In this document: positions 1-64,000 of the stretch, piece after piece | How positions within the stretch are numbered: the first letter of the stretch is position 1 | How the letters are laid out: the number at the start of each line of letters is the position of its first letter | Assembly (NCBI GenBank): GCA_000002445.1 | Contig: CP000066.1 | Coordinates: 1,568,001-1,632,000 of the forward strand | Direction of reading: 5' to 3' | Source: Trypanosoma brucei | Taxonomy: Eukaryota | Length of the DNA stretch: 64,000 bases | Program-made: the position numbers and the translations under genes | The notes under the pieces: model-generated | Told to the model about the DNA's origin: nothing | Seen by the model: only the letters and a program-made list of their open reading frames with translations | Databases searched by the model: none

Positions 1-423
1 GGCACGTACGTAAGATTTAGCGATACTATTAATACGAAGGGACTTACACTGTGGAATGAGCACCGTGGTCTCCCAGCGTTCCCAACCTTTATTCCTCCAG
101 AGGATGAAGATTTATCCAAGTTGGCAACAGATGAATGTCAACTAAAGAGTCCGCCACTTTATATGTACTTCCGTGATGAATTCCCGGCAACACAGTTAGT
201 ATCGCAGGCAGATGTGGAGGATGCAAAGAGCGCCAAACCGGCTACCGCTCCTCCAAAGAAAAAAGTGTACGACATGAAGAAGTACTACGAGGCGCGGAAA
301 AAGTATCGACAAAGCATGCAAAAAGCGCGGAAGTATAAGTTAATGGGGCTCCGGACGAAGGCACACGAAAAGCAAGAGGAGGCACGCCGTGCGAAAATAC
401 TGAAGTACAAACGTATGAAGTAG
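1..423 (+). CDS. 3' end of a protein-coding gene truncated by the window edge; C-terminus is a strongly basic Lys/Arg-rich tail (hypothetical protein)
   Basis: Frame 1 is open from nt 1 with no stop until TAA at 421-423. Translation ends ...KKKVYDMKKYYEARKKYRQSMQKARKYKLMGLRTKAHEKQEEARRAKILKYKRMK. The ORF-track start at 121 is TTG, not ATG. A polypyrimidine tract follows, typical of a kinetoplastid gene end. Confidence 0.45.
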   Translation, partial: GTYVRFSDTINTKGLTLWNEHRGLPAFPTFIPPEDEDLSKLATDECQLKSPPLYMYFRDEFPATQLVSQADVEDAKSAKPATAPPKKKVYDMKKYYEARKKYRQSMQKARKYKLMGLRTKAHEKQEEARRAKILKYKRMK

Positions 424-600
424 CTCCTCTTCATCACAGTTCTATCTCCGTCTTTGTGGTGTAGGTCCTTTTTAGAAGTGATACGTCACTTCTAAAAGAG
501 AGAAAAAAAAAAGAAAAATGTCATTTTTTTGTCCATTAGTGCAACCACCTAATCCTTATGCTAATTTCTTTTGAATGTGCTGCACCATTGTTACATGGTA

Positions 601-648
601 CATCCCAATCCTTTTTCCCCTTGTTGTCCTCCCCTCCTTATCGGATCT
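601..648 (+). promoter_or_regulatory. Polypyrimidine tract / probable trans-splice acceptor region upstream of the SPT16 CDS
   Basis: C/T-rich run ccttttccccttgttgtcctcccctccttatcgg about 90 nt upstream of the ATG at 735. This is the usual kinetoplastid spliced-leader addition signal. Confidence 0.4.
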
Positions 649-734
649 CACTGCCGTTCATAGAGTATTGTTGTTTTGTTGGCTTAACCAAATAAGGTGC
701 AGTAAGTGGGGGGTAAATATCAAAAAAAAAAAAA

Positions 735-3700
735 ATGTCGCGTGTTACCCTTTCCGCATCTCGCATGGAGAAAATAGTTAACGCATGGAGGAAAGTCCCT
801 GATGCAGCGGAAGGTTGTTCAGTTATGTGTTGTGTATTTGGTGCGCTTACGCCTGAGACACTTGAAAACCAACGTGGGCAGGCAATGCTGCAATACCTTT
901 TTACGTCGCTGAATACTGTGTGCAACGCTGCCTTGTTCTTTTCCTTTGATAAGCTACTGGTTGTACATTCCAACCTCAATGTTGAGCTGCCGCCCTCATC
1001 AGAGAGCTTTACCTACGCTTCTGCAACGTTGGACGAGAAGTTTGGTGAGATTCTCGCAGCATTTGTTGCTGATGCAAAAGTTGGAGTGTGTCAGAAGGAG
1101 TTGAACATACAAGAGGGTGATTTTGCACCAAAGCTAATTTCAGTCGTTCGAGAAATTGTTCCCGCTGAGCGTACGGTTGAAGTTGGACCCCTTCTGGGTG
1201 AGTTCCTTTTTGTGAAGGACGAGGCAGCACTTTCCTGTGTGGAGAAAGCGGCAGGACTTTGTAACGCTATATTCCGCCGCTCCGCCCGCGGGATGATTGA
1301 GTCGGAAATGCAAAAGAGTAATCCTAAAACGCTGAGCGCCTTGCGGGAGCAGTTAACGAAAACCCTCGAGGCACCAAACACCGTCATGGGTTTGGAAACA
1401 CTTGATGTCTCTCAGTTCTCAATTGCGTCCGGTTTGACACCATGTATTATGCACCGTGGGACTTATAACCCTCAAATTAGTGTCACAGAGGTGAGTACCC
1501 AACCGCTGCGGAGTGATGTCATCGTCGTCCGATACGGATTGAAGAATTGCGGCTACACCGCTTTCATCGCCCGTACGCTCATCGCGGAACGAAATGCCCC
1601 AAGCAACGTGAAGGACGTCTACAAGTTTGTGTACAACGTAACCGAAAAACTGTTAGAGCACCTTCGTGTGGGGACGCGTCTCAGTGCCGTGCATGAAGAA
1701 GTAATGAAGTATGCAACCACTACAGACGAAGCTCTTGCAAAGCACCTTCCCAAGTCTTTGGGTTTCTCGACTGGATTGTTGGTGCTTGAGGCACGCGGGA
1801 CAATATCTCAGAAAGGAACTGCAACAGTTGAAGACGGAATGGCTTTTGTAACTCGGGTTACTCTCGAAGGGGTGCCGGATGGTGAAGGCGGTACATTCGA
1901 CGTGGAGCTGTCCGACACAGTCACAGTAAAAGGTGGCGCTGCACAACTTAACACCAAAACATCACGTAAGCTTGAGGAAGTCCTCTACGATGACAGTGCA
2001 GAAGAGGAAACTGCATTCGAAACAAGTGCGCGGGACTTAAATAAGATAACACGGCAAGGACAGAGTAGCGTTCCACTACTCTCGCGGGAATCGGCACGAG
2101 AGGAAAAACTCAAGACGCTTTTAAGGGAACTACATGCGGAGTTGGCCGCTGCTGGTGGGAAAAAAGCCAAAACTGCCGTCTCAGAAGAGTTTCGTACGTA
2201 CGAAATTGCACGTCTTTCCTACGGCGACGTCATTCCTTACGCGAATGAAACCTCGTTCCCGGATGTGGCGCGTGGTGGTGGCATTTATGTAGACACGGAA
2301 AAGGAGGTGGCGTTCTTTCCCGTATGCGGGGGTGTGGCGGCGTTTCATGTCTCGACCATAAGTCGAGTTGACGTGAAGTTTGAAGGGAACCAAGTGGCGG
2401 GTATTTTCTCATTTCATTCGCTTCAGGAAGGAAATATCGCCTACCGTTTGAACCGCACTAAAATATTCGTCAAAGAGCTGACGTACCGTGCGCGCCGTGA
2501 CATCTTCACCGATGTGAAGATTGCCATTCAGGGTATTCAGCAACGCATCAAAAATAGAGATACGGAGCGACGCCGTGTTTCATTGAATGCTGGAGGTGCT
2601 CAGCTGCAAACAGTTCCTGATGCGATTCGGCTTCCACAGGTAAAGATTCGACCCCCAGCGACAACAGGACGTTATAACAAAGAATGCATTGGAAACTTGG
2701 AGATTCATCGGAATGGATTGCGCTTTTCATATATTGGTGGGGCACCAATTGACATGCATTTTGAAAACATCAAGCATGTTATATTCCAACCCGCTGTCAA
2801 TGCTGTTCGGGTTATTTACCACATCACCTTGAAGAAGGGTGTGGAGATTGCCCGGAAGAGTGTGGATGAGGTTCAGTTCGTTGCGGAGGTTATGGAAAGC
2901 AGCGAAACTGTTATGGCTGCGCGAAAAGGGTATGAAGAGGAAATTGCAGCGGAAGAGCGTGAACTTATGCGCATCAGTGACACAAACAAACAATTCCTGA
3001 AGTTTGCTCAGGCCGTTGAAAGGGTCAGCATGATCAAAACGCAAATACCTGCTAGCAATTTTTCCTTTGAAGGCGTTCATGCCAAGGGCTTAACAACATT
3101 CAAAGCCAATCGCGAAGTGTTATGGGCGATTATGGACCGGCCTCCGTTTACACAGCGTGTGGAGGATATCGAGGTTGTGTCGCTTGAGCGCGTTATACCT
3201 GGTGGATCCACTTTTGATGTGAACCTTATTTTCAAGGACTACAACAAACCGCCGGCGAGCATCACCACAATACCTCGTAGCAGCCTCGAGTCTCTAAAAG
3301 ACTGGTGTCTTGCAGCGCGACTTTACTACATGGAGACGAGCGTTAATCCAAACTGGAAGGTGGTACTGAAAACAATTATCGAAGACGAAGATTGGGATCC
3401 GTGGAGGCCAGGAGCCGGTTGGGCAGTACTCAATGATGATTTCGAGGGAGATGAAGAAGCCTCTGAAGACTCTGATTCAGATGATTCCACTTATGTTGAA
3501 GAAGAAGATGAAACCGATGAGACGGGGAGTTCCTTTCTTGACGATGAGGAGAGTGAACCCGAGTCCAGTGACGAAGAGGACAGTGAAAGTGTGTTGAGTT
3601 GGGACGAAATGGAGCGTCGTGCGGAGCAGCATGACCGGCAGCGCGGATACGGCTCTGATGATGATGATCGGCCTCGCAAGAGACCCCGCACGTCTTCAGG

Positions 3701-3803
3701 CGCTTCCAGCAACCGAAGGCCGCATCCGCCTCCACAACTCCCAAAAAAGCAGAGTCGGTTGCCTCCTATGGGATCAGCAGTGCCGCCACCGCGCCGGTTT
3801 TAG
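735..3803 (+). CDS. SPT16: FACT complex subunit SPT16 (histone chaperone)
   Basis: 1022 aa. Middle/C region carries the Spt16-typical block ...GSTFDVNLIFKDYNKPPASITTIPRSSLESLKDWCL. This is followed by a long acidic D/E/S-rich tail (DDEESEPESSDEEDSES...) and a basic RPRKRPR end. Length and architecture match SPT16. Confidence 0.8.
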   Translation: MSRVTLSASRMEKIVNAWRKVPDAAEGCSVMCCVFGALTPETLENQRGQAMLQYLFTSLNTVCNAALFFSFDKLLVVHSNLNVELPPSSESFTYASATLDEKFGEILAAFVADAKVGVCQKELNIQEGDFAPKLISVVREIVPAERTVEVGPLLGEFLFVKDEAALSCVEKAAGLCNAIFRRSARGMIESEMQKSNPKTLSALREQLTKTLEAPNTVMGLETLDVSQFSIASGLTPCIMHRGTYNPQISVTEVSTQPLRSDVIVVRYGLKNCGYTAFIARTLIAERNAPSNVKDVYKFVYNVTEKLLEHLRVGTRLSAVHEEVMKYATTTDEALAKHLPKSLGFSTGLLVLEARGTISQKGTATVEDGMAFVTRVTLEGVPDGEGGTFDVELSDTVTVKGGAAQLNTKTSRKLEEVLYDDSAEEETAFETSARDLNKITRQGQSSVPLLSRESAREEKLKTLLRELHAELAAAGGKKAKTAVSEEFRTYEIARLSYGDVIPYANETSFPDVARGGGIYVDTEKEVAFFPVCGGVAAFHVSTISRVDVKFEGNQVAGIFSFHSLQEGNIAYRLNRTKIFVKELTYRARRDIFTDVKIAIQGIQQRIKNRDTERRRVSLNAGGAQLQTVPDAIRLPQVKIRPPATTGRYNKECIGNLEIHRNGLRFSYIGGAPIDMHFENIKHVIFQPAVNAVRVIYHITLKKGVEIARKSVDEVQFVAEVMESSETVMAARKGYEEEIAAEERELMRISDTNKQFLKFAQAVERVSMIKTQIPASNFSFEGVHAKGLTTFKANREVLWAIMDRPPFTQRVEDIEVVSLERVIPGGSTFDVNLIFKDYNKPPASITTIPRSSLESLKDWCLAARLYYMETSVNPNWKVVLKTIIEDEDWDPWRPGAGWAVLNDDFEGDEEASEDSDSDDSTYVEEEDETDETGSSFLDDEESEPESSDEEDSESVLSWDEMERRAEQHDRQRGYGSDDDDRPRKRPRTSSGASSNRRPHPPPQLPKKQSRLPPMGSAVPPPRRF

Positions 3804-4762
3804 TTAGGGTAGAGATGAAGAGGGAAATATAGAAACAATTAAACGGGCAAGAACGAGGGGGACGAAAGCGTTTTTTTTTTGTCTTGTTAACATTACAAGA
3901 GAGAATGAAGAATGTGGTAAGTAATAGCGTTTGTGACAATCGAAACGGAAGCGGAAAGTGAAATTGAAGAGGAAATGTTCCTTTTTATCACGCCATTTCT
4001 TTCACACCTGTTGCTTGCCCTTTCGTACATCATAGAGTAAGAAACCGCTGAGGGAGCTGCCAAATGCGGTGCCTCGAAGGGGCACTTCTTTTTTTTTAAT
4101 TTTTGTCAGCTTCTCAGCTTCTTTCCGTTTTGTGGACGAACACTTCTCCTGCTGCGACACTTGTTCGGCAGCTGAAGCATCAAACGTTTTGTTTTTCTTT
4201 ATTGAGCCTTTCTCCTTTTAAACTTACTCCGGGACACTGGCACACATTTCGATTATATTTTTGCGCTTTTCTTGTGAGTACTCTCGTCCTTTTCCTTTCT
4301 TCACCTCATTCCTGTTGCGGCGGCGCATGGAGAAGCTCTTCTTTTTTCTTTTGTGGGAGCTAACAAAGTGATGGAAAGAACCTTCTCGAATTTCGAACGG
4401 AAATTGATCGGGAAAGCGTTTGGCAAAGGCAGGAAAATTGCGTTGAGGTGGTTCTATTATCACTACAATTCAATCGCCCACTTTTTTTTACCTCTTTTAA
4501 TTGGTGCGATGTGGTTATGCGCTTTCCGCTGCCACGCAAATGATGGTGTTCAACACGTCTTTGATGCAACAGAGGGGGGAAACTCCTTCTTTTTTAAACT
4601 TTTTTTTTAAAAAAAAGTTTAAACAAATTATTTTTTTTTTCGCACTTCTGGAGTGTGGTGGAGTCCGTGATGGTTTGTTTTATTTTCCTTTATTATTATT
4701 AATAATATTATTTTCTTTTTCCTTATAATATTTTACTTTCCGTAAAAGTTGTAGCGAACATA

Positions 4763-5698
4763 ATGGCTGCAACACCTTACAGGTTTCGGTTGTCTTCACA
4801 GTGCAGCCACATAAGGCGTCATGTGTGTAGACGGTTGATTACACCACAGTTATCTGTGAGGACATGTGCTACGGGAACGGAATCATCAAACGGTGCTCGT
4901 TTAATCGAGGTGATGGAATCTCCAATTGAGAATATTAAAATTCTTTCCATGAACAACGCTCCAGCGAATGTTCTATCGTCAGCCATGATAAAGGAGATGC
5001 TTAGTTCGATCAGTGAAGTATGCAACCCAGAGAAAGGATGCTGCAAGGGTATCGTGTTAACATCGTCTCTCCCTAATGTGTTTTGTAATGGACTTGATCT
5101 TCAATTATTGATCGATAAATTGCCTTACGATTCTTTTTCATCCTACTGGAAGCAACTTCAGATGCTTTACATCACTCTCAACACGCTTCCGGTTCCTGTC
5201 GTTGCAGCTATAAACGGAGATGCTACGGGTTTTGGATGTATTATGGCTCTGTCTACTGATTATAGAGTTATGGCCGAGAAAGCAGAAGAGGGGGGAGGCA
5301 AACAATTAAAAATTGGTGTTGATACGGTTCGATGTGGATTGGCAGTTCCACCTTGCTTTGGTGCGGTTGTGGCTCACACGGTTGGATATCGTGCATGTGA
5401 AATGTTTCTTCAGCGTGGTGTGATTCTTTGTGCTGCTGAGGCTGAAAATGCGGGTCTTGTAGATGAAACGGTGGAAAGGGCTGATGAGGTTCTTGTGCGT
5501 GCTTTGGATATGGCAGAAAACCTGTCCGGAGGACCCCCGTGGTCTTTTTGGTTGGTAAAAGACGCTTCACGCAAGGCGTTTATGGCCCCCCTTTGTACGC
5601 AAGCCCTTCGTGATGCCGATTGTGCAAACTTTTACGAGTTTATCAGCAACACGGAGGTGCGACGTGATATGAGAGCGTACATTGCAGGTAGTGCGTAG
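4763..5698 (+). CDS. Enoyl-CoA hydratase/isomerase (crotonase) family protein, probably a mitochondrial delta3,delta2-enoyl-CoA isomerase-like enzyme
   Basis: 311 aa. Crotonase signature VAAINGDATGFGCIMALSTDYRV and FCNGLDL. The N-terminus MAATPYRFRLSSQCSHIRRHVCRRL is Arg-rich and presequence-like. Confidence 0.8.
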   Translation: MAATPYRFRLSSQCSHIRRHVCRRLITPQLSVRTCATGTESSNGARLIEVMESPIENIKILSMNNAPANVLSSAMIKEMLSSISEVCNPEKGCCKGIVLTSSLPNVFCNGLDLQLLIDKLPYDSFSSYWKQLQMLYITLNTLPVPVVAAINGDATGFGCIMALSTDYRVMAEKAEEGGGKQLKIGVDTVRCGLAVPPCFGAVVAHTVGYRACEMFLQRGVILCAAEAENAGLVDETVERADEVLVRALDMAENLSGGPPWSFWLVKDASRKAFMAPLCTQALRDADCANFYEFISNTEVRRDMRAYIAGSA

Positions 5699-5749
5699 CG
5701 GTTGTTTTTCTTTTGTACGTGGTTAACCACAACCTACTTGTCTCACATG

Positions 5750-5752
<3 letters not shown>

Positions 5753-5782
<30 letters not shown>
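5753..5782. repeat. (AT)15 microsatellite
   Basis: A direct atat... run lying in the intergenic region downstream of the crotonase gene. Confidence 0.95.
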
Positions 5783-5785
<3 letters not shown>

Positions 5786-5985
5786 TATTTAATTATGTAT
5801 GATCTCTTATTTTCATATGTTGTGTGCCATGAAAAATACATTATTTTCCTTTTCTCACGCAAGTTTAAGCAGTTTCCCTTCTTTGCTTCGTTTCTTCGTC
5901 CCTTTCGTTTGCACCCCATGCGAACAACACAAGCCTGTAGACATCTACCGCATACGCGTTAACCATTTGTTCGACACGGCAAATA

Positions 5986-7623
5986 ATGGTGGAAATCACT
6001 GAACTCGCAAAAGACATCTCCGAGAGGTTACGAAATGGGTCTTACGAGTGCGTTATTTGCTCCAACGCGGTTTATCTACGAGATAAACTTTGGTCGTGTA
6101 CTGTCTGCTACGGTGTTGTGCACATGCCGTGCGTAAGATCTTGGGTAAAGGTTCAGGTTGAGGAGCGGGAGAAGCGTGATGCCACTGCTGGTGGTTCCTC
6201 CGCTTCTTCTATTTCCCTCAATGAGTTTCGCTGCCCTATCTGCCAAGCTCTAACACCTGTTTCGGCCGTAGCGGAGTTTAGTTGTTTCTGTGGAAAGGTG
6301 TGTAACCCAACTCCGGATCCCTTACTTGTCCCTGGTTCATGTGGCGACACATGTGGACGCCGTCGTAAGGACGAGTTGTGTCCCCACGCCTGCACGCTTA
6401 TGTGTCATCCAGGTCCTTGTACTCCATGTCAACTGACACGTACACAATCATGTTTCTGTGGAAAGACGAGCAAAACTGTGGGGTGCTCTAGTGGAATTCA
6501 TGGCTTTGAGTGTGAAGGTATTTGTGGGAAACTGCGTGAGTGTGGAAAGCATAACTGTGGTGTCCCGTGTCATGAAGGGCCTTGTCCCGTGTGCACTATT
6601 CTTTCTACAGATTCGTGTTATTGTGGTGCTACGAAGCGAACTCAGCGCTGTGGCGAAAGCGGGCCGTTTCCATGTGGAACCCCGTGCTCAAAAATTCTTG
6701 ATTGTGGCAACCACCGATGTCTTTCCAAATGTCATAAGGACGCGTGTGAGCCCTGCTTTCGGACCCCTGAGCGTATGGTATTTTGTCCTTGTGGGAAGGT
6801 GCGACTGCAGCAACTGTTGAATTCGCCCAGGAAATCGTGTTTGGATCCTATTCCCTCCTGCGGGTTGGTGTGTGAAGGTTTTTTACCATGCGGTCATACC
6901 TGCTCAGATGTGTGCCACGAAAGTCCCACATGTCCACCATGCACAAAATTAGTTTCGATGAAATGCGGTTGCGGATCGCAGAATTATCAAATCTACTGCT
7001 TTTTCACATATTTGCCACAGGGTGAATGGAAAGCCGCCGCTGAAAGGTCCGGTCTCAGTAAGGATAAAATTATTTCTCACTTTCCTCCGGTGTGCAAAAA
7101 ACCTTGTCGCAAGCATTTATCGTGTGGTAAACATACGTGCAAAGAGAACTGTTGCACCAATGAGGATCACACATGTTACAAAATCTGTACGAAACGCCTC
7201 TCTTGTGGAACGCACAGCTGCGGCCAATTATGCCATAAAGGTCTCTGTCTGCCATGTTCCGTGGCATCTTATGATCGTCTCTACTGCCGCTGCCGTCGAA
7301 CTTGGGTGGAGCCTCCGGTGCCATGTGGAACAAAACCTCCAAACTGCAGTCATGAATGCATCGTTCCCCGTCCTTGTGGGCATCCGGCCAACCACCCGTG
7401 TCATATTGAAAACGAATGTCCCGTTTGTGTTGTTCCCGTTGAGAAGAAGTGCGGCTCGCATGCCACAGTGATTCCATATTATTTACCCTGCTACAGAGAG
7501 TCGGTGTCATGTGGTAAGAAGTGTGGAAAGTTGATGAGCTGCTGTGGAAAACCGTGTGGGAAGATATGCCACATCGGGAAGTGCGAACATAAGTGTCAAA
7601 CACCATTTCCTGCACTTGAGTGA
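5986..7623 (+). CDS. NF-X1-type zinc-finger protein with N-terminal RING/PHD-like finger
   Basis: 545 aa and extremely Cys/His-rich. It has repeated C-x-H-x-C-x3-C-H-x-G-x-C units (e.g. CGKHNCGVPCHEGPCPVC, CGNHRCLSKCHKDACEPC), which are characteristic of NF-X1 fingers. The N-terminal CVICSNAV...CTVCYGVVHMPC looks like a RING-like finger. Confidence 0.75.
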   Translation: MVEITELAKDISERLRNGSYECVICSNAVYLRDKLWSCTVCYGVVHMPCVRSWVKVQVEEREKRDATAGGSSASSISLNEFRCPICQALTPVSAVAEFSCFCGKVCNPTPDPLLVPGSCGDTCGRRRKDELCPHACTLMCHPGPCTPCQLTRTQSCFCGKTSKTVGCSSGIHGFECEGICGKLRECGKHNCGVPCHEGPCPVCTILSTDSCYCGATKRTQRCGESGPFPCGTPCSKILDCGNHRCLSKCHKDACEPCFRTPERMVFCPCGKVRLQQLLNSPRKSCLDPIPSCGLVCEGFLPCGHTCSDVCHESPTCPPCTKLVSMKCGCGSQNYQIYCFFTYLPQGEWKAAAERSGLSKDKIISHFPPVCKKPCRKHLSCGKHTCKENCCTNEDHTCYKICTKRLSCGTHSCGQLCHKGLCLPCSVASYDRLYCRCRRTWVEPPVPCGTKPPNCSHECIVPRPCGHPANHPCHIENECPVCVVPVEKKCGSHATVIPYYLPCYRESVSCGKKCGKLMSCCGKPCGKICHIGKCEHKCQTPFPALE

Positions 7624-8074
7624 ATATTAACTGACCGTGAAAACTGGAAAAACACGGCAGTGGTGCGGTTGACTGTCGGTGATGGAAGCTGCAGAAGAGA
7701 AATAATGTCTGTTTTTTTCGTTGTCATCTCACTGAAACATGAATGGGGGGAGAGAGCGGTCCCAACATTTATTTGGGTTTGGTAATGGCATGTCTCTTTT
7801 TTGTCGTAACTCAACGCTAACACGTTTCAGTTGGGGCCAAAATTTTTTGAACCGTGCCAAGGTACACTGGTGACCAGCTTCTCACATCTTCACATGTGGT
7901 CGCATTATTGCTGCCCATCTTTTGTAATCTCCTTACTTATCCACCCTAATACCCTTTGTCTCCTAAATCCACTTGTCACTACACACATTAAGGCTTGAGG
8001 TTAACAAAAAAAAAAGAAAATAAAGCATACCCCATCAGTCATTTACAAATATTTCAAGAGAAAAAAGAGCTTTG

Positions 8075-10864
8075 ATGATAGAATATGCGTGTGGTTGGCT
8101 ACACGCGCCTGTCAGTAGTTTCAACAGTAGGGGGGAAACCACTTCAAGCAGTGAAGGAGCAACGTGGGGTATCGCATTGGGAAGATTCGGCCCTACCGCC
8201 AAGTGTTCTCTTGTGAGAGTACTGGCAGTGATAGTTTCAGGGTATTATTTTTTTGTTGGTTTATGTTTAGTTAGTGCCGCAAAATGCATATGTACCGACT
8301 ACTGGTCTATGATCGAGGGTTTAACAAACGTAGCGAATGTGTCCGAGCTAAGGGAAGTTACCAACCTCACTGACCAGCTTAGATATTCACTCATAGTTGT
8401 TTCATGTGTGGCTCTGTTCGTTCATCTCGCTATTTCTGTTGTCGGAGTGAGGCACATCCGTAGTTTGTTCATGCAACTCGATGCAAATGTCGAGGCGTTG
8501 CACCGTGTTGCCGATGCGTTGGCAGTGCCACTCAACGGTGATGCAACGGGTACTATTGATGTGAATCCGAAGCAGTCCTTTTCCCATGCAAAAAGTTGTA
8601 AAGGGATTCAAAACGCTGCAACACCTGAAATGGCGAATGACATGCTTATGCTTTTGCACCAACTCCGTGGGTTACTTCCCGATTCCACATTTGAAAAGGA
8701 GCTAACAGACGTCGCTGTGCGGCAGTGTAACGGTGCCAAACTTCAATGTGAAAAGGCGAATCTTCCCGTTGGTTCCAAACTTGAGGCCCACTCACCGCGT
8801 GTTATGTCTCAGTTCAGAGTTTCACGGAGAACTGCAGCGGGAATGGTTCGAAATCGGGAGATTTTGGAACACGGTGGCACTGGCACGACCTTCAGGAAAA
8901 GGAGGGTCACGGTGGTGGTTGTTTGCCTCTCCGACTTTGCGCATCAAGTTGAGGAGGATTTGGAACATTGTCTTCATTTTTCCCGACAATTTCTTTCTGT
9001 TGTAACTCAAATTGTTGAGAGGTATGGCGGTATCATTGCGAGTGTAGCACCTAACAAGGTTGTTGTGACATGGAATGCCTTTACGGATTCTCCCCGTCAC
9101 GCACAAAACGGAATGCAATGTGCCTGTGATGTACTTGTTGCGCTCCAACCATTTACACAAGGTTTGAGTGTGTCACCGTCTCTTAAGTTGTTTCCGACCA
9201 TTGTTGCTACTTCAGGGTTTGTTATGGCAGGAACGATCAGAGTTTCTGACCATGAGGACGATGTCTTAAGTGTTTACGGGAATTGTATTTCCCTGAGTGA
9301 GGAACTTCCATCACTATTAGGTGCGCTGAGAGTAAGGTGTGCGTGTGTTGGGGCGCTGGCACATTTTTGCCCAAGCAACTTTTCGTGTATTCCACGAGAC
9401 TGCGTAACAGATGCCAATAACAAAAGGCACATCATTTATGAGATGCAAGATAAGGCTCTCGCACAGCGCCGGCGTCATGTTGAGGCATTTCAAGCATTTC
9501 AGCGAGGAGAACATGGTGTCGCACACCATCTCTACACTCGAATACACGAAGAAACACGTAGTGATTGGAATGCCTTGCGTATGAGTCAGATTTGTTATTA
9601 CTTGGAAGAAAGCCACAGCGTTTACGCCCAACGCTTTCCGGAGTGGCAACTGTTCCCTGTTGAAAGAGAGCACTCATGTGTTAATGAACTTCAACTTGGT
9701 AGAAGGGCGTACGGGTTTATGAAATGCGAGGCTTCACCTGTTGAGGATCATATTCGCCGTGCCATATTAAAGCAAACAGATACACGTGCCCTTCCGCGCT
9801 CTTATGGACGAAATGAGGAGGAGTCGTACCGAACGCCTGAAGTCGCAAAATCAGATAAGTGTTTGATAGTTAAATGTAACTCGTCTTCTTTGCGGTATGT
9901 CACGGAGTTTTGCGACCGTCAAGGGTTGGTGTTTCGCATGTCTAAACAAGTATTAGGCACTGGGGCGTGTGGTGTTGCATTCTTGGGTTTGTCACAAACT
10001 GGTGCACTGGTTGCCATTAAGGAAATCGAACTTCCATTAAGGACTCGGGCACAAAACAGTAACTTAAGCGACCTAAACCGTAGGAGATTACGTCGGAAGG
10101 GAATTCAAGTGGAAAGTGCAATGGAGAAAACTTTGGATGGTATTATCAATGAAGTAAGTTTACTCTCCCGACTGCGTCATGCAAACATAATGGGTTACAT
10201 ATCGTCTGCCATTTGGGGTAACAAATTGCTGATTGTAATGGAGTTGGGTAGTGGTGGGAGTCTCTACGATCTCATACAAAAGTTTGGAAGTATAAAAGAG
10301 AGTCGTGCGAGACGATACCTCCGCGATGTATTGCAAGGACTGGAGTATTTGCATCGCAAGAATATTGTGCACCGGGACATTAAACCTCAGAATGTTCTGC
10401 TACTTGAGACCGGTTTATGTAAACTTACTGATTTTGGTACTTCACAAAACTTGCAGAAAATCGCCAACAGTTGTGCACCTGAGGGAACTCCCCCTTATAC
10501 GGCACCTGAAGCAGCGAGAGGAAAAGCGGAAAAGGCATCTGATATTTGGAGTTTTGGCATTATGATGTTGTATGTTTTAAGTGGTTCCCTCCCATGGCCA
10601 AACATGAACCAAATGACTTCTCATGCATTTTTCTACAAGGTGGGACATGTGGAAAGTTTTATGCCATGTGTAGATGATAAAATTTCTCACGATGCGAAGC
10701 AAATCGTCAAGCGTTGCTGCCAACGCGACCCGAAAGAACGGGCCACCGCACGGGAACTTTTGAATAATTCATTTTTTAACTGCACGGACACTTCTACGAG
10801 TTGCCTCGTTAAGGACTGGCCATCCTCTTGTGGGAATATCTCGAGAAGCGAATTTCATTTGTAG
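8075..10864 (+). CDS. Transmembrane Ser/Thr protein kinase (STE/MEKK-like) with a central degenerate nucleotidyl-cyclase-homology-like segment
   Basis: The first ATG is at 8075; the track start at 8072 is TTG. The N-terminal region has hydrophobic segments (VLAVIVSGYYFFVGLCLVSAA; LIVVSCVALFVHLAISVVGV). The C-terminal kinase domain has GTGACGV (Gly loop), VAIKE, HRDIKPQNVLL, DFGTS, GTPPYTAPE and DIWSFGIMM. The central block VTVVVVCLSDFAH...ERYGGIIASVAPNKVVVTWNA...LFPTIVATSGFVMAGTI...VLSVYGNCISL resembles the class III cyclase catalytic domain but has substitutions at metal-binding positions. Confidence 0.8.
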   Translation: MIEYACGWLHAPVSSFNSRGETTSSSEGATWGIALGRFGPTAKCSLVRVLAVIVSGYYFFVGLCLVSAAKCICTDYWSMIEGLTNVANVSELREVTNLTDQLRYSLIVVSCVALFVHLAISVVGVRHIRSLFMQLDANVEALHRVADALAVPLNGDATGTIDVNPKQSFSHAKSCKGIQNAATPEMANDMLMLLHQLRGLLPDSTFEKELTDVAVRQCNGAKLQCEKANLPVGSKLEAHSPRVMSQFRVSRRTAAGMVRNREILEHGGTGTTFRKRRVTVVVVCLSDFAHQVEEDLEHCLHFSRQFLSVVTQIVERYGGIIASVAPNKVVVTWNAFTDSPRHAQNGMQCACDVLVALQPFTQGLSVSPSLKLFPTIVATSGFVMAGTIRVSDHEDDVLSVYGNCISLSEELPSLLGALRVRCACVGALAHFCPSNFSCIPRDCVTDANNKRHIIYEMQDKALAQRRRHVEAFQAFQRGEHGVAHHLYTRIHEETRSDWNALRMSQICYYLEESHSVYAQRFPEWQLFPVEREHSCVNELQLGRRAYGFMKCEASPVEDHIRRAILKQTDTRALPRSYGRNEEESYRTPEVAKSDKCLIVKCNSSSLRYVTEFCDRQGLVFRMSKQVLGTGACGVAFLGLSQTGALVAIKEIELPLRTRAQNSNLSDLNRRRLRRKGIQVESAMEKTLDGIINEVSLLSRLRHANIMGYISSAIWGNKLLIVMELGSGGSLYDLIQKFGSIKESRARRYLRDVLQGLEYLHRKNIVHRDIKPQNVLLLETGLCKLTDFGTSQNLQKIANSCAPEGTPPYTAPEAARGKAEKASDIWSFGIMMLYVLSGSLPWPNMNQMTSHAFFYKVGHVESFMPCVDDKISHDAKQIVKRCCQRDPKERATARELLNNSFFNCTDTSTSCLVKDWPSSCGNISRSEFHL

Positions 10865-12493
10865 CGGTATTTAGTTAAGCTTTTTTTTTGTTTTATTTTA
10901 TTTTATTTTATTTTTTTTTGGGGGGGGGGTATCCACGAAATATGTGGAATTGGAGAGGTGCGGGAAAACGGTTGGAAAGCAGAAAAGGGGGAATGCACCG
11001 CAAAAAAAAAAAAAAAGAAAACAAAAGAGAAAGAAGAGAAAGAGAAAATAAGGAAGGAGAAAAGGTGTATGAGTGTGTGTATATTTATATTCGTTCGTTC
11101 GTTCGAGTTATGTTGATGATTTTTGTACCGAACTATTTCATGTGAAAAAAAATTAAATAAATAAATATATATATATTTATTTATTTATATTAATCCTGAG
11201 TCTTACAGCATCTTAGAGTTCACTGAACATGAAACTTGAAACAATTGGTTGTCTCCATTAGTCTTTTTCTTATTTTGTCTCTCATATTTTTCCTCTTTCT
11301 TCTTTTCCTTTTGATATTTATTCTAAACTTATCGCGATGTGTAAAAAAAAAAAAAGAAAGAAAGAAAGGAAGGAAGAAAATAAAAATGCTAGTTAGCGCC
11401 AGCGAAACGTTTAAAGATATGATTCACAATACCTCGTCTGCACTCATTACCGTCGCTGTGGGTTGTGTCATTATTGTGCTTTTATGGTTCACAGTGTGGA
11501 GTACAACACTTAAAGATGTTCCTTTCATTCATGAATTTTTTAACGCATTTACTCGACGCACGGGGTCAAAAAAAAAACCGCAAGTACGCACGAAAAAATG
11601 TACCGTCATCTTCAGGTGATTTGCAATTTTTTTTCAAAAAAAGAAAAAAGAACAAAAACAAAAAATAAATTAAAGAAAAATGAAGAAAAATGAAGGTGTC
11701 GTGACGTACAGCTCCCCCTCAGATGAGGAAGTGGAATGGGGTTTGGAGAAAGTGTGGCTAAACTTATTTCACCACTTCCTTTTTTTTTTAATATTTTGGT
11801 GTTTTTTTTTTTGTGTGTGTGTGCGTGTGTGCGTGTTTCTTATTTATTTTTATTTTTTTCTTTTTTTCTTTTTTTTTTGGGGGGGGGTGGGAGGGGGGCT
11901 ACTTACTTATATCATGAAAGAACTTTTTTAAAAAAAACAAAAATAGAAAAAAAGAGAAAAGAAAAGAAAAGAAAAAAAGAGGGCCCCTTCTTCTTCTTAT
12001 TATTATTATTTTGCTTATTAGACACATATGCTTTTTTCATGATGTCCTGAGAAAGTTTTTAAAGCATTTGGAAGGAAGGGAAGGGAAAAAAAAACCCCTC
12101 CCCCCTCCCATCACACACACACACACACACACGAAATATGTTTTACGTTTTTGTGATAATGTTCATGCAATGCAGCGATTTGAAATATTTTAAGAGTTGT
12201 TGTTTTTGTTTTGTTATTTTCATTTTTGTTTGACGTTTGCGTTTATTGAATTCCTTTCTTTGTTTTTTTTTATTTCGTTGTTGTTTTTTCGTTGTTATTG
12301 TTATTATTGTTATTATTGTTCACACTGTTTGCTCGTAATACCTTTCTCTCGTCTGTCACTGTTATATTTTGCACAGTTGCCATTGTTGTTACCCTTATGT
12401 CCTCATATCTTTGCTACGTTATTTGTGGCAATTCCTCATGTCACATGTAATATATTTAAATCTTTTTTGTTCTTGTTTTTTTTTGTTTTATTC

Positions 12494-12527
<34 letters not shown>

Positions 12528-12706
12528 GCGGTGGTATCTTTATTTCTTCCTCTTCTTTTTTGTTTAAAAAATATATATATATATATATATTTTTTTCCTT
12601 TTCTGTTCTATAGTTAAGTTTCATTGATAATCTAAACAAACTTATAGATTCCCCCCTCTCCCTCATTCATAATACACTAACGATTTGTTTTTGTAATACC
12701 CATCCA
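10865..12706. repeat. 1.8-kb microsatellite- and homopolymer-rich intergenic region
   Basis: Contains poly-T/poly-G/poly-A runs and several microsatellites: (TG)n near 11816-11836, (CA)n at 12112-12133, (GTT)12 at 12497-12531 and (TA)n at 12573-12591. ORFs here translate to poly-F/L/C/V low-complexity strings. Confidence 0.7.
11386..11619 (+). CDS. Possible small single-pass membrane protein (hypothetical, 77 aa)
   Basis: ATG at 11386. MLVSASETFKDMIHNTSSALITVAVGCVIIVLLWFTVWSTTLKD... has one clear TM helix and a basic tail. It is the only non-low-complexity ORF in the long intergenic region, and it could be spurious. Confidence 0.2.
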   Translation: MLVSASETFKDMIHNTSSALITVAVGCVIIVLLWFTVWSTTLKDVPFIHEFFNAFTRRTGSKKKPQVRTKKCTVIFR

Positions 12707-13873
12707 ATGGCAATCAAATCACGAGGAGTTAAAGTTGTAATTATAGTTTTTATTGCCGTGTATGTGTTAACAATTACAAATGTTCTCATTAGTTTACATC
12801 GTTTCCACCAAAATTCCCAAAAGGAGGTGGTTAAAATTCAACGAGATGAACCATTACCAGATTTTGAGTACACCGAAGATGACAAAATGGCGTTAGAATT
12901 TGTAACACCGCATATTATAAAGAAATGGCGGAATCATAATTATCTCGTAGCACTCGGTATTCCTTCACCAGATAATGAAGAGCGACGGCGGCGGAGACAA
13001 CTTCAACGGGACACATGTTGGAAATATCCGGGAGTTGCCACCGTAGAAAATAATTTTGAAGGAGATATGCTCGTAGCATATGTATTGGCTCGTCATCCAC
13101 AATTTGATTACAAATATTCACCTGAATTGAAGGATGAAGCAAATAAATGGCGGGATGTCATTACGCTCCCCATAAATGAAGGTCGTGTCACAACTAAAAA
13201 GAAATTAGGAGAAGTTGCGCATTGGGGAATTGATGCGGAAATTGGTATGAGTCGAAAAATATATTTGTGGTTTGAATTGGGAGCGCGCCTTCTTCCGAAA
13301 ACAAGTTATTTCTCTAAAGGTGATGATGACGCGTTTTTCCATTCACCGCAGTACATTATTGATTTGAGAACTTTACCGCGTCGTGGTGTTTATTGGGCAT
13401 TTCATTGGCGTATAAATCCAGTGAGGCCTTTTATATTTGGCCGTGGCCTCTTGTACACCATGTCGAGAGATGTTGTTAATAAATTTGTAACATATGAACC
13501 GGTACGCCGCCTTGTGCATGTGCCATTCAGTTTTGATCGGCTTCTTGAATTTAAGCAATCCATTATGGAATATGAAGATGCCATGGTCGGTCATGCACTT
13601 TCTTATCAAAATCCAGAAGAATTATTATTTGTGAATGAAAGTTGCTGCCGCTTCATCATATTGAATGGTAATGAGTGCAAGCCACCGAAAAATAACAATT
13701 TTGTAGTAGTTCATGGTATTCAAGAAGAAGAATACGCAATAATGATGGAACGCTTTAAAAATTACACAACTCCCGTTCCTGTTCAATTTATTCCCTCAAA
13801 ATATGGTTGGATGGCCAATTGCACATTACCACCAGATCCACAACGGCGGCGGGATGCGGAATGGACGGCATAA
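12707..13873 (+). CDS. Type II membrane glycosyltransferase (UDP-Gal/UDP-GlcNAc-dependent GT family expanded in trypanosomes; GT-A fold with DxD)
   Basis: 388 aa with a short cytoplasmic N-terminus. It has a signal-anchor VKVVIIVFIAVYVLTITNVLISL, a luminal domain with the DxD motif KGDDDAFFHSPQY, and several conserved Cys. The overall layout matches the trypanosome beta-1,3-N-acetylglucosaminyltransferase-like GT family. Confidence 0.65.
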   Translation: MAIKSRGVKVVIIVFIAVYVLTITNVLISLHRFHQNSQKEVVKIQRDEPLPDFEYTEDDKMALEFVTPHIIKKWRNHNYLVALGIPSPDNEERRRRRQLQRDTCWKYPGVATVENNFEGDMLVAYVLARHPQFDYKYSPELKDEANKWRDVITLPINEGRVTTKKKLGEVAHWGIDAEIGMSRKIYLWFELGARLLPKTSYFSKGDDDAFFHSPQYIIDLRTLPRRGVYWAFHWRINPVRPFIFGRGLLYTMSRDVVNKFVTYEPVRRLVHVPFSFDRLLEFKQSIMEYEDAMVGHALSYQNPEELLFVNESCCRFIILNGNECKPPKNNNFVVVHGIQEEEYAIMMERFKNYTTPVPVQFIPSKYGWMANCTLPPDPQRRRDAEWTA

Positions 13874-15403
13874 CTTAAGTGCAACAATAACTTTCATCAT
13901 CATCATTATCTCCTTATAAGTTCCTTTTCCTTATTTTCTTGTTATTGCTATTGTTGTGCCGGTTCTTCTTTGTTTTCGTTTTAGTTTTTTTTTAAAAAAA
14001 ACACTCCTCACACCTGTTTTGTCCGTATAAATGCGAATATATAAATAAAGAAGGCAATTTATCCAATTTGCATTTTTGAAACGGTGATGGTGGGCGTAAA
14101 TTCCGATTTTTTTTATGATTTCCCTCACGCACACGCACACACACACACTTCCAAAAAAAAAAATGCGTCCCTGTTACTTTAATAAATAAATATATATATA
14201 TATCCTCATTTAGAACTGTGTGGTCGAAGAACCAAAAAAAAAAAATGAAAATTTTTGATTGCTGCACTTCACTTGATTTTTTTTTAAAATAGTTTTCATT
14301 TTGAGTCTCAGTTTCTCCCTTTGGTTGATCTCAGCTAACAGTTTGTTCACTACTCTCCTTCTGAACATGTTAGGCTCAGTATGTTATTTTCTTTTTTTTT
14401 GTTTTGTACTGTAAATGCTTTTGAAAAAAAAAGGGGGTGAAGGAAATGTGTGCGTCAATTCAAGTGTCATCATTTTATATTTAAAAAAAAATGTCAATTG
14501 GAGGTGTAAAAAAAAAAACATTTTTTGTTTAGCGAGTTCATTTCCATGTATTTTCGTTCCATTCATCATCTAAATAGTTGTTTGTTATTTATTTTTCACT
14601 CTTTGCTTTGACTGAATTTTACTTAGGTTGGAAGTGTGTTGTAGTTTTTAGTTTACAGTTTTGTTGCTGCCGTTTTTTAATTTTTTTTCTATAAAAAAAA
14701 GGAGCTTTGAGAAGAAAGGGAAACGGCGCATTTAATTTTCACACACTTTTCTCTTTCAGTCCTGAAAGTTGAGAAGTGGATGGGCACATGTTAACGGTAT
14801 TTAACATTGATATGATTTGCAGGTGGATGTCGTTTGGAAATTAGAGGGAGAGGAACTGGAAATATAATCGAGTGATGATGCGCAGCAGGAAATGCGTGCC
14901 ACAAATTTGAAATTAAGAAATGATATCAGTTGTTGAAACATGGAGGCGAACAGGAGAAAATATGAAATAACGAATATGACAAGAAGTAAGCGTTACTCGC
15001 ATAAACAACCCGCTGCGCAGCAGAACAGAGAAAGCGAGAGAGGAAGAAGATGATGGTTTAATTATAGCAGAGAAACTAATATTTGGATGACTCCAAACTA
15101 AATTGCTGAAATGTTGGGAATGATGACATTAAACACGTTTTTTTTAATACTTGCCGTTTTGGTGGATTGCAAAATTTCGAAGATATTTATATTTGGTTGA
15201 TGAATGTAATGCTTACGTAGTGAAGGGTACATGTTCTAATAGAGGAGACGCGCGCCTGAATCAAATGTTTATTATAACGCTGTCATCGAGCGCAGGTTAA
15301 TTGACAAACTCTACATGTAGAATATATACATTTCTATACCATTGTGTCTTTTCCGTACTTTTTATCCAAAAAAAAATACATAGACATAACAGGTGTTTAC
15401 ACG

Positions 15404-16075
15404 ATGGCTAAGGTTGATACGCTGCTTGTATCAATTTTATTGCTCTTTTTGTGGCTATCAGTGGGTGTTTATGCAAACCAGCAGGACGGTTCAGCGGTTC
15501 CTATACCAAGCTGTGGTGAACGAGAGGAAGTTGACAATATTTTAAAATCTCTTGATAGAATTAAGCGCCTCAATTATGCGAAGGCAAACTGTACACTCGA
15601 GCGGTACGCCCCAAAAAATTTACATAAAGGGGGTAACTGTACGTTATGTGTCGACGGATTTTGGTGCGTAGACAAGCATATTTGCGTGGTTGATACTCTA
15701 CTGGTTTTTTTGGGTGTGCGTCCACCGCAGGCAGTTGAAGAAAAGAAAGAAAAGTTGGATCCGGATGACAGTTCCGCACCGAATGGAAACGATGAAAATC
15801 CCCTTCCCGCAAGTGATGCCCCCGCAGCCCCCAGCGGGCCCAAACAAAAGCAGCCGGATGATGCGATTAAAACACCAGGGGGAAATGTTAAGGACTCGTC
15901 ACCGGATGTTGTGCAGCATCAGATTTCAACAAAAGGAACTTCTAACACTAAAATTAACAGAAAAAATGAAGTTGCGGACACGGAACAACCTACGGACCAG
16001 CAAAGAAGCATATCTCGACGCCCTTTCACACTCATTCGTTCAATGGATGCAATACTTTTTTTTGTTGTTGTCTAG
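15404..16075 (+). CDS. Small secreted/surface Cys-containing protein (hypothetical) with signal peptide and C-terminal hydrophobic tail
   Basis: ATG at 15404; the track start at 15344 is GTG. Signal peptide MAKVDTLLVSILLLFLWLSVGVYA. The body has a Cys cluster CTLCVDGFWCVDKHIC and a low-complexity P/S/D-rich region. The C-terminus ...RRPFTLIRSMDAILFFVVV looks like a GPI signal. Confidence 0.45.
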   Translation: MAKVDTLLVSILLLFLWLSVGVYANQQDGSAVPIPSCGEREEVDNILKSLDRIKRLNYAKANCTLERYAPKNLHKGGNCTLCVDGFWCVDKHICVVDTLLVFLGVRPPQAVEEKKEKLDPDDSSAPNGNDENPLPASDAPAAPSGPKQKQPDDAIKTPGGNVKDSSPDVVQHQISTKGTSNTKINRKNEVADTEQPTDQQRSISRRPFTLIRSMDAILFFVVV

Positions 16076-17999
16076 AACTACGGTTTTGACTACTAAGTTT
16101 TTTTTAAAAGGTGAATGTTTTTAAACAGGTCAATTGTGGAATTTGAAAATATGCAGAAGCGGTTCATGGGTATTTGAAAGCATTATGTTGCTATGTTTTT
16201 TTTTCCCGCGCCGCACGCAATTTATGAACAAAGGGCGGCAGGTAAATATTGTGATATGCGGTGTGTAGCAAACTGTACCAATAATGGAATGTATGTACTC
16301 GTTTACGCGTCAAAAGGGGGAAAATGTTTGGCTTGAGGGTGTAAATTAATGATTGGAACAAACTCATTAACACAGAGAGAAACTTAAGAGCAGCAAAATA
16401 CAACACAGTCTTCCGTGAAATAGCAATAGGGAAAAGGGGAAAACTGCACTTCCAACAAACCGGATCGGGGAAGAATAGAGATAATATAAAAGTTGGGGAT
16501 CCCGCCAATCAAATTGGTTGTGTTCAACAAATTCAACAACAGATGTCCATTCGAGCAACTGAAGGGATTAAGAGGATGCAACCGGCTTCTCAATTTAAAC
16601 ATGTGGAGAGCGTTTGGGGAAACCCTGAATCCATCGGGGCTCTCAAAATTCCACACGGAGCTCAAAACTGAACTAACTGAAGAGGGTTAGTCAACATCAG
16701 TAAAGGTTTGATGTAAGCATTGAAGAAAGGAGGAGGAGGAGGAGAAGGGAAAAGTGTCATAAATTCACGTCTCATATTCCATTTCCCTCTTTATATCTTT
16801 GTTGTTTGTTACAATTGAATATCTGGGGCTCTTTCACTCGGCATGCCTTTCTCGTATTGCATCCCGTGGTATATATTTTTGGAAATATTATGCCTCAAGT
16901 AAATAAAGCGCACGCGTGTGTCACCGTTCAAAGCAATGTTTACGTGTCATTTGTTAAAGCACTGGTCTCACTTACGTCCCCTCGGCCCATAATTTTCTCT
17001 GCTCTGAATTTAAAGAGGATGCATTTATGACCTGGTAGGGTGGAAGAAACAAAAGAATTTAAAAAGGGGGAACAGTAAAAATAAGGTAACGATGAGTTAA
17101 GAGGGCGCTGCTTGAATATTGCTAATGCGGCACCTTTGTAACATCGCAACATTTTGGTGTAAGAAGGTTTTCTTTGTCAGCATGTGGTATGATATATTGC
17201 ATAATTATGCCTTTGGTGGATAAGGTTTACCGTGTCTGTATGCTGGATTTTTATAATGAAGATTACTCCACAAATGTAAAGTAAAAAAGGGGGAGTAATT
17301 TATAAACGATAATTCTGATTCGCGATAATTTCGGTAGAAATGGTATTATTTGTTTGATTTGGGTTGAACAGTCGAAACGTGTCACATTTTTCATAGGTTG
17401 TGGGGCGTTTAAAACTGTGATTATGGTCGGGTAGATTGTGTTATATATGTGAGACTGTGAAGCCACCAGGTGGATTATAAGAGGGATTTGATAAATTGGG
17501 AAACATAAATTCGTATAACTTTCGGTTGTTGACATAATTGAGTTTGCTTTTTTTTTTGATAATGGTTACAAGAGCGTGATGGAACTGTATCCGAGCAAAT
17601 ATGTCGGGATATCACCCGGAAATTTCAGAGGAATGGACTCTGATAGAATGTTAAGTTTAAATGAGCTGAAAGTGAGCGCTGCGTGCACTGTGCCCCCAGA
17701 AAATGTATCGAGCAGGGATTCCAGTCCCTTCCCTGCGGTCTCTGGAATCTGCGTCGTGCGAATATCAGAAGTGCACGTTTTCTGCAGAAGGTTGCGGAAA
17801 ATAAGAAACAGAGGTTGCGTTTTTGTAATTGAATTGTGTGACTAGTGTGGTCACCAAAATATGCGCATGTGACATGTTATGCCCGAAATGAAGCGCATAT
17901 GATTCTTTCAAGATTCATATCTTGGTGGTACTCTATTATTATTTTTTTTAATTGAAGCTTGAAAATTCTCAAAGGTGAGTAAGGCTGGGTAAAGGGAAT

Positions 18000-19472
18000 A
18001 TGCGCATTGGGAAGTATTGCGTCGTTTTTCTGCTAGTGTGGACGCAAGCAACCAAGAGAAGCGTGGGAAAACCCACAAATATTATAAATCAGGAAGAATT
18101 TAAAGCATTATGTGCTTTCGTGAATTTGGCGAATGAATCGGTAGACTACGCAGGTCTCGAAGCCGAAATCAGGGACGCGGCAGCAGATATCGGGGCTATT
18201 TTTCTTGCGTCGCAGCAAGAAAGCATTTCGAAATTGAGGGAGCAAATTGAGATCTGGCGCGAGGTTGAAGCAACCAATAACGGAGGGAACAACCGAGGCA
18301 TTAAAAAGTGGAGTGTTTGGGAGGAAGCGAGAAGAAAGCTAATAGATGAAGGCGGAACAAAATATGTGCAATGGGTTGAATTGGGCTTGAGTGATGCTGA
18401 GAAGCAGAAGATAGAGGAAGCTATGGATGAGACAGTCAAATGCATGGCGGAGGAGAACGGCTTGTGGGACACTTTGCGGGAAATGCCAGTAAAAGGAAGT
18501 ATAACAAAAGCAATATTCGGATCCAGGGAAAGGCAAGTGCAGATTATGAAAGGACGCGGTAGCCGCGAAACCGCTTGTGGCAGGGGATTATTCCCTGGAG
18601 ACTGGGCGGGCACGGCATTGAGCGCTGACTTACTGTGCCTGTGCGCCGCTACGGAACGCAGGGCCGCCACCAACGAGGGTTGCTGCACAGGATGCGAGAC
18701 AGGGGGAAATGGCGTTGCTTGGGATCCAAGGGTGCATAGTGAGGAGAGGTGGAATTTGCTTAGAAGTAAATGTGAAAAGGTCAGCAGCGGTACTCCCCTT
18801 TCAAGTCGAGCGCTGTCGGTTGCGGAGAGTACATTTTTCAACCAACTGAAGATCTCAAAAGGGTCAACATCAGGAAGACCAACGCTACTGGGTAAATTTG
18901 GAACTAGCTTTTCCGTGGGTTGTACCGGGGAAATCACCGAGAAAGAGGGACGTTGCGTTCGGTATAGCCACAGCCATGTTGACAGAAATAATCCAGCGCT
19001 ACCCTGGCTTACAAACTTAAGGGAGGCGGCAAATGCAGTAGATCAGTTGAATGCAGTTGATACAAAGCTCAAACATCTACGCGTTGGTATAGCCACCTTC
19101 CACACGAAGCATGTTGATTTTAAATCGCGTGAAAAAGGAAACGGCGGCGACCCTATTCTGGGAAGCGGTGGCGTAGAGGGTGAAGTTAACACCAATGAGT
19201 CAACGAAGGCGAACACAAACGATGGTAGAGCAAAAAAGGCTGGTGAAAGCAAAAGAACACCTGTCGACAACATTTCACATAAATGCGAAGGTTATAGGCA
19301 GGGAAAAACATGCAAAAGTCGAAAAGTGGAAACGGAATGTGACTGGGAGGAGGGTACATGCGTTGGCTCTGCCAGTGAGCCAGTCACTTCGCCTCTGAGG
19401 CAAAGACCACCTACTTCAGGGAAGGTAAACTCCATTAGATGCTCACTGAGTTTGTTTTTAATACTATTATAG
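18000..19472 (+). CDS. VSG-related (variant-surface-glycoprotein-like) protein
   Basis: 490 aa, with an N-terminal hydrophobic signal. The N-domain is helical and rich in A/E/L, and carries a ...SADLLCLCAATE... motif. The C-terminal block CEGYRQGKTCKSRKVETECDWEEGTC is Cys-rich and ends in the hydrophobic tail SIRCSLSLFLILL, consistent with a VSG C-terminal domain plus GPI signal. Length and layout fit a T. brucei VSG. Confidence 0.5.
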   Translation: MRIGKYCVVFLLVWTQATKRSVGKPTNIINQEEFKALCAFVNLANESVDYAGLEAEIRDAAADIGAIFLASQQESISKLREQIEIWREVEATNNGGNNRGIKKWSVWEEARRKLIDEGGTKYVQWVELGLSDAEKQKIEEAMDETVKCMAEENGLWDTLREMPVKGSITKAIFGSRERQVQIMKGRGSRETACGRGLFPGDWAGTALSADLLCLCAATERRAATNEGCCTGCETGGNGVAWDPRVHSEERWNLLRSKCEKVSSGTPLSSRALSVAESTFFNQLKISKGSTSGRPTLLGKFGTSFSVGCTGEITEKEGRCVRYSHSHVDRNNPALPWLTNLREAANAVDQLNAVDTKLKHLRVGIATFHTKHVDFKSREKGNGGDPILGSGGVEGEVNTNESTKANTNDGRAKKAGESKRTPVDNISHKCEGYRQGKTCKSRKVETECDWEEGTCVGSASEPVTSPLRQRPPTSGKVNSIRCSLSLFLILL

Positions 19473-22400
19473 TCATCGTGAGCGAAACCATTATTAAGAA
19501 TGGTTTAGGTTATAAAATGGTTTAGCTAACTATTTTATTCGATCTACAGGGGGAGATATGTGTTCTTACTTTATTATGTAGGACTGCTTTTGGTGGTTAT
19601 CATGATTATGTTCTTTCAGTATGTAGGCTGCCGCTGGAACCCACACATTTAAGCTGATCATGCCTCCTATGGAAGGTTTTATGGGGGTAAAATACAGGGT
19701 GTTGTGGACTAGTTTTACCTCGAAAGGGGAATGTACATCAAGAATCCGGGGGCTGTCCTTCATATCTATTTGCTCCCTGTGTGCAACTCGTTTGCTGTGA
19801 AGAAGAGTGGGGCGTTTATTCACTATTTTGTTTTTTTCTTTGCGACAACGTACTCCGAGTACTAAGGATGGACATCCACTGAGAAGTTATACGCTGGCTG
19901 GTATATGCTTTTGGTGGAGTCTATGTATACCTTGGCGCATAGAGATGGCGAAGTTGGGAAGGTGAGCGCGTTGTGTTGTCTTTGGTAAGCTAGTATACTG
20001 CTGTAAAGCGAGTTTTAATGACGGGGGAGTATTTACGGTGCGGGTATTATGTTGCTTGGATTGCATTCTTAGGAAAATTTGGACGGAGAAGTGTTCAGTT
20101 GGGAAGATTATTACCACGAAATGGAGTGGCATTCGCGAGTGTGTGCAGGAAAATATATCCTCGTAGAAAGTGTGCTGATGGGACAGTACATTTTCGTGGG
20201 GAATATAAGGCTCTTTACCACAGTATTTTTGTTGCGGGGATAACTGGTTACTCACTGGCACCAAGTGCCGCCAATCTCAAGCTCATGTCGTTGTTGGTGT
20301 TGCCTCTTTCAGTGAGAGGCAACGGCACAGACGAAGGTACATCAGCGGGTAGTGTTGCACAGCGCATAGGTTAAGGGGAATTCATTTCGGTAAGGAATTC
20401 CGCTAAACACCGGCAGCTCGAAAATTACGCACCGCTAAAGTGATAGTTGAAGCTTCAACCGCCTAAAGTTACCGTTGGAAAACAAAAATGCAATATGTGC
20501 AACAGAGGTCTTGTTTGCACATGGAAATGGGCCTGTCTTACCGTTGAACTTTCCGGCGATTTTGGAGTCACACGGCTGCCAGCCCGTCAGGTGTGCAACC
20601 AAAAGGCAACCTCACTCTGAAGAATCCCACTGCCGCATTTGCAGGTGGTAAAACTGCAATGGATAGCGGTACGGAACCGACTTCAGAAGAACGAACTGCG
20701 AGGCATAACAGCGGGGGAACGGGCACCAAGGGAGAAAGAAGCAAGGTGGTTTTCCGTGCCGCAGGGTATGTCGCTCCAGGGAAACAGGTATCTAGTTCGA
20801 CTCCTGCAAACTCTCTTAACAGCGGCGCTTGTTCCTCGCCCCATATCACCACTGACCGAGGAGCAAGCATTTTCCACTCCTCATCATACCCAATCTATCA
20901 TACAACGAATCCGATTGTTATGTCCTTTTTATACCATATAAATATATCTTCTCTTTCAAAGCAGTAAAGTGCTGGAGGAGGTCAATACGGAAACATTTAT
21001 AATTATAAAAATTGTTTCTACGAATCATTTTTCTAGAGGAAGTGCATAGAGATGCCAAATTACCCTAACCCGAACCAATTGAAGAATGTTTGAATGTGCT
21101 GAAGCACTCTCTCAAAAGATGGAAGAGGAGGTACGACATTGCCCAAATAATACAACTCCGTGTTGAAAGTAGTGAATTGAAGTACAGGCACGGATCAACA
21201 TTAGCTCGCATCAGTTTTCACGCTACAAACTAAGTCTTTTAATTGGGTTAGTGCAGCAGCCGAGATAAGCGCTGAGGTTATCAACTTGATGGAAGTAGTG
21301 TCTGTCACAAACAAACCTTCGAGGTGCGGAGCAGAGGTCTTATCGGCACGTATATTACAAATTTCGGGGAGAAAGGCTTAGGGAAAAGTAAGATTATCGT
21401 ACAAACACCCGTCAGTTGGGGGTTCGTCAAGAAAATATAAGTCAGATAGATTATAAATTAGGAATCGGGATGTATACATTTTTTTACATGATAAATTTTG
21501 GAGCAGCGGAAGTAAAGGTTTCCATGGGTAGAAGATGGGGATGTGCACGGCTAAGGTGTTGGTGTTTTTGATACTGGCATCCAGGTAGCAAGTGTAAAGG
21601 GTGCTAATTGTGATGAGTTGAAGATTCTTCGTGGTTTCCTGAGGCCTGTTTGGGGGTATTTAAATGTGGTTGACGAAGGAAGCAAGGAACGCGTTACAGG
21701 CACTTGAAACCAAGGAATCGAGTCCTTACTGGGGCGATATCCCATGGCACCGATAGGTTGTAGAACAGAAAGCACACATTCAATCAGCGACGAATGCAGC
21801 ATTTGTTCCGTGTGCGAGGAAAAAGTGAGCAACGTACTTAAAATAAACCCCGAAAACCCTTTGTCAACACCCAGGACAAAGCAAAGCGACTTGAGCAACC
21901 ACAAAGAATTGACGAATTTGGTCGAACAAGCCTCTGAGCTGTACATGAAAAACTCACTGAAAGTCAGAGTGACGGCAGAAGATTTTCAAAAGGATGCAGA
22001 GGAAATACTCTACGGTATAGAAGACAAAAAAAAGTCCAAAAGGTATGGAACTAAGAAGGGAGCAGGCTTGCGGTAAAGAAGTATCAAGCTGAAACAACTA
22101 CTTTCGGCGTGCGCTAACTATAGACCTGATGTGCTTGTGCTTTCCCCCAGAACTACCTTTAGCTGCCGCGTTGTGTTGCGATAGGTGCAACATGGAACCA
22201 AACACCGCGACCTGGGACGTAGAAACCTCCACCAAGATAACCGATTTTATGATCGAAAAATGTGGAGATTGCCCGCTTCCATAAGTGAGTTTTGTGAAAA
22301 CTATGAAGAAAAACTTCGTGAAGCTAAATGATCTCGGAAAGTTTAGGAAGAAATCCAGAGGAAAGGCTTTCTGTGCTGTAGGTTGGGACAATAGGGAAGA

Positions 22401-24951
22401 TATGCAGAGTTGCTCGGGAAGAACAAAGTCGGCAACCTGTGCGCAGTACAACACAAGCGAAGGAGGTCTTGCCTGGGGAGAGGTGTCTTAGCTAAAAAAA
22501 AAAACTAATGAAGTTACAAAATCAATTGCGAGATTTAAGACAATATGGAACTCAACGGAAAATGCAAGAGGCAACAACTAAACTGGAAAGGCAGATTGAT
22601 ACTTTTTCGAACAGGGAGGTTGACGAGGAACTGGAGCACATTCAACTGGTACAAAAACATGAGCCACCCGCAAAGCATCAGCATCCGTCTCCACGCGTGG
22701 AAGCAACGGAAGGTAATGACAAACAAGTCATGACCGAAAACTTAAACAGCAAGCCTAACGATAGAGTTAGGGCACATGCTGCGGAAGGAAACTCGGGGAA
22801 TCCTGTCTTGCAACAGGGAAATGAGTCCAAAGAAATCCCACATCAGCCACAGCGACCAAAAAGCGGCACCCAAATTGTTCCGCCTCTTAAGGTTCTTTTG
22901 CTTTTCCTGTAGAACAATACACAGGTTTTTATGTTCATAGTGATAACAGTTTGAACAACCAAATTCTCTACGGAATTCCGGAAGCTGACTTTCGATTGGA
23001 ACCACTATCCTATTTCCCCTTTCTGGAAAAGAACTACTGGTAACGAACAGAGCACACTCAGGCTCTACAGGATCAAACTCACTGGGAAAACTATTGTCAC
23101 TAAGGGTGAAAAAAAAAAATCGTGGAGCACCATCAGTGTACCTAATGGTTTCATTTGAGTGGCAAATAAATAAAATCAAAACATGAAGGAATGGGAAAGT
23201 AGTTCATTTCGGCGGAGTACGCAGAAGGTGCGAGGCTGTTGCGCTGTTAAAATAATATCTGAAACTCCACCAGAGTAGGCAACACTCGTCTTGAGAGAAA
23301 AATAACGGACATGTCACAAAAACAAATGAAAATTTCAGTCTATTGCCTATTAATCTTTTTATGATGGGTTGAATGTGAAACTACCGTAGATTTTTTCGTT
23401 CTGACTGACTGTAGGAGACAAAAGCACTTCAAATGCGCTCTCCGGCAATAACGGCCAGCGACGAGGTGAAGTGGAAGCTACAGTGAGTGACAGGTGCGTG
23501 AGAAGCGTTAACGTAAATGCCTTCGTTCACCTGTGTACAAAATGTTAAAACGTGACAAAGGAAGCGACCTCAGAAAAATACGTAAAAGTCGCGAGAACAT
23601 ATGGATCGACAAGGCAAAAAAAAACAATCGCTCAAATCCGAGATGGTGGAGGAGAGATCGAGTATTATATCGATAAAAACCACATCAGCGGTGCACACCA
23701 AAATAACGAGTGAAAGGCACACGTGAGCACAAAAGTGCGCGAGATCTAACCTAATTTAGCGGATAACCGCAGTGCTACTGCGAAAAGTAAAAGGGGACAC
23801 CTCACACCAAGAAAACAACTGTGTGTTTCGTGCAAGTTTAGAAGGGAAAATGGTAAGACCGTGACACAAAGGATCAGAGAAGTTTTCACAGTATTTTTAA
23901 AAATATGCACTCACAAAAGCTGCCGCACAAATCAGTGAGTTGCACCATAAAACCTCAAAAATATCCGCCGATAACACAACCGTGCGGTTAACCACCCGTA
24001 AGAAACAATGGACTGTGTCGCACCGGCGAAAAGGAGGTAAACAAGTTCAGAAATATGAAAAAAAAAAAGTGTATGTGACGTGCGACTGTTACATCCCTTA
24101 CAGAAGAATCAATACCCGTGACTACATTATGAACCCGGAAGTTGTATTAAGCGTCAGCCGGACGACTAAACCAGGGTGTGGCATGCATCACTAACCACAC
24201 ACGCATAAACACAAAGGGAAAGATTGCAAAATTATATCACAAGCCCCAAGGAAACACTCGAATACCATTGATCAACCAAAAACGAAGGAATGTCTAATAA
24301 CATGCAGACAGCCTTCACCAGATGGGATGTTGAATGCAGAGAGCGTTGGTTGGGAGTATATGGCATGAAAATCGTACGGACGAGAAGCAATCAAAAGTTA
24401 AATGTCACCCTTGGTGGTTCGGACAAACAGTAGTTAAGAAGTGGTAACAAGCACAAAGCGCAAAGAACAAAAGGAAGGGAGAATGATGCCAAAAAGTGAA
24501 GATGACGACCGCCGCTGAAGAGCGTGTGTATGTGACCTACAACCGGAGAAAAAAAAGGAGTCTAGCAAAAAAAAAAACGCAGCAGAGGATGCCGAGTCGA
24601 GCTAAGTTAAGGAGGGGGAAATAAAACTTGAAGCCAAAAGTACAAACCCGGAGAAGAGTAAATGTTCCCACACACTACCGGGTGATCGATCCGGAGTTAG
24701 CACCTAATTTCCGCTAACTCTTTCTCAAGTTATTACCATATTTTTACGAATATCGTTGTTTTAGCTTGCGAAAATTGTCCCGAAAGTCATCACTAGAACA
24801 AGAGTATTTTCCAGCTGCAACACCCCAAACTGTTGAGAAAAAAAAAGTTGCACCGTCTCACTTATAATAAAAAAATATCAAAAAATATATTGGAATTCAA
24901 TCAAGAACACCACTTTTCTTCTATTTATGTTTCCTTTTAAGAAGAGGAGCG

Positions 24952-25944
24952 ATGGAGAACAAATATTTAGTGTGGTGCATGTTTTTTTGTTTAACGGTTG
25001 TGGGGGGCAAAGCTAATGCAGTGAAAACAACGCTAAAGAAAGAAACGAATTGCCACACAACTGTTAAAGCACTGTTCAACAAACGTGAAAACTGTCATGA
25101 TCTGGCCTCCGATGCAACGAAAATAAATGAGGATGTTGACATCGGAACAGATGCAGATAGATGGACTGCTTGCACATGGTTAGAATATGATAAGAGGCGT
25201 ACGGAGACACAATGCATATTGAGGTTTAACAACACATATGGAGAGAAATTAGTATGCACCTACGAAACAAAGGGCAATCGCCAAGACCTAAGTTGCAAAC
25301 CAGAGGGTCGTTGCGAAGACGCTCGCGAGCGGTACCTTTTAGGGGAAGAAGGATGTCCGAAGCCTGCACCACGTGAAGAACCAAAAAGAAACAAAACCGA
25401 AAGGTGTCTTGATGAGGTTTATGGGTCATTCAGCGGTGACCAGGAGTGTGCGAAACTTAAAATAGGAAGCGAGGTCGCCGAGCAAATTATATTCAGGGAG
25501 AACGGAGATGACAAAACACCAGAATGTATAGAAGCAAGTGGCCCCCCAGAGTCGAAAGTGGTTGGAGAAGCATGCGTAATAAAGTTGCGAACCGAGCCAC
25601 ACCCATCAGAATATATTTGCAAAATGGAGGGTTCTGGTGAGGAAAGGAAAATAAAATGCACAAGAGAAACATCGAAAACAGTTCCTCAACCTACGACCAC
25701 AAGGAAGAGACGAGGCAGTACTGGATCCATGCGCAAAAGAAGTGACGACGGTGGTAACACTGAGGTCACCCTGAAAGAAGATAAAGACAAAACACAAGAT
25801 GAGGATGAAGGCCAAAAAGAAGAAAGAAAAGAAGAAAGCGGTGAAGAAACTGGTACAGCAAAAGCTCGAATCAAAAGCAAAACTTATTGGAAATCAAATA
25901 ATCCTATTATCATGCTTTTAACACTTTCGTTATTGTTGCTTTAA
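24952..25944 (+). CDS. Diverged leading member of the tandem surface-protein family (signal peptide, Cys-rich ectodomain, K/E-rich stalk, GPI-signal-like tail)
   Basis: 330 aa. It shares Cys spacing and motifs with the array genes (TQCILRFNN..CTYET, GEAC.IKLRT, ERKIKCT, WKSNNPIIMLLTLSLLLL), but the ectodomain is only about 40-50% identical. Its 3' flank is nearly identical to the flanks in the array. Confidence 0.7.
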   Translation: MENKYLVWCMFFCLTVVGGKANAVKTTLKKETNCHTTVKALFNKRENCHDLASDATKINEDVDIGTDADRWTACTWLEYDKRRTETQCILRFNNTYGEKLVCTYETKGNRQDLSCKPEGRCEDARERYLLGEEGCPKPAPREEPKRNKTERCLDEVYGSFSGDQECAKLKIGSEVAEQIIFRENGDDKTPECIEASGPPESKVVGEACVIKLRTEPHPSEYICKMEGSGEERKIKCTRETSKTVPQPTTTRKRRGSTGSMRKRSDDGGNTEVTLKEDKDKTQDEDEGQKEERKEESGEETGTAKARIKSKTYWKSNNPIIMLLTLSLLLL

Positions 25945-26389
25945 TACTGTTTAATAATAAACGGTAATGTAAACTGTTTGGAAGAAAGTATGCTTTTAAC
26001 GGAGAAGGGAAGTGAGTGTATCAAAACATTTTTCTTGTAAGACATACATTAAGGGAACATTTTTATGTTTTTTTTTTGTCACGCGTCACTGCTGTAAAAA
26101 AAACTTCTTGCGCTCAAGTTGTATCGAAAGTATTGAATTTTCAACGATGTTGTTCGGTGGGGAAGGTAAGGGGAATAGGATATATAGTTGTGTCGGGGAC
26201 GGCGTTCTGTTTGTTGAAAGGGGTAAAGAGAGGAAAAAACCCTACACCGGGTGAAAGTAACTGACTGATGAAGTTCGTTTGGATCGATAGACAAGTGGAA
26301 CTCGCCGCAAAAAGGTTGTAACAGCATTTAACCGGCACATGCGGCTTAGCGTTTTAGGTTGAGAAATGCACGTATAAAGGCACGGATGC

Positions 26390-26700
26390 TCAGGAAATAC
26401 CCTTATTTCTGATAACATAATTGGACGCTAAGCTAGAGAAGGCACAACACCAGATTCGAGAATACAACAGAAAAATGACGGGCGATGGCACCGACGAAGA
26501 GGAACAATTGAAGCGGGTCGCTGAAATCGATAACATCAATGCCCACGGCAGCCTCCTCTCGACGCGCGGACAAAACAAGAAAAAAAAATGCAGCTTCAGA
26601 AAAAAAAAAAAATGTTTCTTTGGGAAACCACTTGAAACTGTTGAGGAAAAGAGGGTTTGCCACGCCCAGCCGCTAATGATAATGTGAAATGGAAATTTAC
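26390..26700 (+). promoter_or_regulatory. Conserved ~300-nt intergenic element, a putative 3'UTR/processing regulatory element. It recurs after every array gene: 28268-28578, 30146-30390 (shortened) and 31961-32290
   Basis: The block starts about 450 nt after each stop codon and is near-identical between units. It contains an 88-codon ORF (MDAKLEKAQHQIREYNRK...) that is intact in three copies. In the copy before gene 3 the ORF is broken by a deletion, so selection is probably acting at RNA/DNA level rather than on a peptide. Confidence 0.3.
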
Positions 26701-26730
26701 AGTATCCATTTAACCTACAATATCATGATT

Positions 26731-26757
26731 CCTACACCTTTATCATTCTTCCTTTAG
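26731..26757 (+). promoter_or_regulatory. Polypyrimidine tract plus AG: probable trans-splice acceptor 11 nt upstream of the array-gene ATG. Equivalent sites are at 28609-28635, 30421-30447 and 32301-32327
   Basis: cctacacctttatcattcttcctttAG lies immediately before gcgaaaacaaaATG in every unit. This implies a very short 5'UTR. Confidence 0.45.
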
Positions 26758-26767
26758 CGAAAACAAA

Positions 26768-27829
26768 ATGAGGAAACAACATGTCATATACTACGTATTT
26801 TTCTGCTTAGGAGCCATAGGAAGCAGAGGAGAGACAGAACCAATAACAATACAAAAAGGAACGGAGTGCCACAAAGCATTGGAAACAGCGTTCACCACGC
26901 CCAAAAACTGTGAGAATGTAAGCACAGCGATAAGCGAAATGCCTGAAAATGTTAGCATTGAAACATTCCCGGGGGCATGGACCGTGTGTCAATTCATGGA
27001 AAACGAAAAAGAAAGCACAGTCACGCAATGCATTTTGAAGTTCGAAAACGCAGAGGGAAATCGAATAGCGTGCACCTACGAAACCGAGGGCGGACAAGGA
27101 AACGTAAGCTGCACACAGGAAGTGGATGCTCCGGTGGCTTATCATCCATACTGTGAGGGAGCCGAATACGATTATACTTATCATGACGAAAGCCACGGTC
27201 ATGGGAGCGGGGGCTATGAGCGGCGTTGTCCCGAGCCGGGTCCACGTCCTGCGCCACTGAATGAAGAAGCTCACAGGTGTGTTGCCGACGTCCTTGTTGC
27301 ATTTGGTGGTCACCATGAATGTGCAAAACTCTACGGCACAGATCCGGCACTCGATCCTGAAGATGTCATCTTCGGCGAGAAAGGAGATGACAAACCAAAA
27401 TGCACGGAGGCAGATCGACCCGAGGTGTCCACATTGGTTGGAGAAGCATGCGAGGTAAAATTGCGGACCAAACCAGAACCAGACGAATACTTGTGTAAGG
27501 TAGAAACCTCTAACGGTAAAAGAAAAATAAAGTGTACCCCCAAAACACCAAAAACAATTCCTCAACAAGCGGACACAGTAAAGAAACCAGATACCACTGA
27601 ATCCATGCAGAAAAAAGCTGACGATGGTGGTAAAACTGAGGTAACACCAGAAGTAAAAGATGGGCAAAAAGATGAAAAGGGTGGGAAAGAAAGGCAAGAA
27701 AAGCAAAAAATGGAAAATAATACTGGAAAAAGCAATGAAGCAGCGACAAACACTAAAACGCAGGCTTCTTCTTGGAAATCAAATAATCCTATTATCATGT
27801 TTTTAACACTTTCTTTATTGTTGCTTTAG
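26768..27829 (+). CDS. Tandem-array surface protein copy 2 (signal peptide, Cys-rich domain, K/E/T-rich stalk, GPI-signal-like C-terminus)
   Basis: 353 aa. Signal peptide MRKQHVIYYVFFCLGAIGSRG, more than 14 conserved Cys, and a stalk KKPDTTESMQKKADDGGKTEVTPEVKDGQKDEKGGKERQEKQ. The tail SSWKSNNPIIMFLTLSLLLL is a small-residue omega site followed by a hydrophobic segment. Confidence 0.75.
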   Translation: MRKQHVIYYVFFCLGAIGSRGETEPITIQKGTECHKALETAFTTPKNCENVSTAISEMPENVSIETFPGAWTVCQFMENEKESTVTQCILKFENAEGNRIACTYETEGGQGNVSCTQEVDAPVAYHPYCEGAEYDYTYHDESHGHGSGGYERRCPEPGPRPAPLNEEAHRCVADVLVAFGGHHECAKLYGTDPALDPEDVIFGEKGDDKPKCTEADRPEVSTLVGEACEVKLRTKPEPDEYLCKVETSNGKRKIKCTPKTPKTIPQQADTVKKPDTTESMQKKADDGGKTEVTPEVKDGQKDEKGGKERQEKQKMENNTGKSNEAATNTKTQASSWKSNNPIIMFLTLSLLLL

Positions 27830-28645
27830 TATCATTTAATAAACGGTAATGTAGACTGTTTTGAAGAAAGTATGCTTTTAACGGAGAAGGGAAGTGAGTG
27901 TATCAAAACATTTTTCTTGACAGACGTACATTAAGGGAACATTTTTATTGTTTACTTGCCATATTGCACTGCTAAAAAACTTCTCGTGCTGGAGTTGCGT
28001 GCGAAGTATTAGATTTCTTCACCGATTCTTTTTTGTAGCGAAGGTAAGGGGAATAGGATATGTAGTTGTGTCGGGGACGGCGTTCTGTTTGTTGAAAGGG
28101 ATAGCAGGAAGAGAAAACTCTACCCCGGGTGAAAGCAACTGACTTGTGCAGTTCGTTCGGATCGATAGACAGGTGGAAATCGCCGCAAAAAGGTTGTAAC
28201 AGCATTTGATCGGCACATGTGGTGTAGCGTTTTGGGTTGAGAAATGCACGCATAAAGGCACGGATGCTCAGGAAATACCCTTATTTCTGATAACATAATT
28301 GGACGCTAAGCTAGAGAAGGCACAACACCAGATTCGAGAATACAACAGAAAAATGACGGGCGATGGCACCGACGAAGAGGAACAATTGAAGCGGGTCGCT
28401 GAAATCGATAACATCAATGCCCACGGCAGCCTCCTCTCGACGCGCGGACAAAACAAGAAAAAAAAATGCAGCTTCAGAAAAAAAAAAAAATGTTTCTTTG
28501 GGAAACCACTTGAAACTGTTGAGGAAAAGAGGGTTTGCCACGCCCAGCCGCTAATGATAATGTGAAATGGAAATTTACAGTATCCATTTAACCTACAATA
28601 TCATGATTCCTACACCTTTATCATTCTTCCTTTAGCGAAAACAAA

Positions 28646-29707
28646 ATGAGGAAACAACATGTCATATACTACGTATTTTTCTGCTTAGGAGCCATAGGAA
28701 GCAGAGGAGAGACAGAACCAATAACAATACAAAAAGGAACGGAGTGCCACAAAGCATTGGAAACAGCGTTCACCACGCCCAAAAACTGTGAGAATGTAAG
28801 CACAGCGATAAGCGAAATGCCTGAAAATGTTAGCATTGAAACATTCCCGGGGGCATGGACCGTGTGCCAATTCATGGAAAACGAAAAAGAAAGCACAGTC
28901 ACGCAATGCATTTTGAAGTTCGAAAACGCAGAGGGAAATCGAATAGCGTGCACCTACGAAACCGAGGGCGGACAAGGAAACGTAAGCTGCACACAGGAAG
29001 TGGATGCTCCGGTGGCTTATCATCCATACTGTGAGGGAGCCGAATACGATTATACTTATCATGACGAAAGCCACGGTCATGGGAGCGGGGGCTATGAGCG
29101 GCGTTGTCCCGAGCCGGGTCCACGTCCTGCGCCACTGAATGAAGAAGCTCACAGGTGTGTTGCCGACGTCCTTGTTGCATTTGGTGGTCACCATGAATGT
29201 GCAAAACTCTACGGCACAGATCCGGCACTCGATCCTGAAGATGTCATCTTCGGCGAGAAAGGAGATGACAAACCAAAATGCACGGAGGCAGATCGACCCG
29301 AGGTGTCCACATTGGTTGGAGAAGCATGCGAGGTAAAATTGCGGACCAAACCAGAACCAGACGAATACTTGTGTAAGGTAGAAACCTCTAACGGTAAAAG
29401 AAAAATAAAGTGTACCCCCAAAACACCAAAAACAATTCCTCAACAAGCGGACACAGTAAAGAAACCAGATACCACTGAATCCATGCAGAAAAAAGCTGAC
29501 GATGGTGGTAAAACTGAGGTAACACCAGAAGTAAAAGATGGGCAAAAAGATGAAAAGGGTGGGAAAGAAAGGCAAGAAAAGCAAAAAATGGAAAATAATA
29601 CTGGAAAAAGCAATGAAGCAGCGACAAACACTAAAACGCAGGCTTCTTCTTGGAAATCAAATAATCCTATTATCATGTTTTTAACACTTTCTTTATTGTT
29701 GCTTTAG
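28646..29707 (+). CDS. Tandem-array surface protein copy 3 of the family (near-identical to copy at 26768)
   Basis: 353 aa. Differs from copy 2 by a single conservative change (T to A in ...HELT/AHGP on the antisense track, equivalent). The sense protein is identical on the track. Confidence 0.75.
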   Translation: MRKQHVIYYVFFCLGAIGSRGETEPITIQKGTECHKALETAFTTPKNCENVSTAISEMPENVSIETFPGAWTVCQFMENEKESTVTQCILKFENAEGNRIACTYETEGGQGNVSCTQEVDAPVAYHPYCEGAEYDYTYHDESHGHGSGGYERRCPEPGPRPAPLNEEAHRCVADVLVAFGGHHECAKLYGTDPALDPEDVIFGEKGDDKPKCTEADRPEVSTLVGEACEVKLRTKPEPDEYLCKVETSNGKRKIKCTPKTPKTIPQQADTVKKPDTTESMQKKADDGGKTEVTPEVKDGQKDEKGGKERQEKQKMENNTGKSNEAATNTKTQASSWKSNNPIIMFLTLSLLLL

Positions 29708-30457
29708 TATCATTTAATAAACGGTAATGTAGACTGTTTTGAAGAAAGTATGCTTTTAACGGAGAAGGGAAGTGAGTGTATCAAAACATTTTTCTTGACA
29801 GACGTACATTAAGGGAACATTTTTATTGTTTACTTGCCATATTGCACTGCTAAAAAACTTCTCGTGCTGGAGTTGCGTGCGAAGTATTAGATTTCTTCAC
29901 CGATTCTTTTTTGTAGCGAAGGTAAGGGGAATAGGATATGTAGTTGTGTCGGGGACGGCGTTCTGTTTGTTGAAAGGGATAGCAGGAAGAGAAAACTCTA
30001 CCCCGGGTGAAAGCAACTGACTTGTGCAGTTCGTTCGGATCGATAGACAGGTGGAAATCGCCGCAAAAAGGTTGTAACAGCATTTGATCGGCACATGTGG
30101 TGTAGCGTTTTGGGTTGAGAAATGCACGCATAAAGGCACGGATGCTCAGGAAATACCCTTATTTCTGATAACATAATTGTACGCTAAGCTAGAGAAGGCA
30201 CAACACCAGATTCGAGAATACAACAGAAAAGTGAAGACGGGTGATTTAAGCGGGTCACTGAAATCAAGATCATTAATACAGACGGCAGCATCAGTGGAGG
30301 GGGAAATATTTTTTTTAATACTTGAAACTGTTGAGGAAAAGAGGGTTTGCCACGCCCAGCCGCTAATGATAATGTGAAATGGAAATTTACAGTATCCATT
30401 TAACCTACAATATCATGATTCCTACACCTTTATCATTCTTCCTTTAGCGAAAACAAA

Positions 30458-31522
30458 ATGAGGAAACAACATGTCATATACTACGTATTTTTCTGCTTAG
30501 GAGCCATAGGAAGCAGAGGAGAGACAGAACCAATAACAATACAAAAAGGAACGGAGTGCCACAAAGCATTGGAAACAGCGTTCACCACGCCCAAAAACTG
30601 TGAGAATGTAAGCACAGCGATAAGCGAAATGCCTGAAAATGTTAGCATTGAAACATTCCCGGGGGCATGGACCGTGTGTCAATTCATGGAAAACGAAAAA
30701 GAAAGCACAGTCACGCAATGCATTTTGAAGTTCGAAAACGCAGAGGGAAATCGAATAGCGTGCACCTACGAAACCGAGGGCGGACAAGGAAACGTAAGCT
30801 GCACACAGGAAGTGGATGCTCCGGTGGCTTATCACCCACACTGTGGGGAACATGGAAGTGACCATGGTTATGATAACGGCTATGATGGTTATAATGGCGT
30901 GGCGTATGGTGAACTGGGTTGTCCCGAGCCTGGTCCACCTCCTGCCCAACCGAACGATGAAGCTCACAGGTGCATTGCCGACGTTTTCGCTGCATTTAGT
31001 GGCCACCTTCCATGTGCAAAATTCTACGGCACAGATCAGGCATTCGGTCCTAAGGAAGTCGTCTTCGGCGAGAACGGAAATGAAAAACCAGAATGTGCAG
31101 AAGGAAGCGAACCCCCGGAATCCAAGGTGGTTGGGGAAACATGTGAAGTAAAATTGCGGACAAAAAAACAACCAGAAGAATATGTATGTAAGGTAGAAAC
31201 CTCTAACGGTAAAAGAAAAATAAAGTGTACCCCCAAAACACCAAAAACAATTCCTCAACAAGCGGACACAGTAAAGAAACCAGATACCACTGAATCCATG
31301 CAGAAAAAAGCTGACGATGGTGGTAAAACTGAGGTAACACCAGAAGTAAAAGATGGGCAAAAAGATGAAAAGGGTGGGAAAGAAAGGCAAGAAAAGCAAA
31401 AAATGGAAAATAATACTGGAAAAAGCAATGAAGCAGCGACAAACACTAAAACGCAGGCTTCTTCTTGGAAATCAAATAATCCTATTATCATGTTTTTAAC
31501 ACTTTCTTTATTGTTGCTTTAG
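30458..31522 (+). CDS. Tandem-array surface protein, mosaic copy (central ~120 codons replaced)
   Basis: 354 aa. The first ~124 and last ~110 residues are identical to the other copies. The central segment (nt ~30828-31190; ...YHPHCGEHGSDHGYDNGYDGYNGVAYGELGCPEPGPPPAQPNDEAHRCIADVFAAF...EGSEPPESKVVGETCEVKLRTKKQPEEYVCKV) is divergent. It shares PPESKVVGE with the leading diverged gene at 24952. Confidence 0.75.
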   Translation: MRKQHVIYYVFFCLGAIGSRGETEPITIQKGTECHKALETAFTTPKNCENVSTAISEMPENVSIETFPGAWTVCQFMENEKESTVTQCILKFENAEGNRIACTYETEGGQGNVSCTQEVDAPVAYHPHCGEHGSDHGYDNGYDGYNGVAYGELGCPEPGPPPAQPNDEAHRCIADVFAAFSGHLPCAKFYGTDQAFGPKEVVFGENGNEKPECAEGSEPPESKVVGETCEVKLRTKKQPEEYVCKVETSNGKRKIKCTPKTPKTIPQQADTVKKPDTTESMQKKADDGGKTEVTPEVKDGQKDEKGGKERQEKQKMENNTGKSNEAATNTKTQASSWKSNNPIIMFLTLSLLLL

Positions 31523-32337
31523 TATCATTTAATAAACGGTAATGTAAACTGTTTGGAAGAAAGCATGCTTTTAACGGAGAAGGGAAGTGAGTGTATCAAA
31601 ACATTTTTCTTGACAGACGTACATTAAGGGAACATTTTTATTGTTTACTTGCCATATTGCACTGCTAAAAAACTTCTCGTGCTGGAGTTGCGTGCGAAGT
31701 ATTAGATTTCTTCACCGATTCTTTTTTGTAGCGAAGGTAAGGGGAATAGGATATGTAGTTGTGTCGGGGACGGCGTTCTGTTTGTTGAAAGGGATAGCAG
31801 GAAGAGAAAACTCTACCCCGGGTGAAAGCAACTGACTTGTGCAGTTCGTTCGGATCGATAGACAGGTGGAAATCGCCGCAAAAAGGTTGTAACAGCATTT
31901 GATCGGCACATGTGGTGTAGCGTTTTGGGTTGAGAAATGCACGCATAAAGGCACGGATGCTCAGGAAATACCCTTATTTCTGATAACATAATTGGACGCT
32001 AAGCTAGAGAAGGCACAACACCAGATTCGAGAATACAACAGAAAAATGACGGGCGATGGCACCGACGAAGAGGAACAATTGAAGCGGGTCGCTGAAATCG
32101 ATAACATCAATGCCCACGGCAGCCTCCTCTCGACGCGCGGACAAAACAAGAAAAAAAAATGCAGCTTCAGAAAAAAAAAAAATGTTTCTTTGGGAAACCA
32201 CTTGAAACTGTTGAGGAAAAGAGGGTTTGCCACGCCCAGCCGCTAATGATAATGTGAAATGGAAATTTACAGTATCCATTTAACCTACAATATCATGATT
32301 CCTACACCTTTATCATTCTTCCTTTAGCGAAAACAAA

Positions 32338-33399
32338 ATGAGGAAACAACATGTCATATACTACGTATTTTTCTGCTTAGGAGCCATAGGAAGCAGAGGA
32401 GAGACAGAACCAATAACAATACAAAAAGGAACGGAGTGCCACAAAGCATTGGAAACAGCGTTCACCACGCCCAAAAACTGTGAGAATGTAAGCACAGCGA
32501 TAAGCGAAATGCCTGAAAATGTTAGCATTGAAACATTCCCGGGGGCATGGACCGTGTGCCAATTCATGGAAAACGAAAAAGAAAGCACAGTCACGCAATG
32601 CATTTTGAAGTTCGAAAACGCAGAGGGAAATCGAATAGCGTGCACCTACGAAACCGAGGGCGGACAAGGAAACGTAAGCTGCACACAGGAAGTGGATGCT
32701 CCGGTGGCTTATCATCCATACTGTGAGGGAGCCGAATACGATTATACTTATCATGACGAAAGCCACGGTCATGGGAGCGGGGGCTATGAGCGGCGTTGTC
32801 CCGAGCCGGGTCCACGTCCTGCGCCACTGAATGAAGAAGCTCACAGGTGTGTTGCCGACGTCCTTGTTGCATTTGGTGGTCACCATGAATGTGCAAAACT
32901 CTACGGCACAGATCCGGCACTCGATCCTGAAGATGTCATCTTCGGCGAGAAAGGAGATGACAAACCAAAATGCACGGAGGCAGATCGACCCGAGGTGTCC
33001 ACATTGGTTGGAGAAGCATGCGAGGTAAAATTGCGGACCAAACCAGAACCAGACGAATACTTGTGTAAGGTAGAAACCTCTAACGGTAAAAGAAAAATAA
33101 AGTGTACCCCCAAAACACCAAAAACAATTCCTCAACAAGCGGACACAGTAAAGAAACCAGATACCACTGAATCCATGCAGAAAAAAGCTGACGATGGTGG
33201 TAAAACTGAGGTAACACCAGAAGTAAAAGATGGGCAAAAAGATGAAAAGGGTGGGAAAGAAAGGCAAGAAAAGCAAAAAATGGAAAATAATACTGGAAAA
33301 AGCAATGAAGCAGCGACAAACACTAAAACGCAGGCTTCTTCTTGGAAATCAAATAATCCTATTATCATGTTTTTAACACTTTCTTTATTGTTGCTTTAG
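32338..33399 (+). CDS. Tandem-array surface protein, last copy
   Basis: 353 aa, identical in translation to the copy at 28646. Confidence 0.75.
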   Translation: MRKQHVIYYVFFCLGAIGSRGETEPITIQKGTECHKALETAFTTPKNCENVSTAISEMPENVSIETFPGAWTVCQFMENEKESTVTQCILKFENAEGNRIACTYETEGGQGNVSCTQEVDAPVAYHPYCEGAEYDYTYHDESHGHGSGGYERRCPEPGPRPAPLNEEAHRCVADVLVAFGGHHECAKLYGTDPALDPEDVIFGEKGDDKPKCTEADRPEVSTLVGEACEVKLRTKPEPDEYLCKVETSNGKRKIKCTPKTPKTIPQQADTVKKPDTTESMQKKADDGGKTEVTPEVKDGQKDEKGGKERQEKQKMENNTGKSNEAATNTKTQASSWKSNNPIIMFLTLSLLLL

Positions 33400-33939
33400 T
33401 ATCATTTAATAAACGGTAATGTAAACTGTTTGGAAGAAAGCATGCTTTTAACGGAGAAGGGAAGTGAGTGTATCAAAACATTTTTCTTGACAGACGTACA
33501 TTAAGGGAACATTTTTATTGTTTACTTGCCATATTGCACTGCTAAAAAACTTCTCGTGCTGGAGTTGCGTGCGAAGTATTAGATTTCTTCACCGATTCTT
33601 TTTTGTAGCGAAGGTAAGGGGAATAGGATATGTAGTTGTGTCGGGGACGGCGTTCTGTTTGCTGGAAGTGGCAAAGGGAGGAAAAAACAAACAAACTTGT
33701 CAGATGGGAGTGGCTTTCAGGAAAACCTGTACAGTTGAAACTGGGGAAGGGAAAGTTACGGAAGGATAAAACAAATTGTGTAATCGAATTCGTCGCTGAT
33801 GATAAAACAAACGAACGGAGTTCACCACCCTGAAACCGTAGCTGCGTCTTCCTCCGTCACATACGACACAACAATGTAAGCCTAATGTTGCTGGTATAAG
33901 GAAACGCATTGTTGCGCAGGAGACGCCCACGGCCATGGC

Positions 33940-34130
33940 AGTTTAATTGGACGCTAAGCCAGCGAAAGAACTATGCCAAACTCGAGAGCACGACAGTGAT
34001 GGCTGGTGGCGCTCACGAAAATGTGTGATGGCAGGAACTCGCTGAGTTCAAGATCGTCAATGCCAACGGCAGCATTCCCTCGACACACGGAAGAAATAAG
34101 CAAAAAAAGAGATGCTGTACACAAGCTATA
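33940..34130 (+). repeat. Diverged relic of the conserved intergenic element, downstream of the array end
   Basis: ttaattggacgctaagccagcgaaag...atcgtcaatgccaacggcagcattccctcgacacacgg aligns at about 70% with taattggacgctaagctagagaagg...atcaacatcaatgcccacggcagcctcctctcgacgcgcgg from the array units. No CDS follows it. Confidence 0.5.
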
Positions 34131-35663
34131 TGCCAAAGCCGAACTCAGCCATTGTTGTCATGACGCCAAGCGGGAAAGAGAGCCAACGGCAACTTGCAAA
34201 TGCAGCGAAATAAGGATCGTTGAGAAACGACTTGGTGTGGACACCATGGGCGAAAGTTCACAGGCGCAGGAAATACCGGCGGTATATTCGGTGACGAGGC
34301 CTATGGTAAAAACCGTCACGCTATCCTAGCGCAGGTATTGGGGTGATTACGACGCGGGTGAGGGAAATGGGAAGAGGTGCAAAATGTCAGGAAATTCTTG
34401 AGAGCGTGCGAATTCTGCAAAGGTAAAAAGGACAGCAGTCGTTGACATCGGGAACAGAAGGAAGACGCAGCTTTTAACAGAATGCCGGAAGGCGCGAGCA
34501 CAGCCAAACAAATGGCAAGACGAGCTGAGAAGGCTACTGGCCACACTCTGAAATGGAAAGCCGCAGCGAGGGTGGGGGGAAACGCGCAGGTTCAGAGAGT
34601 TTTACCGGAAGAAGTCGAAAAGATGGCGAAACCTTCAGGAGTTAAAAATGTTTGGAAAAGGACAAAGCGGAGAAAATATCAGTAGTCGCCGGGAGAAAAT
34701 GCAGTGGCTGTCTTCGGACTGGTTTAGTTCGCGTCGCGACAACGACACCTCATATATAAAATTTCCTGAAAATAATGACGATGACGGCGAAAAACTCTTT
34801 TAAAACTCTTTTTTTCACAATTCCCCATTATTTTCATCTATTCCACATAACCTGTAGACGACCATGACTTGAGGTGAAAACCAGTTACACATGGGACGTT
34901 CTCGCGTCATTCCTCGTACCGGTTATTTCCATCATGTACCGCGAGGGCCATTGCACAGCGCATCATCTTCCGTTGACAGATGTTGTAGTTGGATTCCGTG
35001 TCCGGCTGTTTTGAAACGTTACGTCGGCCACCGTATGCCAGATTCCTCCTTTGTTATTGTTTTCGTTTGTGTAAAAACGCCGATACAGATGCAATTAGCA
35101 GCTCCAGTGTGACAATTGGAACAACCGATCGTATTTCGTACTTGCTTGTTTGTTTTTTCTGCGAACCTTTCAACGCATCAATCCCATCCTTTGCCAATCT
35201 CCACGCTTATGGACCCTTAAGGGGTCGTGCTATATCAATCTTCCAACACCCGGTCATCACTGTGGATTCCGCCTCCGCCTCTGATGATAACGTTCCGTGC
35301 AAAATGTGGCATTTACCCTTTTCTCGCGCAGTTATTTGCTTAGGTGATCCTTTTCGGCCGGTAGAGTTCCCCGGAATTCCGCTGCGACTCACCTGAGATC
35401 AGACCTGTATTCTGCTTAACACCACCGATCTCAACATTGAGAGCGCTCTAAAGATACCGAAAGAATCATGTTCGCACGTGCGTGGAGGATCACACCGATG
35501 TTTCCCACCATCCTGAAAACCGACGGTTTCGCCGCTTTCCCTTCTCCCCCGGGCAGGCCGTTACTGTCCGACTGCCGCAATCCTTAAGACGGGATGCGCG
35601 CGAACATTTAATCTCCCCGGCTCTCGAAGATGCACCGGATTCAAACATCGCAATGAGGTGTGT

Positions 35664-36330
35664 TCAACACTCTGCCATGGGAGTTTGCTCATTAAACGAA
35701 CTGGTCAGAGTGCTTCCCCAATTCACAGACAACTCGGATAAATGCACAGTTTCATTAAACGTGTAGCAGAAAAAATGACTAATGCTTGGCATGCTTCCGT
35801 CCAGCATGAAAGCTGCGTACCTTCTATCTCCCTTGATCATGCCGAAGGGTCCGTCAGTTGGTTTCAAATATTAGCACTGCCATGCCGCAGAAATACGCAA
35901 CAATAGGCAACTCTTCCACATCACAATGCAATAACTTGTAGAGGATGAAAGAGCCAAAATTCTGAGATTTGCCAAACCCCGGGTTACCAATGGTAAGGTA
36001 TGCTCGTGGAAAATAAGGACATTCCGGTATAACACGTTGTGTACGCCATAACTCAATTCCACTTCTTACAACATTCCATACGCGGAACTCTTCTCTACGG
36101 ATGAATATGTTTTTGTTACTTCCGTCGGTAAACTTGGCTTATTATCACCTCATTTGAGATGTTAGAACCAATGCTTCAGCTTCTTCCATGCGCTCTGGTT
36201 TCTTCTCAACAGCTTCCTCAATTTAAGGGACAACATTAAGTTCTTCATTCTTCCACATTACATTGCCACCACGCGTTCCATCAACAAACTCCATCCCGAG
36301 CAGTTGAGTTTTGTTGTCCATTATAATGTG
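35664..36330 (-). pseudogene. Fragmented P-loop NTPase-like pseudogene (possibly retrotransposon-hot-spot-protein-like)
   Basis: The minus-strand translation is broken across at least 3 frames. One frame reads ...PRAYLTIGNPGFGKSQNFGSFILYKLLHCDVEELPIVAYFCG, which contains a Walker-A GxxGxGKS followed by a hydrophobic stretch and an acidic residue. The adjacent ORFs 35871-36062(-) and 35664-35867(-) continue in shifted frames. Confidence 0.25.
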
Positions 36331-39300
36331 ACTTCACTTTGCATTGCATACGGAGCCATATAAACTGAAAACATTATCACCTCTTGCTTCACGGTCTCTC
36401 AGACGCTTTTCTCCCAGAATAAGTGTTTTTTTGTCCTGAAGCAAAATGTTGAATATTGTTCTTGATTAAAATATCTGCTTTACTTTTATAACTGATTCGG
36501 CTTCTTAGTGTTTCTTTGTAAAGGATACAGAAGCTTTATTACAAATGGATTCCTGTACTAAAGCACACACATGGTTACTCAGATAGAACAGTTATAAATC
36601 TCAAATAATTTTAATAAGCTTTCCTCACACATTTTTCTATCCAATGAAATTATTTCCACACTGCTCTACTGCAGCATTTTGTGGCCATTAAACAAAAAAA
36701 AATAGTTTTGGCGCTGCCTCAGGTATTCGCTGACATTTCCCCTCTTTTCAACGCATGTTGATAAACGCATGCCTCAACACTGTCACGCCTTAGTGTTATT
36801 AAATCAATTCTCATGCCTCTAAGGAATGCACGGCATGAGATCCTATTTTCAAATATATTAATTGATGCACGACATTTGGTATTTTATTCATTTCATTTGG
36901 TCGTCGCTTTCCCCCATTCTCTGAGTTCGCAAACACCACTGAGCTAATTCCGTGCAAATGTACACATGTAACTTCAAGGTAATATATGTTTATCACTGTT
37001 GTGTTCTTTCGTATTTCTTTTGTTGACTGCTGGTGCCCAGTAAGTTCCTATCATAAAATATGTATCATCTTACAAGACACAACAATAATGGTCATGATAA
37101 AGGTTCTGAATTCCCTGTATTTAATGTTGGACGCTGATGTGAGGAATGGATTCAAAAACAAACAAATAAACAAACTGAAGCCTCCTGTTCGTAAATGAAG
37201 GGTTTGTGTTCACATCGTTGGAGAGTGTCAGCACCCGGAGATATACTTTTCTCGCTTTGCAGTGTATGTTTCACTACAGTTTCCGTTCGTTCCGCCATAT
37301 GGGAAAATAAATTGTTTTGGATATTTGAGTCTGCGCCGCCTTCCCCACTCAAAGTAACTTGCATAATGAGTATTATTGTGGTAAATTTTGAGTTCTCATG
37401 AGGATTTCACACTTCACACGCGCAAAAAAATTGTTACGACGACTCGCTTACTGTTGCACACATGGAAATGGTGGCTGCGATGGAAGCTTCCCTTAATTTG
37501 TCTCATTTTCGTGAGAGTTGAGTTTTAAGCAACATTGTGCCTCCTAAACCTCGATACGCTTTTGAAAAATGAGGTTAGAAAACAGACTCACTATTTGATA
37601 CAGCAAGTAAGAGAACTTGGCATTTAATAATTATTATTACTGAACACACATTCATATGTTAATTTTTTTCTATCACCATTAGGAACGTAACCATCGCACG
37701 TTAAAGAACCACCAATACGCAAATATTTCCATACGCCACTTCACTGCCTTCAAAGCGCTGTCCAAATGGTTTTGAATATAAGTGCAATACAAAAATGGCA
37801 TTTCCCTCTTGATTCTGGCAGTTTCAAAGTGATAGCTGTGCCTTGCACCACGTTTAGGAGTGGCAAAGCAACCACCTGTGGTACCCTCCGGAAGAACTGT
37901 GTTGAAGCGGAAAAAAAAAAAGCATCGCTTTACAGTGTTGTACACAATACATCCGCCATCGGCCAACTACTGCCATCATAGCAATCCCATGTACGCATCG
38001 CTTTGGATTCCGCAGAAATATCTCCGTTTTTTTTTTCGGTGGGAAACAGTAACATCCAATAACAAGGTTACTGACAAAAGTAAACCTTTAAAAATATATA
38101 TACCACCCAAAGTAAGTCTATTTCACCATTTCCTTACCTGCGTCTTGTCGTTGGAAACCACTTGTCAGAAGAACAACGTGTATACCTTGTCAATTTTGAG
38201 GAACGGACGAACACCACGCAGGACTAAAGAGTTCAAAGGGGGAAAACTATCACATGGCAATGTAAGTTCCACCGCGATTCAGTCACTTTCTCTCCAACAC
38301 CATCAAACACCGAAATCCACAAATGCTGCGCCGGAGCTGCTTTTTAAAGGAAAGCGAAGTATTTCCTCTCACCGCTAACACGATGATCACTAAAAACTGA
38401 CCACCCTAAAAGCAGATAATGGGTTTAAACTTCCACATGAAGAAAAAAACAATATTCAATTCCTGTTTTCTATGACAACCAAGCACTGTTGGAACAAGAA
38501 GGGATACAGTTAACCCCGGAAATAAATAACAGATCATAGCATATTTTCCACTTCCCCCTTAATTCAGTCGCATAACTACTGTTATCATACTTCCCGCTTA
38601 AAAACACGGGAGTTTTAACATCGTTTTCAGAAGTTATCCGTTTATGCTTTAATCAAATGGGGTTCGTTTATATGGTTGAAAAAATAAATAAGCATAGAAA
38701 ATACACACATATGTGTCCTTTTTAATAAGTTGCGTTAGCTTCATAAGTCAGACCACCGTCGGAATATCGCTCTGACAGCTCCTTTCTTCGCAATTGCCTG
38801 GCTATGATTCTTTTCTCCGTTCAATTTTAGGTTATCCACAAATATATATTTTTTGGTTTTCATTTCACTCAATCATTAATTCATCAGTATCAAAATCATT
38901 TATATTATTTTGCGCTCTTCGCACCCAGCTAAATATATATATATTTGTTACCGATAATATACCACACTTCGTTGTTGAAAAACTTAGTCTCTTCCCCATA
39001 TTTTAAGCTTCAGATTTCGTTAGGTGTCTTTGCAATATCTTTCACACGCGTGCGATACAGTCATTGTTATAACTTTAAAAAGGACAGGAGGAAATGACTC
39101 ATCCGCTACAGTTTGTTCAGTAGCATTGAGGTTAAGTTTCATCGCCTCCCTTATAATCGATTCTTCAATACCTTTTACTGTTTCTTGTCCCGTATATGTT
39201 TATTTTTTAATGTTGATGCTTTCTGCTTCATACGCTTGGCAATTCTGATTCGGTTTTTATGTATTCCAATTGTTCCCTTAACTTTTTGTAAGTTCTTTAT

Positions 39301-39473
39301 TACTGGATTTAAGCCCTTCGATCATATTATCGTATGTCGTTTCGGTTATCCATGTACACTGTCACTGACAAAGGCAGTTACAGGTTGGTTAATGTTTCCC
39401 AGTCAAACCCACTGCGCGTAGTAACCACCTAATTCGATAGTTGTAGGCTAATATATGCTTGTGAATAATAGTG

Positions 39474-40361
39474 TTAGCAGAAGATGAATGTAAGAAGTGC
39501 GGGGTACAGCGTTGCATGTCTTCTCTGATCGACGCCATTGCCCTTTTGTGTACTTCCCCCCGAAGAGGAACCTTCATCCGCATCGGTTGTTATCACCTCC
39601 GAGGGCCTGCTCACTTCAGGTTTGGGAGCTCCGCCCCGCATGGCCGACGCTACGTAGTCATCATCCCGTCCTGACACTTGCCGCCGCGAAATCCCATCTT
39701 CATTCTCATCCATCGAATGTTTCCCCACAGCTTTCACTCCTTCCCCCCTTTCTCCCCCAGCAACTGAAGGCGCACTCTGTTGCTCCGTTGCGTGACGGCC
39801 GTCGTGTTGTGTCGCTAGCTCGACTGACATTCCCTTTCTCTTTTCCGCATCCCTGTTTTGCTCTTCCCCTACACGTGCGGGTCCTTGTGCTGTTTCACCT
39901 GACCGCACGTCGTCAACACTTCGTGACGGCGCTTGTCCAGAAAAATTTGGAGCATTGGTGGACGACCCTCTGTTGCTGCTTTGCGTCGTGCCGCCGCCTG
40001 TGTTATCAGCTCGTCGTACCCCGCCACCACGAGAATCGCTGCTAGGAAGCATGGGTTTGTGAGAGGAAGAACTTGAACTGGCAACTTCGGTCGGATGTGT
40101 TGGCCGACTTGTTCCCCTGGCTGCGGCAACCGTTTTCGCTTGGTTCTGCTCAGAGGTAGAAGGTGAAGCTGCGGATGTCACTCCACTTGCCGTGGGGCGA
40201 ACCTGTGAATCAACCGATTTACAATCGTCATATCCAGGAGGAGCGAAATACGTGTTGCACCTGCTGCGTCCCATCGAAACCTGCACTTCACTCGATAATA
40301 TAGTATAGGGCGTACTTGCTCTTAGGGTTAAAAGTAATGTTACCGCAATTTTGAGAGTCAT
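39474..40361 (-). CDS. Low-complexity S/G/T/R-rich putative secreted/surface (mucin-like) protein with signal peptide and hydrophobic C-terminus
   Basis: ATG at 40359-40361. Signal peptide MTLKIAVTLLLTLRASTP. The body is 295 aa of S/G/T/A/R/E-rich sequence ending ...HATLYPALLTFIFC. The segment is GC-rich and the opposite strand is also open, so coding status is uncertain. It has a paralog on the + strand at 53238. Confidence 0.4.
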   Translation of the reverse strand: MTLKIAVTLLLTLRASTPYTILSSEVQVSMGRSRCNTYFAPPGYDDCKSVDSQVRPTASGVTSAASPSTSEQNQAKTVAAARGTSRPTHPTEVASSSSSSHKPMLPSSDSRGGGVRRADNTGGGTTQSSNRGSSTNAPNFSGQAPSRSVDDVRSGETAQGPARVGEEQNRDAEKRKGMSVELATQHDGRHATEQQSAPSVAGGERGEGVKAVGKHSMDENEDGISRRQVSGRDDDYVASAMRGGAPKPEVSRPSEVITTDADEGSSSGGSTQKGNGVDQRRHATLYPALLTFIFC

Positions 40362-43300
40362 TTACCTTCTTGTTGCTATTGCCTCCCACAAAGACACTAA
40401 ACACAAATAAAAACGAAAAAATAGTTTCAGGGGAAGAAAGTACATAAATCCAAAAACTCTTCTATATTGTTTTTCCAAACGGAAACTTGGATCTACCGGC
40501 ATCGATAAATAGACTTCTTAGGCCTTTCTGGTAAATAAAGAAACGGACAATACATAAAAAAACATTATTCTTGCACGCAACTACAGTTCTAACAATAAAA
40601 CAAACGCAACGACATACCCCACTATCACATATAGCAATCATAACAATATTATAGGGTGGCTCTTCTTTCGCTGTATCAAAGCCCTCTAACCTTTTTGTAA
40701 AAGCCGTTTCAAGCGCACAGAGGGAAAGGAGACACATTATGGAGCCAAAAATGCTAAGCCTAACGTAAATAAATTATGACTAAATAAGATCTCATATTTT
40801 TTTATGATACAAAGTTGAAGCTGGAGGACAAACACACCGCAATCTGTGTTTCTTAGCTGTTTCAAACATGAAATACACTCGCATCGGTAATTCTTGTTTT
40901 ACTTTTCCGTTAATTGGGTTCTGATTCAGCAAGTGCAGTCCCGCCATCGTATTCAACAAATAGTTTTCACTGAATGAATCCCATGTATTAATAATCAATG
41001 GTGCTTCTCACCACCGCCCTTCATTCCTTTTTCTTCTTGGCTGGTGCTCAGTTCTCTGGCTTTGGCACCGCAGCCACCATGTCAATAAACTCATCTAACG
41101 GCACCTTTCTGAACGTTACACAGACCGACGACTGTTTTGTTAGCATCTCTTTGTGTTATTCTCAGTGAATGATGTTTCCGGCTTACTATCATCCCAGGTT
41201 TTATCTGCGTCAAAGGGGAGATGGTGTACTTGTCTGTTTAGTCCAAACTCCTTTTGTTGAGGAGCCGACCCATAATATGTGCAGTGGCACTGCGATGCGG
41301 TAATTCCATCATTGCAACACCTTCGACATCACGGACAGCTTATATCATTTTCAAAACATGAACCATAGAAGCTGATTGGACCACTTCCTTCCACAGTCCA
41401 ATCTCTTTAGCCCGGTGTAACGTGGCCGGCCCGTGACCAGCTGAATCACTGAGAAAACCACTCCGTTGATGAACACTTAAAAGAAAAAAAAGATTCTAAT
41501 GCCTGGGATACTCTCTGATCCCTTTCACACATGTCCTGTGATAATACCGGCGATGAGAGTGACAACGGTCTCTGGAGCACCATCTGCGTCACTTTCGCAC
41601 TATTAGCTGCGGCACAATTCACCTTCACTAGAGTTTTCCCTCCAACAAGAAGCTATCTAGTTGAGTTAATCCTGGGTCAACGGTGGCGCCTTCAGAACGA
41701 GGGTGATGCGTTCACGACTCACAAAAGCAAATACTCACAAACAATCCGCTAGCGCCACTTCTGCACGGGCAGGCATTCATTCGAGTTGGTGCAAACCACT
41801 GCGTGCTCGAAAGAGCTGACGGCGAATATCCACACGGGGAAATACAACCGTTGCGCACCGGCTCGCTCAAGCACGCGTTCTCCCCCTCCGGCGACTACTC
41901 TTTCCACGGGTTTCTATGTTCCCTCGGCCGCAGCAAAAGGTTAACAAAATTCGATACTCTTAGTCGATTTGTCTAGGGAATGAAAAAGCAGTTTTCCTTC
42001 AGTGAAAGCATTTTTCAGCAGTCTTCTCTGGACGAAGTTCATCGATTACGAAAATAAATCAGCTTTCGCGCAGCAACCTTGCTTATCTCCTTCCGCTTTC
42101 TGAACCAAGCCTCACCCCCATCGGTGGGCGAGAAGTTCCCTCGACACTTCTGTCAACTCAGGGTGCGCAAACGGTTAAAACATGCAGTCCTCGGCTCCTG
42201 GAATATTCACTGGCTGGCCTGTCCGTGTGCTTTGGATCCCTTTCTCTACATATCCGTTAAGTGTCGCATCCGCAGGTGCTTCGACATCAGCCCGCCCATG
42301 CGCAGCCCATGTTGAGGTTGGCGATTGACGCGGTGCAACAAATAACTTCGAAAGAGTTTTTTTTTCTGGCCACAACAAGCGGCACCCTAGGTTTCTCTAT
42401 TTACATTCGCCAAACAGTCTCAAGAAATACCCACCGCCCGTCCTCTCTTTACAAAGTTTGCATCCGTTTACTTTATTTTCAGCCGTGATCAGTCCTCCGT
42501 TTTTTGCGGGCAGTGCGATATCTTTGTTTTCAGCAGCATCTTGGACATCCCCGTGTTACGAACGGCAAGTGTATTGGCGCCCTTGGACTCATCCGCTCCC
42601 TTACTCAGGCTTTTTAAAAGCTCCCGACGGTGTTCAGGTGACATGTTGTTTCCGAAAACTCAGCCGATCCACCACTTTTCCCCACAAAACCCAGGAGGAA
42701 CGAAACTCATAGTGCGCAGAGCCTTCCATGTTGCCCCGTACCGCCGTACCGGATGCGATCCGACGTTTGAATGCTGCTGGAGGTCTTCACCGTTTTCGAG
42801 TGGATCGCACCGCGTCCTTTAAAGTCGGTAATGACGGGGAGGAGGCGCTGACTTCCAATTAATGCGTCGGTTTTGGGTTCTGTGACTTGCAAACTGCAGA
42901 GCCACGCTCATGTTACAAAAGTGCGATTTCAGGTTCTCAACCTTAACCCTTTGGTACGCAGAAGCCCTGTTTACGTTATTGTGAATACTCATCTGCCCTA
43001 ATAGCTGTTGGGCACTCGCTCTTGTTCACTTGCCCCCAACCTTCCCGTGCTTGTGTCAGGGGTTGTCCAAAGCATCCAGAGGCCACTGAGGGTCCGTCGC
43101 CGCTTGCAGGCACCAATGTAGCGGTCGTGTCCTCCAAAGGTTTCGCCGCCTTCTGACCCCCGAATATTTCCGTGCTGTGCTGAACGAGCGTCGACACTCT
43201 GTGAACTTTCATTTTAGGACAGACCAAGTTAACGATTGGCGTTCTCTTTTGCTCCGGGGCACCGCCCAAGGTTAGGAGTGGCCACAGGGCGGGTTTCCTT

Positions 43301-46300
43301 CGGTGTCCCAGTTAAGTGATGGGGCGATTCACAAGATGTCACACGCGGATCAGCATTTGTACACGCATAGGCATCAGCGCGAAAAATATTCTTCACTGAT
43401 ACTTGCCTGTAAACTGGCGGGTACGCAGCGCACAATTTCTCTTGCTTTTCGCCGCACTAAGAGTTGCGTGCTGGGACTGTGGTGAAATTTTCGGAACCGC
43501 CAGTTGGATCTGTTAGTTTATATCCGAGAGTTTGCGTTTTTCGGCAATATCCCTCTTGCGATGTATTGAGTCCGTCGTTTTGCGACCAGATATACTGTTG
43601 TTTCAATGATTATTCTGATACATCTTTTTGTTTTCTATTTGCGATGCCCCCTACTGTCACAATACTAGATAACATTCTGCTGCTTCAATGCGTATTGCAT
43701 GTTCTGTGTGCATATTTTCGTGTCCCAATCCTCTCTGTTAGAGGGAGTTGGAAGCGGCGAGAATAAGACATCTTCGGTGATCTCAATGTTCTGTTTTTTA
43801 CTTGGATCTGCATATGGGTGGTTGGAGGTTTGTATGTAGCGCTGCGTGATGGCCGTACTGCTACGGCAACGGTGTGTGTGTGTGCAGATGAAAGTGGCGG
43901 ATAACCCCTTGCATAAGTACATGTGAGTAGGTGGATATTCATATTTGTGGTAGCAAAAAGGCGCGGCGCGTGCGGAGGGAGGGAAGACACAGAAAGGCAT
44001 GGGGTCAATAAATCAAACAACTGCAGTGGGTGCGGGGCGAAAGGGCTATAAGAAAGAATGCTTAAAAACAACCAATAGCGACGGCGTGAACACTGCAGTG
44101 CTTGTACGCTTATGAAGGATGGCTTGCATTTATTCATTTTTTTTGCCACTGTAGAGCAGAGGACAAACTAATTCAAAAAGTAAGGAGACGGCGTCCACTT
44201 ATCTGTGTCTGCTTCTTTTAAGTGAAGAAGCTATCATCGAAATGAGTCGAGCAATCGTACAATCTGCTGTTTTAATAGTGCGACCAGTTGTTATCACGGA
44301 GAAATACCCAACTTCTTCTATAAATCCGAATGATGCGTGCTTCATCTCGACAAAAAGGTGCGGGTGAACTCTCAGAGAGGCAGTAGTAAATATCGTTTAG
44401 TTGTACTGTGACCAGACTTCCTTTGCCATCGGCCACATCCCTTTCGACCGCTGTAGTATTCGCACAACCCCAATTGGCTGCCCGAGCTTTGTAAAACTTC
44501 CACCATGCTCATTTACGATATGAAGATGGGGCACGTTTGCTTTGCTCAAACTTCGTTTCCACACGAACACACGATGAAGGACTCCCATACCGAGCGGAAA
44601 TTGGGGCCTTCGTGCGATGTTGAATTGGTGTGGAAAGCTCCTGGCGGACGCTAACGTGAAGGCCAAATGTATCAAGAGTGATCCCCTCCAGCGTGCATAG
44701 AGTCAAGGTGAAGTGCGTAATATAGGAAATAGGGAAGCTACATAAATGCAGTTAACGTTATAACCCTCATTTTTGTTGGTAGAATACTTTTGATGTGACT
44801 CACATTTATGTTTTAACTGATGTGATTACCCTACCGAATTGCATTTAATTCTGCAGACGCTTTGGACACCCTGAAACACATTATGGTCTGCTATTTCGGA
44901 TTTATTAATCGCCATTATTTTCAGGAGCCAGTATTTATTCCCATTCCGCGTTACCTCATCACAAATGTACATCGTGGCACTACCCTTTACGCTTTTCTAT
45001 CTTCGTATGTTCACCCTGTTAAAAAAAATTTTCTCATGGTGGGTTTGAACCACCCACTGTAATCGATTTGGGTGCCATTAATGAAGTGCGTGGTGCACCA
45101 TGACTAACTGACCCTCTATCTCTGTTAGCATTTTGCGGTTTAGTTTGTATGATGTTGGGTGATAGCATGCACACTTTGGTAATACTGCTTCTCCCCCATA
45201 TCTTCTTATCTTTCTTACGAACGGAAGAAAAGGATGGTTAGTATTACTATTTGGTTTGATGAAAACATGTTCTATCCATCGCTAGCCCCAACGTGTACTT
45301 AGCATTTGACGCGCATCTAAAATTGCACTTTAATGTGCCTGTGCCGTGGGTGCATATGCTCGGCGCCCTCCATGTTCGTTTTGTCAGTCACGTATATGCA
45401 CGTTGCTGTGTGATTACTTTGTTCTTTTACTGCGATGTGGTATTCACAAATGGAAGAGGTATAGATGCTGTTTCGTCCGTTATCGACATTTTGATTTCAT
45501 TGAAATGGGTCGTTAGTGTTTTAATGACTGTTATGGTTGCTTTCCAACTCTGTATAATTGCCAAGAGAATCTGTCAGGCAGTGTTACATGGCCCAACTCA
45601 ATGAATTTATGCCGTTCGTTGGATGACCTGACGAACTCTCGCAGGCGCAGTGCATGGTGTTCCGATCATCACATGCTGCTTCCACTAGTTATTTTGTGGA
45701 AACTGCTTTGTGTAAGCCAACATGAAACAATACTAAGAGTTGTAGCTGTTGAAAAACGTTGGAGGTGTACTTGGACTTCATGCTGTCTTGACGTGATGGC
45801 CTGAAGTAGTTTCTCTGGGCACGCAAACTGTTTCTTTCAGCCAAATGGCATACGTGAAACATCCAAGGGGGAATATACCCAGGGTATGGATCTCTAATGT
45901 TGCTTTGCTCAACATGAGATTTACATCACTTTATGTAAGCGAATAACAATGGGATAGGCATGCCTATAGGTTTTGTAAGTGTGTCTTTGTGTGTGTATTA
46001 AAGGTTAAATCTAATTGACCACAGTAATGGTCAATGCATTTAAATACTTTTTGACCAATGTTGCCTAGTTGACGAACACCCTATACCTTTGTGTGGGACA
46101 CATTTATATTTTGTTTTTGTTTTTGTTAAACTTCCTTAATGCAAAAGTACGTGAAGAATTTTTAGAATCATAATGCTCTATCATTGTTTTCACTAGCATT
46201 CTCATCGTTATCATTGCTTACGCATGTATCCTCACGAGTAAAGTGAAAGTTCACGAAAACAACGTCTTTAAATCTTATAGTGCCTCCTTTCTTTTAATCG

Positions 46301-49300
46301 GGCTACTCGGAGGGTGTGTTCTTAGAACATGAGTAAATCATGCAATCAACCTCAAGTAACTGAGAAGTGAAAATCATATGCGTCATACGCTTCTTGGTTT
46401 ACTGTTCTTGGTTTCCTGCTGAGGAGTTGGGTTTATTAATGAATTTGCCGATGGAAAAAAATAAAAATAGGATCTTACTCTTTATCCTACTTTTTCTATT
46501 TTTTTTTTTTTAACGCACGAAGTAGGTTGATGATGTCGGTTAAAAATTCCTAGAGGACTTCATTCTGTGCACAGAGATGTGCAAGAGCTGTGTGATAGGA
46601 TGTACGACATGGCTTCATCAGCTGCAGAAAATATGAACGTTTGGGATTTCTAAATATTCGGGGGAGCGGATGGAGTGTGGTGAACACATTTTGTGGGGCA
46701 TTTGTATACGGGCTCTCTATTCTCACCTGCATTGTGCACAGTGTTGCCCTGCATATATATTCCCTGAAAGGCAGCTGTATTGGTGTAGCGTAATGCGAAA
46801 TGTGATCCCGTACCCTGATGACCTGGTTGGTGAGCACTTAAAGATGTTAAATTTTAATGAGGATAATCCAGCCACGGTAAAGCTGTAGCATTATAGAAAC
46901 TTCTGAGATACAAGTTGCTATGTGTGGAAGCGAAGCGTTTCTTAAAAGATGCTGAGACTGAAATGACTGAAAGATCCTGCAACGGATGAAGCTGATGTTA
47001 TCAGGCTTGATCATTGTGCGACCAGAGAAAGGTACAAACAGAGTGTAACGTGAAGGTTTATGACAGTTGTCGATGCTCTCAGGTCAGAAAACATCAGGTG
47101 CAAATTATCTCTTAGAAAAGAACATGTTCTATACACAATAGCAACAGCAAAATCCACCACAGTATTCTGAATAGTACCCTAGGCATATGGAGGAAATCCA
47201 GGGGGGGGGGTGGTGATGCATAAGCTTGCGAATTATTTTCCCAATCCACATCTTCCCAAAAGATATAAAGGGTGAAAAACCGTGCGTGGCTAATCCCGGA
47301 GGAACGTGGGGGAAACATCAAGGTTGATTGAGCAAGTATGCTGCAATACATTAATATCTTCTGCCACAGACAACATAGAATTGATTGCATGTGTACCTTA
47401 ACACCAAAGGCACATAGATTTCTTTGCACGTTGCTCATTAGCAGCTGTAATGACAGTTATGTGGATGGAACGGAAAGCCGTTGACAGCGTAAAACAGTGT
47501 GAAAGGGAAAGTTGTAAGGACCAGTTGAGCTAATACCAGAAGACCATTCGCGACTTTGCAAGTGGAAATGATGCATGGTATCAAATACGCGATGACCCCG
47601 TAGCACATATGGTAGAGAAAAATGTGGTTGAAGCGCGATTTCGTACACAAAAAAAAAGTGATGTGTTGCACCGAGTTTATCTGAATGACAGGCAGAAAAG
47701 AGTGGTTTGTAGCAACCGGAATAGAGAGACATAGTATGAAATTGTAAGGTAGCTGTGGCGACTCAAACGTCAACGAGCCTGTGGTCACGAATAACTGATC
47801 GCTTCTGCAGGTGCCACCGTACAACTTCGCACTGTTCCACGACGGAGCTAAAACAACAACAACAACGAGACGCTTCTGGAAAATTTATCCATAAACAGGT
47901 CTCACTACAAAAGCGAATACAACTTATTATGGAGGCAATAAAGGATACATTCTGAATGGGATACTTCTTCAAGGATATTCCTGATTTTAGGGTTTGGTGG
48001 CAACCACATGGAGGAGAGGATAGGAACCCTGAGGTATTGCCTGTTATCGTGTTACTGTGGAAGGGATCCTGAAGACACATAATGGGCATGAGAAATGTTG
48101 CAAGCGCATGACTACCACATCCTTCATTGGGCTACCAGCGTTAGTGAGCGACAAGCAAAAATCCGCTTCAAGCATATCACTTTGCGCTTATACCTCACAC
48201 TGTCATATGCAAAATTGAGATGTGGTACTATGAGGCGAAAATAAAAGAGCAAGAGTCACAGCAAGGGTGCAAGGTAGAGCGTGTCGTATTCTGTCTGGAA
48301 CTCTCAGCTGATTCATGGTATTTACAATAACAAATCACTTAGTCACATGAAATCCGGGACACAACTGGTGGTGGCACCTAAACTACTGCCTAAGCGACTC
48401 TCCAAAATACTGTACATATAACAATATCAGTTGACCGTGCACAAATTAGAAGGGAGATGCATATGATACTGCTAAATGCCACTATGGACCACACGAGGAG
48501 GTGAACACAGAGAGGCAGAGAAGAAGAAAAAACAATAATATCTTTGCAGAATCATCAATTTGTACGATGTGCGGCATTGCGCCTAAAATTGCTTGTGGAA
48601 TTACTTCAGATTATACTGTGGTGGCACACACTAGTAAAATTGAGGTACGATTCCCCTCAAATCGATGCTACTGATAATCATGGAGAAGACGCGAATAAAT
48701 GTAGAATTTGTGCATTTATATTGTGCGAAAGAGGGTAGGCCTCGTAATACATTGTGGACCAACACACTGATGTAAACCATTGCTTGTGCTCACAGCGCAA
48801 CAAAGTCAAATGGGTATGTTGGTTCAATGCGAAGCACAGTATTATGGAACTAACGGAAAAATGTGTGCAGTTGCGCAGTAAAATAGAGGATCGGTGGTTT
48901 CACATTGAGGTCAGAAGAATTTCTAGCGATATAGCGGGAGTTGACACACGGCGGTACGCTGCTCCCAAGACCCGCTAACAACGTTAAAGGAATGTGCAAA
49001 ATCAGTGAAAAGACAAGTAATGGAATACGAAGATGCTGGAACAACGACATGTTCAACTCTCCCAGGAAATGAGAGGAATACAGTGTCGTGTTCACTACAA
49101 CGCATACGCTGTAGCTTCTTAAAAGAATTGTTGGGAGAGTTATATTCCCGCGTAAGGGCCCGATGTTACGGAAAAAAAACTACCAAGAGCAGCACTGGTG
49201 GCGACGACAAGCACTTTCGGTTAGTCACAGAGGGATAAAGGAATATCGATTGTGACTCCAGTTATCTTTGATGAACGGAGCATACGGTGCTCTTCGTGTC

Positions 49301-52300
49301 GCTACAAATATGCATCGGAAAGCGGAAAGTCAGCCCAATTCAAGAAAACAGGCATTGCGGGCCTTTTCACAAAATGTCGAAACTCGACAACATCGTTCTG
49401 GAGGTTCACACTTATGTGTTGAGCCGGCGTTTTGTGTACCCAGGATGTGGCAGGGAGTGCCTTTCGGTAGAAAACATTTCCACGGGTAAGGGTGCTCCGC
49501 ATGGAACACATGTGACCGAGGAAAGTGCCCACCCTGGTGAGTGGGAAGAGAATTCGTATAATAAGCTAATGTGCCAGACCTTGAAGAGTCTCCACTGTTA
49601 CTGTTGGCTCAGGGCAAGCGACGTTAAAAGATTGTATTCAAAAGATAGCTTATTTTCTACTTGCGGTAGAGCAAATTCTCACCTGCACAAGGGTCTCCTT
49701 CGTGCGCGAAAAACGTAAACACTTGAAGACATGCAAGTGTATCACGTAGAGCCGCATTTTCGAGTTTGGTTCTTATAAAGGTACGTCGGATCACCTTCAC
49801 TAAATTCCACCTGGCTCGCAACCGCGAAAGGTATCTGGGAATTTCCACAAACTCGGCAACGTGGTAGCGAATGTTGTATGATTGGATAGGTGTTCGCATT
49901 TACACCCCTGTTGTTAATGATTGTGTTCAGCGTATACGTGCAGCAATTTATTAATGGCATACCCTCTACAGTACACAGTTTAATAGAAGAAAAAACCCAC
50001 TCATGGAGCACAATATTGGTAAGGAGTTTCGACCCCATCAGTTTACAATACCCGTAATAAAAATAGAATTATCAGAGTATAAAATTTACTGAGCGTCTTT
50101 CGCATACGAATTTTGGTGCGGGTGAAAAAAATAGGACTTGCGACGTATTTCTCACATGAATTTATCTTATGTAATTGGATGACTAAAGTGGAGGAAATAA
50201 AAATGTGGATGAAACCAGTTAGATTTATGGTGGAGGTGGCTTTGATGACGACGAGTGTTTCCTATTGCGGAGTGAATCGTAGTTAATTGATAGAAGTTTG
50301 AAATACTGTGTGGCCTTGTTGGTTTGGCAGAGCGAACAAATTCGTCGCCGGACGATATGAAAGACACAAACATATCCTCTCCAAAGGAAAAGTCATATAA
50401 GTAATGTTCGGGGCGACCGCTGATGATGTGAGCAAGGTGGGTTCGGGAGGGGGGGGGGGCTCACCAAGAACTGGATTGCAAACGGGGCAGTGGAGTCCAG
50501 ACTTTCGAAGCGGAAAGACACTTGTGAAACATCTTGTTTGCTTGTGTAAAGGAAAGAAGCAACATCGACTGCAGAGAAGCGGGGACATTTGTTGTGCGGG
50601 AAACAACGAGCAGCTATCTACCCACCAGTTGGTATCACCAAAAAAATATGACAAGACGTCAGAGACTTACAAACTAGGTGTGAGGCAGGACATGGAAAAG
50701 GTTTACCAACGGAAGGTGAATGCCACGAAGAGAAAAAACAATCCAAGACAGTATGAAAAAGCACAGTCTCAAAGGAACACACCCACTATACCTAGGGGGT
50801 ATGAAGAGTATGGGCTGTGCGCTTGTAATGGATTCATAATGGATCACGACGGTATTTGCGTATTGCATCAAGAGGATCTGATAGGGACAATGCGAGTGGC
50901 ATCAGGTGGCTTGGCAGTCTCGGAGATCTAGTGAGAGGTTAAAACCATGGTTGAAGGAGTAAATAGCAACACAAATCCAAAAACCAAGGAAAATCTGCAA
51001 AACAATAAATCAAACGGATCAACACCAAGTGAAAAATCAAAGAAGGAAATACCTGTCAAATCAGCCAGATCAAGTCCAAGTGGAAAATCAGGCACCCAAC
51101 CAACTACCAGTACAGACACATCCGACACTACTACAAGATCGCCAGAAAAGCTGGGGAGTTCCACAAAAGTTATTTCACAACCTTCAAGGACGCTTCTACT
51201 GCTACCCATGTAGGGCGGAGTAAAATTCATATTCCTTTTTCATTTTTTGTGTTCCTGTCGAAAAACTAAAAACGGATTTTCACGAGAAAGCACAGAAAAA
51301 CAAAATGGAAAGAGGGGGAACGCGAGTATGCGTGCATTCCACTCATTCGTGTTTCTGTTCAAAGCGACTAGTTAGGATGTCCGAAACAAATAAAGGAAAA
51401 AGAAGTGCGTCAAGGGAAGGCGTTGACAAGGGAGTTTAAGGCCATTTGAGATCGAACAGGCAGGGACGTTGGGGCAGTTATTGTAAAATCCGAAACGTGA
51501 GGGGGTGAAATGAACTGAAGCACCCGAGCAAGTAGGGTATACTGCCAATACCCGGCTCATACTTTTGAACTGCGAGAGGGCGACACGTTGGATTGCTGTT
51601 TTGGGGTTTGTCCGGGGGGTTTGAGGAAAACAAAAAAATAGCTGTGGAGTGTGAGAGCCGCCAGGGCAGCACACAAATAACAACAGGCTGGAGCGGTGGA
51701 AGGGGCCACCGGCTGATAATGGCACAACAAAGGTATTAACCGCGTCTGGGTCTGGTTATAATTGAAGGGAAAGGCGCTAACTATGCGCTCTCATTAAATT
51801 GGTGGGACAGTGGGGCGAAAAAAGGACCAAAAGGTAAGAACAAATATAAGTTTTTGACGTTTGGAGCCTCGGGGACATTGAAAGATGAGGAATCATATGA
51901 AGCACCTGAGGGGTCATTAGATAAACATGATGAGAGAGGTATTCACGCTCATCAGCGCGCAGAAATGAAGTTTAGCGGAAGGATGTTAAAGGTAAATGCC
52001 AGTGACAAAAGAGATCCTCATAGCTCTTTGAACTAGTGCTCTTCGTGGAAAAAATGATAAACGAAATGACAGTCGACGCATGCGTCTGTTTGCAGGCACT
52101 ATAATTCCAAATTCGGTTACAATTATATAAGCTGTGGACAGGGCATATGTTTCAGCAGAGTTTCGTTTCTGGAAACGTCTGCGTACGCTACATTAATTTT
52201 CTTTTAATCTCCACCAGGTTTTTAGGTGATATTTTTCTGCGACGCCATTAATTTCAACTGTTTATATCTCTTTAAGTGTCTCAAACTTTCTTAGAGCGGA

Positions 52301-53237
52301 GACTCCACACATCAAACCCACTATTCTTACAAAGATAATGAGCGAAGCAATAACACGAGGGGAAAATTTGAATGCGGTTTATCACAACTGGTTCCTGCCC
52401 TTAGTTGGTGAGGGTTGGATAAATATGTCGGAAGAGGTTTCTTTCATGCAAGATAAGCATCTTATGCTAATTACTGCTACTAATCGCACGAGAATGACAA
52501 ATGTTAACGAGTGACGACAAGAAAGTGTGCAGCTTTTTGGACGACACGTGAATGGAGAGCATGCGAAATGTAAAAGCGAAACAGGATGGAATGTGAACTG
52601 AAGGAAGGGGAAGTGAGCACCGCACAAAGCACCAAAAGTTAACACAAGGTAGATCATGTTGTGAGAGAATTGGACGAGTCACGGTTTCAATATTTGGATA
52701 TAGCGGTATTCGTTAGATGATTTATTGTTGTCATTTCTATCACAGATTTTGTAACTTCCCTCTATCTTCTCTTCAATAAAGCTTCTGCACCTGATCTCTG
52801 TATCTTTTTTTTTTTTTTACAAAATTCGTTATTCATTGGCGGGTGACATTGTTTTTTCCGTGTTTACTCTTAATGCATAATTGGGAAAATTATAGTTACT
52901 GTTTGTGTTGTTAAAGTTATTAAATCTCGTGATTATCAAAGTTTTTCTTGATAATAGTTTGTACTTAAAGTCCAAAAGTACCTAATATAGTAAAATTTAA
53001 AGAAGTGACGAAAAAGGAGAACGTGGCAAACGCGGATGCTGAGTCTCAATTGATTTATACGAAGTGATTTGGAGATTAATGCTTGCCACAGTTAATCAAA
53101 TTACCCCGGACAACCTAGGTGAACTCATCATGTATATGCATGTGTATCTTCCTATTTCGAAACTTCTCTCAAATTTTAAATTTTCCAAAGCGGAATCTTC
53201 TTTATTTTTGAGGAGTAAAAACTCAAGGAAAAGGGTA

Positions 53238-54149
53238 ATGTTCGAAGTGTCAGTGGCACTTTTGTTGACACTGAGATCGTGTATGGTGCCTGTTGAGTCA
53301 AAAAGTGCTTCTGTGACAGGATGGAGAACGGGAGTAACGTTTTCGTCTGAGAACAGCGGGTGCGATCAATTTTGGTCCCCCAAGGAGGGGAAGTTGGTAT
53401 GCGGATCCCCAGTCGTAAACCAGGGCAATTCCGGCTCGAAGGCACCTTCCACCGGTCCGGCTTCAATGGGGAAAGCACAAAACACGATACGGGGTGACAG
53501 AGCAGCCAATATTATACATCAAAGAACGCAGGAAAATCCAGCTCCGAGGTCAGGGGATTATAATCAATCGGGATCTGCCGCTTCGAGTGTCTTTCCAAAG
53601 GATGAACGACAAGCCGACAGTGTAAGTGGTGCTGTAAGTCAGGGTCACCACGAGAAGTCGTCTGAAGACTAATCAAATTTGAAACAGTCAGGAGCCACAG
53701 CTACCGGAGGCGAGGAAATGCCAGAAAGTAAACGAAAAAGCCTTGGGAGAAGCGACTATGCGATCCAGTCCAAGGGGTTGGCTGTGGCAGCACCAGGGGA
53801 AGCAAAGGGTGGTAAAGGTCATGTGCCGCAGCTGGCACCGCAGGGTGAGGTTTCGGGGCCCGAGCGAGTAAGTACCGTGGAAATGGAGTCTGTAAGGGGC
53901 CAGCAAACTGAAAACGAGGGAGAGGGTATTTCAGAAGGGCAAGTAACAGGGCACAACAAAAAGCACACAGCACGCGTGCAAGAAAGGAGTACAGCCTCTG
54001 GACCTGAGCGAAAAAATACACTGGAGGTGACGACAGGTAATATGGATGAGCAGGAGTCTGGAGAAAGCAGTGTGCAAGGGGAGAGAAGCACAGCGCGCAA
54101 AAAGCATGTAGTGATACTTTCCGCAGTATTAGGCCTCATCTGCTTCTGA
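53238..54149 (+). pseudogene. Paralog of the 39474-40361(-) gene, interrupted by a single in-frame TAA at 53670-53672. Either a pseudogene or a read-through/sequencing-variant gene
   Basis: ATG at 53238 gives MFEVSVALLLTLRSCMVPVES..., which matches the signal peptide MTLKIAVTLLLTLRAS of the minus-strand gene. The body is S/G/Q/E-rich. The frame reopens immediately after the TAA (track ORFs 53064-53672 and 53679-54149 share one frame) and ends ...KKHVVILSAVLGLICF, a hydrophobic tail like ...LYPALLTFIFC. Confidence 0.35.
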
Positions 54150-57100
54150 AACTCATTGCCGCAAATCTGTGCATGAGCGTGAAAACGTTTAATAAGGCCA
54201 ACGCCGTGCGAAGTGGACACAGATGAGAATCGGTAACTAACCCCCAACTGATTTCTGCAGAGAACGTGTGTGTGTAGTGCTGTAACGAGGTATGCTAAGG
54301 TGATCGAGCAGCTCCAATTTGGTAATAACGAGCGTGCAAAAACTGAAGGGAGGGTTGGAAGAGAGGAAAAGTAATTTGATGTTATTGGCTGTACAAGGCG
54401 AATAGAGTCAACATGAAAGACAGCACAGATGCAGAGCAATAAATAACAGTATCGAAAAATTGATTATACATGAAGAGACTTAGCTTCAACACTATTGGAG
54501 AAGCCGTGGTGGATTTTTTTTGCTTTTACAATTGGGACATTGAGAACCGGTTGACACGCAGGGGGAAACAGATAACAAAAGGGACTTCGCGGAGTCGGTG
54601 AGTTAAAATGTGGGAATATGACTAGGCATTTCCACGACCAAGTTTGAGGTGATATCGATAACATTAAAATACGTTTAAATAAAGCGAATTAACGGAACCG
54701 ATAAAGAATTTAAACGACAGGTAATCAGCGAGTAAGCTAATTTCACAAGGCAGATATACGTGAAGCACTTAAACTATGTGAGAGTATGCCACAAAAACGA
54801 GTGAATTGAACGAGGAAATTGATGATTGAAAGCGACACCTCACAGATATTATGTTAATTGGCAAACGTAACTTATTTACAAGGGCATCCTTGCGTTTGTT
54901 TTCTTTTGATTGTTTTTGCACCTTTATCGCCGCAACACGCTCAGTTAAACCAGAATCGCACATTGTAGAAGCTGTTAAAGCCCGCGTCCTTCTAAATTCA
55001 AAAAAATGAAGCTGCAATGAGGAAACGCTGGTAACTGCACTGCAAAGCTTTTTTATTTTTAACTATGCGATATACATAATCACCCAGATGTGTGTTGGCA
55101 TCACGGACCTGAAAACCGATGTTATCCCCTCTGTTTTACTTCTGAAATACCAAGCTTTGAATTTTTTACCGTTTATCTTTTTCGTCATGTGCTGATGTAG
55201 TGTTGCCTAGCTTTGGTAATAAGGCGACTGTGAAGGGTAAATGTATTACTTGAAGCAAGTTCCTAATATCGGCAACTGGTGCTTCTGGTGAGGGTGAAGT
55301 GTGTTGTCATACATCGTGTGAAACCTTAATGCCGGATAGAAAAAGCGCAACAATGAGACTTGTCGAGGACGTTTAAATAAACTGTATAATTCGGGAGAAT
55401 GCCATATCCACAGGATCCAGCTGATGCAATGAGTCAGACCATGTCGAGTCTACAGTAACATGACGGAATTAGGGATGGAGCTGTTTGCTGTGCATGGCAC
55501 TGGAGACGGTAAAGGCGGAGAGGCACTGCAAAACGTGTTAGGTATAAACCAGGAGTATTTCCAATGGGGGTTGTTCACAAATGTTAAACGCGAATACGAA
55601 CCGAAAATTTTCAGCGATGTGAAAGAAAATTGGAAAATGCCGAAGGGAGCAGTTGATGTAATTCAGATGCAGATGCTGAACGTGAGGGTCACGTGCGTGG
55701 AAGGTTGTGGTCCTCAACCTCCATTGCAGATGGTAGAAACAACAAACCTTCCGAAGCGGGCTAGCTCGCCTGGCAAGCTGACCGAAATATCTGTGCGGAG
55801 GTTTCTGCTGAGGATAGGGAATGTACTTGCTTTGGCTTGGTGGCGGTCAGTTAACCAGATATTGTGGAATGCTGAAAGAAGACAAGTGAAATGGACACGG
55901 TAATGCATCCAGGCCTCGCCGTGTAGCCCATATTGAGCGCACCGGAACATGCCCGAGAGGTATATAAAACTGTGAGACGGAGACAAGTGGAACTACAGGC
56001 GGTATCATCACCGGGGTAAGGACAAGCAGAGAAGCATTAAGAGCATTCTGCTTGGGATTGGTGTTCGCACGGGTGTGCCGCACAGCAGGGACATGCTGGC
56101 TCTCAGTCCCCCCAAATGATAAAGACACGACAAACATAGGAAGTCAGTAGTCAAGCATCGTGACAGGAGTGATGGTTGAATGAGAAAGGAGACACACGGT
56201 GAAGGAGGCGCAGCTGACCACATTTGGCAATGTTGCACACAAGCGCGCAATAAAATGCTATTTCACCCTCAGAGCCAAGGGCAGGATGTTCCGAGGGATA
56301 GCCGGTAGACCGAACTCCCCAATGCAACCTATGCGTAAACATTTTGATGTGTTGGGTTTGTAGCATGGACGGATGTAGCCACACGCTGAGAGCAAACAAA
56401 TCATCGTTAGTGGTGCCAGGTGCCAATCGTGGCAACAGTTTCCCCAACCATGGTTCTCTGAAAGCCAGTGGGCCCAAGAAGGGGGAAACGTGCGGTAAAA
56501 AGTGTTGCCATTTGGGACGCTGCGCGCCGTCACATCCGGACTGAGGGTCCCAACAAGAAAGATTTATCATGTTGATCTCTGCTGTTGACCAGCCGCCTTC
56601 AATACTTCTAGCCGTTCTGTCCAGCATCACCCTTTTCTACTCAGGTTTCAACCATATCCATGGAAACTGCACTTCGCCGCTGCTCGACACGAATAGCATT
56701 GATACTGCGAACAGTACAAATTCTACTATCTAACAAATACATTCATAAATATTTCCCCTGTTCTATAAAAAATCAAATAGATTTATGGGTGCAAACTCGC
56801 ATGCTTTTCAACTGATAATTTCTTTATCTGGAGTGTCCCTGTCTTGGTTATCTTAATTGTGAGTGGTAGTGACCGTGGTTGTCGCTCCATCATTTGTGTT
56901 GTAGGGTAGTGGGGTGCGTTAATTCTTTCTGCATGTGAAGTAAGGAAGAAATATTTGGTTTTGTGCTCACAAGAGTAGTTTTGTTGCCATTTATTTTTGG
57001 TTATGCAAAGTACTGGTGTGCAGTGAAGATAAATGAGAATTCATTGAAAGGATGAGCGGTTACGTATGTAACATCCGTTTTTTTCTACCAGCGTATCTCT

Positions 57101-57933
57101 AAGGATGGTGACTGGTGGGTGTGGCAAATGATCTAAATGGAGGTAATAACAGGGAGGGTCACTCGTTATTTTGGAACTGTTCTATTTTTTGGTGTGTTGG
57201 TGGCTAACATAATATCCCATCATGTCACCATATAATCAGGGGCTTCAGTAATGAGCATAATTGTTTGAGACGGTATTTTGAAAATACAACTTTTGTCTTT
57301 TCTAGTGTATGGCTTAAGAAAATGGAAGTCGATAGGTTGTAAATGCTCACGAATAGTGGGCTAAAGAGTATTGTTAATACGTGTTTGAGAAGAGGAGGAT
57401 ATGCTAAATGAGGCTCAGCAGCAGGATTGTGTGCATTGGATAAGAGCAACACATGTGTGCAAATCAAGCGCGTAATGTGCTAACCAAAAAAGCCATAAAG
57501 TTACAGCTGAAGCCGATGGAACCGAGGGAGGATGTGGAAAAACACAACATGAATGTGCAAGTACTCAGTAAGAGGATGGACAAGCTTGTTGAGTAAATAA
57601 AGAAATTTCAAGGAAAAGCCAGTTGGAAGTGTAATAACCTTGTATGGTTATTAGTAAAGTGGAGTCATTGGATGCATAAATTAGGGAGAGTGAGGTAACC
57701 AGTGGGAAAACAGCTGTAAGGGAGCTTAATGTTTATGTCCAGCTTGAAAGAATACACTCATCTAACTGTATGTATTGGGATGTGCTTCCTGCTTTGTTGG
57801 ATGCTGCTGTAATTGGTTTGTGTCAGGCACTTATTAATTTCGATACATTGATGTATATGTCTGTTGAATATGTCTGCTAATATCAGTAATGACTGTGATG
57901 ATAAGTTTTTTTCCCTCTTTGACTAATTAATGT

Positions 57934-59306
57934 ATGGGAAAAATCACTAAGAGGCACGAAACAGTGTTTGTCATTGGATTGTTTTGCGACTTTTATCTCC
58001 TTCCTTTCAAGGTGATATGCGGTCGTTCGAATGGAGGACTGATATGGTTGAGTGGAGCTAAATTACGGACTACATCGATGACGACTACAAGTACCATAAC
58101 GTCGGTGAACTCGGGACACTTTGCAAGATTTACAGAATTACGCAGGCAGAAGCTCCACAACCTTCCTTTGAGAATCGTGAGAAGGAAGGAGAGATTCTGA
58201 ATAAGTTGGAGGAAATGGTCAAACAGACGGCGGCTGGTGGTAGTAAAGGTTCAAGTAAGTTGGGTAAAAGAACGACGGCATATCAGGAGATAAAGATACT
58301 TCTTGAGAAGGCGAAAAAGCTGAAGGAAGAAATAGAAGTGAATAGGACAAAAGCTTTGAATGCAAGTCGTTCCGCTAAAGATAGTATGTTGAGAGCTGTG
58401 TATGGCGACGCTGTGGATGTGGCAAGAAATGAGAATAAAACTCTAGAGCAAGCCATGAGAGGAAACAAATCACTACTGTTCAACAGTGTTGATCATGCAA
58501 ATATGAGTTGTGGTTCTTACAGAGACAAACTGGTTGGAAAGACACTGATCAATGACTTTTTCTGCCTATGTGTGGGAGAGGCGACAGATTTACAAATAAG
58601 AAGCAATAAGTATTATGCACTCGACTTAAGTTCGAATTACCACCCTGTGTATAATGGGTTCAACTGTCCCTACAAGGATGAAATAAGGAGGCCCAAAAAT
58701 GGAAGTTGGACTATGATGGCTGATTATTGCCCAAGCAACTATAATACTTGCGACCCTAGAAAGGTAAAATACAACCATACTGAGGCATGGGATGTGATTA
58801 GTAAAGCTTGCGTGTACAAAAATGTTGCATCGAATGTGAAAACTCTGAAGAGTGCACTAGCTCAGTTTGATGCGTTGGTGAATTTAGAGCAGGATAATTA
58901 TCAAATGAAGGGTATTCTTGGGTACGCGGATGTTTCAGAAAACACAAATCGCGTCTGCAACGGTCATACTGCTGGATTCACGTGTGTCAGTTACAATTAC
59001 ACACTTGAAAATGGTGGAATTCCATGGTACAATCACCTTACTAACGCTACTGAGCAACTGCAAGAAATGGCGAAGTATGCCAAAGAAGCTGACAGTCATC
59101 TTTACGAATTGGAAGAGTACCAACATGAGGCAGAGGAAATATATCTTGAAGTGAAACTTGGTGGTGATGCAGAGCTATGGAAGAGTAGCCGAGGTAAGGG
59201 TGATGAAGGTGATGATACTAGGGTAGATTATGATGGAATTACTCATTTGAATATGGAAACTGGGGGTTTTACATTATTAGTTTTCTCTCTTATTCTTATC
59301 TTTTAG
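57934..59306 (+). pseudogene. VSG/ESAG-like surface glycoprotein gene, apparently frameshifted near its 5' end
   Basis: The 366-aa ORF at 58206-59306 has a TTG track start (first ATG at 58215). It lacks a signal peptide but has ...NDFFCLCVGEATD... (compare LLCLCAATE in the gene at 18000), many N-x-S/T sites and a hydrophobic GPI-like end GGFTLLVFSLILIF. A hydrophobic signal-like segment VFVIGLFCDFYLLPFKVICG sits in the preceding ORF 57934-58200, in a different frame. Confidence 0.35.
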
Positions 59307-59487
59307 TTTAATATTACATTACCAAATATGTTATGTTATGTTTTCTTTTGTTTTTTTCGCTTCTTTGTTGCTGCGTGTATGTGGTATAATATATATGTGT
59401 ATTTGTGTTGATGTGTTTGTTAATTTCTCGTGAGATGTAAATGTTTTAAATTATCCCATATAAACTTGTTTTGTTTCTAGATAAATA

Positions 59488-60605
59488 ATGAAGGTGGTAT
59501 CACTTTTTCTTGCAGCGTGTCTGGTAATATTCGGTGCTGTCAGTAAGGCAGTGACGGAGTAGCCTTCCGGTAAGGCCATGACACTCAAGGGAGCTGAAAC
59601 ATTATGTAACTTCAGTCATACCTTGAGGCCTGTGGGTGCTAAGACTCAGGACAAACAAAAAATGCGACAGAAACGGTGGATAAGTTTCTGGGGTGGAGAC
59701 ATCGGCATGGTGTAAAGGGAAGGACATGGAAGGCAATAGTGCAGGGTTTGGAGAAGATAGGAGTTGTTAATGGAAGTGATATGGAAATTATGAAGAAAAC
59801 ATATGCGGAAATGGAAAAGGTAATGAACAATACAGACAAGGCTCTGCAGGTAATGGATACTAGTTTTTTAGACATTGTGAGAGTTTCCTATCATGTTGTG
59901 AATGCATCACTGTCAATAGGGCAAGTGTTGAGGGACTTGGTGGTGATGTTTGAGAAAACTAAGGGAAGTGGAAACAGTTGGTGCTGTTTGGTGAAGGAGA
60001 AAACTGCCTCTTCACGAAATGGATGTGGAAGTGGGAGCGGTAGTGGAAGTGATGGTAAACACGAGTTGGCTAGTGCTCCAGAAGAGTGTAATATGTCTGT
60101 TACAAAGGATATGTCAGATGATGGTGTACTGGTTACGCTAGATAAATATAAAACTGACCAGAGAGTTGAACTTACAGACAATAACGACACAAAATGCTGG
60201 ATCATGGGCACGGAAGATGTTGCAAATGGAGGGGCTGGATCCTTCATAGTTGGAACTACTGGAGGGTTCGTTACCTATAGCCAAGGTTCTGCCGTTATCC
60301 TGAAATCTAGCAACATGGTGCTCAAACTCATCAGCGATTACACTTCAATCAGAGACGGATATGAAAGTGTTACAAAACAGTACCGTGATGTAGAGCCAAC
60401 TCTTACTTCCTTTTCTGAGCATGAAAATAAACTAAAAAAATTGTCAACTCAGAGTCCGATGGTGCGTAGGTATTTCAAGGAGAGTGGAAGGAAACACAAA
60501 GGAACTGTCGATGACGATGATGTTATAGATGAAGAGGGGTTCACAATGAGGAAGCAACGTACCCTAATGGGTTTAATGGCTTTTGCAGCAGTTTTGGTTA
60601 TGTGA
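59488..60605 (+). pseudogene. ESAG/VSG-related-like surface protein pseudogene: a signal-peptide ORF with an in-frame TAG (59560-59562) and a frameshift near 59715 before the main ORF
   Basis: ATG at 59488 gives the classic signal peptide MKVVSLFLAACLVIFGAVSKAVTE, then a stop. The same frame continues ...AMTLKGAETLCNFSHTLRPV...GGDIGMV and stops. The 309-aa ORF at 59676 (GTG track start) continues in another frame and ends with the hydrophobic tail RTLMGLMAFAAVLVM. Confidence 0.4.
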
Positions 60606-60734
60606 TTCAATGTTATATTTTACGCTACGGTTCTGTTATTGGTATTGACCGTTTGTGATACCCGCTGCTTTTTTGTGTAATGGAGGGTATGTGTTTTTCT
60701 CTTTTATATCTTTCGTCACATGTGATTGTAGGTA

Positions 60735-61709
60735 ATGAAAGTTGAAATTGTGGAATTGGCTATTTTGTTATCTTTTATAATTTGCGTTGACGGAGAAAAT
60801 GTGGAGCATAACTGCAAAACGGTAGATGATTATTATTTTAGAAATATAAATGAATCCGTATGTTATCTCAGTTGCCTTTCAAATGCATTAAATAAATTAT
60901 ACAGCGATGGTGAAAAGAGGCTGTTTGTGAATGAGGAAGCATACGCAAATGCTTCTCGTATATTGGATGATATGGAAGGAAAAACGGGTGAAAGCACGAA
61001 GTATTTGAGTGTCATTAGCAGTGTAATGGAAGGGGAACATGATAAATTGGAAAAGCTTATATCTTATGGAAATCAAATGGGAGACCTTGCGGCTAAGGCG
61101 GGTGGATTATTTGTTGAAGTTAATGAAAGCGTAAGAGCAGTGAGGAAGGAAATACGTGACGCTCTTATACAAGCAAACAAATATTATACGGCTGTTGCGG
61201 AAATTGCAGGAACGGTGTGGGCTTTTGATGGACAAAAAGTGGTTGAAGGTGATCACAAGTGTGACCTTGAAGCAAGTAAAAAAACCGTAGAGTTTCAATC
61301 TAAGTGCAGCGCCCACACGTGTCCGCTAAGAAACGGAGTGAATAAGAGCACCCTTCAACAATACAAGAATGGCTGCCTCGAAATAAGTGTTATGCACAGC
61401 CATATTGTGGACTTCTGCCACCAATCGCCTAGGAATGTCCTCTATGTTAGTGGCGCTGTAAAAGACTCAGGTAATGCACTGAAATGGAAACCCGGTCATG
61501 CTTTCTTCCTCACTATTGAAGTAAAGGGTATCTTCAGCTCCCTCATCGCTTCCTTTACTGCTGGTCATCCACCTCCCGTACTTCTTGCAATGGTGTCCAA
61601 TATGACTTTACTTTACTCGCTTTTCAGTGAGACTTACAGCAATTTCACTTCGTTGTTGCTCGGCACAAGTATCACCGATAATTTGAATAGTACTGATTCT
61701 ACCACTTGA
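60735..61709 (+). CDS. Secreted N-glycosylated Cys-containing protein (ESAG-like/hypothetical)
   Basis: 324 aa. N-terminal hydrophobic signal MKVEIVELAILLSFIICVDG. It has multiple NxS/T sites and 10 or more Cys. The C-terminus is hydrophilic (NLNSTDSTT), so it is predicted soluble/secreted rather than GPI-anchored. Confidence 0.45.
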   Translation: MKVEIVELAILLSFIICVDGENVEHNCKTVDDYYFRNINESVCYLSCLSNALNKLYSDGEKRLFVNEEAYANASRILDDMEGKTGESTKYLSVISSVMEGEHDKLEKLISYGNQMGDLAAKAGGLFVEVNESVRAVRKEIRDALIQANKYYTAVAEIAGTVWAFDGQKVVEGDHKCDLEASKKTVEFQSKCSAHTCPLRNGVNKSTLQQYKNGCLEISVMHSHIVDFCHQSPRNVLYVSGAVKDSGNALKWKPGHAFFLTIEVKGIFSSLIASFTAGHPPPVLLAMVSNMTLLYSLFSETYSNFTSLLLGTSITDNLNSTDSTT

Positions 61710-64000
61710 AAAATATGTTCATATACGTTTCCACTCATACACATATGTGTTTACATACATTCTTTTGTGCGAGTTTGCACGCGATTATGTTCTTAGCGAT
61801 TTTCTTTTTCTATTGACATGTTTTGCTTCCCTGGAAAAAACTAAACCTTCTGCGGTGATAATGCTATAATGCCCCAAATACTTGTATGCATAGTTTGCGT
61901 GAATGAAGCAAAGTTCTTTCTGGTACGTTACCTTTCAGAGCTTTTCTTTTATTAGGATTTGCAAAACTCTGTAGGGCATGAAAGTTAACCGTTGATGGGG
62001 ATAGTGGCTTCTCAGTTGCTGCGTTGCATTGTTTTCTCTGCAGTCATAGCGTGGATGTGATTTGCAGATTGGGACCATTCCATGAGAAAGGCGGTATACA
62101 AATGGCTTTCATCTTCGTTTACGTTTCCGACGCCATTCTTGGTTGTTTTTAGGGGACGCTTATTGCAGAAGTGGCACCTCTCAGTTTGATTATCTAAATG
62201 TGTTGATGGTGGAACGTAGGTGTGGTGACCGTAAGGGAGGGCCGAGGACGATGGATGAGGTGCGTGATGAGGGGTTGGAGTGCCTTCTGAGTAAGAAAAT
62301 GGCGACAGGGGATCTGGCGCTTAGTGTGGGTAAGTGAATCGAAATCCGTTTGAGGGGAGAGATGTGCTCGGTTTCTTTCCTGAGGTGAAAGTTTTTAAAA
62401 ATAAAAAAGGAACTATTTATGTATATATACTATGCGTGTTTCTTTACATTTTCTTTGATAGCAAGGTGTTTTGTTATTTTTACTATGATTGAGGGATGAC
62501 ACTTGAGGGGTGATACCGTCAGGTATGTGTGAGAACGGTGTCAAACGCTGGGGGACCTGACCAACGGATAAAACGAGTGTGACATTTGGCTATCTTCGAC
62601 ACGATGCATGTGGGTAGTTCGGGGGAGTGCGGGGTTGTATTATTACTCAGACCCTTGTAGCAACGCTTTGTCAGTGTGTTGCGTCGTGGCGTCTGTGCCG
62701 GCAACGGAATCAGCCTGTTGGTCCGAGGTTGGTGCCACTGTTGCAGATCCTTTGCTGATTCCTTCTTCCCCCAGACATCACTTGTGCAGCAAAAACGCAA
62801 GTTGTGCTAACTATAGTGGATTATACTGCGGTATAACCATAATAATGGCGTTTTATTCAACACGCTTAATCAGCAGAACTGTTAATAATTTAAACCCAGT
62901 TTTTTCTTGCGGTGCTACACGCACCACATGTCTTTTCTAGAATTTTAATTACACTGCGCGTACTAATTCCCCGCGCTCACCGCTTTCATCATTTAGTACC
63001 GGGTGAATATTGTCCTAGATCTCCGCGGAATAATGCATTGTCGTTTGAATTTATCCTAGTCGTAGAATCATTTCAAATCATGGCTATAATAACATCCTTT
63101 TATGTTTCTTCCACAGTGTTAAAAATCAGAACTTTCTAAAATAATGTTTGAAGAAGACCACAAGGTTGCAATCACCGACATGTAATTTCCCTTACGTTAA
63201 CATACTCCCAGTTCCAGTATAAAACGAAAGTCAGTTTCCACCGTTGCACCACACCGAGTGTTTGTATGATAATCAACGGCTGCTAACAGCACCCATTTTC
63301 TAAGCGAGTGAAATCGTGAATCTACCACGCCAAATGAGCGATACACCTCCCCTTCCAAGGCAATATGAAAAGGCACCTTGTTCCCCACAAGTGTCTGTGT
63401 ATTTTATTCGAGTCAAAGTAACCTTTTTTTAGCATCGTTCTCTGTAGGTGGCCTGCCATCAGTTTGTTACTATCGAAGTCAGAGCGTGCCATATTTGCTT
63501 CCCGAAGGATTATTGTATGTTATGTCCGAACCAGTTATGCGTGACGTTGCAAACGTTCAGCTTTTAGTCCTCGGTCTTCAGTAATGGCGAAAACAGCTCA
63601 CTTGAGAGTGAAAGGCTTCTGCCTTTTTTTTGAGCCAAACGTAGGAGAGCATAGTGGAGTTTACAATTTTCATTCAGAGGAGTGGGCGGCATTTTGTGTA
63701 GTCTATTCTCCTTTATAGGGGTGTTCCTCTCGAATGAAGAAAGTACATGTTGGAAGAGAATGAGGGGTTTCTCAATTTCTAGGAGGAATTGTGCAAGGTT
63801 CTTGGTGAACACTATCTTCTGCATATTTTCGCCCTCAAGCCCGAAGTAACTACGGAGCACTTTAAGCTTGAGCGCACGAAGTATGTGGGTGGGATTCCCT
63901 TCGCATTCGTTGGAGTGTGTATGTTTCCTTTCAACGCAGATTTCATGTTTTTGATGGCGATGTATAGATGAACTTGATGTTGAGTGGGACATCTTATTTC

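What the first reader, a model, noticed from the sequence alone, without database searches (positions are those of the whole stretch)
39474..54149. Divergently oriented pair of low-complexity surface-protein-like paralogs flanking a 12.7-kb ORF-poor region; one copy carries a single in-frame stop
The minus-strand ORF 39474-40361 and the plus-strand ORF 53238-54149 share almost the same signal peptide (M..VTLLLTLRAS versus M..VALLLTLRSC). Both have an S/G/E/Q/T-rich body and a hydrophobic C-terminal tail ending F(C).

The plus-strand copy is interrupted only by one TAA (53670-53672), and the frame is open on both sides. The two genes point away from each other across 40362-53237, which contains no ORF longer than 175 codons. 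It does contain G-homopolymers (47201-47212, 50445-50457) and an AT-rich block around 46.0-46.6 kb.

This geometry is what a divergent strand-switch / RNA pol II transcription start region looks like in trypanosomes. Alternatively the interval is a graveyard of decayed genes.
Basis: partly seen in the sequence, partly recalled or inferred. Interest (0 to 1): 0.5.

Follow-up and report, generated by a model that had tools for sequence, protein, structure and literature searches.

The report
Two annotated ESAG9 genes, trypanosome strand-switch
The two look-alike ORFs are already-annotated members of the Trypanosoma brucei ESAG9 surface/secreted protein family, one working gene and one pseudogene with a single stop codon, pointing away from each other across an ordinary non-coding strand-switch region near the end of chromosome 3.

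Summary
The window is T. brucei brucei TREU927 chromosome 3, positions 1,568,001-1,632,000.

- **Minus ORF (39474-40361):** this is Tb927.3.5760. It belongs to the ESAG9 family (cell-surface phylome Family 2), is trans-spliced 35 nt upstream of its ATG, and is de-repressed when REG9.1 is knocked down.
- **Plus ORF (53238-54149):** this lies inside Tb927.3.5790, annotated as "ESAG pseudogene". It is a full-length ESAG9 homologue with one TAA where the closest relative has Leu. It still gives RNA.
- **Relationship:** the two are old paralogs from different ESAG9 subclades. They share 25% protein identity and no DNA similarity, so this is not a local inverted duplication.
- **The 12.7-kb interval:** I found no detectable gene relics, tRNAs, Rfam RNAs or repeats. 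It does hold two annotated "hypothetical" ORFs (Tb927.3.5770 and Tb927.3.5780).
  - Strand composition flips at about 43.3-46.5 kb.
  - G10 and G11 runs, the top coding-strand motif of T. brucei Pol II start regions, lie on the plus strand only.
  - Genes on both sides give mRNA.

A divergent Pol II start region is therefore the best reading, but it is inferred. The one genome-wide start-site list I could read does not call a unit here. Novelty: none. Interest: low.

The parts
39474..40361 (-). Tb927.3.5760, an intact ESAG9-family gene (295 aa; cell-surface phylome Family 2)
   Evidence: 100% identical to AAZ10606/XP_844165/Q57VG8, which UniRef names 'ESAG9 protein'. The coordinates 1607474-1608361 reverse and the label 'Family 2' come from the REG9.1 S2 table. 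It scores 123 bits against an HMM of named ESAG9 proteins.
40396..40398 (-). Spliced-leader acceptor of Tb927.3.5760. The AG is at 40398-40397 on the minus strand and the first mRNA base is 40396, giving a 35-nt 5'UTR.
   Evidence: Kolev 2010 Table S12 places the SAS at chr3 1,608,396 with a 5'UTR of 35 nt. The AG and an upstream T-rich tract are visible in the sequence.
53238..54149 (+). ESAG9-family pseudogene. It is annotated as Tb927.3.5790, 'ESAG pseudogene', spanning 53079-54149.
   Evidence: The frame has one stop. It scores 188 bits against the HMM of named ESAG9 proteins. Its best relative is the T. equiperdum ESAG9 protein P0007, at 38% identity and E = 9e-46. None of the three translations of this copy that I looked up is in the protein collection.
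53670..53672 (+). The single in-frame TAA, at codon 145
   Evidence: In the family alignment it sits where P0007 has Leu, so it is one base away from TTA.
40362..53237 (.). Non-coding interval between the two genes; the inferred divergent strand-switch region
   Evidence: No tRNA and no Rfam family. No Pfam hit in any stop-free segment of 58 aa or more. No ESAG9 relic. No repeats or inverted repeats. It is collinear with T. b. equiperdum over 33.5-49.8 kb.
43267..46511 (.). Zone where strand composition flips. The cumulative GC-skew minimum is at 43267 and the cumulative purine-skew minimum is at 46511.
   Evidence: It includes the AT-rich block at 46.0-46.5 kb and the T13 run at 46499-46511.
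47201..47210 (+). G10 run on the plus strand
   Evidence: GGGGGGGGGG is the top coding-strand 10-mer at the 5' end of T. brucei start regions. The run is not conserved in T. b. equiperdum.
50449..50459 (+). G11 run on the plus strand, lying inside the ORF of Tb927.3.5780
43685..44137 (-). Tb927.3.5770, an annotated 150-aa 'hypothetical protein' that is probably not a real gene
   Evidence: Exact match to AAZ10607, in a cluster of one. The ORF is broken by indels and stops in T. b. equiperdum. RNA level is low.
50404..50931 (+). Tb927.3.5780, an annotated 175-aa 'hypothetical protein' with RNA detected
   Evidence: Exact match to AAZ10608, in a cluster of one. No Pfam hit. Mean RNA-seq level is 8.08.
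35691..36365 (-). Tb927.3.5750, an RHS pseudogene downstream of Tb927.3.5760 on the same strand
   Evidence: Pfam RHSP P-loop, E = 1.1e-10, in segment 35857-36138 on the minus strand.
56569..61709 (+). Rest of the plus-strand cluster: ESAG pseudogenes Tb927.3.5800, 5810 and 5820, then the ESAG1 gene Tb927.3.5830 (60735-61709)
   Evidence: Pfam VSG_B and ESAG1 hits. An ESAG1 relic lies at 56593-56727. ESAG1 is an exact match to AAZ10609.

Best explanation
This is the right-hand core-to-subtelomere transition of T. brucei TREU927 chromosome 3. Two anciently diverged ESAG9-family genes head two short, oppositely oriented clusters of T. brucei-specific, expression-site-related genes and pseudogenes.

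**Shown**
- Tb927.3.5760 (minus strand) is an intact gene. It encodes an N-terminal signal-like segment, a conserved Cys pair, a long low-complexity body, a conserved C-terminal block and a hydrophobic tail.
- Its mRNA is trans-spliced at window position 40396.
- Like other ESAG9 mRNAs, it rises when the repressor REG9.1 is depleted.
- Tb927.3.5790 (plus strand) is a full-length ESAG9 homologue inactivated by one nonsense codon. It is still represented in RNA-seq.

**Inferred**
- The interval between them is non-coding DNA that acts as a divergent strand-switch region. Dispersed, bidirectional Pol II initiation somewhere between about 41 and 50 kb would feed both clusters: the minus cluster (5760, RHS pseudogene) and the plus cluster (5780, ESAG9 pseudogene, further ESAG pseudogenes, ESAG1).
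- Abundance of the ESAG9 mRNAs is then set after transcription, through their 3'UTRs and REG9.1, not by the promoter.
For: **Identity and location**
- The minus ORF is a 100% match to TREU927 protein AAZ10606, on a 1,653,225-bp contig.
- Four splice-site plus 5'UTR values from Kolev Table S12 fix the offset at 1,568,000.
- The coordinates of Tb927.3.5750 to Tb927.3.5830 in the REG9.1 S2 table coincide with the window ORFs.

**Family membership**
- A profile search of 1.84 billion proteins returned 16 proteins. All 10 whose names I looked up are from T. brucei or T. equiperdum, and 9 of them carry ESAG9 or ESAG names.
- Against an HMM of named ESAG9 proteins only, the plus copy scores 188 bits and the minus copy 123 bits. 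The best of 1000 shuffles scores 13 bits.
- Nearest relatives differ for the two copies. The plus copy is closest to P0007 (38% identity). The minus copy is closest to P0005, P0006 and P0004 (27-32%). The two copies share only 25% with each other.
- There is no DNA-level similarity between the coding sequences or their flanks.

**Expression**
- A spliced-leader acceptor site is mapped for Tb927.3.5760.
- Tb927.3.5760 has logFC 1.7 on REG9.1 RNAi and is labelled Family 2. Tb927.3.5790 has logFC 0.73 and a mean level of 9.37. Tb927.3.5780 to Tb927.3.5830 all have RNA.

**Strand switch**
- Purine skew is negative from 35.0 to 46.5 kb and positive on either side.
- Runs of nine or more G occur at four places in the window, all on the plus strand. 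There are 8 overlapping matches, against an expectation of 0.19 from shuffles.
- G10 is the top coding-strand 10-mer in the 5' fifth of 199 start regions, 132 versus 17.
- In 43-47 kb, TSR-enriched 10-mers number 21 on the plus strand and 2 on the minus strand.
- The interval has no tRNA, Rfam, Pfam or ESAG9 relics.
Against: - Kolev et al. 2010 Table S14, based on 5'-triphosphate RNA in procyclic forms, ends chromosome 3 with the unit Tb927.3.4900-Tb927.3.5730. It lists no unit starting at Tb927.3.5760/5770 or Tb927.3.5780. It also lists no novel transcript in the interval.
- There is no G run, and only weak GT-rich signal, on the minus strand for the minus cluster.
- The G10 run at 47201 is interrupted in T. 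b. equiperdum.
- TSR-type 10-mers are even denser at 10-13 kb, inside a unit that Kolev treats as continuous. They are therefore not specific.
- No histone-variant, Pol II or nascent-RNA data could be examined here.
- Plus-strand RNA could in principle come from read-through of the long upstream plus-strand unit.
Confidence: 0.75

Rival explanations
1. Read-through model. The plus-strand genes Tb927.3.5780 to Tb927.3.5830 are transcribed by Pol II that fails to stop after Tb927.3.5730 and runs through the whole region. Only the small inverted island (Tb927.3.5760 plus the RHS pseudogene) needs weak initiation in the interval. On this view there is no true divergent promoter pair.
For: Kolev Table S14 lists no unit start here. 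The upstream plus-strand unit ends only about 6 kb before the minus-strand island. The plus-side genes have moderate RNA levels.
Against: Purine and GC skews are clearly reversed over 35-46.5 kb. This argues for long-term dominant minus-strand transcription there. Tb927.3.5760 is well expressed and properly trans-spliced. G runs lie on the plus strand just upstream of the plus cluster.
Confidence: 0.15
2. The interval is a graveyard of decayed genes, degraded beyond recognition, rather than a functional start region.
For: Purine excess at 47-52 kb (up to +212 per kb) is as strong as in neighbouring coding sequence. Pseudogenes are abundant on both flanks: the RHS pseudogene and four ESAG pseudogenes. 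The two orphan 'hypothetical' ORFs exist only in TREU927.
Against: No Pfam domain was found in any of the stop-free segments of 58 aa or more that lie in the interval. There was no hit to an ESAG9 HMM, no tblastn hit to any window protein and no repeats. The interval diverges from T. b. equiperdum about as much as its flanks do, and less than the N-terminal part of the ESAG9 gene.
Confidence: 0.07
3. The TAA is a sequencing or strain-specific artefact, and Tb927.3.5790 is really an intact second ESAG9 gene.
For: There is only one defect. It is one base away from the Leu codon TTA, at a position where the closest relative has Leu. The frame is otherwise open over its full length, and RNA is present and responds to REG9.1.
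Against: The gene is annotated as a pseudogene in the table that the 2017 study used. No intact homologue from any sequenced T. brucei-group strain appeared in a search of 5.8 billion proteins. None of the three translations of this copy that I looked up is in the collection.
Confidence: 0.1
4. The two ORFs are chance open frames in low-complexity DNA.
For: The composition is low-complexity (rich in S, G, E, Q and T). There is no Pfam family. The word-index search with the plus copy found nothing.
Against: Both give strong family HMM scores compared with shuffles. The trans-splice site is mapped. RNA-seq shows expression and regulation. A T. b. equiperdum homologue has dN/dS of 0.53.
Confidence: 0.01

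Closest known systems
ESAG9 family (expression site-associated gene 9; cell-surface phylome Family 2) of Trypanosoma brucei
   Same: Both ORFs align end to end with named ESAG9 proteins. Shared features are the signal-like N-terminus (...LLLTLR...), the conserved Cys...Cys motif, a variable low-complexity body, a conserved C-terminal block and a hydrophobic tail. Tb927.3.5760 is labelled Family 2 and is de-repressed by REG9.1 knock-down together with other ESAG9 genes. The family is described as highly diverse, specific to T. brucei, only occasionally located in expression sites, and stumpy-enriched.
   Different: Neither copy lies in a telomeric VSG expression site. GenBank names the minus copy only 'hypothetical protein, conserved'. 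The plus copy carries a nonsense codon. Stumpy-form enrichment of these two particular genes was not seen in the texts I could read. Tb927.3.5760 is not among the eight ESAG9 genes listed by Jensen et al. 2009.
Divergent strand-switch regions / dispersed Pol II transcription start regions of T. brucei (Siegel 2009; Kolev 2010; Wedel 2017)
   Same: Genes point outward on both strands. The intervening stretch is non-coding and several kb long. Strand composition flips. G10 and GT-rich 10-mers lie on the coding strand of the plus side. mRNAs are made on both sides.
   Different: It is not in the published list of Pol II units. No G run lies on the minus side. The interval is long: 12.7 kb between the ESAG9 genes, or 6.3 kb between the annotated orphan ORFs. 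It flanks pseudogene-rich, subtelomere-like clusters rather than housekeeping units. Chromatin marks were not examined.
Chromosome-internal or subtelomeric ESAG/VSG-related/RHS islands of T. brucei
   Same: The neighbourhood contains a VSG-related gene, an RHS pseudogene, an ESAG9 gene and an ESAG9 pseudogene, three further ESAG pseudogenes and an ESAG1 gene. It lies within about 45 kb of the end of the chromosome assembly.
   Different: No VSG expression-site promoter, 70-bp repeats or telomere repeats lie within the window. The genes are interspersed with unique non-coding DNA.

Membership tests
ESAG9 family (Fam2) | Significant full-length sequence similarity to proteins named ESAG9 | tested here: met
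   Against an HMM built only from 13 ESAG9/ESAG-named proteins, the plus copy scores 188 bits (E = 1e-59) and the minus copy 123 bits (E = 1e-39). The best of 1000 shuffles scores 13 bits. A profile search of 1.84 billion proteins returned ESAG9-named hits in the ten looked up, nine of which carry ESAG9 or ESAG names.
ESAG9 family (Fam2) | N-terminal hydrophobic signal-like segment followed by a conserved pair of cysteines | tested here: met
   The alignment shows both copies sharing the ...(L/F)LLTL(R/I)... block and the C-x(n)-C columns. No signal-peptide predictor was available, so cleavage was not tested.
ESAG9 family (Fam2) | Conserved C-terminal block ending in a short hydrophobic tail (candidate GPI signal in some members) | tested here: met
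   The plus copy ends ...ERSTARKKHVVILSAVLGLICF and the minus copy ...VDQRRHATLYPALLTFIFC. These align with ...AHKRHxxILSAxLxLxxx of named members. GPI addition was not tested.
ESAG9 family (Fam2) | Co-regulation with the family: repressed by REG9.1 and enriched in stumpy forms | tested here: inconclusive
   In the published S2 table, Tb927.3.5760 has logFC 1.7 (adjusted P 0.0099, 'Family 2') and Tb927.3.5790 has logFC 0.73 on REG9.1 RNAi. Stumpy enrichment of these two genes was not found in the papers read. The neighbouring orphan Tb927.3.5770 is listed in a table under that paper's section on stumpy-up-regulated transcripts.
ESAG9 family (Fam2) | Location in a telomeric VSG expression site | tested here: not met
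   Both copies lie at chr3 1.607-1.622 Mb, among unique DNA. The literature states that ESAG9 genes are only occasional expression-site components, so this is the historical naming feature rather than a requirement.
Divergent Pol II transcription start region | Flanking genes on opposite strands pointing outward, each producing processed mRNA | tested here: met
   The splice acceptor site of Tb927.3.5760 is. RNA-seq levels for Tb927.3.5760 and for Tb927.3.5780 to Tb927.3.5830 are.
Divergent Pol II transcription start region | Strand-asymmetric composition switching sign inside the region | tested here: met
   The cumulative GC-skew minimum is at 43267 and the purine-skew minimum at 46511. The convergent switch is at about 35.0 kb.
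Divergent Pol II transcription start region | G runs and GT-rich 10-mers on the coding strand at the 5' end of each start region (Wedel 2017) | tested here: inconclusive
   Plus side: G10 at 47201, G11 at 50449, and 21 versus 2 TSR-type 10-mers in 43-47 kb. Minus side: no G run and only 5 such 10-mers in 40-42 kb. The G10 is not conserved in T. b. equiperdum.
Divergent Pol II transcription start region | Enrichment of 5'-triphosphate RNA ends, or listing as a Pol II unit start | tested here: not met
   In Kolev 2010 Table S14 the last chromosome 3 unit is Tb927.3.4900-Tb927.3.5730. No unit begins at Tb927.3.5760/5770/5780. The data are from procyclic forms only, and terminal ESAG/VSG-rich regions are generally not covered by that table.
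Divergent Pol II transcription start region | H2A.Z/H2B.V, H4K10ac and BDF3 enrichment | not testable with these tools
   No ChIP-seq tracks or coordinate tables could be reached. Siegel 2009 is not held.
Unitary pseudogene | Full-length homology to a coding family plus a disabling mutation | tested here: met
   There is one TAA at codon 145, in an otherwise open 303-codon frame that aligns end to end with ESAG9 proteins. It is annotated 'ESAG pseudogene'. None of the three translations of this copy that I looked up is in the protein collection.

The most novel reading that the evidence does not exclude
The interval could hold a weak, developmentally gated start region that is not called in procyclic forms. 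It would switch on two T. brucei-specific, ES-like clusters in transmission (stumpy) stages. Alternatively, the nonsense-truncated Tb927.3.5790 could still yield a functional 144-aa secreted N-terminal ESAG9 fragment. Either would be an exception to the view that trypanosome Pol II initiation is unregulated, or to the pseudogene label.
Probability: 0.06. Interest if true: 0.45.

Novelty: already known. Interest (0 to 1): 0.08.

Why it matters
It matters little beyond confirming existing annotation. Both genes, the pseudogene status and the family assignment are already in TriTrypDB-derived tables, and the ESAG9 family is an established stumpy-form marker.

The only open point is whether this core/subtelomere-boundary strand switch is a bona fide Pol II start region. 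Existing public ChIP-seq and RNA-seq tracks can answer that in minutes.

The locus does give a tidy example of three things:
- ESAG9 paralogs sitting at the head of short terminal gene clusters;
- fast, mosaic divergence of an ESAG9 gene between T. brucei-group strains;
- a pseudogene that is still transcribed and still responds to the family's repressor.

Tried and rejected
**Searches that found nothing**
- The word-index protein search with the plus copy found nothing. Homology only emerged from the exhaustive profile search and local BLAST/HMM work.
- An exact-sequence contig look-up for the TREU927 protein failed. Only the T. b. equiperdum locus L001 was retrieved. It stops at window position ~49.8 kb, so the orthologous state of the TAA could not be checked.
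- Within the interval I looked for tRNAs, Rfam families and Pfam domains in stop-free six-frame segments. The scan covered 134 segments across 33.4-53.2 kb, and its only significant hit was the RHS pseudogene outside the interval.
- Also negative there: ESAG9 relics, similarity to any window protein, and tandem, direct or inverted repeats.
- A search for shared elements in the 5' and 3' flanks of the two copies found only chance-level short matches.

**Methods that did not discriminate**
- Polypyrimidine-tract polarity was uninformative because coding strands are purine-rich. I used skews instead.

**Ideas rejected**
- A recent local inverted duplication is rejected. The pair shares 25% identity, each copy has closer relatives elsewhere, and there is no DNA similarity.

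**Papers not available**
- Siegel et al. 2009 and Monk et al. 2013 are not held.
- No supplements are held for the RBP33 paper.

Full report
**What the window is.** Pfam scans of the large ORFs gave SPT16, enoyl-CoA hydratase, an NF-X1 zinc finger, a protein kinase, trypanosomal VSG_B domains and ESAG1. The organism is therefore an African trypanosome. The minus-strand ORF of the finding is 100% identical to T. brucei brucei TREU927 protein AAZ10606/XP_844165/Q57VG8, on a contig of 1,653,225 bp.

Splice-site positions and 5'UTR lengths in Kolev et al. 2010 Table S12 fix the offset exactly. For Tb927.3.5660, 1,580,614 + 93 gives an ATG at 1,580,707, which is window 12707. For Tb927.3.5630 and Tb927.3.5640 the same arithmetic gives window 4763 and 5986. 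The window is Tb927_03 1,568,001-1,632,000, and it ends 21 kb before the end of the assembled chromosome.

**Checking the observation.** The 295-aa minus ORF at 39474-40361 and the 303-codon plus frame at 53238-54149, with a single TAA at 53670-53672, are as described.
- The pair aligns over its full length at 25% identity, E = 9e-10 with composition correction.
- In a tblastn of the whole window, each finds only the other.
- The longest ORF in the interval is 175 codons.
- The G runs are real but slightly mis-placed. They are G10 at 47201-47210 and G11 at 50449-50459.
- The AT-rich block is at 46.0-46.5 kb, with GC 0.33-0.36.
- The DNA is not GC-rich.

A profile built from the pair plus the T. 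b. equiperdum homologue was searched against 1.84 billion representative proteins. It returned 16 hits. I looked up the names of ten; all are from T. brucei or T. equiperdum, and nine carry ESAG9 or ESAG names.

To avoid circularity I built an HMM from 13 ESAG9/ESAG-named proteins only. The plus copy scores 188 bits and the minus copy 123 bits, while the best of 1000 composition-matched shuffles scores 13 bits. The alignment shows the family hallmarks in both copies:
- a signal-like N-terminus;
- a conserved cysteine pair;
- a variable low-complexity body;
- a conserved C-terminal block;
- a hydrophobic tail.

Pfam has no model for this family.

The supplementary RNA-seq table of Rico et al. 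2017 lists Tb927.3.5760 at 1,607,474-1,608,361 reverse, labelled 'Family 2', the cell-surface-phylome family that contains ESAG9. [quoted passage not shown] These are exactly window 39474-40361 and 53079-54149. Both features of the finding are therefore already annotated.

**Relationship between the two copies.** Each has closer relatives elsewhere than its neighbour.
- The plus copy is closest to T. equiperdum ESAG9 P0007 (38% identity, E = 9e-46), then to P0008, P0009 and P0012.
- The minus copy is closest to P0005, P0006 and P0004 (27-32%).
- To each other they are 25% identical.
- Nothing is similar at the DNA level between the coding sequences, the 5' flanks or the 3' flanks, and no inverted repeat links them.

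They are ancient paralogs from different subclades that happen to head two opposed clusters. They are not the arms of a recent inverted duplication.

**The stop codon.** The TAA is the only defect. In the family alignment it sits where the nearest relative has Leu (…EKSSEPLSNAEQ… against …EKSSED*SNLKQ…). It is thus one base away from TTA. None of the three translations of this copy that I looked up is in the protein collection, and the 5.8-billion-protein search found no intact orthologue in any strain.

The gene nevertheless gives RNA, with a mean level of 9.37 against 10.44 for Tb927.3.5760. It also rises modestly on REG9.1 knock-down, logFC 0.73. A sequencing error cannot be excluded from the sequence alone, but I rate it unlikely.

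**Expression of the intact copy.** Kolev et al. mapped a spliced-leader acceptor for Tb927.3.5760 at 1,608,396 with a 35-nt 5'UTR. In the window this is base 40396. It is preceded on the minus strand by AG (40398-40397) and a T-rich tract. On REG9.1 depletion its mRNA rises by logFC 1.7, together with other ESAG9 genes. The 'chance ORF' reading is excluded.

**What lies between the genes.** The interval 40362-53237 contains no tRNA and no Rfam family. I scanned 134 stop-free six-frame segments of 58 aa or more, taken across 33.4-53.2 kb, against Pfam; none of those in the interval had a hit. The scan's only significant hit, an RHS P-loop at 35857-36138 on the minus strand, lies outside the interval. 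There is also no ESAG9 relic, no similarity to any protein of the window and no repeats.

Two orphan ORFs are annotated.
- **Tb927.3.5770** (43685-44137, minus; AAZ10607) is disrupted by indels and stops in T. b. equiperdum and has near-background RNA. It is probably spurious, although a microarray study lists it in a table under its section on stumpy-up-regulated transcripts.
- **Tb927.3.5780** (50404-50931, plus; AAZ10608) has RNA at level 8.08.

Each forms a protein cluster of one.

**Is it a divergent transcription start region?**

Evidence in favour:
- Strand composition flips. Purine excess is positive up to about 35.0 kb, negative from 35.0 to 46.5 kb, and positive again afterwards. The cumulative GC-skew minimum is at 43267 and the purine-skew minimum at 46511, next to the AT-rich block and a T13 run.
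- Runs of nine or more G occur at four places in the window, all on the plus strand, giving 8 overlapping matches against 0.19 expected from shuffles. Wedel et al. 2017 Dataset EV1 shows GGGGGGGGGG as by far the most coding-strand-biased 10-mer in the 5' fifth of 199 T. brucei start regions, 132 versus 17.
- Scanning the window with that list gives 21 plus-strand against 2 minus-strand hits in 43-47 kb.
- Processed or abundant RNAs exist on both sides. The minus-strand gene has no other plausible source of transcription than the interval.

Evidence against, or missing:
- Kolev's list of Pol II units ends chromosome 3 at Tb927.3.5730 and calls nothing here. No novel transcript maps to the interval. 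Those data come from procyclic forms, and that table generally stops short of terminal ESAG/VSG-rich regions.
- The minus side lacks a G run.
- The G10 is not conserved in T. b. equiperdum.
- The same 10-mers are even denser at 10-13 kb, inside a unit treated as continuous.
- No chromatin data could be read; Siegel et al. 2009 is not held.

I therefore treat the start-region reading as the best inference, at about 0.6, and not as a demonstrated fact.

**Neighbourhood.**
- The minus cluster is Tb927.3.5760 followed by the RHS pseudogene Tb927.3.5750 (35691-36365). It meets the long plus-strand unit convergently at about 35 kb.
- The plus cluster is Tb927.3.5780, the ESAG9 pseudogene, three further ESAG pseudogenes (56569-60605, including an ESAG1 relic and a VSG_B-domain ORF) and the ESAG1 gene Tb927.3.5830.

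This is a typical T. brucei-specific, expression-site-like island at the core/subtelomere boundary.

**Comparison with T. b. equiperdum.** Locus L001 is collinear with window 33.5-49.8 kb at about 88% identity, in a mosaic ranging from 75% to 98% per 500 bp. The most divergent 500-bp block over the gene and interval up to 49 kb is the N-terminal part of the ESAG9 gene (74.7%), between flanks at 95%.

The gene pair has dN/dS of 0.53 overall. In the first 60 codons dS is 0.69. This looks like exchange with other family members, or an old haplotype, rather than simple positive selection.

**Verdict.** However, the objects are known: an annotated ESAG9-family gene, an annotated ESAG9 pseudogene, and an ordinary non-coding strand-switch interval. 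The only unsettled point is whether this boundary region is an active Pol II start region. Public tracks that I could not access can settle it.

Noticed in passing
window 24952-33399 (+): A tandem array of five GPI-type surface-protein ORFs, Tb927.3.5690 to Tb927.3.5730 (cell-surface phylome Family 6, T. brucei-specific). Three copies are 100% identical (353 aa), one is 84% identical and the first is only 40% identical. Each of the four 353/354-aa copies carries a roughly 299-aa antisense 'shadow' ORF.
   Followed up: partly
window 10000-13000: The densest cluster in the window of TSR-type GT-rich 10-mers: 46 on the plus strand against 16 on the minus. It comes with G10 (10920-10929), G9 (11879-11887) and a GC trough of 0.32, between the kinase gene and the glycosyltransferase gene Tb927.3.5660. 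It looks like an internal start region, but Kolev Table S14 treats Tb927.3.4900 to Tb927.3.5730 as one unit.
   Followed up: partly
window 33539-49810 versus L001 16804-537: About 10% nucleotide divergence between TREU927 and T. b. equiperdum at this locus, in a mosaic of 75-98% blocks. From my own knowledge this is far above the usual divergence within the T. brucei group. The first 60 codons of the ESAG9 gene have dS of 0.69. This suggests an old haplotype, a paralogous segment or gene conversion.
   Followed up: partly
window 43685-44137 (-): The annotated gene Tb927.3.5770 is not conserved as an ORF in T. b. equiperdum, where it has indels and stops. It forms a protein cluster of one and is likely a spurious gene model. 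Even so, a 2009 microarray study lists it in a table under its section on stumpy-up-regulated transcripts.
   Followed up: yes
window 35691-36365 (-): An RHS (retrotransposon hot spot) pseudogene with a recognisable P-loop (…GNPGFGKS…). It sits at the convergent junction between the long plus-strand unit and the short minus-strand cluster.
   Followed up: partly
window 56569-60605 (+): A run of three annotated ESAG pseudogenes. It includes an ESAG1 C-terminal relic (56593-56727, 51% identical to the intact ESAG1 downstream) and a VSG_B-domain ORF (58206-59306). All have RNA-seq signal.
   Followed up: partly
window 47000-52000 (+): This stretch shows purine excess on the plus strand (up to +212 per kb) as strong as in neighbouring coding sequence. 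It has no recognised coding family; the only annotated ORF in it is the orphan Tb927.3.5780 (50404-50931). The cause is unexplained; it could be transcription-linked mutation bias or very old decayed coding DNA.
   Followed up: no
window 735-765 (+): The SPT16 ORF opens at ATG 735. The published splice site plus 5'UTR length implies an annotated start at 765, thirty bases downstream.
   Followed up: no
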